Notes under the pieces: model-generated
Told to the model about the DNA's origin: nothing
Databases searched by the model: none
What the model saw: the letters and a program-made list of their open reading frames with translations, nothing else
Shown: positions 1 to 53,911 of the stretch, piece after piece
How positions within the stretch are numbered: position 1 is the first letter of the stretch
Layout of the letters: every line of letters begins with the position of its first letter
Position numbers and translations under genes: made by a program
Source of the DNA: Chara braunii
Lineage: Eukaryota > Plantae > Charophyceae
Length of the DNA: 53,911 bases
Assembly (NCBI GenBank): GCA_003427395.1
Contig: BFEA01000002.1
Location: 2,122,100 to 2,176,010 of the forward strand
Direction: 5' to 3'

Positions 1-36
<36 letters not shown>
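1..36. repeat. (CA)n microsatellite
   Basis: Direct dinucleotide run at the window start. Confidence 0.97.
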
Positions 37-40
<4 letters not shown>

Positions 41-53
41 TACATTCTCTTGT

Positions 54-99
54 CTATTGATGGGGAGCGCCACTTGTTGGAAACTGGGTCCAGCGTCCC
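54..99 (-). mobile_element. Remnant of the conserved LINE 3'-terminal motif
   Basis: Reverse complement gggacgctggacccagtttccaacaagtggcgctccccatcaatag matches the motif found just before the poly(A) tails at 17711, 19837, 24412 and 25238. Confidence 0.7.
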
Positions 100-439
100 A
101 TGAACATCGTCAATAAAGCACCAACCGGGACCGCACACGCACTCTCTTCGAGTTATATATAGCGAACATGACAAAACATACATATAGCATAATCACTACC
201 TTACCCTTCCCGAACCACATAAACAAACGAACTACGGGCTGCGCACCCGTGCCCTCACGGTAAGTCAATCCTTGGAGGTTCTGGATGTCCATTGAGTTTT
301 CGGGTTGGTTGCCTTGCTGTTTGTGGTAACAAATTTGTTATTGAATTTGAGATTGCTAAGCGTGTTCAACTTTTGCTAGTGATGTAGATAATTCATTGCA
401 TCTTTTGGTAAAAAATATCAGTCCGTTGTTAAACAATGC

Positions 440-1133
440 GATTCGTCAGTCATGTTCTTCTCGAGTGGACTTGCAATATGTCCATACATCTGCAAGGTGT
501 CTGAAGAGAAGTATGTGTAAGAAGGAAGTGTTCAATTTGTAAATGCCCAGACCCTGGTCAAGCTTTTTTCGGGCATTAGTAATATGGCACACATCTTGTG
601 ATCGGCCCCTGGCCATGGACTTATAGCAAGAACCACTGCCCTTGAAGGACCCTATCCAGGTCCTCTGACAAAGGATCAAGTCGATGTGTGATTTAGTTAG
701 GTGCGGTGTATTTAAAAAGCAGGTGAAAAGTCTTTGTTGTGGGTGTGACCCACGGAAGGAGTCCGCCTTGTGACAAGTTGTCTTCCGTAACCGCGCTACT
801 TTCTGCGCGACATTGGTTTGGGGAAATGGGACGGGTCAGAGGGGGAGCAGTGAAAAAACGTGTCGGTCGAGCAAGTTGCATGGATACCCCCGTTTCTTTT
901 GTTTCTATGGGCGTCGGTCGGGTCGGTATCAGGAAAGTCTCACGCCGACGATTGAGTAACCGTGCCTCAGCGAGCGTGATGGACAACGGTTGCCATGACT
1001 TCTTTCTTGTTCTGCTGTGAGCACTAGAAATTTTAAGCGAGATTATCGCACGGGAATATCGTTTGTAAATTTTCAACTGATGTCGAGATCCTACAGGTTT
1101 GAGGAATTGTTTGTGGGTTTTTCGAAATTTCAT
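440..1133 (-). pseudogene. Degenerate antisense ORF of unknown function (cassette A)
   Basis: The 146-aa ORF 693..1133 can be read on in frame through a few TAA/TGA stops (..FKYTAPN*ITHRLDPLSEDLDRVLQGQWFLL*..). No recognisable domain. Confidence 0.3.
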
Positions 1134-1140
1134 TTTGCAA

Positions 1141-1482
1141 TCAGGACTTAGACGAGGAATTTAGGCGCTCCAAATTTTGTTGCGCCCCGCTTCTCACTTG
1201 CGCACACTTTGCTGTATTGGGAACTGGGCTCCGACTGGATCGCGCCTTTAATCTTGTGTAACTGTCGTTTTTGGCCGACGCGATTGTAACTGTATCTTTC
1301 TTCTTTCTTGATTTCCTCATATTTGCCCGCCTTCTTCTTCTTTGTCTTGCATGCTTAATACTCCGTTCTAATTGGCTTGAACGCATGTATGACCGGATCG
1401 GTGCACGAAGAGTGGCTACGTCCCCCACGCTGCAGCCTGACCATGCAGACGTAGGCACTTCCTCTTTTCTCCTCCTGACCAC
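1141..1482 (-). CDS. Small Arg/Lys-rich ORF (cassette A), possible positional paralogue of 14892..15332
   Basis: ORF track. Very basic, with weak collinear similarity to 14892..15332 (KNDSY/KKNSY, PN, ERL/QRL near the stop). Confidence 0.3.
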   Translation of the reverse strand: MVRRRKEEVPTSAWSGCSVGDVATLRAPIRSYMRSSQLERSIKHARQRRRRRANMRKSRKKKDTVTIASAKNDSYTRLKARSSRSPVPNTAKCAQVRSGAQQNLERLNSSSKS

Positions 1483-1783
1483 TTGGGCTTAATCCCGTAT
1501 CTTTCGCGCAAGCGCGCATGATATAAATTTTGCAAGCGCGATTAGTTTGCTCTCTATGAACTTTGGAGTTAGTGCGATAAATGAGGGTCGGCTAACGAGT
1601 CAACTTGAAGAGGTGAGTCGACAAGAGAGTTGGGCGATCCAACGAGCTGGTGTCGGGTATGCGGGGTTGACGTGCGGGCCGCGACGGGCTGTGGCGCACG
1701 GACGAACCTGGCTTGCATGCTCGAACCAATCAGGGTGACAACTCTATGTTGATGCGTGGCGACGGACTGTCCGCATCAGGGAG

Positions 1784-1785
<2 letters not shown>

Positions 1786-1856
<71 letters not shown>

Positions 1857-1921
1857 NNNNNNNNNNNNNNNNNNNNNNNNNNNNNNNNNNNNNNNNNNNN
1901 NNNNNNNNNNNNNNNNNNNNN

Positions 1922-1979
<58 letters not shown>
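1786..1979. repeat. (GA)n microsatellite spanning an assembly gap
   Basis: GA runs on both sides of an N run. Confidence 0.97.
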
Positions 1980-1981
<2 letters not shown>

Positions 1982-2600
1982 CTATGTGTGGGATGAGGTC
2001 TCTTCTGCCAATCATCTGTATATTTTTTATCTCTATTTTGGCCGATCTTGTTGCAGCGCTTTCGGGCTTCTTCTTGTACATCGTTTCGAGTTTTGTTTGT
2101 CGTTTTGCCTCGTGTGTATGCATGGAATGGATGCGAACCCTCTTCGAGTGTTTTTTTCAGATTTTTAATCATGTTCTGCAATGCCTGTTTAGTTCAAATT
2201 TTGTCACTTTATAGTATCCATCTGCGTCGTGCAATAATCCCGGGTCTGATTGGAAGCACTCGCTATGGATGTTTGGGTTTAATCGTTAGCTTTGATCGTC
2301 AATGCTGTGAGGTGTTGGCCCTTGATGCTTTCTCTTCGTCGCATGAATGGCATGGATGTGAATGCAATGTCTCGATCCCACCTGAAATAGTACTATGGGT
2401 AGGATAGTTGCATGCAGGTAGGACACAACCAATACACCGGCGCGAGGAACCCGCGGCTGATCAGCTTCCGCTCATGTGCACGCTCGCGTACGACCGTGAT
2501 CTCGAGGAAACCAAGTCGCAGCGTACGTGCGCGTCTGCATGAGTCGACCTCGATCTTGACTCATTATGAGGATGCGGGAGACCGAGTTCACTAATCGGAT

Positions 2601-3119
2601 ATGGCTGTAAAACCCCCCTCTTGGATCACCAATCGTAAGAGTCTAACGGACCCGGAGTATCGCGAATACTGGGGGGGTGAACAACTCAGACGGTGGGGAA
2701 ACTTGAGAAACCAGGAATTCCCTTGTTCGACGGAGAACGACCGACTGTGCGCAGGGCACTTTCACTGGGCCATAACCAACGATCCCCGGGGCCTGCACTA
2801 CCCGAATACTAACAACACCCAGTATTACATATCTTCGGGCCTCGTCGTTATTAATTCAAGTTTTCCTCCCTTCCATCTCCTCCTCCCCCACCATCAGCCG
2901 ACAGTGGTACCATGGAATTCCATAGCTCGCTATTGGGCCCCCACACCATGCGAAGAGTGTCGGCAGCACCAGGTGTATCGGACTTCGGGATTTATCCGAC
3001 GAACCCGAGCGAAGGTCGAGCGGCGCCGACAGCTGTTCGAACAGCGCGACAGCCATAGCGACCCACCGGTCCACCAGAGACGGGACCAACCGCGACGACG
3101 ACACTCATACCGTAGGTAG
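2601..3119 (+). CDS. Uncharacterised 172-aa CxxC-containing protein (cassette A), paralogue of 16663..17037
   Basis: Intact ATG ORF. GLVVINSSFPPFHLLLPHHQPTVVPWNSIARYWAPTPCEECRQHQVYRTSGF aligns with GFVIIDTHFPPYSLLLPFNELIVIPWSAVWPKTLCSDCQRFDHYQSKGF in the second copy although the DNA is visibly diverged. Confidence 0.7.
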   Translation: MAVKPPSWITNRKSLTDPEYREYWGGEQLRRWGNLRNQEFPCSTENDRLCAGHFHWAITNDPRGLHYPNTNNTQYYISSGLVVINSSFPPFHLLLPHHQPTVVPWNSIARYWAPTPCEECRQHQVYRTSGFIRRTRAKVERRRQLFEQRDSHSDPPVHQRRDQPRRRHSYRR

Positions 3120-5400
3120 CCCGGTCTCCCGAAGTCCAATATAACTCGGGACCACCATCTTGCTCAACTACCCCTAAGCTTGCCACCTGAGATCTCAGTT
3201 TTGACCTGGGACTCCACCCCCACTTTCCTAAAATCCTTGCCACACCCCTCTTCGCACTTTCGGGCCCCCTAACACTCCGAAACAGGAAGTTGCGCTGGGC
3301 GTGAGGTTGGTATCGGAGCTGACACGTGTCAAGACAGAGGATTGACAGGTGGTCTGGCTCCTCCAGTCAACGAATTTGGCGAGTCCTAGACGGGGACGAG
3401 CTAGACAGAGAGACGCGCGGACGCGCGATCCGATAATAACTAGAAGTCTCTCCGCTGGAAGACAGGGGGGTAACATGAATGCCAATTAGGTGCAAGGTGG
3501 GGCGAACCAACCGAATTTGGCTCCCCCGCAGCCTCCACGTGCTCGCGCCCCAGCCACCCCCCCCTGATTTATAACTATTTGATCCTGCACACCACTTGGC
3601 AGGAGCATGGCTTGCTACGCTGTCGGCGCGAATACCCTTACAAGGGTATCCGCACAATTTAAGGTGCCCGTGTGGATTCGTTTCCTTTGTGTTGATCAGG
3701 GAGTTGGTGTAATTGACGGACTGATTCTTAATCTTCTTTGATTAAACTAGGGATTTTTTTTTAAAGGGTCCGCCTCTTTGCCTGGCGTGTTGAATGGCGG
3801 TAGGCTTGGCGCATGGAATGACATGCGTGGTGACCACTGTACGATTGGGGCCCACCGACGCGGACGTTTAGTGGCCGTAGGTACAAATGCAGACTGAGGA
3901 ACGGCCCAGGGCGCTTCTTGGCCCTGAGCACTGCGCAGCAACACTTCATATAGGATTTCTCGCCTGTTTGTTTTAGGCTTGGGCTTAGCCCTATAGGTTA
4001 CGACACTGGATTGTTATTGCGGAGGTGCGAGGATCGACACCAACAGGCGATAACGTGGGAGCGACGGAGGAGTGAAGGAGCTGAGGGGTTGAGGGGTTGA
4101 GGGTCCTACGAGACTATTATCCCCCTTAGTTTTGTTGGGGGAATCCGAACGTCGGCCCGCTTGTTCGAATTTCTACTGATTTTTATTTTTTATTTTTAGT
4201 CTATTTTGGGCCGGTACCGGTTCCGAGCCCGGGCCGAGGGTCCATGAGCGTGACACGAGGGGTAAGCCTTCGGACTGTTGGACTACGGGCCCGCACTCGA
4301 ACTCGGGGGATGGTGGATTGTGCCCGGGCGGGGGCACCAGGGTCTTGGCCGTAGTGCCTAGGCTGTTGTTCGCAAGGAACCGAAATTGCCTCAACTTCGG
4401 TCTTCGGGGTTCTCATTCGAAGATTTACTATTATCACCAAGATCTGCACTGGGGCCTGCGTCACCGGGCCCGTGTTTCAGGTTGTGCAGCAGGCCGCGCC
4501 CTCCTACCCTTGGCGCGCTCAGGCGCCATCCGCTTTCGGGGCTGATAGAGTCGGCAGGTGAACTGTACTATTTCCTTGGCAGATTTCGACTCCCATTATC
4601 GCTGACCGACTGACTGAGCCAACCGGAGTGAGGCGGTGCCTGGGATATCGCGCAGAATAGCGCACGGGGAGAACAGGCATTAAGGGGGAACAGGCCGGGG
4701 GTTGGACGAAGTGACGAGAGGAAAGGGAAGAGTGGTTGGACCCGGACGGGAAGGTGTGGTGGGTACAGGCAGAGCGGGGTGCAGAGGTAGACACAAAGGG
4801 AGAGAAGGCCAAGGATGAATCCGGGCACGGTTCCTCGCTAGGTACTGGCGACGAAGGGAGATGGCGAATAGTGAGTTCGGCGCAGTCAGAAAAGCTAACT
4901 CGCCCGATCCTTAGCCGAAAGAGGCGAGGAAGGAGGCGTTTTAGGGCTTTTAAGGGAGGGCGAGTTCAACCATGAAGCTAGTTTTCAGAGTAAGTTGGTA
5001 GAAAGAGAGGTGGAGGGAAAAAAAAATCAGTGCGCCGGGATATGGAGGCCCTGATGAAAAGGAAGAGGGAGACGACTATATCTCGACCGATTCTTGACGA
5101 ATTCGGGCGGGATAAAGTGTTAGTTTGAGGTTTTTGGGCAGGGCGATCTCGATGGTATAGTTAGTTCTGAGAGTAGTTTATTAGATTTAGAGTTAGTAAG
5201 AGAATAGTTGTGCGGAGAGATAGTGAAGACAAGTATGGCAGGGCGTTGAATGCATTTGGCCGAGTTTAGCGGAAATGTTCGTAGTTTCTTTTGACCGCTC
5301 TGATGAACTCCGGAGATGCAGCATAGCCTTTCGCGTTCTAGTGAGAGCTTCATTGCGGATTTTCTCACGTTGTGAAGGAGAAAACGTATGGGCTGGTCGC

Positions 5401-5473
5401 AGGCAATCGAGTGAGTGAGCACGGCGGGCCAGTCGGAGGCAATTGAGTGAGTGAGCACGGCGGGCTCAGTCGG
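5401..5473. repeat. 36-bp tandem duplication
   Basis: aggcaat(c/t)gagtgagtgagcacggcgggc(t)cagtcgg occurs twice in tandem. Confidence 0.9.
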
Positions 5474-7549
5474 GTGTCGTGATATGCCCGCGCCTTACCA
5501 TTTGGAACTGGCCTGCAGGGGCACAACGGGCGATGTGGGATGAACCGGAGCTTTCGCCAGTAAGCGGCTAGGCTTGCTTCTTCGGACGACCTTGAGCAAG
5601 GCAGGAAAAGATAGCGGGAGGGGTGAACCTGGTCGTGGACCTTGCCAGGTGCGCGAGGAGTGAGACTGGAGATGGTGGGGAGACGAGCCAAGCATACTAA
5701 AGAATAGATATCTCGCGAGATTCTCGATTGGATCGGGAGATGCAAATGTGGAGGGAATGCGAAATAGAAGCCCCACTCGTTCCATAGTGAAATCGAGCGG
5801 GAGAAAATGCTAAGAAAGAACTTTTTGAAGGTCAGTGTATATCTCTCCGTTTTTGTGAAAGATTCGTTCGAGCCTGTTGTTTCGACCGCTGGAGACGGTG
5901 GGAGGACAACTGCAGAGTGAGGCACTTACCTGGCTGGGGCGCATCCGCAATCGTGGTGTCACGGGTCGCCTCCTCCTGCCACGTAACCACAGGGCTGTTA
6001 TCGGTGGAAGACTCGCTAGAGGGCGAATGGCCGTCTGCAGGCGTTCGTTGAAAGTATAGCGTTGCCATTGCCTCCGTGATCGTCCCCATCCTCGGACCGT
6101 AGTACTCCTTGCGGTAGAGGCGTTCGGTGGGAGGTGGGAACCAACAGGTGCGGGGTTAGAGACTTACCTGAGTACGGTGCGCTGCCCAACCCACCGATAG
6201 GAAGGAGAACTCACCTGCACAACCCGAGCCAAACCTCGAATGAATCTAGCTCGTGTCCCAGCGGCGGGTTCATCCTGATCCATGCTGCCAGGGCAAAACG
6301 GTTCGCCCAGCCAATACAAATTCAGCTCACCCGCTAGTCTGAACGCTGCCTGTTTGCTCGCTGGTGAAGGAACTGAAGACTGCTCGTCCGTTGTACAAAG
6401 CAGAGGGCGTGAAAGGGGACTTACCTGCTGAGCCAGTGAAACCACTTATCTTACCAACTGGAGTAGCAGAGATCTGAGCTGCCTACCTAACCGCTGGCCA
6501 GCACACTGTTCGCTGTTGAACGAGAGGGCGACAAAAGAGCGGGTTACGACATTGAAGCTTGCATGTCAGTTTGAGCGTGTTCCAGCCGAATCGTTGGACT
6601 GAGGCAGATAGAGTGCAGGGCTGGCAGCGGACTGACGATCTGTTAAGACTTGATAGGAACTGTTCGGCCAAGCAATCGTCGCCTACCACGCTTGCAGTGT
6701 GGCCAGCCAAGTCGCACTGATCATAGAGGAGAGGGGAGCAGGCTGCGAAGTGGCAGCCTCCTGTGCTGCCCTTTTGGTGTGGGATCCACAACTTTGCCTC
6801 GGCTGCAGTACTACAGCAGCGGTTGCTGAGGCTACCACGGGCTACTGCACTGCCTTGCGTACGGCTGTTCGGCGCCGTGTGATTGCAGTTGGACTACGGG
6901 GAGTAAAAGTGTGTTGTAGGGGGAGTGATCGGGCTGCAAGAGGAGATAGTGCCGCGAGTTGGAGGGGCGTCAGAGGGTCAAGCAGTTAGCAGTTTGACTT
7001 CTGTCTGATTAAGCTGTCGCTACATCCTGACCATCATTGCGGGACCCTCAGGCGCGTCAAGATTTGAAGGCCCTCTCTCGCGAGTCTGAGTGCACCCTCC
7101 TTGGATCTGAGAGTCCGAAACCCCTACTTTTGCCCTTCTTGCTCTAAGTCTAGTCTATTGGTTCTGAGAGGAAGGCGGCAGGCGGGATTGCAACCCGTAG
7201 GTCCGCATCAAGGCTCTGTGGGGAGTCAACCCACCGATTGCGGGAGCTCTACCGGAACTCGGGAGGAGTTCTGGAGGCAGGGAACTCAGAGGTAACCATT
7301 GTTTTCCCTTATAAACCCAATATAGCCCCTATCTGTACAACGCCCTATGTATTGACTGAGTGTTTTGCATACACCCTACTTTGACCTTAGCTTGACTTTC
7401 AGGACATAAACCAGAGTAAGTAAAGGAATGTGTGTATAATGACAGTTTCAGTTTTTTTCGTTGTCTGGAAGCAGATTGTAACAAGGGGTTGCATCAGGGG
7501 GAAGGTTGGGAGAAAGGAACTTTTGCTTGTGCTTGAACATGTCTTATAT

Positions 7550-8390
7550 GGTCAGACATTGTTTCTCAGATGAATGACCTGACTGCTGTGTTTTGTTCTG
7601 TTTTTTTAAGGGTCATGCATTGTTTCTAAGACGAATGGCTTGGTCGCTGTGTTTGTTTAATTGTCCCAGGCATTGTTTCTAAGATGAATGGCCTGACTAT
7701 TTATTCTGAGGGTTATTGATTGCTTGAATTTTAAGGGTCAGACATTATTTCTAAGATGAATGGTCTGGTCGCTGTTTATTTTGAGTGGTTTCTGAACAAT
7801 CTCTGGGTCTTGACCCAGGGTACTCTGTTTTTTTTTTATATATGCTGAGAAAAAGGGGTTGAGCATTGTTTATAAGACGAATGACTCAACTCTTTTGATT
7901 GTTTTATTCTGAAGGAGGTTCAAGCCAAAGGACTAGACATTGTTTCTAAGATGAATGGTCTAAGTCTGATGCCACAAAACTATAATGAGAACAAAGGAAT
8001 ATGATTCTCTATAATTCTATCTATCTATCTATATATACATATGAGAACAAGGCTAGCCAAACATTGTTTCTAAAACGAATGATATGACTATAGCCTTACC
8101 ACAAGTGAAGAGAGTATAACTAAGAGTTATAATTGAAGGTAACTTGGACAGGATGAGCATTGTTTCTAAGACGAATGGCTCAGCCCTACGCTCACTTCTG
8201 AAGATTAAGTTCAAAGAAATATATATAACTTGGCTATTTAAACAGTTCAGGGCGACTAAGCATTGTTTCTGAGACGGATGACTTAGTCATATGCCCAAAG
8301 AAGAGAGAAGTAGTTGTGCAACCTGTTCGTGTATAACTAAGGCAAAGAGTTGACATTGTTTCTAAGACGAATGACCAAGCTCAATGCCCT
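7550..8390 (+). repeat. Array of 10 conserved stem-loops (core CATTGTTTCTAAGAYGAATG) with variable spacers
   Basis: Cores start at 7557, 7618, 7671, 7743, 7864, 7938, 8062, 8158, 8261 and 8354. The flanks differ between copies but are self-complementary within each copy. Confidence 0.92.
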
Positions 8391-8694
8391 ATATAAGCAG
8401 GGTATAAAGGGTTAAATCATTGAGAGACTATGAACTATTGTTTGCCAAAAGGTAATTTGGGTTGGTGAGAGTACTTACCCTTGTGGTTTGGCTTGCATCT
8501 GGCTGAGTGAGATTACTACCTAGTCTGAGTTTCAGTTTGATAGGTAGTTGCTTTAGTGACTCGCCACGTGCTAGAGCGATAGGAGTTAGATTCAATTCCT
8601 GTATTTTCTGTGATAGCGTTTTTTTAATTAGATCAATTCTCGCATTGTTTTAGATCATTTAATCTACTTGGGCTTGTATAAATTTTGGTAAGTC

Positions 8695-9003
8695 ACTTTT
8701 CCTACCGGAAGCGCTGCCGAAATTTCTGCAAATCCAGGGAGTTGGTCAAATTTTGGCTTTCCAAAGTTCAAACTTGTCTGACTTTCATACACAACTTAGT
8801 AAAAATCTGGGAAGTCTCATTTTCTAAAGGGAGTGCTGCCCAAATTTTTGCTAATTCAGGGAGTTAGACAAAATTTGACTTTGGGAAGTCAAAAACTATT
8901 TTTGTTTTCATATTTCGGCTTATATAAATTCTGGACGGGCACTTTTCCTACGGGAACGCTGCCGAAAATTCCCTAATTTAGAGGAGTTAGGCTATATTTT
9001 GAC
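8695..9003. repeat. Degenerate ~123-bp tandem repeat, about 2.5 copies
   Basis: cacttttcctac.gga..gctgccgaaa.tt....aatt.agggagtt units at about 8695, 8818 and 8940. Confidence 0.8.
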
Positions 9004-10875
9004 ATGTGACGATTTTGGTAACCCACCCCGAATAGGAAGATCCTGCCAAAGACCTACCTTCTCTTTGGGCACTTTCTTAGAGGCAGACTCAGGCTTGGGT
9101 AAGTACAAACGAGTTGGTAAGATCGTGATATGAAGATTAGTCACCATGGACTTATAGGTTTAGCCTGGGAATTGGTCTATCTTGTGTTACAGACCCTCTT
9201 GATCGTTTGATTCAGGACTTGGACTAGTTTCAACTTGATCCCGCGAGGATCGCCTTCTGTTATCACTGATAACAGGTCGGTTGCCGATTCGTCGGTTTAC
9301 GACTCAATTCCAATTCACCCTCAATACTCAACCTAAAAGGCTTTAGCCCTGATGATTTTATTGTTTTGTTAAGGTTTCACCCGGACTTTTAATGAATGAC
9401 CATTTAACAAAGGTACTGAGTATGTAATTATGGTTGGTTGGATATGAGGCTGGGGCTTGCGTGGCTAAAGCGAGGGGTATGAGTATAGAGAGTGGTTGGG
9501 GTTGACTCCGTGTAATGCATGGACTCTTGTTTGACTCTTTGATGTGATTGCAGGTATGTTTTGTGATTAGGATTTTGGATTTGACTGCCTGCGATCACGC
9601 GTATATATATGGTTGTGAGGAGCCCCACTGTGATTGTGAGAAGTGATCGCCACATATTTACCCCCTGCATATATATACATGTGTACCTATGTTGGGAGTT
9701 CGCGTGGTCTGAAGGGCCACGCTTAAAGGTAAAAATTGAGGGTTGGAATCGAGGGAAGAAAGAAAGCGCCCTCTACATGGTCGTATGCTTCTTAGAGATT
9801 TCTTAGTCGGACGTTAGTTCTGGGCCTGGATTCGAGGTCCTTGTCCAGGACATCCCAGACCCTAGACTCTGCGGGGAATGGATTTTCCCCTGCGCAGAGC
9901 CTATCTGCCTTGCCCGTCGAGACACCCAACACTGAGGGCAGAAATGTCGCGAGGGCTGAACGGGATGTCCTTCAACCTTTCAATATCGTGAAGGGTAACC
10001 CATCACGTTATGATCCTTCAGCCATTCAATAGCGCGAGGCCGAAACTGCGATCACCGCGTATGACTAGCATCGCCGGCCGATGTAGGAAAGACTTGCAAC
10101 CGCGCAAAACTTTATATCAAAGTTTTGCGTGCGACGTTTCGCCGTCCTAGCGTCTAGAGTTATGGGATTAAGGGATTCATACCTATGCATGTCTGTTCAG
10201 GATCAATATAGGTCATTGGTGCCAATAAGAAAGGTCACCAAAGGTTGCGATTTTGGGATAGGGAGACCTTCAACCTATCCTTGCTTTTTAGAGTTAGTAT
10301 GGTTGGACGTTGTAGTCCGTGGTACCTGTCAAAGTCAAACCCCTTGACTCGCTGTCAGGCCGTAGGGGAAGGAGCTGGTCTCCAGGGCCATAAGAGGCAA
10401 TTGCCACCACAGGTATGAACCTGTGTACCACCCACTCTCCACAAGGTGCAGAAGAGGGTGTGGTTCTCAACCGCACCAAGCGGTTGTCCAACGTCGAGAG
10501 ATTGACCTTCCAGGCGCGTCTCAGCCGACACTTAAGTGTCCAATGCGACCCTCGAGACTAACGAGGGCCGCATGAGTATGGGTACTACATAGTACGCCAT
10601 CATGGCGACTGCTTGCGAACGATTGCATTGCTAGTCGATAGGGGTTAACCCTGCGTCCGCGCAGTTTTATACCAAGTCTCGTGCGCGTCGCCTATCCAAT
10701 TTTCACGTTGGAGAATTATGAGATGGTTACCAAGGGACTAGGAGCGTTGTCACATTGTTTGACGTATGTGTGTATGTGTTTTATTTTTGTGTCCGTAGTG
10801 TGGTGTATGCGTGGTGAGTGAGATACGTCCTAGTCGACTGACGCTGAGTCGCGCTTGGGACCTCAGCCCCCCAAG

Positions 10876-12312
10876 ATGTCGGTTCGCGTGCGGGTTCAAC
10901 AGAGGCGTAATACCTCGCGTGCCCCCTATGATACAGCGAACGAGAAATGCCCTCGGTTGGCCTACGCGGGGATACGCCCACCGAAGGGAGGTGACAACTC
11001 CCGTGAGGTGAAGGTAAGTCATGCCTCGCGTAGGCCCTGTCCTGTCATAGGGGCTCACGAGAGGTATGGCTGGCGCACTCGGCCGGAGCAGCTTGCGGAA
11101 CGTATATTCGCGACGAGGATTTAGACCAACCCTTGCGTGACGCGGCCGAGAGGGTCCCGCGCTGCCTTGTGCGGTGCCGGACCGATGCGCTCGACAACGC
11201 TCCGAGCATAACAATATGATAACGATGAAGCCAGTATCAATGTCCCCACTCGATTGGGCGGAGACGCGCACCATTGGTTTAGCATGTACACGTGGATTGA
11301 TGTTCCGACGTTCGAAAGAGATTTCTTACACCGATTTGACTATATTCATCCCGAACAGGTATTCTTCCTAATCAAATATCGGGTGCAGAAGCCGCTTTAA
11401 TCCGTAGCAGAATACCGAAGTCGATTCTACCGATTATTTATCAAATCACAGAGGGAAGAGACGGTTGGTAAGGAATTTTTCATCGACCGACTCCAAAGCC
11501 GAGCAATAAGGGTCAAATTGCGAAAGCAATTTCTGCCCATTACCCACAATTTACAACAAATAATGGATATCGCCGAGGAAATGGAGCGAAAGTTCGCTGC
11601 CAACTTCCTCAAAGGCGAGGATCATGTTAAAGAGGGGGATACGTCCGAACTTATACGAGCACAAATGGAGCTCGCTGCGCTGCAGAACAAATTCGAAAAC
11701 ATAGGCTTTGTCGCAGGACCCGCCACCTACCTGGAGCCGGTCGGGGTGCAGAAGTCAATGGCCAACATTACCATCGGACCACCTGTTATGGCGTCTCCGG
11801 CTCCCCCATCCTTGAAGGCCGAAGAACCCAACGCTATCCTAGAGCTAACACGAACATTGGTAAACCTCATGCAGGAAAGTAAGAGGGAACAACGAGAATA
11901 TAACGCCCGAATGGAAACACTACTCCGCTCGATGCGCCCCATTACGGTTCGAGCTACTCCCATGGGAACGGGGGACGCACAGGCAGCAGGTGTTGTCGCA
12001 ACCGGAACAGGGGCACGAGTCAACAGTTGCTACATGTGTCACCAACCAGGACACATAGCACGAGACTGTCCCAACCGACCTGCACCAGCCCGGATCGGAC
12101 CAGCGCCAGCGGCCGCAGCACCTATTGCTAACGGACCAGGAAGGGTAGCTACGATGGTAGAAGCGACCGACAGCGGTGCAGGCCCATCGGGGGTTACGAA
12201 GGAAGCCGCAGAGTTTATCGCACTCGACCAATATATATCGCTAGGATACCCGAGCCTCGGAATGATCGGGGCTATCCAACCTGCCCCTGACAATAACGAG
12301 GTCTCAGAATGA
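10876..12312 (+). pseudogene. gag: Gag with retrotransposon-gag domain and CCHC zinc knuckle, with in-frame stops
   Basis: One frame joins ORFs 10855 and 11518: LGGDAHHWF..FERDFLHRF..QKPL*SVAEYRSRF. Zinc knuckle CYMCHQPGHIARDC. Confidence 0.88.
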
Positions 12313-14789
12313 AGGCCCTCCCCGAGTGAAATGAAATCCGGAGGACCCGCGTTCGTTACGGAAGAAATCGATGTACTAGATATAGTGCGAGCACTGGATC
12401 ACCGCATCCCCCTACCGATTGGACACTTCTTGTCCATTTCCGAGCAAGGCAAACCGAAGACGGTTTGCCCTCGCCAAACTAACAGCCGCAAACGGAAAGG
12501 CCCCCGCCAAAGATCCGAAGTCGGATGAGCCGAGCACCTTGGAACCCGTTCGGATGGGCCTGATTCGAAAAGATGATCACTTCCTACGGATCAGGACCCT
12601 ACCATGGAGATCCGCGGAGTGTGACGTGGAAGTCTAGGGCAACCCCTATAGTGCAGTCCTCGACTCCGGAGCCGCGGTCCTGGCTATCTCCCTGCGGGTG
12701 GTCGAACAGGATGGAAGGCGGAAGGATGTGATTCCACTCGCAGAAGGCGATCATTTCGTCTCCGCTGATGAAGGTGAGATTCGAGTTGTCGGGAGGATGG
12801 CAAATGTCGCCTTCCGAATAGGAAAGGTCCACGCCTTAGGCGACGTAGTGGTCCTAAACGTGAACACGTACGATGTCCTCGTCAGATTGCCAGCATTCAC
12901 TGCCTTGCAGGCCACGCTGGACTTCGAGCGACGAGCAGTCATCCTCAAAAACACGGGAGGGAAGCAGTACACTGTTCCAATGTGCCTTACCCTCCGAACC
13001 ACCTCGACATTTGAGCGACAACGCCAAGAACCAGGTAAAACCCTACGAATGATGAGATGGCAAGAATCCATAGATGAATTGGACATTGAACCCATACCAC
13101 CATCATCCACCTCCGAGAGCGAGGAAGAAACGAATCCTCAAATTCTCGAGCTGGCACGGCAGATAGTACACTACCCGCTTTGACAAAAAACGACAAAAAC
13201 TTTCGTTTTTACAGAAAACATGCGGCGAACTAAAGCGCTAATTATGGGAGAACCGCTAGTGCATATATCTAGACTGGCCGACTCTTGGGAACCCCCTCGA
13301 ACCATATATGAGGCGGCCACTCCATTATTGCCAAGATACCATGACAAACGGTCCTTTTGCAATGTCTCGAAAATTCCTCCTAGTTCGTTGCTCACAACCG
13401 GGAAGGAAATCCGAATGTTATGGAAAGGCGCCGAGGACTGGACTTCGGAACCCCCTGGGCTATACGACCTCGTCCCGTTTGATATTGGACTGAAAATCAC
13501 GGAGAAAGTCGTGGACCCCTGGGATATCAAGGATGGTATTATCCCGGAGGAACACGTGGCAATTCGAGAAGAGGAAGCTCAGATGGTCACCACGGTCTTC
13601 TCTTGGCGCTCCGATAATCCGTTTATATCGTCCCCACCCAGAAAGAAGACCCCTGCTACCCGGATGAAACAGTTACCGGTCGTGATACGGGACTGTCACT
13701 ACGAACTGCACGTGCCAGAGTATGTGCCGGATGAGATACACGAAATCATCTCTAACATTTTGACGAAATATCAGGATGCGATTAGTGTAGAGGATGCGGA
13801 CATCGGATTGTCCCTAGTCATACATCACGAGATCCAGACTGGCNCCCNCCCGCCGATTCACTGTAAACCGTATTGATATTCGTTGATTGAAAGACGAATG
13901 ACCCTGGAGCGGATCAGGGAATTCGAGGCCAACGGATGGATTGAGCCCGCTACAGGACCGTGGTCTTTCCCCGTGGTCTTAGTCCCCCTAAAGACCGGAT
14001 TCATTCGCATTTGCATCGATTACTGAAAATTGAATGATATCACGATCAAAGATGTGTACCCCCTCCCTCGGATTGATGATTTTCTGGATGCGATTGGGTG
14101 TGCTAACTATTTTAGCAAGTTCGACATCCGCCACGGGTTCCACCACATATTGGTTAAGGAAGAGGATCGTCCAAAAACGACATTCGTACTGTTCGAAGGC
14201 ACGTGGCAATGAATTCGATGTCCTATGGGGATTTGCAATGCTCCGGCTACGTTCCAAAGAACGATTGAACGTGACTTTTCAGAACTTCGTTAACAAGACC
14301 CGGCTGACACAAGGAATGGTGAATTTTTGTGTCATCGTGTATATGGACGATATCCTGGTATACTCATACTCTTTTCACGGGCATGCGCAACATATCGAGT
14401 AGACATTTGGAGCGCTGCACGATGAGGGCTTTAAAATCGCCCTGGAGAAAAACGAGTTTTTCCTTTCGGGAATCTCGTTCCTCGGGTACATGGTGACTCG
14501 GGGAGGCTTACGACCAGACTCTCGGAAGGTGGACGTTGTTCGAGACGCGCCCACGCCCACGTCGCTGACACAGGTCTGAGCCTTTCTGGGTTTGGCGTCC
14601 TACTACCGCCAATTTATCAAAGGTTTTGCGGCAATCGCACGGCCTTTGACGAATCTTTTGCGCAAGGACCTTACCGCTAACCTGGGATGGGAAATGTGAA
14701 CGGGCCTTCTCCACTTTGAAGGAGGCCCTGGCCTCCGCGCCCATCTTTTAGTTCGCCTGGATCCTGGGAAGTCGTTCATCCTTATCAGT
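12313..14789 (+). pseudogene. pol: Pol: aspartic protease, long linker, reverse transcriptase, start of RNase H (frameshifts and stops)
   Basis: Protease SAVLDSGAAV at about 12650. RT motifs PWSFPVVLV, CIDY*KLN, YPLPRIDD, FSKFDIRHGFHHI, YMDD, FLGY and [12 protein letters not shown]. Confidence 0.93.
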
Positions 14790-15422
14790 GAGCGCGCTCG
14801 GAATTTTGTTCGACAGTTAGGAATTCCGGAATCAACGGAACGCGGCGCAACCTTTCGCGCACGAATGTTCTCGGCCTCGCCATGGAAGACTCTAGGAATT
14901 TTGTAGAAATATGGATAGGCGTTGGACTTTTTTTCTTTTCCCACGTCTACTTTTCGCGCTATATGGTGATTTCAATTTTTGAATTAGCGTAGGATTGGGA
15001 AAAACTGCACCTGTTTCGGTGCCCATTCTTCTTTTGCTGTTCGGCGCCATGCAAACGACCTCCCTCCTCCTTCTTTCCTGCGCCCCTCTCAGCGCCTTAC
15101 CTCGTGCGCACATGCTTTCTCGCCCTCTCCCCCTGTAACTGTTTTTCTTTCTCCCTCCCCGCGCGCGCCCTTTTTCTCCTTCTTGATCATCTGAATCTTG
15201 GACCCGTTTCGCGCTATCCTTCGCACTCCTCTTCTTCCCGCTCCAAGAACCGTGCTCGAAAAACCCGGTCGATCCTCTCTTCCCATCTAGCCAAGGAGAA
15301 GCGCCGTGTAAGAGAAGATTCCCACTACGCAACGATTCTGATTGGCTGAGATCGAGTTGTGAGGGATCAACATGGCTTTCAACGGGCGATTACTCTCAAG
15401 CCCTCCCTTACCCTCCTCTACC

Positions 15423-15830
15423 CTACTCTTCATCTTTCCCCGCATCTCTCTCCCTTCTTGCAACTATAAATTCCGCCAGCGCATCCGCAAATCTCTCTCT
15501 CAACTCGTCAGCCAGCGTCGGGGAAGCAGTGGCTAGATGATGTGTGTATAGTGCGAGTCGGAAAGTCCTGATGGGCCAACTGAAGACTGGCCGACTGTGC
15601 GCTAGATCGCCACGACAGACTGTGGGATCCGGGCAAGCCACGTCGAGGCTAAGTTGGCGGGGTGACGATCGCAGTGGTGGATGGTGACATGCGGCGGCCG
15701 AGATCGTCGGTGCATGAATGAGGATGAGTGATCCGAGTTGAGTGGATGACTGGCCCAGGGCCATGTTGGAATTTGGTGGCGAGTACGCCCCCCCCCCTTG
15801 TTGCGAATCCATTCTTTGGTGTGAGCTCAT
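15423..15830 (-). CDS. Antisense ORF of cassette B, unknown function
   Basis: 135-aa ATG ORF. The C-terminal ADALAEFI (gcgctggcggaatttata) matches LIALAKFI (gcgcttgcaaaatttata, minus strand at about 1522-1539). Confidence 0.35.
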   Translation of the reverse strand: MSSHQRMDSQQGGGAYSPPNSNMALGQSSTQLGSLILIHAPTISAAACHHPPLRSSPRQLSLDVACPDPTVCRGDLAHSRPVFSWPIRTFRLALYTHHLATASPTLADELRERFADALAEFIVARRERDAGKDEE

Positions 15831-16662
15831 GGCGGTAAAGCCGAACCTTCTTTGCTTTTCCCGATCTCAATGTAACTCTTCCCTCATGGCTTGATATTCC
15901 CGCTTGTCTCGTCCTCCCTCCTTCTCTTCTCTCACTGATATGAATAACTGTGCATGATGAGTCAATTTTTTGCTTATGGAATGAGCATTTGTGAATGTGT
16001 GCTCGGAAGAACCTCCGAAACTCTTCCATTAGTTTTTTGGGTAATCCCTGGACCTACTGAGAATTGATCGTCTTGTCTTGTGAACGGTGGATGCGCGTGT
16101 AGCGACCATCAACGATCTAACGGGATTGTGATTACTTGCCTTTGACAGAACAAGGCAGGGGTATTGCATGTCTTCCGTCTTCGCACCTTCCACAGTGAAT
16201 GTATGTATGGGATGGAAATGATCGAGCACGAAACTCGTCTTGATTAGGATACTGTCCGGACAGATCGATGACAGGGGCAGTGTCGTTGGGATTTTGTTCG
16301 AGAATGCAAGAGCGTTCGGATCTATTGATGTTGTGATTACGTAAGAATACCCCGGGAGCTGCCGTTCGGGACCCGCCGCCTATGCCATTTGCCTTATGTT
16401 GCACAACATATACAGCATACCCTCGTAGGATAATGAGGGACCCCAAAGCCACGTGCGATCGGTACACGTGAACAATGGCCGCGTCTCACCACACATGAGT
16501 TTTTGTCTCTCTCTCTGAACTTTCCTTTCCTTCTTCGTTCTTAGGAATTTTTTTTCTGCCTTTCTGATTGCATCGATAGGTTGTGTGCTTTTTTTTTTAC
16601 TAGTATCGATTCTGGGCCTACGATGAATGACTGAGGATATCTTTGGCGCCTGATTGATTGCC

Positions 16663-17037
16663 ATGTGGACTGACGGGCTGAACCCGACTAGGCGCCGGCC
16701 TCCCGTATCCCCACCTCGCCCTTTCCCGTATAACGAGGAAAAAACGCGCGTGTGTGAGTGGGACGTACGAGAAGTCGTCGCAAAGATCGGTGGGCAATAT
16801 TACTTCCCTCCTGAAAATCGGTGTTCTGGGTTTGTCGGTGTTGGGTTTGTCATTATCGATACGCACTTCCCGCCATATTCGTTGTTACTACCGTTTAACG
16901 AGTTGATCGTCATCCCGTGGTCGGCAGTTTGGCCTAAAACTCTGTGTAGTGATTGCCAACGCTTCGATCACTACCAATCAAAGGGCTTCCACTACCGAGT
17001 AAGGAATGAGGACGAGCATAAAGAAAGGGCCGCGTGA
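16663..17037 (+). CDS. Uncharacterised ~124-aa CxxC-containing protein (cassette B), paralogue of 2601..3119
   Basis: ATG at 16663. Shares the G-x-V-x-I...FPP-xx-LLLP...PW...W-xx-T-x-CxxC...Y...GF motif with 2601..3119. Confidence 0.7.
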   Translation: MWTDGLNPTRRRPPVSPPRPFPYNEEKTRVCEWDVREVVAKIGGQYYFPPENRCSGFVGVGFVIIDTHFPPYSLLLPFNELIVIPWSAVWPKTLCSDCQRFDHYQSKGFHYRVRNEDEHKERAA

Positions 17038-17639
17038 CTAAGGCCGTCCACGTCAGATTCGGAACTGTGCAACGTGCGGCGTCGGGAGTTAGTCCGAAAA
17101 CGATATACTAAGTACGTGCCCGCTCCCTTTCACTCCAAACGAAGAGCCGCGGCTCGGTGGGAGGTTCGACAGTATTTTCTGGATTGAATTCGAACTTTCC
17201 CGCGTCACGAATCCCGCGCGCACTCCTTCGTAACCAGCGTTGCAACCGACCGGTTCGCTTACTTCATCAGACCAACACGGGGGATTTCAGTTCTGTCTGT
17301 GTCCCCACACTCAATTTCCCAAAAAATCCTTGGCACACCCCATCTTGCTGTTTTTCAGGGCCCCTTTCCGCACCCTTATTACTCCGAACGGAAGACAGCG
17401 CGGGGCGTGAGGTTGCGCGTCACACGTGAGGCTTGGTAGAGATTGGGCATTGGGGTATAGGGTTGAGGCAGATAGGGTTGGGCCGCTGAAAGGCACCAAG
17501 GCAGGTGTTTTTCTCGGTCTGAATTCTCCTTTGAGCCAAGGTTCGAAAATAAAAGGGCCCTTTGAATTTAGTACTGCATAGATGTTTAGTTTCTTCCATT
17601 AGCCCTTTCGAGGCTGTTCCATTAGTACTCGGTGCAGTT

Positions 17640-17818
17640 TGTTCTCAGATTGTTCTCAGCCGAAGCGGGGTAATGGCCCCGGTGCTTTAATACTTGTGTA
17701 TTTTCATATCGGACGCTGGGCCCGGTTCCCAGCACGTGCTGCTCCCCACGAATAGATTGGAGCATGTTGTTCCCCCCCCCCAAAAAAAAAAAGAAAAAAA
17801 GAAAAAAGAAAAAAAAAG
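17640..17818 (+). mobile_element. 3' end of a non-LTR element with an A-rich tail
   Basis: Similar to 24310-24538 (ttgttctcag.cgaagc.gggtaatgg.cccggt ... gcccggttcccagcacgtgctgctccccacgaat), followed by an A-rich tail. Confidence 0.75.
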
Positions 17819-19749
17819 GAAGAATTGTTGGGGTTTTGTGTGGTGTTTAGGAAATCAATCATCAAGTCATTGGGAGTTTTGTCAGAAGTGGAGAAAGAGG
17901 AGGGTTTAAGCCTTGTATTGATGCAGCAGTCACATAAAAAGGCATGTGCGTTTTGCATTTTTACTCTTTTGCTAGACTGGAGCCATCACAATGGCAAATC
18001 CACAGTCCGGGTGGTTCACTCACTACCACTGGGATGTAGCGCTTGCACCTTGATCTTTAAATTTAAAAAGAACAAAATCCTCGGATTTCAGAAAAAAGAA
18101 AAGAATATGAGCTGTGGACAAATTCATTTAAAAAAAAAAAACACAACGCATTTGCTCACAGACACATCCACCTTGCCTAGTTGAATAAATTTGTGCTGCA
18201 GCTGGGCCCAACTGGGGCCAGGTGGAGGCTGCCTCGCTGGGCCCAGCTGCAATCCGTCCCACTACTCGACAAATCTGAAATGGGCGAGTGTATCTTGGTT
18301 CCAACATCACAAGATACTTTCTCGTTTTCACATTTGACAAGTGGTGAAGCAAGGCCTTCATGCTGTGTTTCCTCACATCAAATCAGAGTGACACAGAGAT
18401 TCTAAAATACACGTCATCCATTCCTTGGGGCCATGCCCTTGGGGGCAGTCAAAAGCATGGTAGGGGCACGATCAGACAGAGGAAGGATGAGAATTTCAGT
18501 GAGTTGGGGGAGTGGACAGTCAAGGTTGAGAAGTGCTGTAAATCTCACAGTCAGAGTGGAACAAGTTTGGTAGGGGAATGGGAAAGGGCGGATCACTCCG
18601 AGGGGAAGGATATGATAGGGGTTTAAGGATATGATAGGGGTTTAACGGGACACTGGGGATGACTTAAGGATACAGCAGGGGTTTCAGGAAACACCGGAGG
18701 AAGGACTGGACTCTTTAATCGCACACCTTTCACATTCACTCAGATACAGGCACACAGGCTCATCATACAGATACAGAACTCACATCTCACATTCTTGCAC
18801 TGATACCTAACACGTCATTCACAGTAACTCACAGAAACTCGACCTTGCACACGCACATGCAGTCCATCACACACAACTCACATCTTAAACACTGACAGTT
18901 ACTATCCAAACAGTCCCATGACACTAGCATATCAACAAAAGCAGACGCGGACAGTACACCTTTTCACGGCTGCAATATAGAGAAATAGGACCTCTAAAGG
19001 AGGATAGAATGGGAACGACACAGACAGAGCACTGGCCCTGCGATTGCCCAGACTGTACAAGCAGACCACACACGTATGCTCACTCCTTTTTTTTCTTTTC
19101 TCTTTTTTAAATCCCAGGTTGTTGTAAAAGCCGGACTCTGGACACACGGGGTTACTGCCACAGCTATTCGCTGTCCTGACACTCCGTTACGCTCCGCAAG
19201 ACCACCTCCCTACCCATCCTCTCGGCAATTCTCCTTGTGCATCCCTATCCGTGCTATCCTACCTCAGTATTGAGTGCTCAGGACTATCACCATGCTGGGC
19301 AACTTGGAACAGACAGTTCGCAGCCAGGAGGCTGCACTTGTGTGGGTTCCATTTTCGTCGTTTCATGTTCTTTCTATTTTCGGTAAGGTCATGTAGTACA
19401 GCTTCGCTAGGACGGGTTCGTTTGGGGTCTCCGACAGCAGAAAATAGGGTCCGGTCGCAGTCGTCCTTAAGCCCGGTTGTAGGGCAGGTTATCTTGTCAA
19501 GGTCGTTGCAATTTAGTATAGGGCACCTTCCATTGTTTCCCTTTTGAGGGATAATAGTTTTTTCCCAATTGCAAACTGGCGGCGGGCGATTTGAGTCTGG
19601 GTGGGCGATTTGGGTCTGGGTCGTTTCCGCTTGTGTTTTTTTTGCTCTTCTACTGCATCTTCCCAGAAGTACAGTATCGAAGCAGTCTGCTCTTTACTAA
19701 GACCAAGTAACCAAATCTACAACGGACTGCCCTGCCTCGTTGGCAGGTC

Positions 19750-22068
19750 TTTTTTTTTTTTTTAAACACGCACCCCCGCCAGTATTAGTGCTGCTGGTAA
19801 GAGCAGACACCACTAACACCTGGGGAGAGGCTCCATCTATTAGTGGGGAGCATCACCTGCTGGAAAACGGGTCCAGCGTCCCTTGAAAGAAACATGTCTT
19901 GAGAAGATGAGAACAGTGATTTGTGAGATCTGCCAGCATTGATTGCCCTGCAACCCAGGGGATTGACTGAGCAGATCCTGTGTAATATCCAGTAAAATAG
20001 CCATGTGTGAGCATGCAGGGCAGCCAAATCTCTTATGTATCTCTTCACCCTTATAAAAGGGCGTCAGATAAAACGCTAGGGACTGGTGCTAATCAGAGGA
20101 ACCGCCCACTCCAAAACCATGCTTAGTTGCAATCAGTTCCGTCATGCTCAATTGCTTTTAGAATACTCAAAAGATCCGCATTGACTACTTTTTTTGAGCT
20201 TGGACTACATCTTGACACACAGTTGTGGGATCCTGCCAGCATTGATGACCCTGGGGTCCAGGGGATTGATTGAGCAGGATACTGAAGCCGGGGGGACCTC
20301 TTCACCTTGAGTCAGGCGCCCGATATACATCTACATGCTAGTCCCTACTTCCTTTGTTCAACAAGTACTGTAGATACTGGGGCCTGTCCTCCCAGCCATA
20401 TCTTTAGGTAGACCGGCCAGGTGTGAGGGGGGGATGGGGAGGCAGGTTCTGCGTCCAGGGGGCGACTGGGGCAGAGACCTAGTCCTCCTATTCCCTTCTC
20501 CATCCTGACCGATCCCACCCTGATTGAGATGGGCGGGCACCACAGTATCTCAGCCAAACCAGCTCAGCTCGACTAAGGTATTGTGTGATGGGGGGAAGAG
20601 ATCAGGGAACTCAGAGGCCGGGGGAGTGATGTCGCTGGAGATTTCAGTCCATTTGTGGAAAAACAATCGATAATCCTTCTGAGATTTATCTAGGCGATCA
20701 TTGCCATCCAAAAGCCAGCCATCCCATTGTATCCATGCAATCCGTCCCCACTGTTCCCCCCCCAACCAGTCTATGCAGAATTTGTTTAGCTTTTGGGTAA
20801 TGTCAGCTCTTTTTGTGAGAGCTCTCATTTCTTGTTCCTTCTTCTTCCACTGAGCTCTGATTACTGTTTCAATCCTGTCTTTGATCATTTCCGATGTTTC
20901 GCCACTTTCAACATAGGCATTCTCAAGTACTAGGATGCATCTGCGTCGCCAAATGGCCCATAACACAGCTTCCCTCCCAATCCTAAATAAGTTGGATGTG
21001 AAGGACGAGGATTGGGCAGTCCAGTGACCGGTTAGCAGGGCTCTCCATTCCCATGGCCAGTCTCTGTCTGTGTCTAAATGGGTCCAGACCCGGACCCATC
21101 CGCGCCATGTAAGAATAGAGGCGGGGCACTGCAGGAAGAGGTGCTCTATCGTCTCGTTGATCTTTCGAGAGGGGAAACCTTCCTTGCATGCATGGCACCA
21201 AGGGAGAGCCATCCCTTTCTGCTCCAGGTGGGTATGATCAATGAGCCATGCATTCGTTGGGAGGCAGCGATGGTTAATCTGCAATTGAAGCGACACAACC
21301 TTGGCTGGCTTATTTTTCACCTCTTTGAACCATTTAATGGGTTTCAGGTATTCCATTGGAACATTGAGGTGTCGTGCCCAGCGATCAACGATGCGATCTT
21401 TAAGATTTAGTCTAGTCTTGAGCATCCGTTAGGTCGCTTTAACTTCTAGTGTATGGAGGTACCGGTATTTGGGTCTTCCGTTTCTTGTTGGAATCTTCCA
21501 TCTTCATCCCGCTATGTCCATGGGAAGATCCTGTATTGGCACCTCTGGCCAGAATGCCACCCAGGATTCGTTTACGCTTAGGACTCTTACTCTGTGAAGG
21601 GTCTTAACATCGATCCAGAAGACTTCATCCGACACCCCTCTGATCAGGTGATTTTGTTGTATTCGATAAAACAGGTTTACCAACACCTCCCCCGGTCTAA
21701 CTGTTATTACTTGCCCCGCCCGGGTTGCATCGCCTCTTAACACCACCCAGTCTCCTTCCTCTACAGTTGGCCCCCGCCGAAGAGTCCGCACCCATGCGAG
21801 TGGAAGGGCAAAGAGGATCTGGTCTAGTCTTTCCCCAACTTTGTGGCATTGGGGGAGCTTCTCTCTCAGCTGCTCCTCTGAGAACCAGTCATTCTTGGAC
21901 TGGTCCCATAGGTGCCCAATTCTTGTAATTCCGTTTTTCACCCATCCATTCCACGGGCTACATGAGCTGAGAAACACCCTCCCATGTCGATCCGTTACCC
22001 AGCGATTCCCAAAAAGTGGTTGACGAGCAACTTCTTCCCACCTTTCCGGATCGTTGGCAGAACTTACT
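19750..22068 (-). mobile_element. 5'-truncated L1-clade LINE (ORF2 C-terminus, 3' UTR, poly(A))
   Basis: T run at 19750-19763 and terminal motif at 19837-19882. ORF2 pieces EEVARQPLFGNRW, WVKNGITRIGHLW and a zf-RVT-like domain. Confidence 0.88.
20550..22060 (-). pseudogene. L1 ORF2 C-terminal region including the zf-RVT CCHC domain
   Basis: HRCLPTNAWL..CHAC..ETIEHLFLQCP..W in ORF 20550..21425. ORF 21504..21977 lies upstream. Confidence 0.88.
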
Positions 22069-22871
22069 AAGAAAAGAAAAAGAAAATAAAAACATGACTT
22101 TCAGGGGGGGGGGGACGTACTTTTTTTTTTTTTTTTTTTTTAAGTCCATGGTGTTGTAGAGGCCAGTCACTGAGTGCACAGTGATCACCTGGAGCTGTCG
22201 GTCGTGGGTATCCTGGATTATGAGACCACCTCCCATCCCATCCTCACGTCAATACTCCTAGCGCACCCCCTATCCCACTATCCAACCTCAGTGTGACCAG
22301 CACTCAGAACCGTTACCCTACTAATGGGCAGGCAACTTGGACCGAACAGCAGTGATCTGAAACCAACAAACCACAGAGCCTTGCAGTGGCAGACTATCCA
22401 CAAGTGTCTTCCGACACCGAATTGGTTGACCTCGAGGACTGACATCGAGGAAAGAGGGGAGCTCTCCCCCATGTGCACATACTGTACACATTCCCTTCCT
22501 AGAAAGAGGGTCACCCTGGAGCACTGCTTGCTGGAGTGCCCGATGGTAGCCCAACTTTGGAGTTGGTGGGATGCTGCCTGACATTATTTAACAGACAAAC
22601 ATCTGTCGTGGAACACCCGCACCCTATTGCTGGGTGTTCCGCCCTAGGGAGGCATTTCCATGGACGCCCTTTATGGTCAACCTCTTCTCCTACACCAAGT
22701 TAACAATCCTTATGTAGGCCTGGAGAATGCGATGCTTGTTTCAAAGGAATCAGCACACGTTCGGTGTCATGCAGGCACGAATAGCAATAATTGACTCAAT
22801 CACGGCCAAGACACAGCAAGCCCACAAGGAGCTAGGGGAGATGCTAAAAAGTGAACAGGATCAAACTAAAT

Positions 22872-22906
22872 ATCATCATCATCATCATCGTCATCGTCAT
22901 TACCGA

Positions 22907-22948
<42 letters not shown>

Positions 22949-22949
22949 T

Positions 22950-22989
<40 letters not shown>

Positions 22990-23080
22990 ATTTGTAATCA
23001 TAAGGGTTGTTGGTGCTGCTCTTTAGTATGATCAGCATCATCACTCTCTCTTCATTCTCATCATTATCATCATCATCATC
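22872..23080. repeat. (CAT)n microsatellite region
   Basis: Long imperfect CAT runs, which explain the poly-His and poly-Met ORFs. Confidence 0.95.
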
Positions 23081-24416
23081 AGTTTGTTATCATTAGATGT
23101 TGATCTTCAAGGCAGTGTTTTCCTTTCGCATCAGCAGGTGAGTTGGTCGTCACCATCATCCTCATCATCATTATCTTCAGGGTGCTGTCCATCGTCATCA
23201 GCAAAATCAAAAAAATCTTATCTACCTTTTCTCCAATGTAAGTTTCAGGAATTTTCGATTCTTTCATTCAAGGGGAGGGGGGAAATAATCCACAGAAACG
23301 TCCAAATTCCGATTCACCTCTTTTCAGTGGGCTGTTCTTAAAGATGTAGAGTTGTTCGGGGGTTATTGCATAATTTTTCCAAATTGTGAACGACATTTTG
23401 GTAAGTGTGTCATCAGGGAGGGGCAATCTCTCTCGAAGAAGTCTGGTCGAGGAGGTTGTAGGAATAGGTGTTATCTGGCAAGCCATCTATGATCCTGCGA
23501 GGGGTGGTCGAAAAATTCGGTGGCCTTCGAAGACCGATACTGGAGCAACGCTGGCCGAAGCCGGAGCTAGGTGACGTAACTCTGTGACTTAGCTTAGTGG
23601 GGGCGTGAGGCCTGGTAGAGAGCTTTGGGGAGCTGTTTGCAGGGGCAGTCCCAGTGGTCATCGGGGATCGTAACTGGAGCAGTGCTGGCCGGTGTTGGAG
23701 CAAGGTGGTGCAACTCTGTAACCTAAAAAACAACCATGCTGGTGGTGGTCGTAGGTGGATTGAATATGTTTCACCTATCTGATTCGTGGTTGGGAGGTTT
23801 TTTGACACACATATTCTATTGACGTGGTAGAGTCTGATTGTTAAAAAAAAAAAGGGTCGGTTGTTCTTATGAATGTCTTAGGACCTCAGGGACTCTTAGC
23901 AATCCGTCTTAGGTGGTTTCGACGTTGTTATACTCAGTGATTTGCGGTTGTTCGATGCCAGAATGACGCTGGCCGGTGCTGGGGTGTTGCCCTGTAACCT
24001 ACTGATGCAAGAGCGTGAGGCCTGGTAGAGAGATTTGGGGATGCTTTGCGGTGGGCATCCCAAGGGACAACCAAGGGTTGCTGTTGGGATGACGCTGGTC
24101 GGAGTTGGGGCGAGTTGTGTTTCCCTGTAACCCAGCAGGGTGGGGGTGTGAGGCCTGGAAGAGCTCAGCAGGGAGTAAGACGGTGTTGGAAAGTCTTAGA
24201 AGGGTTTGTTAGGGATCCTGAGGGTTGTGAGCATTCATAGGACCTATGTGGCAGGCTATTGCATGAGTAGTTCCCTTATATGAGAGTCCCCATGTTTCTG
24301 AATCACATCGTGTTCACAGATTGTTCTCAGTCGAAGCCGGGTAATGGGCCCGGTATCTCAAATGATATCAAATGATATCAAATGTTCTCAATGATCTGTA
24401 CAATTCGATATGGGAC

Positions 24417-24454
24417 CTGTCTCTTATACACATCTAGATGTGTATAAGAGACAG
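24417..24454. other. Nextera mate-pair junction adapter (Tn5 mosaic ends head to head), a sequencing/assembly artefact
   Basis: Exact CTGTCTCTTATACACATCT followed by AGATGTGTATAAGAGACAG. Confidence 0.98.
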
Positions 24455-24511
24455 GCCCGGTTCCCAGCACGTGCTGCTCCCCACGAATTCACTAGAGCAC
24501 TTGTTTAAGGG

Positions 24512-24543
<32 letters not shown>

Positions 24544-25753
24544 TCATTGAGAACTTTGCCCTCATATGGACTGACAAACGGAACAGGCTCTACAGCTTGG
24601 ACCGGCAGAATCATCTGCAATGGCAACCCTGGCCAACAACAGAGCGGCAGTGGGAACGCTTGTCGCAGTCTCACTTTCAGGTGGACCATCAAATGACAAA
24701 CTTTGTTCTTGTACCACAACGAAGCCCAGACAATCACCCTTTCTAGCCCCTCTCTGCCCTCTTTTATGCCTGCAACCCATAACACCCACTCTTGTGCCAC
24801 CCCTCCGCTCACTTCGCCCACCACCTCACGCGCTCAACACCCATCCTCCTCCATAACCTGCTCCTTCCCCCCCCCCACCCTCACCCGCCCTCTGCCGGTC
24901 AAGGATGGGTCTCTCAGGCCAAGTCCAGGGCACAGCCGGGGAGAGAGAGAAAAGGGCTATAGTACCGCTATACCAGTAAAAGAGCGAAAGAGGGAGACAA
25001 GAAAAAAACTCCCCCAGAATGGGAGGGCTAATTATGCAAGGCGGATAGGTTGAACTGAGGACTTTACACACAAGCTTGCACTCAAATAGCTGCTTGGGCA
25101 TCCACGTTTACTGTTGATAACAGTAGGCGGGCATATATGTTAGTATCTTCCGCCACACAGAACTTTACATAGGTGAGCCTAGGGGTTCACAGATACATTT
25201 CTTGCGTGTTCCACCATACAAACATCTACAATTATAAGGGACGTTGAACCCGGTTTCCAGCAGGTGCTGCTCCTCACGAATAGATGGGGCCTCCCCGACG
25301 GTGCTAGTGGTGTCTGCTCGTATCAGCAACCCTAGCAACTGTTCGGGTTGTTTTCGGAAAAAAAAAAAAAAAAAAAAGGCACCAGGGCTGATAGGTTGCC
25401 CAGCCGAGGTGGAAGCAGAATTGGACGAGCCTTGTCGAACGGGAACTTCGGACGCCAAGCCCAGACAATCTATTACAGGCCCCAAGAGACTCTAGACCCT
25501 AGGTTCAAACAGGGTAGCACCCACCGAAGCAGTCTTACCGTCCTTCCCCTAGCTTACCCAAGGCCAGGCGGAACTCGGACCGGCCTGAGCGACTTATATC
25601 CCTACCCTTACCTTAGGGTGTAAGCCTTATTTAGCCACCAGACAGTTGTATCCAAATGCCAGTAGGAACCCCTTACCTGAACCTACTGCAGATACTAGAC
25701 CCCACACTGTGACTAGACCCCCCTAGTCTGATAGTTGTGTAACTCGCAAGCTT

Positions 25754-25935
25754 TGTGTATACCCGAAGGTTGTGTATGCTCCGTGAATCTGTGTATCGAG
25801 ATGTACAGACAACATCATGTGTGGAAACTTGTGTATGTAGCCCATAGGCAATGTTTAGCAAGCTATGTGTATGCCCGAAGGTTGTGTGTGCTCTGTGAAT
25901 CTATGTATCGAGATGTACGGACAACATCATGTGTG
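25754..25935. repeat. Duplicated ~70-bp block, 112-bp period
   Basis: tgtgtat.cccgaaggttgtgt.tgctc.gtgaatct.tgtatcgagatgtac.gacaacatcatgtgtg at 25754 and 25866. Confidence 0.85.
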
Positions 25936-26271
25936 TACATCGAAGAGAGAACGGGGCAAGCTGGACAAGGACCGCCACCAAGGTCCGAACCAAGCGCGAA
26001 CCCGTGACCTTGTAACATGTAATCGAATGACTCTACCGTATGAATGGCTATCGAAAATGGCACGAACGTGTGATATGCCAGACTGGGGAGATCAACAGAA
26101 CACCCAAGACCAACACCCCCAAGCAACCCCTGCGGAACCCAGAACCAACATACAACACCATGAACAACCCTTGGGTGGTGCGCAGGCAGTACATGTAATA
26201 GTACCATGCATCAGCCCAAGGGAGTGTGTGTCCAGCCGTGCATCAATCTAACGCCCTGCCGATGTCCATGT

Positions 26272-26352
26272 GCAAGGTTGGGGGGTTTTGAACCCGCAAC
26301 CTTATACCACAATGCGCATTTTTAACCGGTGCTCTAATCACTGAGCTACATC
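26272..26352 (-). mobile_element. tRNA-derived SINE head or tRNA pseudogene with Pol III A and B boxes
   Basis: Minus strand reads gatgTAGCTCAGTGATTAGAGCaccgg...gcgGGTTCAAAACCccc. No convincing acceptor or anticodon stem. Confidence 0.65.
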
Positions 26353-26386
26353 AACTGGACCAAGAAGAAAAAACGTACTTACCTTT

Positions 26387-26388
<2 letters not shown>

Positions 26389-26455
<67 letters not shown>

Positions 26456-26985
26456 NNNNNNNNNNNNNNNNNNNNNNNNNNNNNNNNNNNNNNNNNNNNN
26501 NNNNNNNNNNNNNNNNNNNNNNNNNNNNNNNNNNNNNNNNNNNNNNNNNNNNNNNNNNNNNNNNNNNNNNNNNNNNNNNNNNNNNNNNNNNNNNNNNNNN
26601 NNNNNNNNNNNNNNNNNNNNNNNNNNNNNNNNNNNNNNNNNNNNNNNNNNNNNNNNNNNNNNNNNNNNNNNNNNNNNNNNNNNNNNNNNNNNNNNNNNNN
26701 NNNNNNNNNNNNNNNNNNNNNNNNNNNNNNNNNNNNNNNNNNNNNNNNNNNNNNNNNNNNNNNNNNNNNNNNNNNNNNNNNNNNNNNNNNNNNNNNNNNN
26801 NNNNNNNNNNNNNNNNNNNNNNNNNNNNNNNNNNNNNNNNNNNNNNNNNNNNNNNNNNNNNNNNNNNNNNNNNNNNNNNNNNNNNNNNNNNNNNNNNNNN
26901 NNNNNNNNNNNNNNNNNNNNNNNNNNNNNNNNNNNNNNNNNNNNNNNNNNNNNNNNNNNNNNNNNNNNNNNNNNNNNNNNNNNNN

Positions 26986-27074
<89 letters not shown>

Positions 27075-27075
27075 A
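26389..27075. repeat. (CT)n microsatellite spanning a gap
   Basis: CT runs on both sides of an N run. Confidence 0.97.
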
Positions 27076-30068
27076 CACGACTTCAATTATTTTTCCGTTT
27101 TTTTTTTTCGTTTGTGTATTTAATTTATTTTTTTTTCTTTCTTTTTTGATCGTGTGTCGTCCCTACAGAAGCGGGGCCCGGCCTTGGCGCTACGACCGGG
27201 CCTTCCCTTGGCCGACCAGCCTGAGGCTGTGGCACGTATACGGGAAGGCCCGCGGCCGAACACTGAGCGAGGTACTGATGGTTTAACAACACAAATTCTA
27301 ATAACCCTAATGACACCAAATTTGGCACATAGCAAGCTTGTCCAAAACAAAAACAGCCAAAAAAAAAAAATCCAAAAAAACACAAAATTTGACCCCGAAA
27401 CCCTAATTTCAGGATCATTCATGGTTACTCAGGGCCGAAAAGTGGGGGTCCCCACTAACCGCTTGTGCATCCGAACACTGAAGTTGGGGGGAAAAAAAAT
27501 TGTTAATCACTCGTTGGATGCGTAGCGACATTCTATCCAAATACCAAGATTGATTTACTAACCATCCATCTTATTCAAGTTCATCAGGCTCCTCTGGCGC
27601 ATGCCTTACTGTCATCGCTGCTGGAGGCAAACCAGGATGCACGTGGGCAAGCGAGGGAAGTTGCAAGGTTCAATGATCGCACAGAGCAATAACGTAGTTG
27701 AATGGTGCAATGGAAACAGAGGAAGCAACGATTGCGGCAGGGGAGTGCGGCAAGGAAGTCCAGGTAAATGATGGTAATGGTGTGCTAAGTGGCGGTGCGC
27801 AAGGACTCATAGTTATTAAAGTAAAGGAAACTTCCGTTTATTATACAATAAATTTTCGGATTCCCAAAGAATGGGGAGATTAGAGGAGAGACAAGAAATG
27901 GAGAGACGACGAGCATTCATTGAGGGGGAGGGAAAACGACCAATGACGAACCGGTTCCGAATCATTCCATCTTAAAGAATGAACGTCAACGTCCTGATGT
28001 CCCAAGATCCAAGCTCTTCTCCGTACAAGCCGCAACCTACAATCATCCACCAAATCGTTGGCCTAACCTCGAAGATCATGCATCACTTCGAGCGTACCAG
28101 AGCCTCAAGCAGGTAGGGATATCATGTGAACACAACGATGATGGTGACACCGCTACCACCTCGACAAGAACTCGCGAGTGTTGAGATCTCAACCAAGACC
28201 ACCGCTCGCCTTCCTCCAAGACTGAGCTAGATTTTCACAACTGCAAACAAACAATTAGTACTCACAAGCGGGGTGAAGCTGAGCAAATCGGGATGAAATC
28301 ACGGATGCTGCACCTGTCGGAAGGACAAAGGGTCCCTTTGTCTTACTAGTCGTGCGGTGATAACCTGTTCTGATGCAAAACTCGTGGCGATAACGGGAAA
28401 GAAGATAAAGATGGTTCAAAGGAAAGAAGAAGAGGAGTGTCATGTTGATCACCATTTCTCTCAGAAAAAGAGACTGATTGAAAATTGATGTTGGAGGCAA
28501 TTAGAGGGCGGCAGTGAGGAACATGGCGGATGATCGGCCTGACCGATGGACTACCAAAAACCTCAGTGGAGAGACGCACGGTGTTGACGTCGTTGGGGCC
28601 AAGCTCGATCACCCAGAATTTGTTGGGCCCAGGTTCCTGCATTCCAATTTGAACTTGTTGACCATAAGCTAATTTTGTCATTCTCTGTCTTTTTCAGGTG
28701 GAGCAAGGGAGGGTTTTTTCCATCAATTCTAGTTGTCGTTTCACCTCATCCTTGACCGTGGCCCTCTTACGTCGTCCACCGATACCATTTTCGTCTAGCA
28801 AGGACGGTAAGGACACATGGGCTAGGTTGTTGGTTCAAGTTTGTAATAGGAATTGGGACATGTCGGTGGACTCGTGAGGGTTGTTGCTATGAATAGTTAG
28901 GATCTGATCGACGATATCAGAATGAGGGTGAGTATCGTTGGCCTCAGTGTTCCGTCAAATAATTGTTTTAATCATGTGGTTCGCAATTTTCACTAAGTCG
29001 TTCGATTGCGACATATGAGGAGTCGTGGCCTGAATGGAGACTCTGTGTATGGCCAAACTCTAGACTTCACCCTGGGCCCATTGTCGGTCATGATTTCCCT
29101 AGTGTCCTTGTGCATCCCAAGAAGATGGTCGACTCCTCTCACTATGCCAATCGCCTGTCTACTTTTAATGGGTAGGCCTTGATCCACTTTGAGAAATGAT
29201 TGATAAGAACAAACAAAATTGAACAACTCACGAATGTTCGGCCCAAATGGCAATACTATATCTGTGGTATTCACACTGACATGTTGGAATGATCGTTTGA
29301 CTATAGCATGGGCAATGGAACATGGCGGAGACGGTGCCTTATTGGTCGAACGACTTTGATAATTTTTTATGATATATTCAACATTGTGTCATTGTCCCAA
29401 ATATTGGATTGATACCATTCATTTTTATCGATGGCTGACTTTTTGACCCTAATAGCAAAGTAGGCGGTGATCTCTTCATGTGTGTACTTAACTCGGTTAT
29501 ATTGTATGAACGGGTGGGGTACAACCATCCTCCTTCATAAATGAAACAGTTCAAATCCTCACATGGTTTTCTCCATGGAAGGTGGTGTCCTTTCACTCAT
29601 ATGAAATGGAAAAACCTATGATGTCGATCACAACCTTGTCATTATCCAAACAGAGCTATGGGGATTTTTTTCCCCTTAAGCTCATTCATGATGTAGTTAT
29701 GCAGAAGTTCTATGCGAAATAGCAGGATCGTATATTTAAGTTCGGGTCCCGTTGACCGATTGGACAACTTAACGAAGATTGGTATGGGACTCCTCCGAAT
29801 CTAAGATTCTTTTGAAAGAAAAGAATAATGATTTGGACAATCATAAGGTAGATCAAGTAATTTACACAAATTTCTTTCTAAACTGAATGTCAAACTTTCT
29901 TCCAACAAGAATCTGAATTCAATTTTCATCAAGAATCTTAACAAAAATGTGCTCACTCCTCATCGTCAGCTTCGACTGTAGTACAGGGAACATCTATCAA
30001 TCAAGCCTCATCAGGCCCAATACAGGCAACAAATCGTATCTAATCCGAATCGGGAGTAAAAACTGTCA

Positions 30069-33000
30069 ATGGATAACCTTAGGGTGGTGTCCTTGAATGT
30101 TTGCAACCTTCAAGTTGGTGATACAACACACATATCCAAACAAACTGGACTCAAATCATGGCTCCACGATACAAGGTTAAAGTCGCACTGCTGCAAGAAA
30201 CAAAACCGAGTGAACATAAGGTATTAGAATTAAGCACTTTGTGAGATGATACTCAATTATGGGCTCCACCATGACCGATTGGCACCAAAAGTGAGGTATG
30301 TATTTTGATTCACAAACAAACATAAGCAACAATTATCGATTTCAGAGAACATATCTGGGATCGTCGGACCAGGGTAAAAATAGAATTGCATGATGTGGTC
30401 TAGGCAATCATAATGGTGGATGCCCCTACGGATAGATCATAAGTAACCAATTTTAGGAAAAAAAAAGATATCACACACACCAAATGTGGAGAATCTCTTG
30501 ATAATAGGAGATTGAAATTGTACATTAAATGACCTCTCCTCTATAGCTTCGCAGTTCAGGGGCATCACTTTATTCTCGAACTAGATCTCAACTATTTTTT
30601 TTTTCTAATTTAAGCACTGGGTCCAGGCCACATGCGGTACTCTGTTGCCTCAGTGAATCTCTTGGCAGGCGTCCATCGTCTTAAACATTTCCATGTCTTC
30701 TCCATGGTGGACCGGAACTCTTACCGACCTCACATTCATCTAGGACCCTCCATCTGACCATAGTTCACTCTCAACCTCTTTCAAAATGAGGTCTATGCAG
30801 ACTAACGGAAATGATATTTTATATTTAATATTGTCATATTTCGTGACTTTGGTGTCTTTAAATAAGTTAGAAAGTTTATAGGATCAATGACCTAACTCTC
30901 GTCATCTTTCTCCATCTTCGGGTGAATGGTGGGACACTGGAGTTGCGATCATCTCCAATATGCTTCGTGTTATCCGTCAAATTATAATAACTTAGAAACT
31001 AAGAGGATCTGTTTTTCAGAGCCAAGTTGGAAAAACTTGTGAAGATGATGAACCTCCACCTCTTCTTCATGCAAGTACGGGCTCAACACAATGATATATT
31101 GAAAACAAAGTAGAGCGTCATAGTGTATGAGAGAAGGACTAGAGAGTCATTTCAAAAGTTGTTTCCAGGGTGTGTAGCTCAAGGAATGAGGGTGTTGCAA
31201 CACCCTTTCTTTCCAGCAACTATGGTGGCGGACTCTTTGGACAAGATATGTGAGTACATGATTGTTTTCGAGATATTATTTCCTTTAGAAGAGTAAGGGA
31301 AGACCCCAATACAAACCTCTCTCATAATTCATACCATTGACAAAATGCAGAGTGTAGAACAAGGGACTCAAATCATGACCTATTTGATGGTCCAACCACG
31401 GAGGACGACCTGAAGGCAGTGATCATGGTTTTGGCTCCTCATTTACTATAAATATAAAATGTTGTATTGTTTCGAAATCCGCTTAGCTCCCGGATGTTTT
31501 ACGAGATAATTTATATTTTGAACAAAAAAAGAATCATTTTAATATAAAAAAATTGACGCCCTATTTCTCTATTGAACGTCTCATATGAAATTATGATGAA
31601 AACTCTAGCTACAAGCTTCTCTAATGTGCTGTCAGTCGTGATTGGTAGGGACCAAGCTGCCTTTGTGAGGGGGCGAACCAATTTTGAAATATTGTAACTG
31701 ATATAGAATCCTTAGAGATTGCTTAAAGAGATAAGCTTGACATGACCATCCTCCTTCTAGATTTAAAGAAGGCATATGACCGTGTGAACTAGGGATATGT
31801 GACGACTATACTTATACATCTTGGTTTCGACCCTAATTTTAGAAGATGGGTGATCGCTCTCTACAGTCCATCCACTGGCTTTTCGTCAATTACAATGAAT
31901 GGTAAAATATCTCTACAATTTTCCCTCACTTGATCCCTACGTCAGAGATGCCTATTGGATCCTCTTGTGTTTGTAATTAAGTAGGAGATGTTGGTTAATA
32001 ATATGCGACACCATCCTAACATCACCGTATTGAGGGTCAGGGATAAGGAATGTTGAGTCAAAGCAGTAGTTGATAAACTCCTTGAAATCAGAGAAACACA
32101 CAGACCTCCCTACAAGGCCTCAAATAGTGTTTGTCTGGGTCCTCAAACTTGTCAGAGTCAACAATTCATTAGAACAAGTCTGTGTTTGTTTTGTCGGCGG
32201 AGTACAAACTTGCTATTGACTTTGGTAATAAAAAAAGTCGAAGAGCGGGCGTCTAAATAGTGTCTAGGACTTTAAAGAGTTTTTATTAACTGCTCGAATG
32301 CAAAAGAGTATTTTCTTCAACAGAAAGTATCATAACGGATTTTTAGATGGGATACAACCCCCCATATATCTCTCTCTGGGAAAACATTGATGTTTGATAT
32401 AACGTTTTTTTCCCTTCATGACTGTTGAACATATAGTTGCTTAAATGAAGTAAGAGAGTTCCAGCACGTTTTCTTTGGAAACTGTTTGCCCAACTTGATG
32501 GTGGATTCATTTCCAAGGTGTTATGGGAGAACTTATTTTTCAAGGAAGGAAGGTGGACTAGGGTTTCTCGACCAAGTAAGCATAATTTAGTAATAATGGC
32601 CGATCAAGGCGATTTTTTACCAACATGATGACCATTGGACATTGATGGCAAATCAACTTTAGCATATGCATGAAGTCTCTCAAGAATGAAGGTCGTTTTG
32701 CCCCATCTGCATGTCAGACTCATTTTTGGAAAGACGCATCAAATCGACATTTTGGCAAGGGATTCTCCATATGTGGAATAAAGTGAAACCCGATATGCGG
32801 ACGAGGCCAGTGACCAAGGATGAGGTTATCACCCAACCACTGTTTGATAATCCCTTGATCAGGGATAACAGTGGGAATATGTTACCTACAAATACCAGCC
32901 CTGACTCTTTTTTGAGGAAGTGAATCGAATAAAAGGTTTTTATGGTAGCCAATATTTGGGATAACTATGCAGGGAAAGCATCTCACGAGTCGATCCTGAA

Positions 33001-33760
33001 AGCATCTCACGACGTTCACGAGAATTGAATGTGCAACCTCCCTCTTGGGAGGCAAACACTTAACCAAACGGCTAAGTGGACTGGGGTGAAAGTTAAGCCC
33101 CAAGATGAGCACTTAACCCCACCCCAGCACAGATTTCTCCGCGTCCCGGTGTACCCAGTCACACACAACCAACCACAGGTCGTCAACGCAACCACCACAC
33201 AATGTTTAACCACACTGCAGGTTGCTACGCAAATCGATGCAAGGAAAGCATCTCACGAGTCGATCCTGAAAGCATCTCACGACGTTCACGAGAATCAAAC
33301 GCGCGACCTCCCTCTTGGGAGGCAAACACTTAATCAAACGGCTAAGTGGACTGGGGTGAAAGTTAAGCCCCAAGATGAGCACTTAACCCCACCCCAGCAC
33401 GGATTTCTCCGCGTCCCGGTGTACCCAGTCACACACAACCAACCACAAGTCGTCGACGCAACCACCACACAATGTTTAACCGCACTGCAGGTTGCTACGC
33501 AAGTCGANCAACCACAAGTCGTCGACGCAACCACCACACAATGTTTAACCGCACTGCAGGTTGCTACGCAAGTCGATGCAGGGAAAGCATCTCACGAGTC
33601 GATGCAGGGAAAGCATCACACTTTGGGATAACTATGGTTGCCAATCTCAAGACTTAGGGTGGAATTGGAAAAGACTATTGGAAGTGAAAGAAAAAGTGGT
33701 AATGCTCATCGATATCATCCTGCTGGTTTGGTGTTACGTAGTTAGCTACGAGTGAGGCTG
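30069..33760 (+). pseudogene. Highly decayed L1 ORF2 (APE endonuclease plus RT)
   Basis: MDNLRVVSLNV, VALLQETK, IIGD*N and PSDH (endonuclease). RPISLLNVSY, DQAAFVRGR, LDLKKAYDRV and LRQRCLLDP (RT). DEVITQPLFDNPLI downstream. End is approximate. Confidence 0.85.
32970..33621 (-). mobile_element. Tandem 270-bp-unit insertion with a 15-bp target-site duplication
   Basis: TSD tttgggataactatg at 32955-32969 and 33622-33636. Unit period 270 bp. Several hairpins favour the minus strand. Confidence 0.8.
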
Positions 33761-33959
33761 AATCTATGCCAATCCCCTAAACACTTGACACCTAAATGCA
33801 AGTGAGGCTGACTCTATCATATGTTGGAAATTAATTAATATATCTAAGCGTGACCACATGACTTTCCAGAAATGGATTCTGGTGACGCAACACAACTCTA
33901 ACTTACTCATGGTTGAATCTATCCAAAACAAAACCTTAAGACAACTTGACCAACTAAAA

Positions 33960-34560
33960 CAGACACGTGGCGGCCTGAGATTGGACCTGAGAAAAGTTAA
34001 AGCGGTGCATGACGCTCCTACGTTGGCGTCACTGACTCAAGTCCAGGCCTTTCTGGAACAAGCCTCATATCACTGGAGATTTATCAAGAACTTCCTAAGA
34101 ATCACACGACCCCTGGTAAATCTCCTTCAGATGGATTAACCATTGGTCTCGGACGCGGAGTGCAAATGGGCCTTTAGGAATTTAAAGTAGGCCCTTGACT
34201 CGACTCCTATCTTGATTCAGTCCGACTCTGAAAAACCATATGTAGTCATCACTGATTGGTAGCCGGAGGCCATATTCGTTATTTTGACACAGAGAGGGGA
34301 CAACAACAAGGAGCATGTCATTGAGTATGAGCCCAAGATGGTGTCTGACGAGCAAAGGAAGGTCACCGATTATGAGTCATTGCTAGCTCTCAAGAAACTC
34401 TGTAATTACACAGATATTATTGAGAGGTGGACAGTGAAATTGCATGAGCGCACTTCCACATTACCCACAAGAAGAGAAGCAGTACGACAACGTCGACGGA
34501 CGAACTCGATTACACCACTATAAAAATGTACCGAAAATAAGGAAGTTATACCCTGGAAGG
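33960..34560 (+). pseudogene. pol: Ty3/gypsy RT-RNase H fragment related to the 10876 element
   Basis: TRGGLRLDLRKVKAVHDAPTLASLTQVQAFL resembles TRGGLRPDSRKVDVVRDAPTPTSLTQV*AFL at about 14500. RNase H ITDW*PEAI..EHVIEY. Confidence 0.8.
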
Positions 34561-35099
34561 ACACCAAACCTCCGAAGGGACCTGCCAACGGAGAAGTTAA
34601 GGTGCGCCCGCGGACTAAAGTGACACTCGACGATATAGATCTATTGTCTCATAACATCTTGATACCCGACTCAAATGAAGCTAGTGTTATTCTGACAACG
34701 CAGGTTGATCTATCAGAGCCAGCCAGAAAAGCTTGAAAGTTCTCTCCATTTAACGACAATGCTCAAACTGCATGTCTACGACAACCTTATTCTATATCTC
34801 TCTCGAAGCAATAGAGAAAGGTTGGTCACTGGTCGTTGACAGTTTCCTTCCAAGTGTTGAACTGTTGGTATGTAAGCGCCTGAAGATGTTCACCTGCAGC
34901 TATAGGTTGAAGCTAAATTGTCTCTTTTCTACTCCGCTGAATCCGAAGGATATGGTCATCAAGAACTATCCCTTTAACAAGTTGCAGACCTCCTTGCGTG
35001 TTTCACCACACAACGTGAAGCAGTGTATTGTCTTCCCATACTTGAGGCTGAGGGTAAGGATATTTGGTTGTCGTAAAAACAAAGGATTGAGATATTGAA

Positions 35100-35950
35100 C
35101 GACTGGAAGCATGCCAAATCTTAAGTTTGTTCTACACAGTTAGCCGCATTGTGTTCTTGTCAGATCGAAGGACCGAGCTACTGGCTGAAATGAAGTCTCT
35201 GATCACCTTGATACAACTAAGGAGGTTGGTTTGACCGCAAATTGTTGAAACCTTGAGTCACTCCTCCCACTCTGCCATGATTATGATGTACAGTTGTCTT
35301 GAAAATTGGTCGGTCGAAAACAAAGTGTTGATGTGAAAAATTGCCCTTTGTCAGCTACGAGCAACTCCTTCGCTTCTGGTGCATTTGTCTTCTGTATGAA
35401 AAAAATTGCTACATCTTCTGCACCAAAGTGTTGATTAGCTAACCAATCTTAATTCTCGTAGGTCTCCATTATCAATTTCCACCTAAATACGATCCACCAT
35501 TCGACTTTAATATTGAGGATTGACATTATACTTGAGGTTCATCAATTATGGTTTAGCTTATTCCCTGATAGGGGAATAATCCTTTGCGATTATGATGATA
35601 ATCCGCCTCATTGAAATTTTGGTGTAGATAACAGTCTAGCGAAACTTAAAGTGTTGACCGAAAAGGTACTTTTGATTTGAGATCGCTTGAATTTTCGTCA
35701 CTCGATCCTAGTCACCCAAGGTCGGAAATCATACCATATTCTTGATTATAAAGTTTCACCATGTTTTTTCCATGATAGAGCATCCACCTTGTGAGTACGA
35801 CATTCCTTGCTAGGTAAGAGATGACATTGGGATCCTCCAACCGACCGCTTCTCTGGAATGTGGCGGGTTGAAGACGTTGTCACATGTCCAACCATTCTCA
35901 AAAGCTTTGATCATGTCTACTTTGACCTTCTGAGGGAGGTCTTTCACGAC
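35100..35950 (-). pseudogene. Very decayed LTR-retrotransposon RNase H/integrase remnant
   Basis: Scattered minus-strand motifs HKVDALS, AEDVAIFF, ELLVADKGQFFTS and TTVHH..GFNN, in integrase-like order. Confidence 0.35.
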
Positions 35951-37554
35951 CTCTTTAATACTACAACAATTATATATTTTTTTAACCACCTTACTCTAAA
36001 GTGGTTGAAATTGGAGTTTACTTTGATCACTGCCTCTCCACCAATTATCTTTACACTCTCACATAAAACATCATGTGGAATGTTTCCTTCCTCACAACAA
36101 TTGTGCTAAGGGCTCACGTACTCTGTTTTTAGAAAATTTAAACACCTTTGGACCAAGAGGTGACGATCTCGCCCCTGCGGAGCCATGCTCCCCCATATCC
36201 ACATTTGCATGTCCTTCTTTCGCCATTTTCGAAACCAACGCCAAAAAATACTTGAAAACAAGGGGGTTCAAACTAGTATTGCAACCCAACTGAAGATCCT
36301 TCAGTAAGTCTAGTACCACTCACTCAACACATTAACCTTGTCGTTCATTAAATAAATACATGAAGAGCAACATGCAATGTAAAGGATAACAACAATTACC
36401 ACAATTCAAGAGGCAGATAAAAGGTACTAAGCAATGATCCTTAAGTAAAATCCAACGTGTCGATCTACTGATTGTAAGCAAGATAAAAAAAGTTTTAAAG
36501 ATTGCAAGTAAGAAGATATTTCGCCTTAACGACGAACGTCGATATGGCGCACGTCTAGTTCACCTGGTCTCGCTCAACTTTCCACTGTCGAGCATTACCT
36601 CTATCCTCAAATTCGTAAAACGTAAAAAAAATTGTTGCTAATAGAGGTTTCAGACATGAATGGATGCAACAAAAAAGAAAAGAAGAGTCAAAAAAAAAAC
36701 TTGCACAATTGACACGGTTATGCTTGTCGATGAAGATGAAAGTCACTAGAAGAAAGAAAATTAAGTAATACGGACTGTACGCCAAAACGTTTATCTCATT
36801 TTTTATTAATCACTATATCTCGCCTCGGTCTTATTATTCCTTTCTCTCTTGGACAAAGAGTTTCTTTAGATAAAACCACTTTATCGAACAACTGATATGA
36901 TAAGTCAACCATACGAGGAAATACAACAAAATTCCTAAAATAAAGAAGACTTGAAAGTTTTACTGATCCTAAACGTAAATTTAATGAAACCAAAACTTAA
37001 AGTTACCAAGATAACCTAGCAGGGAAATTTAAACCCCTACCTTATATGTAATTGCCCTACCAATTAAGCATTCTTATTCTTACCAACGCTACAAGCTTAA
37101 AATTTTATGTGCCATAAGTGAGTTGATGAACAAGATCTACTTACCACTGAAGCTATTCTAATGCATGGAGTGCGACTATTGCTACCCAAATTGTTGTGTT
37201 GCATGCACGATGTGTACCGTAGTGAAGACAACGACCGGTACGGTCCATCCTCACGGTGAGGACGGGTTGTCGGGTAGACCCTCTGCTGCTAACACAACCG
37301 AGGTCAAGAGCGGGTCACGGATGCTAATCGAGCGCCGTCGATCGGCTCCCTATCTGAATTTTTTGGCATCTCCCCCCCCNNNNNNNNNNNNNNNNNNNNN
37401 NNNNNNNNNNNNNNNNNNNNNNNNNNNNNNNNNNNNNNNNNNNNNNNNNNNNNNNNNNNNNNNNNNNNNNNNNNNNNNNNNNNNNNNNNNNNNNNNNNNN
37501 NNNNNNNNNNNNNNNNNNNNNNNNNNNNNNNNNNNNNNNNNNNNNNNNNNNNNN

Positions 37555-37604
<50 letters not shown>
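37555..37604. repeat. (CA)n microsatellite next to a gap
   Basis: Direct run. Confidence 0.95.
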
Positions 37605-37607
<3 letters not shown>

Positions 37608-39883
37608 CAAGCCAGCGAGCGCGTGCTCGTTAAAAAACAAAAAGATAAACGGTCCTTAGAGTTGGGTCTTCCGCGCCGCAGTGGTTAGCCAATATGGAAT
37701 GTTGGGCCTGATTCGCAGCATGTGGGCAGCATGGCGCTCCCTGCAAATAAGTTCGCAACTATCAATTGTTCGTATCCCTAAGGGTTGCAGTATAGAAGAG
37801 TTCGACATCTATGTCAAGGTGGCAAATTTTCCTCGATAGGCGATCATCACGTTAGGGGGTTTGTGGGGGGGCAAATTTGTTGGTGGCCGGTCCTCCGCAT
37901 TTTTGCGGACGACCAACAGGTATCGCTCAGAGAATAGGCGTGGTAACGAATTCGATGGATCGATCCTCCTTTGTGGGCCACAAAAGGGGTAAAAGGCAAA
38001 ATATGTGCCCGAGGGGGTCCAAAAAATAATTCGGGTTTGTGAAGTCTCAAGAACGAAGTAAAAAAATTGGCCGCTCCTTTGCTCCAATTGCTGCCTGCTG
38101 GAGATGAACACTTGATCAGTTGCTGCTAAACTATGAGTTATAATTGTTGGGCTAGACCCTTGGTTGCTAATGGTTAGCATGAACATCCTTATGAAAAGTA
38201 CCCTACTCCAGTTCATGTCTCGCCAAGCCTGAATACAATTGCGCCCTTACTACTCAAGGCATACTGGCGGATCCCGGGGCATACAGACCCACTAAGAGGA
38301 GGCAAAAGTTGCTTCGCTGCAGTTTCTACATCGTGAACACGAGGCGTAACCAAGGCTCAATCTTTTTACTATGGAATGGGTAAGAGTCCCGCGACTCCTA
38401 CCCTTTTCTCATGTTGGACCCCATTAAATTGGGTCCGCTCACGTTCACAAAGCTAAGGAAAACCCCAACTAAAAAGCATAATAAATTTAAAAAAACTATA
38501 AGATCGTGGTTTCATGAACCCAAACATTCACCTCGTTTTGTCTTGTACTGGTCGTGCCTCGTTCGGTACGGTTTACCGAAGCATTGCAAACTAAGCCGTC
38601 AAATAACGTTTTGTTTCGCAACTCGTAGACTATGCATCGCATTGTAGACGCCTCGTCCTAATGGTCAGTGCTATGTCGAACCATGGGCCGCGGTAACCAT
38701 ACCGAGACTGTTGTCGGTCCAGACACTAACATACAGTTACGTGCTGCATACACGAGGCAAGCCTAACCAACTAAAATCATCACGGGCTTGCGCCATCTAT
38801 TGGTGCCAAGGTCGATGGCCGATTGGTCACCTACCATGCGACGCAATAGTGCACGCTCACACTAACACACACACTCCCTTTGTCACAACTACATTCGTCG
38901 AGGGTGCGTTCTGTCAGAAAGAGGCACATACCGCCCCCATTCGGTTGTCTACTGAAGCATCACAAACTAAGTCGTTGTTCCCCAACTCGTAGACGATGTG
39001 TCACATTGTAGACGCCTCGGCCCAATGGTCAATGCTCAAATCGAAGAAGAATAGTCAAAACCCAAATATTTGTACAGTTTGATCATATTCACTAAAAAAA
39101 AAAAACTATATGCAGACTCGGGGAAAAATAACGAGGTTCGTGAGGCACATATAACCTGACTATAGAATTGTTCATACATCACTCAAAACAAAAGTATATA
39201 TAACTGAGCCCTACACACTTTAAAAAGACCGTACGAGTGTTTGCCAAACAATGTCGAAAAAGAGTCATACTGCAACTGGCGTTTCTAACCACCGAATTGA
39301 GTGATTATCTCTCCCACCTTTCAGGCATCCTTCATCTCGCGTTTAGTTATCGTAGGCTACGGTAGTCCATGCATGATGGGACTACTAACCAAACACTCGC
39401 CACTGTACACCTCTTGAGGAATTCAGTCCAATACTCTGGCCTCTTTCCAACCCATAGCAGCACGTATGCATTAACTATGGACAGGATTCGAGGAAAATCC
39501 CGAATGAGTGGTCTCTCTCTCTCTCTCACACACAAAAAGAACAACAAAAGGATACCAAAAAAAAAAAAAAAAAAACAGAAAACAAATAGAAAACAAAAAT
39601 CAAAGGGATAATTTGCGAAATACCCCTGTAAGTTGAGATATATGCCAAAATGCCCCTAAAAGATCTAGGTAGAGTGGAATACCCCTCTGACACAAAATAT
39701 GCTTTGCGAAATGCCCCTGGCATCAGTTGGACCTATCATCTTTGCAAAATACCCCTACCGGGTACTGTCCATGTTTGCAAAATGTCCCCGTACTTGCCAA
39801 TTTTTCCCAGGCCCTTCGTACTTTCGTTTTACCGTTAGAGGCTTTGGTTATTTTTGCAATTTGCCCCCTCACTGAGTATTTGT

Positions 39884-39885
<2 letters not shown>

Positions 39886-39923
<38 letters not shown>
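39886..39923. repeat. (GT)n microsatellite inside the MITE, next to a gap
   Basis: Direct run. Confidence 0.95.
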
Positions 39924-40412
39924 NNNNNNNNNNNNNNNNNNNNNNNNNNNNNNNNNNNNNNNNNNNNNNNNNNNNNNNNNNNNNNNNNNNNNNNNNNNNN
40001 NNNNNNNNNNNNNNNNNNNNNNNNNNNNNNNNNNNNNNNNNNNNNNNNNNNNNNNNNNNNNNNNNNNNNNNNNNNNNNNNNNNNNNNNNNNNNNNNNNNN
40101 NNNNNNNNNNNNNNNNNNNNNNNNNNNNNNNNNNNNNNNNNNNNNNNNNNNNNNNNNNNNNNNNNNNNNNNNNNNNNNNNNNNNNNNNNNNNNNNNNNNN
40201 NNNNNNNNNNNNNNNNNNNNNNNNNNNNNNNNNNNNNNNNNNNNNNNNNNTATGGAGGGCAAACTAGGTAAAACAGGGTGCAAGGCCATGCCCCAACGAC
40301 GCAGTCCAAATTGCAAATTTGCACTTGGGCTTGATAGGGGCGATACACAAAGAATTAGGCCCAAAAGGGCATTCTGCTCTACCCAAATCTTTTAGGGGCA
40401 TTTTCGCATACA

Positions 40413-41531
40413 TGCAACAACCCATGTTATATGCCTCGTGGAAAAACTAAGGGCCTTGTCAGGCCACAACCAGGCCCAGGCCGAAAAGGGGAAAAAAACC
40501 CCAGCTAAAGATTCAGGGCCTGAGCGAGGTACAGTTGACAAAAGTCAACTGTCGGGACCCAACAGTCAAAGTCCAAAGTGGACCCAGCCCAGGCCGTTGG
40601 TCAGACGCACACACTTGTTTGTATGCAGGTACCCAGACAGCATCAGGACCAAGGGGAAATCTGCAACTGTACACCATCCAGGCCCTCGACTGTGATTAAA
40701 TCTGTACGACTGTGGGGAGGGGAGCCAAGGCCAGACAGCCTCGTCAAACACTACAAAGGGACTGGTCTCGAGGTGGTCAACATTCAGTCTTGCTATGCTG
40801 CTTGGACGCTGGCTCGACTCTGACTGGACGCTGGCATTAACACTGGCACGACGCTGGCGAGACGCTAGACGCTGGACTGTGGCAGCGTGTTGGCGCTATC
40901 TGCTCTGAGTGTCGGGCATTGCTGATGTGGCGCTGCCACCTGTCTACCTTGCTGATGTGGTGCACATCACTGTTCTGCAATGCTGATGTGGCGCATGCCA
41001 CTGGTCTACATTGCTGATGTGGCGCATGTCACTTGTCTACATTATTGATATGGCGTTGCCACTGGTCTTCGTTGGTGGTGTGGCGTATGCCAAATGTCTC
41101 TACATCTGTATACATGAGGTGAATGGTTGCGACAAGGAGGGAGATCGGGATCTGTGGATCATTGGGTTCAGATACTCACCTCAGGTTGACGTCGTTACTG
41201 TAATCCGTTGTTGTCTTCATGGTTTTCACGAGATAAGAGTGTCACGTGGCACTTTTGTGTGATCAGAGCTTATCAGACTTGTTACTATTATTGATTGATG
41301 ACGTGGAGGGAGAAGGAGTTCGAAGGAGTGGGAATGGTTGGACTTTTATCGTGTGGTCTTTGATTATCTCTTCCACCTTCTTCCTTGTCTATCCCCACTC
41401 CAATCTTTTCGTCTATTGGTAACGAGATACTGTTTCAGACCTCACTTCAAGTTAACTAGAGACTTCGGTGCAGATTTGAGACTACTTTTGCTTGATGTTT
41501 GATGAGTATCTGCCAGACTGGGTTGATTACA
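40413..41531 (+). repeat. 5' LTR
   Basis: tgcaacaacccatg...gattaca, a direct repeat of 50944-52092. Confidence 0.93.
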
Positions 41532-41534
41532 AAT

Positions 41535-41546
41535 TGGTATTGGAGC
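41535..41546 (+). promoter_or_regulatory. Primer-binding site, tRNA-iMet type
   Basis: tggtattggagc, 3 nt after the 5' LTR. The plant consensus is TGGTATCAGAGC. Confidence 0.75.
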
Positions 41547-42750
41547 ATACTTTTTCATCGCAATCTGTTGCCAGGTGCTGACGTGGCACCCAAGTAAGTG
41601 GGAGGTGCCGCATGTGCAGGAGGAAACGCGTTTATTAATGCGCGCAGTTGATGCCGCAAGTCTAGACATGTAGTGGGGCACGTGCGTGCAGCCTCCCTTG
41701 AAGATGATGACGTGGCCACACTGAAGACTTCCTGGTCCAGAGAGAACATGACCGTTGATGACGCACATTGCCTATGTGGCATTCTGGCAGGGCTTGGTCT
41801 GACACGGCACATACCTATTTTGCGAGTACCTGCTGTTGATGCGTTGAGCTGACGTGGCATGTCAGTGTTGTATATGTTGCAAACATGCATTGCTGACGTG
41901 GCACGCCCCCCCCCTTGTAGACTTTTCAGGTCCTTGATCTGCTGACGTACCAGACTCTTTCGATCTGATGTGTTAGCATTCTAGAGGTGACGTGTAGCAT
42001 GCAGAACACGCTGTCGTGGGTGAAATATTGTGGTTGTTTTGCTTCTGCAGATGGTACCGCCATAGAGGAAGGAAGCTAACCATTAATTGTGTCGTTGTGT
42101 TGGCTAACTTGCTCACCTATTGGTTGTTTTGTGGTTGCTGTGTATACTCACAAGTGTGTTGTTGTCTTGATCACATTGGTCATGGCTGCGGTACCTGTAC
42201 ATTGTTGTAGGAGGTCATCATATAGAAAACAGAGAGCAAAGTTAGACTTAGGAAATAATTGAGAACCTGTTTCCTTGTATCAGCCTTGGTTAATTCTTAT
42301 TGCAGGAGTTGCGTGTGTTGTGAAATTTATTTTTGTCTTTTAATTTTATTTATTGTGCGACATCTACACGTTGGAAAAAATGACTTATCTCTGGAAATGT
42401 TTGCGTGCCTCTATTCTCACACGTTTCATACCTCTCTTCTTCATTTCAATCTCTCTTACTGTCAACGCCGACGGGAATTAAAGACCCGTGGCCAAATTGA
42501 AGCGAAAAGGCAGACTTTGATCGACTTTCTCCACCAGTTTCTCAGTGAGATACACGGCGTCGGTTTAGAAATTGAACAAATGATTCGTGGCCAATTCATT
42601 CTGCGTGCCGCAGAAGGTGAATTGAAAACCGTAGAGACAACCGTTCAAATGATGGAGACCGGTGAAAGGGTCGAGGACCTCATAAAGCAAGAGCAAATGA
42701 CCCTTAACCAGTATGTCACTGAGAATCTGGAGAAGATGGAACGGGAAAGG

Positions 42751-42813
<63 letters not shown>

Positions 42814-42835
42814 TAGAAAAAAAAAAAAAAAGAAA

Positions 42836-42873
<38 letters not shown>

Positions 42874-42875
<2 letters not shown>

Positions 42876-43925
42876 CTTCCCTCTCTCAGTCCTAAGAGGC
42901 TAAGATGCTGCGGCAAGGCAAGAGGCAAAGAAAGGGAGGAACTAAACTAACAAACCGGAGAAAATTCCAAGATCCCGATAAGCTGCTTACGAATCAGGGC
43001 TACCCTCTCGTCCTCACTGGTCAAAACACTGTGAAAAACCTGAGCTGCCAAGGCGGGTTTCCCACCACGCACCCAACGGATACAAGTCAAGTTTGCTCTT
43101 CACCCGGTCTCTCTTATCCCCAGACCAGTAGCGTTCCCACTGCCCCTTGACACACTCTCACTGTGCAAAGTGGCACCGCTGCTAGTAGTTCCGCAAGTTT
43201 CACCCTGAACCACTCTGAAATTACTTTCCTCTCTCAGTCGTAAGATGCTGCGACAAGGCAAGAGGCAAAGAAAGGGAGGAACTAAACTAACAAAACGGAG
43301 AAAATTCCAAGATCAGGATAAGCTGCCTACGAATCAGGGCTACCCTCTCATCCTCACTGGTCAAAACACTGTGAAAGCCTGAGCTGCCTAGGCGGGTTTC
43401 CCACCACGCACCCAATGGATACAGCTCAAGTTTGCTCTTCACCAGGTCTCTCTTATCCCCTGACCAGTAGCGTTCCCACTGGCCCTTGTCATGTTCTCAC
43501 TGCGCGAAGTGGCACCCCTGCTAGTAGTTCCGCTAGTTTCACCCTGAGCCACTCTGAAATTACTTCCCTCTCTCATTCCTAAGAGCTGCAGCAATCTTCT
43601 CAGAATAACTACGCAAATACCAGATGAACTCCTCACCTACAACGATTCCCTCGTCTCCCTCAGGGCTACCCTCTCTTCCTCACTCAGTCTGTCCAAAACA
43701 CTGTAAGGAGCCTGAGCTGCCAAGGCGGGTTTCCCACCACACACCCAACAGGTACAGCTCAAGTTTGGTCTTCACCGGGTCTCTCTGATCACCTGACCAG
43801 TAGTGTTCTCACTGTCTCTTGCCATTCTCTCACTGGTCCAAGAGGCACTGCTGCATGTAGTTCCGCGAGTTCCACCCTGAACGCTTCTAAAAATGCTTCC
43901 CTCTTCCAGTCGTGAGCTGCTGCAG
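42874..43925. repeat. ~340-bp tandem repeat, about 3 copies
   Basis: Units begin with cttccctctctca.tc.taag at about 42876, 43225, 43564 and 43896. They share cctgagctgcc.aggcgggtttcccaccac. Confidence 0.9.
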
Positions 43926-45516
43926 CAACATAGTACTCTGAATTACTACAAACATTCCAACCCTAAACCCCCTCAGAAATCGAGACGTGTGCTACCAGGC
44001 ACCCTAGGATCGGACAAGGGCATATAATTAGGCAATATACAACCAATATTCCATCGTACCCATAATTCTATGACCTATTACTACGTCTGATCTGTTTGTA
44101 ATACGTGTTTCTAATTACGAAACACTAAAGAAATGCATGTGACTGAACAGATAGTACTAGCCTAGAAAGTGCCGAGAAAACAAAGAGGTCACTCTTCCCG
44201 GAACCAACCAGATTCCAAATACAGAGATGAAGAGAGAGGGCCTAAAATTTTTCCACTACAAAATTTAGAAAACAGCAACTTCTATCAGGAGGTAATCGTC
44301 CCCTACTACTATATCAGAAGGTAATCATCCCCTAAATACGACCTAAACCAAATTATGCTCGAAAAATCCGGCCCATCTATCCTGATGTAGTACCAAGCAG
44401 TGAGCAGCTTCTTCAATAGTCCGCCCATGTTGACTGATCTTGGTATTGCTTCTAGCTCATCTTAATTGTTATCCATGACAGCTTTCCTTTTAAGCAACAA
44501 AGCCTGAGATCAGATGCCGTTTTGTCATCGCAAGGGCTCCCACTGCCATCGAAAGTTACTCTCACTACTTTCGATGGCATCGCTGGGATGCAGCTACAGC
44601 CTCAGAGCATCGGCTACCTTCTTGCCAACACTCACTCGTTGATGATTCCCTGTGGCGGCTTGTGTAGCAGATATCAGATACGAGCAGCCGCCCGGCTAAC
44701 ATCTCCATGTCAATTTGCCAACTCTTCTCGACGTCTTCTCAGGGACAGTCGCCGTCTGTTCTCGAGTTCCAACGACCACGCCTCGGGCCTCCCATACAGG
44801 CGCGCGGGGTCAGCAACTGGCTAAGGTAGTACAACCGACATCATCAAGTCAGGTCGCCTTCCCTCACCGAGTCTTCTTGTCGGTTCTTCTCATCTTCCAC
44901 ATCTCAGGCCTGCCACGCAGGCAGGAGCAGTCAGCTGAACCTAAGCTCCCAAGGCAGCATGGCAACCACAGTCCAAAACTTCAACATAGTCTCAGTGTGA
45001 GTAAGTGAGTAATCAATGTAGGTGAATCAGGTACAACAGAGGGACAGACTAGGGATCATACTCCGAACGCCCAGGTGCCCAGGTGTTCCTACCCCACTCA
45101 AGGGATAGTCGAGGATCATCGCACGACAGCATAGCTCATCTATGCCGTCAACTAGGCGAGGCACGCTTGGTTCCTCAACTCGTCATGGTCTCAAAGCGTA
45201 CACTTCCCCGCAGGTGCCGGCCGGCCCCGGCCCGGTAGGTTAGCGCTAATCCGCATCCGAAAATAGCCCTAGCCTAGCGCACACACACCTAGTGCACTCG
45301 CAGCGGTTCGCTTGCTGCTCCCCCGTCTCCGAACTCTTTCCTCGTCCGATGGTTTTGATTTACCGCTAAGGCGATCGCGCGCGGCGATCTGTGCCCGAAG
45401 GCGGCAAAAGAAGGCGGGAGGAGAAGGGCGGAAGAAAATTCGGGGGAAGGGAAAAGGAGGAGATGATTTTGATTTACCGCTAAGGCGATCGCGCGNNNNN
45501 NNNNNNNNNNNNNNNN

Positions 45517-47029
45517 GTCTGGACAAAATGGAAAAAAAAAAAAAAAAAAAAAAAAAGGAAAAAGGAAAGAAAGTAGAACCGCAATTGTCTGTGGAGATAA
45601 TGGACGAGAATGTCAGACAATTACAAAATACACTGAGAAAAGAATGAAAAAGATTGAAGAATTCTGGAGACAACAAGAAGCGCAAGAATAAGAAGAAAGA
45701 ATCATGGATGAATTAAGGTAAAGGTTTCATTACGAAGAAGCAGACAATGATTTTGTGTCCATTCTACAATTTATTTTGGTAAACCTTGTAGATCTTGAGA
45801 AAAAGATTGATGACAACACTACCTCATTGGAGACAGTGACAAGACTCTTGAAAAGGAAAGATAAGCTAGGAATTGAGGAGGGGACCAGGGGGGAGGTGGT
45901 CAAGAAGGAACCCCAAGAAAAAATAATGAAGGATATCATGAAGCGAGTTACGCCAGAGAAACCCGAAGTTTCTAAGAAAGAACCCGATATACCAACCAAA
46001 AAGAAAGAAGAACCCGCCAAGAAGGAATAACCGACCAAGGAGGTAGAAAAACCAGAGAAAAAGGAAAAACTGAAAATGAAATTGTCGTTTACATACAACA
46101 GCAAGAAAGATGAAAACTTGTTGTTATGGATCACAAAAATTTAGACTTATGTCGGGACCTCACCTGTCGAGCCCGAGAGTCGGGTTGCTTTCTTCACGTC
46201 TTGTCTAGGAGGAGTGGCAAAGGAATGGGTGTTGTCCGAAGCCAATGCCGTTGGTTTCGAAGATATTGGTGAGTGGGCTAAAAACCTTGAACCTCAAGCA
46301 ATTTCTCCAAAAGATAAAGGAGAGGTTTCTTGACAAGACGACGATCGGTAAGGCCTTCGACGAACTCACCATAATCGGCCAGAAACATTGGACTTCCGTG
46401 GATGCGTTCTTGTGTGAGGTTGATCGTCCTTTGCAGCTACCCGGGTTGAACTTGCAGGACAACTAGGTCTTGTACATTTACTCACGAGCACTGCCCGAGC
46501 TCATTCGCGAACCGCTCGTGACAGAAACGAAGTCAGAAAGTATAACTACCGACAATTTCGCGACCTCGTTCTCCAACGAGAGCAAATGACCGCTTAGGTA
46601 AAAGGTACATATGGTTCGGTGGCGAAGTCGGGACCGGTAGAAGGGTACGATAAGCGGGTTCTTTGGTGACAGAAGCGCCAAGACCATATGCTTGTTGTCT
46701 TCGATGACGATAAAGTAGAAAAATTACCACTCCCAGAATCTAAGGGAGGAGGTGGTACAGTCAGCAATGAGTCCGGGAAGGGTGACGTCACTGCTGTCAT
46801 GGCCAGCAAGGGAGGCCAGAGTCAGTGGAATAAGAAGAGGAGGTCACACTCGTTTCTTGAGCATCTCGGCATAGTATTCGGGAAACCATGGGAGAAAATG
46901 AACATGACACGTGAGGAATGGCAGTCCAAGATGGACAATCATCAGTGCCTCAAATGTGGCACTGTGGGACATGTGCTAGCCCGGTGCCCACTTATCCAGA
47001 ACTCAAAAGCGAACAGCCAGTGGGAGTAG
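45517..47029 (+). pseudogene. gag: Gag of the chromovirus (decayed)
   Basis: CLGGVAKEWV, FLQKIKERF, and zinc knuckle CLKCGTVGHVLARC. Confidence 0.8.
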
Positions 47030-48724
47030 CATCTGCTCCTACTCAGTCGAAGGGTTTTGACCAAAGTAAAGGTAAGGCGCCTACAACCCCTTCTAACCTT
47101 TCGACTCTCAAGACAGAGGATGACTCTTCTTCAACCCATCGTTCAGAGTACCCTGACACTGTCCTTTGCTCTGTCTCACTGGACGATTCCCTTGACGAAC
47201 TCAGCAATGAACTCATAGCACTTCGGAGTTCGTGGGTCAGAAAGAGAAGACTAAGGGTGAATTAATGATCGTGGATATTGAGATTGCGCACACGCGAGTA
47301 GGTGGACTGTTAGATCCAGGATCGACGAGGTTTTATATCTCAGAGAAGGCAATTCGCAAATTGCATCTGAAGTGAAGGTAAAAGATTTACCTCGACTATC
47401 ACGTCTATGCTGGCTGACATGAGTACAATCATTGCCTCTCAATACGTCGATCGTGTCAAATGTTATTTCGGGACCAAGGATGGTAAGAAGATCCTACATG
47501 ACATATCCTTCCTTATCAAGAAGAATCTACCCTTTGACATGATCCTGGATATGGATTGACACGAAGAAGCAGACCCAGAAGTCAAGTTCAAAGAGAAAAT
47601 TGTCAAAATAAAGGACGAGAAGTCTGAAACTCGACTGATAAAATTATATCGCAGGTCTGACTCAAACTCTACTCTGTCTTTCTGTTGTATGAGTTACCCA
47701 ACTTTTCGATCGATGGCAGTAAAGAAGAAGTTGGGTCAGGAGGTGATGATGGTGCTTGTCAAACGAGTCGGTGAGTGTTCCTCATCCTATCCACCTTCTA
47801 TCGAAAAACTTTTCGATGAGTACAAAGGACTTGCAGACTGAGCCAACGGGAATTACTGAACGTGCTATCAAGCACACAATTGAGATTATCACCGGACGCA
47901 AGATTTCCAAGGGGCCCATCTACCGAATGTCTCCCAGGGAACTTGAGGAACTTCGAAAACAATTGTAAGAACTTACTGACAAGGGATGAATTCGCCCGAA
48001 CTCATCATCTTATGGTGCCCTTCTCTTATTCGTGTCCAAAAATAAGGTGAAGTCCGATTATGTATTGATTATCGAGGGCTGAACTCTGTTACTATGAAAA
48101 ATGTGGAACCACTTCCGTGCATTGAGGACCTGTTGGACCAGTTGCAAGGTTGCAGGTACTTCAGTAAGATTGATCTTAAATCAAGGTACCACCAGATCGA
48201 GGTGACTCTTGAAGATCAACACAAGATGACTTTCCGAACCAGGTGTGAGCACTATGAGTTTGTGGTTATGCTTTCGGTCTGACTAATGCATCTGCGACCT
48301 TCCAAAGGTCAATGAACGAGTTATTCCGACAACGGCTTGATCAATTCGTAGTATTATATCTCAACGATATTCTGGTGTACAGTAAGACACTAGAAGATCA
48401 CGAGAAACATCTACAAATAGTTTTGCAGAAGTTGCGCGAGGGCAACTTCAAATTGAACCCCAAAAGTCTGAATTCGCTAAGCTTGAGGTACTTTACTTAT
48501 GACACATAATAAATGAGGAAGAACTAAGGCCAGAAGACAAGAAGATTACAACAATTCAAGATTGACCCCAACCTAAGATTATAACTGAATTAAGATTTTT
48601 TCTATGACTTGCTAGCTACTATAGGAAGTTCGTAAGAAACTTCTCTTTGATAGTTGCACCTATGAGAAGACTACTGGAGAAAGAAAAACCTTGGTTGTGG
48701 GACAAGGATTGTGCGTCGTAATTT

Positions 48725-49051
48725 CGAAAGTTTCATGGAATATTTTATTTGGACCGCCATTCTAAGTAAGGATTTCCAGTCATAAATAAGTTAATCCAAT
48801 CTAAATTAAATGATATTTGTTGTAGTAGAATGAAAGTCTATTTAAAACATTTCATAGACTCGTCCAGACTTTCATTCCATCTTGAACAAATAGATGTAGT
48901 TGGAAGGGAAAACTCATATTTAGATGAAAATTTATCAAATTAAATTGAAAATTTTAGAATTTGACAAACATTGGAATGATAATATATAAATATGAAGGAT
49001 TTTTTTTTTATTGAATGTTTTTTCAACTTTCATTTCTCATGGGAATTTTTC
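48725..49051. mobile_element. AT-rich ~330-bp insertion in pol
   Basis: Non-coding AT-rich block between WDKDCAS and CRPFIVTTEAS. Weak inverted ends. Confidence 0.55.
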
Positions 49052-50712
49052 TGTTGTCGCCCTTTCATCGTCACGACTGAAGCAAGTCAATATGGAATTG
49101 GGGTTGTACTACAACAAGATGACGGTAAGGGATATAGACCTATTGAGTTTATGTCCAGGAGACTACCATCAGAGAAAGTGGTTAACTTCCCCTATGAAAG
49201 ATAATTGTATGCCTTAGTTGCTGCACTGGACACCTGGAAACACTACTTGTTAGGGAGACACTTTACTGTCTATTTTGATCACTCTACTTTGAAGTGGATC
49301 AAGACTCATCCTAGACTCTTTGACAAACTGGTAAGATGGTCCGCTTTCATTGATACCTTTGAATTTGAGTTGAAAACAATCAAAGGTAAGTCTAACGTGG
49401 TTACGGATGCTTTGTCCAGACGCGCAAATTTTTTTCAAACTATTGCCTCCTACCTCGATATTGGGAACGAACTTAAAGAACAGATTCGGAAGGGTTATGA
49501 GAGTGATCATATTTGGAGTCCTATCATTGAGACTCTACGAACGAACTCTGAACTATTCCCATAATATCGAATGAGTGATGACTTACTTTTCTTTCGAGAT
49601 AAAACCGAAAAAAGATTATGTGTTCCTCATAAAAAAACAATCAAAAGCTTAATCATTGGGGAATGTCATGATGCGGAAAGTCACTTTGGTTTTAAAAAGA
49701 CGTATGCTGATTTGCCCGAACGTTTTGAATGGAAATGAATGAAGGAAGATGTATTAACCTATGTGCGGACTTGTTTTGTCTATCAAAGGAACAAACCCTC
49801 ACATGAGAATCCAATGAGACTACTGGGACCGTTGCCTATTCTAAGTGAGTCAGGTGAGTCTATCTCCATTGACTTTATGAGTCTCACTGAGATTCGAAAT
49901 GACAGCAGTCAGGTTATGATCATCGTAGATAGATTCTCAAAGTATGTTATGTTCATTCCTTTGTCTGCCGAAGCTAGATTTGAGATTGGATTCCTGAAAA
50001 CTATCGTCTCTGACCGGGATGTTCGGTTCACTAGTCCACAATGACAAAAGTTGATGGAAGTCTATGACACCAGGTTGATCATGCCGTCAGGTAGACATCC
50101 TGAAACAAATGGTCAAACTAAGCAAATGAATCGTCTATGCCAAAAAAATTTGCGCATGTATGTTTGAACCGATCAGATAGATTAGGATGAGAACTTACCT
50201 AAGATTGCTAGTGCTTATAACAATAGTATACATACTGTTACAGGACGAACACCAAATACACTGCATAAAGGTTGGAAGCCTCGACATCCCATTGATGTCG
50301 TAACTAGGAACCAGATGCAGAGGTTATCCTAAGAAACCCGTGAATTTGTAGTTTTGTATCAAGAAGATATCAAAAAGGTAAAAGATAATATCCAGAACGC
50401 CCAACTTTAGGTAATTGAGCAGGCCAACAAACATCGTCGACCATCACAGTTCCAAAAAGGAGATTTGGTATGGGTGAAGTCAAAAACAATTGCCTTGGGA
50501 GAAAACATGTCTCAAAAACTATTGCCTGTCTACTATGGTCCCTGGGAAGTTCTCAAGGTGATTAGGGATGCAGATGGACCCTCCTATCAAATAGATGTAC
50601 CCCCACACCTAAGGACCAACCTTGTCTTCCATGTGTCTAAACTGCTACCGTATGTAGAAGGGGATAAGTTTCCTAACAGACCATCTATGTTCCCACCCTC
50701 CATAAATGGAGG

Positions 50713-50885
50713 ATACGTAGTTGAGAAAATTTTGGAACATGGCTATTTTGCTACAGGTGGCAGAGGAAGACCCCAGAAGCAGTATAAGGTAAAGTTCAAC
50801 TCTCAACCTCCATCTGAAGCCAGATGGTTTAGTAAGAAAGAACTCCTACCTACTGCTCCTGATATTGTTGCTGCATATGAACGTG
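50713..50885 (+). other. Chromodomain at the integrase C-terminus
   Basis: YVVEKILEH...QYKVKF..PPSEARWFSKKEL..APDIVAAYE. Confidence 0.85.
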
Positions 50886-50943
50886 GGTTAAAGGGAAACT
50901 GGTGCCTTTTCTTCGATGGACTCGAAAATTGGGCCGACAGGAA

Positions 50944-52092
50944 TGCAATAACCCATGTTACATGCCTCGTGGAAAAACTGAGGGCATCGCCAGACCACAC
51001 CCAGACCCATGCTGAAAAAGGGGAAAAAAAAACAGCTAAAGATTCAGGGGCGCGGTCTGAGTGAGGTACAATTGACAAAAGTCAATTGTCGGGACCCAAC
51101 AGTCAAAGTCCAAAGTGCACCCAGCCCAGGCCACCGGTGAGACGCATACACTTGTTTGTATGCAGGTACCCAGACAACATTAGGACCAAGGGAAAATCTG
51201 CAACTGTACACCATCTATGCCCTCGACTGTGATTCAATTTGTACGACTGTGGGGAGGGGACCCGAGGCCAGACAACCTCGTCAAACACTACAAAGGGACT
51301 GGTCTCGAGGTGGTTAACATTCAGTCTTGCTATGTTGCCTGGACGCTGGCTTGACTCTGACTGGACACTTGCATTAACGTTGGCACGACGCTGGCGAGAT
51401 GCTGGCTTGATGCTGGACTGTGGCGGCATGCTGGCGCTATCTACTCTGAGCGCCAGGGATTGCTGATGTGGAGCTGCCACCTGTCTACCTTATTGATGTG
51501 GCGCATACCACTGTTCTGCAATGGTGATGTGACGCATGCCACTGGTCTACATTGTTGATGTGACGCATGTCACTGGTCTACATTGTTGATGTGGCGCTAC
51601 CACAGGTCTTCATTGGTGGTGTGGTGTATGCCACCTGTCTCTGCATCTGACGTGGGGTTGGCCACGTTGTATACATCAGGTGACTGCTTGCGACAAGGAG
51701 GGAGATCGGGATCTGTGGATGATTGGGTTCGGGTACTCACCTGAGGTTGATGCCGTTACTGTAATCCGTTGTTGTCTTCATGGTCTTCACGAGATAAGAG
51801 TGTCACGTGACACTTTTGTGTGATCAGAACTTATCAGACTTGTTACTATTATTGATTGATGACGTGGAGGGAGAAGAAGCCCGAAGGAGTCGAAATGGTT
51901 GGGCTTTTATCGTGTGGTCTTTGATTATCTCTGTCACCTTCTTCCTTGTCTATCCTCCCACCACTCTCTTCGTCTATTGGTAACGAGATACTATTTAAGA
52001 CATCACTCCACGTTAACTGGAGACTTCGGTGCAGATCTGAGACTACTTGTGCTTGACGTCTGATGAGTATCTGCCAGACTGGGGTCATTACA
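50944..52092 (+). repeat. 3' LTR
   Basis: tgcaataacccatg...cattaca, a direct repeat of 40413-41531. Confidence 0.93.
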
Positions 52093-53136
52093 TATATCTC
52101 AACTTATAGGGGTATTTTGCAAATTATCCCCAAAACAAAAGACAAAAAAAAAAAAAAGCAGGGAAATATAGGCCCTTAGGGCTGCGTTCTCCTCCCCCCA
52201 AGCACGGTTCCACTAGCAAAGGAGTTAGGTAAACTGTGTCCCACAAACCCCTTTGGGCATAGGTCGCAAAACCATTTTTTTTCCTGGGAATACTCACAGT
52301 GATACTTTCTTGTCTACAGTTGGCCGCAACTACAGCCAAATTTCGATGGATCTGACCACAATTATGGCCAAAACTTATAAGTGAATGTCGTATTCCCTAA
52401 GACGAAACAACTGGGGCCAGGCCGAATTAATAGTACGACCTGACCCTTGCACTACCTCGTTCGTAAGATGAACAACAAATGGCCAGAGACAAATTTAAAC
52501 TAGGGGCACGCCCACTAATACCACTATTTCCCAGTGAAGAAAAAGGGTCAGGCCTGACCCTAATACTACCTAGGCTTGCCTAATATGCCTAGTATGCCTA
52601 GTATGCCTACAGTTTCCTGCCCCGGCCATATCCCCCCCTCAGATTTCCAGACCCAGTTGTCCCGGTGTCGCACTTTTTCCGGTCAAGTCGCTTTGGGCGA
52701 CCGGAAAGCCAACAGGCTGTCACGCAGGATTTTGTATGTGAATGCAATAAATAAAATAAATTAAATAATGCAAATCCCTTCCTGTTTTTTTGCGTCCGGC
52801 TTCGAGCGAGACCCTTCAATTGCGGTCTTCGCCGGTCCCCGGTCTTAGGAATCTTTTATTTTGATTCGGAACAGAAGAGAATTATGCAAATAATAATCAT
52901 AAAATTATGGGGTGCTGTGCATGCATCAATTATGTCAATCTAATTTTGAGAACTGTGACAAAACATCCACGAGGGCATTCATCAAGCAAGAATGATACAG
53001 AAAAATAAGACTGACTGACTCAAGCAGAGACAGAGGCAATTAAATGAGGGAAGAATGAGAATTCGTAGTAATCTCAAAAAGTACATGTAAACGGGTATGG
53101 TCAGCACTTCTCAAGAGTCCTCACTCATCCCTCTGG

Positions 53137-53813
53137 TCAGTCTCTCTCAATTTCTCTTTTCATGGATCTCCTCTGGTACCGAGACCCACGCCCTCGTACA
53201 ATTTGGGACTGAGGCTTCGTGACAAAAAGCCACCTGTAGCCAGTAAGCTCTGAGCAAGACCATCCGAGGCACATGACACGGTAGTTGACCATGGAGCAAA
53301 ACTCCTCCCACAAAGTAGGTAGCCCGTCCACTGAAAAGACTCCTCGTCTGAGGTAGGGAGACTCGGTGGGCTCAGTTAATGCCTCAATGTCGATCACCGC
53401 CGGGGAGATGTACCTTTCTGCCAATCCAATCACATCCAGCCAACTCGTGCCATCCGTGAGAAGAGGACGGACTGGAGGCCTAGGATAGTCAGTATAAAGC
53501 ATAGGCCCGAAGCTGCGGATCAGCGTAGTGTCACTCTCATCGAACTCTCTCTCTCTCTCTGCTCAAGGTATTCAGTGTCTGAGATCCAGACTGCATCAAA
53601 AAGCTCATGAGTCTCCTTTCCATTCTTCAGGTAAGGCCTCAGATCATGGATAGTGCCATCAGCAAAACTGGTCTGGACGATGAAGATTGACAGATCTTCC
53701 TGTCTGAAACCAATGACACTAACATACTGATAATGGAATGCTTCCTTGCATGAAATTCGGTTGAGGCTGGCCAGCTCTGATTCACTGACCGTAGTAGACT
53801 GAACTGTGCTCAT
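53137..53813 (-). pseudogene. ~225-aa orphan ORF frameshifted within a (GA)n tract
   Basis: Removing one GA unit at about 53545-53561 joins 53520..53813 to 53137..53502 through the open sequence EFDESDTTLIRSFGP-MLY. Confidence 0.55.
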
Positions 53814-53911
53814 GAGTACTCTTGCCAGTACAAGCTGGTCAGACTATCCCTGAAAACTGACTGTCAAATTGACCGCAGGAAACTGATTGCTGAAAAACTG
53901 ATTGCTGAAAT

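Follow-up and report, generated by a model that had tools for sequence, protein, structure and literature searches.

An array of ten small hairpin repeats in a solo-LTR-like insertion within a Chara braunii gypsy element

The window analysed here is a whole stretch of 53,911 nucleotides from the Chara braunii genome (contig BFEA01000002.1), and all positions are counted from its first letter. It carries the remains of a gypsy retroelement, hereafter the host gypsy, with the following features.

769-3306, + strand: 5′ LTR of the host gypsy; its start is approximate and an assembly gap lies inside at 1857-1921
3308-3319, + strand: primer-binding-site-like sequence TGGTATCGGAGC in the host gypsy, the same as in relative L012
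11197-14800, + strand: gag-pol remnant of the host gypsy, with a CCHC zinc knuckle and the RT YMDD motif

Frame changes disrupt the gag-pol remnant, which is truncated near 14800. Its pieces were searched separately without reading through stops. No part of the window resembles human sequence. The gag search returned eight Chara braunii proteins and the pol piece two, the best identity being 69% over a part.

Between the primer-binding-site-like sequence and gag, the host gypsy is interrupted by a second element, which is flanked by a short duplication.

3617-3621, unstranded: target-site duplication ACGCT, left copy
3622-11196, unstranded: nested insertion of 7575 bp, containing the hairpin array, with the ends (T)GTCG...CGACA
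11197-11201, unstranded: target-site duplication ACGCT, right copy

The relatives L012, L015 and L016 in Chara braunii run uninterrupted from the equivalent of window position 3621 to that of 11197, and ACGCT stands on both sides of the interruption, so 3622-11196 is a nested insertion. The duplication can alternatively be read as ACGC, with the element starting at TG and ending as TGTCG...CGACA. In composition, the insertion is GC-rich at 3622-7295, AT-rich at about 7296-9780 and GC-rich again at 9780-11196.

Direct or inverted terminal repeats (an LTR pair or TIR) were sought in the insertion and none scored above shuffled sequences. Its 11 ORFs, wholly or partly inside, gave no Pfam match at E <= 0.01; a 102-aa ORF had no word-index relatives, and the longest one (186 aa) had no HMMER match among 1.84 billion representatives. 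As in a solo LTR, the target-site duplication is within 4–6 bp, the termini are TG...CA with a short terminal inverted repeat, and there is neither an internal coding region nor a second internal repeat. With such a duplication and such ends, and without an LTR pair, TIR or detectable coding capacity, the insertion is thus solo-LTR-like. It is a putative solo LTR, and 7.6 kb would be unusually long for an LTR.

The AT-rich domain at about 7296-9780 could have been a further nested element. We reject this, because no TIR, LTR or target-site duplication of it exceeds the shuffles and because a metagenome contig carrying a second array (L001, described below) is contiguous across the 7296 boundary.

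The array in the window is built on a 20-nt core, CATTGTTTCTAAGAYGAATG. A scan allowing up to three mismatches finds 10 cores in the window, all on the + strand, where shuffles predict 0.01 by chance. They start at 7557, 7618, 7671, 7743, 7864, 7938, 8062, 8158, 8261 and 8354, giving start-to-start spacings of 61, 53, 72, 121, 74, 124, 96, 103 and 93 nt. Both the number and the spacings are exactly those that an earlier note on this DNA had reported. Besides the ten full units, a decayed eleventh is present at about 8003-8020.

7550-7584, + strand: unit c1, core 7557-7576, arms ggtcaga / cctgact
7611-7645, + strand: unit c2, core 7618-7637
7664-7698, + strand: unit c3, core 7671-7690, only four arm pairs (cagg/cctg)
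7736-7770, + strand: unit c4, core 7743-7762, G5 changed to A opposite U15 so that an A-U pair is kept
7851-7896, + strand: unit c5, core 7864-7883, arms of 12–13 bp, MFE −18.6, z −7.0
7931-7966, + strand: unit c6, core 7938-7957, one A bulged in the arms gactaga / tctaagtc
8003-8020, + strand: decayed eleventh unit, alignable to unit u8 of L001 (TAAGTT-type apex), with the right arm lost and a (TCTA)n run behind it
8051-8095, + strand: unit c7, core 8062-8081, with a degenerate inner arm and pairing of the outer ggcta/tagcc
8151-8185, + strand: unit c8, core 8158-8177, 19 of the 20 core positions present in the orthologous L001 unit
8254-8288, + strand: unit c9, core 8261-8280, perfect arms of 7 bp
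8346-8382, + strand: unit c10, core 8354-8373

Within this array, the mean pairwise identity is 0.91 for the core, 0.43–0.45 for the arms and 0.26–0.32 for the outer flanks, where 0.27 is expected at random. The loop and bulge bases are as invariant as the stems. The spacers had been described as mostly unrelated, but some are related: a 61-nt unit recurs in units 1, 2, 4 and 5, and 7553-7650 as a block is 75% identical to 7667-7775. Hence, tandem duplication is part of the origin of the array. A satellite or regular tandem repeat is nevertheless rejected by the irregular core spacing and by Tandem Repeats Finder, which does not call the array on 7000-9000 and reports only a (TCTA)5 run.

The arm positions −7 to −1 pair with +2 to +8 around a single unpaired purine at +1. 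The arms and the one bulged purine quoted earlier are present, and the arms pair in a fixed register. In the resulting 15-pair structure, 91.3% of the cells in the window units are standard pairs, against 84.9 ± 1.4% in column shuffles (0 of 500 reach the observed value) and 25–49% in slid-partner controls. Changes on both sides are found in 8 of the 15 pairs. The variable stem has 57 paired cells out of 70, while a star-tree simulation with arms diverged independently to equal identity predicts about 39–41 (P < 0.001).

The earlier note had taken the arms as a sign of selection on structure rather than of simple tandem duplication. Compensatory changes do keep the pairing, but tandem duplication has contributed as well. 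Individually, the window hairpins are only modestly stable with z of −1 to −2, except c5 at −7.0, and the whole 856-nt array folds no better than shuffles (z −1.2). The substitutions in the window leave the apex register ambiguous, being compatible with a triloop as well as with a hexaloop. We confirm that the ten small hairpin-forming repeats, with their base pairing kept, are real.

The exact core was found at 8 metagenome loci and 2 viral loci in the public collections. Nine of these are bare 20-mers without arms, four of them being one sequence repeated, and are taken as chance matches. The sole homologous locus is L001, the 2.3-kb metagenome contig BFBZ01008522.1, which carries a second and positionally orthologous array of 10 units plus one on a single strand. 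Across the two arrays, the unit spacing ranges over 53–124 nt.

The L001 hairpins are more stable than the window ones and covary more strongly: 86.7% of the cells are paired versus 24–58% in slid controls, 10 of 15 pairs are changed on both sides, and none is invariant. Only one L001 unit carries the window core; the remaining units have other stems around a hexaloop, TAAGWY, which is common to 17 of the 20 units of both arrays while the stems change. The three pairs adjoining the hexaloop are formed in 58 of 60 cells, compared with 38.8 ± 3.4 in shuffles (0 of 5000 reach it), and the closing pair is A-U six times, G-C three times and C-G ten times. Compensatory changes are also visible between the orthologous units c5 and u6, as U-A to C-G, G-C to A-U and G-C to G-U.

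The homology of the two copies extends upstream of the units.

7035-7485, + strand: upstream segment with 77% identity to L001, spanning the sharp switch from GC-rich to AT-rich at about 7296

The window and L001 copies are 25–40% diverged, and between them the core (43%) is less conserved than the spacers (59%). The core of c8 alone recurs in its L001 orthologue, and the orthologue of c9 retains its arms with the apex deleted. The near-invariant apex of the earlier note thus holds within the window array and fails between the two array copies. Since the apex differs between copies, its uniformity is a within-array property (homogenisation) and not long-term conservation of a 20-mer. Judged from the two sequences, the near-invariant apex reflects concerted evolution within one array. 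Conversion or drift could explain the low conservation of the core relative to the spacers no less well than could co-evolution with a partner.

Both arrays favour one strand. In the window, 8 of 10 units fold better on the + strand, the pair cells include 21 G-U versus 6 A-C (nine of the 21 being one fixed wobble), and all seven core substitutions at paired positions keep the + strand pairing whereas four of them break that of the − strand. The composition-controlled z differs little, −2.0 on + versus −1.6 on −. In L001, all ten units fold better on the strand equivalent to window +, with a mean z of −3.3 versus −1.8 and a summed MFE of −208.0 versus −134.1 kcal/mol. The + strand preference proposed earlier is borne out in this way by fold energies in both arrays, and by G-U cells and core substitutions. 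The + strand is G+T-rich, and part of the bias may be compositional.

Two places with TATA-like sequence adjoin the array.

7310-7316, + strand: TATAAAC box and candidate promoter, conserved in the window and L001, some 240 nt ahead of unit 1
8390-8409, + strand: two TATA-like boxes directly after unit 10, at a site that L001 does not reach

The conserved TATAAA box sits at the composition switch upstream of the array. As a promoter, it would have the array transcribed on the + strand. TATA-like strings abound in the AT-rich domain, which holds 16 of the 26 in the window, so the boxes at 8390-8409 are weak evidence. A Pol III type-3 gene following the 8390 box is rejected, as there is no USE and no Rfam match.

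The array has no described equivalent that we could find. Rfam gives no match over the array, with two sub-threshold MIR matches at 8748-8897 as the only ones at E <= 1; it gives none at the gathering score over the whole window and nothing over 3400-7600 or L001. The earlier note had likewise recognised no described element, and this stands over the array, the window and L001. A literature search for an equivalent found none. A conserved 24-nt string of the upstream segment has no match in the genome contig or viral contig collections, and two L001 ORFs are not on record in a protein look-up.

Several familiar identities are rejected. The units are too short for miRNA precursors and for a snoRNA cluster, the C/D boxes of which are not kept either, and the spacing is wrong for heat-shock or STAT-like DNA sites. 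A GUAAGU 5′ splice site match in three L001 loops and a loop complementarity to the tRNA-Lys anticodon loop are regarded as coincidences, each being of 4–6 nt and not in both arrays.

The reading that we favour, tentatively and at somewhat less than even confidence, is that the array serves an unclassified mobile element, non-coding and non-autonomous, as a cis-element and acts as a multivalent hairpin RNA platform. Several hairpin cores on one strand, variable spacers and compensatory support for the structure are all present, as in a hairpin-repeat module. A 7.6-kb solo-LTR-like copy of the element has inserted into the leader of an old Chara braunii gypsy element. Each unit is a stem-loop of about 35–50 nt with a variable basal stem, an apical stem and the hexaloop UAAGWY, and about ten such units follow one another on one strand with unconstrained and often U-rich spacers.

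Transcription of the array would follow the window + strand, probably under the conserved TATAAA box some 240 nt ahead of it. The RNA of the array would present some ten equivalent sites for binding by a single partner specific for loop and shape, namely a protein supplied either by an autonomous relative of the element or by the host, much as multivalent hairpin repeats do in other non-coding RNAs. Short-tract conversion or selection would maintain one apex sequence per array, while copies of the element differ in it. Transcription, RNA-level action, the binding partner and the solo-LTR identity are putative here, and the RNA reading is drawn from the sequences of two copies, the second from a 2.3-kb metagenome contig. 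Its most specific form, a charophyte element with a transcribed platform of about ten stem-loops whose UAAGWY loop and shape a dedicated partner recognises and whose apex is swept uniform in each lineage, is on balance unlikely.

The repeats could also act as DNA, as a homotypic cluster of sites for one transcription factor in the U3-like promoter region of an LTR or solo LTR, comparable to the enhancer boxes that recur in many LTR retrotransposons, with the hairpin potential secondary to palindromic sites or cruciform-prone DNA. We consider this credible but rather unlikely. It agrees with the solo-LTR-like ends and target-site duplication, the two TATA-like boxes directly after unit 10 and the loop and bulge bases as invariant as the stems, which sequence-specific recognition would predict; another LTR of the window (40917-41100) has six tandem 31-nt units with a palindromic motif, and motif turnover with homogenisation between copies is typical of regulatory repeats. 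However, independent half-sites of a dimeric factor predict no correlated arm changes, whereas the arms stay complementary though they differ in sequence and in length (4–13 bp), and the G-U strand asymmetry is meaningless in duplex DNA. The box at 8390 is weak among the common TATA-like strings of the domain, and the TATA box conserved in both copies is upstream, not downstream, of the array. Somewhat less probable still is a functionless by-product, in which repeats of a dead element were re-perfected as palindromes by template switching and homogenised by conversion or unequal exchange, so that covariation and a uniform core would arise without selection on structure. Replication template switching can indeed create compensatory stems without selection, and one such event is documented to produce compensatory changes of several bases (PMC8794818). 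Tandem repeats are known to arise from the non-coding regions of LTR elements (PMC7004042). The shared 61-nt unit of c1, c2, c4 and c5, the duplicated two-unit block, the weak window hairpins, the decayed unit and the deleted L001 apex all suit such an origin, and an apex uniform within an array and different between copies is concerted evolution. On the other hand, about 20 units in copies 25–40% diverged all keep the stem, 17 of 20 keep TAAGWY, and stems and loop are kept though the within-array flanks are at random identity. Template switching alone does not predict the G-U intermediates and the consistent strand bias, and unequal exchange would hardly homogenise a 20-nt apex while the arms and spacers stay orthologous.

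Two further readings tie the hairpins to a retroelement life cycle. In one, which we hold very unlikely, the array lies in the R/U5 region of an LTR and acts in single-stranded nucleic acid during replication, with RNA hairpins and their cDNA complements promoting strand transfer, or by loop-RNA pairing. The TATAAA at 7310 as an LTR promoter would place the array in R/U5, and conserved loops on variable stems suit loop-loop contacts. However, the R/U5 would be about 3.9 kb and unusually long, the element is known here without a second LTR, primer-binding site or polypurine tract, and the hexaloop is not self-complementary. The other is the model of the earlier note, in which the array is part of the long leader of the gypsy itself, for packaging, dimerisation or export, and its hairpins are possibly bound by the products of Arg-rich accessory ORFs of the gypsy. 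The hairpins are real, and the array is physically between the gypsy primer-binding site (3308) and gag (about 11200) on the same strand. Nevertheless, it lies inside the 7575-bp insertion, which is missing from the equivalent site of the relatives: the L012, L015 and L016 leaders are unbroken at the insertion point, and the window has the 5-bp duplication. Nor is it linked to the gypsy family in the six related loci with 53–58% gag identity that were covered, a lack of linkage that the earlier note itself had named as refuting. The core (up to three mismatches) has no match in L011-L013, and two covariance models, R1 from the window units and R2 from the L001 units, find nothing below E = 0.5 in L011-L016 and no further units elsewhere in the window. 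The Arg-rich ORFs lie in GC-rich, non-coding-looking sequence and have no Pfam or protein relatives, and the Pfam, word-index and HMMER searches of insertion ORFs given above found no relatives. On these sequence comparisons the leader model is contradicted, and we give it next to no credence. A position between the primer-binding site and gag does not prove membership, and nested insertions should be excluded first.

The hairpin repeats of the Xist A-repeat and roX type are multivalent platforms in long non-coding RNAs and probably derive from mobile elements. Like the A-repeat, with its 7–10 short stem-loop cores, the array has such cores on one strand among variable and often U-rich spacers. 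It differs in having no sequence relation, in residing in a mobile-element copy and not in a host gene, and in the change of apex between copies; its transcription and binding protein are moreover presumed.

The Drosophila gypsy insulator lies between the 5′ LTR and gag and comprises 12 Su(Hw) sites. Like the array, it consists of about a dozen short motifs with AT-rich spacers, placed between gag and the primer-binding site of a gypsy element. Its sites are, however, non-palindromic DNA sites for a zinc-finger protein and belong to the element itself, whereas the motif here is unrelated, hairpin-forming and brought by a nested insertion. Retroviral packaging signals and export elements of the CTE/RRE type are structured cis-acting RNAs recognised by a specific protein. 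The array resembles them as a predicted structured RNA in the non-coding part of a retroelement, but each of them forms one complex fold, at most duplicated, against ten equivalent small hairpins, and a protein partner of the array, Gag or other, is hypothetical.

Among prokaryotes, REP/BIME, integron attC sites and CRISPR repeats are short imperfect palindromes among unrelated spacers. They have a conserved part with covarying arms and interspersed spacers in common with the array, but belong to another domain of life with other machinery, and the array has no associated genes. Its spacers are partly homologous between the copies and hence are not acquired cassettes. The tandem repeats of LTR U3 regions and of the non-coding parts of plant Ty3/gypsy elements (PMC7004042) are likewise short motifs in non-coding LTR-type sequence near TATA-like boxes and evolve by duplication and homogenisation. 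They are regular and DNA-acting, while the array is irregular (53–124 nt), with arms that covary and a strand-biased pairing.

The array shows unusually clear compensatory evolution at one locus. Even if functionless, the two orthologous arrays make a clean case for how palindrome pairing and homogenisation proceed by template switching or conversion. If RNA-acting, the array would be a compact natural multivalent hairpin platform in streptophyte algae, and the apex replacement between copies would point to a specific partner changing with the element. In the most specific form of the reading, it would represent an independently arisen natural counterpart of the Xist A-repeat architecture, and a rapidly co-evolving system of RNA-protein (or RNA-RNA) recognition for which plant and algal transposons offer no described precedent. 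An array acting as RNA would also open a way to study the recognition of non-autonomous elements in a 2-Gb genome in which LTR elements predominate.

The core CATTGTTTCTAAGAYGAATG matches the window ten times at up to three mismatches, on the + strand only, against 0.01 matches in shuffled sequence, and the spacings reported in the earlier note are exact. With the copies aligned in register, the seven bases before the core (-7 to -1) pair with +2 to +8, leaving an unpaired purine at +1 in every copy, so the complementary arms after one bulged purine are borne out as well.

Units c1-c10 of the window array (7550-8390): core start, strand and orthologous unit in L001, the metagenome contig with the second array copy.
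c1: core at 7557, + strand, orthologous to u1
c2: core at 7618, + strand, orthologous to u2
c3: core at 7671, + strand, orthologous to u3
c4: core at 7743, + strand, orthologous to u4
c5: core at 7864, + strand, orthologous to u6
c6: core at 7938, + strand, orthologous to u7
c7: core at 8062, + strand, orthologous to u9
c8: core at 8158, + strand, orthologous to u10
c9: core at 8261, + strand, orthologous to u11
c10: core at 8354, + strand

Of the 150 pair cells in a 15-pair structure of the window units, 91.3% hold standard pairs. Within-column shuffles yield 84.9 ± 1.4% and reach the observed value in 0 of 500 trials, and sliding the 3′ partner by 1–3 columns leaves 25–49%. Both sides have changed in 8 of the pairs. 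The variable stem is paired in 57 of 70 cells, compared with about 39–41 expected if the arms had diverged independently (P < 0.001; simulated on a star tree with arms at the observed identity). Conservation falls away from the core, the mean pairwise identity being 0.91 in the core, 0.43–0.45 in the arms and 0.26–0.32 just outside, where random is 0.27.

Selection on structure had been proposed rather than simple tandem duplication. Units 1, 2, 4 and 5 have a longer 61-nt unit in common and a two-unit block is duplicated within the array at 75% identity, so tandem duplication has contributed to its origin. Tandem Repeats Finder leaves the window array uncalled. Single window hairpins, unit 5 excepted, surpass shuffles in stability by a modest margin only, and the 856-nt array as a whole folds no better than its shuffles.

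The array had been placed in the long leader of a gypsy element, but it lies in the middle of a separate insertion. The match of gypsy relatives to the window runs to 3621 and restarts at 11197, and in three relatives with uninterrupted sites the two flanking matches overlap by five bases. The window junctions read ...GCTTGCT ACGCT (7575 bp) ACGCT CCGAGC.... Because the relatives are uninterrupted and ACGCT stands on both sides in the window, 3622-11196 was inserted later, duplicating a 5-bp target site. It is thus purely by accident of insertion that the array stands between the gypsy primer-binding site and gag; its origin in the gypsy's own leader is contradicted and hardly credible.

The host element is of a Chara family. 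Protein relatives of its gag ORF (11518-12312, with a CCHC knuckle, downstream of the array) are found in Chara braunii only, at 53–58% identity, so the window comes from this species or a close relative. In the six Chara loci compared, which were taken around the gag-related proteins, the family has LTRs of 1.9–2.6 kb, and after the LTR end come TGGTATCGGAGC and, about 300–1000 nt on, the gag start. The window shares the LTR end and the primer-binding-site-like string, the latter at 3308, and its LTR (about 769-3306) is 77–82% identical to one LTR of the Chara locus L014. The host gypsy (769-14800) is old and broken: gag-pol is split by frame changes into at least four ORFs, single N bases stand at 13844 and 13848, and the element stops near 14800 inside RT/RNase H without a 3′ LTR. 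The gag-pol pieces were used as separate queries, none of them translated across a stop codon. Another fragment of the family's LTR end lies at 17276-17423.

The insertion fits a solo LTR or some other non-autonomous element inserted by an integrase, given its 4–5 bp duplication, TG..CA ends and lack of coding capacity. Its termini are (T)GTCG...CGACA, while terminal repeats, inverted or direct, score no higher than in shuffled sequence. Eleven ORFs wholly or partly inside it have no Pfam match at E ≤ 0.01; one has no word-sharing candidate in an index of 5.8 billion proteins and the longest has no HMMER match among 1.84 billion representatives. At 7.6 kb it would be unusually long for an LTR. 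The composition changes from GC-rich (up to 7295) to AT-rich (up to about 9780) and back to GC-rich, three domains in all. A further nested element as the AT-rich domain was rejected, as it shows no end signals and L001 is contiguous over the 7296 boundary.

Two candidate TATA boxes replace the gene-side context given earlier. TATATAAG and TATAAAG lie at 8390-8409, immediately 3′ of unit 10. Of the 26 TATAWAWR matches in the window, however, 16 fall in this AT-rich domain, and L001 ends short of the site. The TATAAAC box at 7310-7316, kept in both copies (cccTTATAAAccc versus ccctcTATAAAcc), coincides exactly with the change from GC-rich to AT-rich sequence, about 240 nt upstream of unit 1. 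If this box is a promoter, the array would be transcribed on the + strand. About 330 nt past the boxes at 8390-8409, a 171-nt near-perfect foldback (8735-8905; MFE -60.3 kcal/mol, z -6.3) lies within the repeats at 8665-8999, made by inverted halves in a block of ~122-nt tandem repeats. It has weak, sub-threshold plant MIR matches on both strands and may represent, within the same inserted element, a MITE-like foldback or the precursor of a hairpin RNA.

Exact-core scans gave nine loci with bare 20-mers without arms. Four large metagenome contigs (L003, L005, L006 and L008) have one sequence in common that holds an exact copy of the core, lacking pairing arms, and a weak second match about 660 nt away; this was taken as coincidence, the organism being unrelated. 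L001 (BFBZ01008522.1, 2280 nt, minus strand) scores 44 bits with R1, the covariance model from the window units, and its core-bearing unit has new arms, agctgag/ctcagtc. It is 77% identical to the window over 7035-7485 and 74% over 8044-8312, with weak colinear similarity farther upstream. Between these blocks the array aligns in the same order, and common spacer landmarks allow the units to be paired.

Unit u8 aligns with a decayed window relic at about 8003-8020, and the c9 orthologue has kept its arms and lost its apex. The decayed window unit, of TAAGTT type (8003-8036), has a (TCTA)5 microsatellite in place of its right arm. A short motif, TTGGWTCTGAGAG, recurs at 7101-7114 and 7158-7171, within the conserved segment that precedes the array, and at 5161-5174; it is retained in L001.

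The L001 hairpins exceed those of the window in length and stability (MFE -15 to -28 kcal/mol, z -1.9 to -4.9). In eight units aligned gap-free, 86.7% of cells are paired versus 24–58% with slid partners; both sides have changed in 10 of 15 pairs and no pair is invariant. The window core is found in u10 only. Units u1-u8 have another apex, 3–6 pairs (such as CCCCA/TGGGG, TTCTA/TAGGG or TTCTG/CAGGG) closing the hexaloop TAAGTT, and u9 is intermediate (TCCA TAAGAT TGGA). Compensatory changes distinguish orthologous hairpins: between c5 and u6, U-A to C-G, G-C to A-U and G-C to G-U replacements occur inside seven pairs.

When all 20 units are anchored on the loop, the three loop-adjacent pairs are paired in 58 of 60 cells (shuffles, 38.8 ± 3.4; 58 reached in 0 of 5000). 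The closing pair is A-U in six, G-C in three and C-G in ten, and the loop is TAAGTT in eight, TAAGAT in five, TAAGAC in four and a single variant in three. The window apex fits both a triloop fold (G5-C15, U6-A14, U7-G13 and U8-A12 stacked on CAUU/AAUG) and an L001-like hexaloop fold (U7-A18, U8-A17 and C9-G16 closing UAAGAY), each compatible with all ten core substitutions.

Across orthologous positions in the only two copies known, one of them a short metagenome contig, identity is 59% in spacers, 54% in arms and 43% in cores (c8 95%, c7 65%, others 15–55%). Hence the near-invariance of the apex characterizes a single array rather than the element. Its sequence was made uniform inside each array while arms and spacers remained orthologous; what the arrays have in common is the architecture and the loop.

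The + strand preference noted earlier is convincing in L001, where all ten units tested fold better on the equivalent strand (summed MFE -208.0 versus -134.1 kcal/mol; mean z -3.3 versus -1.8). It is only suggestive in the window: 8 of 10 units fold better on +, but once composition is controlled for, the z-scores of the two strands are close. The array's first half is G+T-rich on this strand. The 14-pair (triloop) structure is 90.7% paired on + and 80.0% on -, and the 15-pair structure has 21 G-U versus 6 A-C cells, nine of the former being one fixed wobble. Seven core substitutions fall at paired positions; all of them keep the + pairing and four break the - pairing.

Ranked first, tentatively, is a reading in which the inserted element carries the array as a multi-hairpin module that would be transcribed and would offer about ten equivalent sites to a single loop- and shape-specific partner. 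It leads because changes in the stems are compensatory, the loop and the upstream box are conserved, and pairing is biased toward one strand. The Xist A-repeat and the roX boxes are the model for how such a module would work. A cluster of DNA-level factor-binding sites in an LTR promoter, ranked second and rather doubtful, accounts for the position beside TATA-like boxes and for the motif turnover, and has a parallel in the palindromic 31-nt repeats of another LTR in the window; it leaves the correlated arms and the strand bias unexplained.

Ranked third, and unlikely, is a functionless repeat region whose palindromes are created and maintained by template switching (PMC8794818) and conversion. 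This accounts for the concerted apex and the decay of some units, but is less apt for a stem and loop that persist in about 20 units although the two copies are 25–40% diverged. A strand-transfer or loop-loop pairing role is very improbable.

The other LTR belongs to a nearly complete chromovirus-type element at 40412-52070 with assembly gaps inside. Its LTRs (about 40412-41534 and 50943 to about 52070) are 85–92% identical, and it has a primer-binding-site-like TGGTATTGGAGC at 41535, ~339-nt tandem repeats at 42901-43928 and an integrase SH3 and chromodomain ORF at 50465-51064. Six tandem 31-nt units (40917-41100, core CATTGCTGATGTGGCGC) in its 5′ LTR hold the short palindrome GTGGC..GCCAC, making a second palindromic motif array in the window. 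Elsewhere, 26330-26360 resembles a tRNA D-arm region in reverse complement (…GCTCTAATCACTGAGCTAC…) and adjoins long (CT)n runs (26391-27074) on both sides of a 530-N assembly gap; ARAGORN calls no tRNA there, and a fragment of a tRNA-derived SINE is possible. A 270-nt tandem repeat (32967-33603; 2–3 copies, 95–96% identical) overlaps a 200-aa ORF with no significant Pfam match. No part of the window looked human.

The Rfam search suggested earlier, which covered the array, the insertion, the window and L001, matched no family, and no described equivalent of the array was found in the full-text literature. By any test run, the array is a member of neither the multivalent hairpin repeats of long non-coding RNAs nor the LTR regulatory repeats; it is like the former in its would-be mode of action and like the latter in its location.
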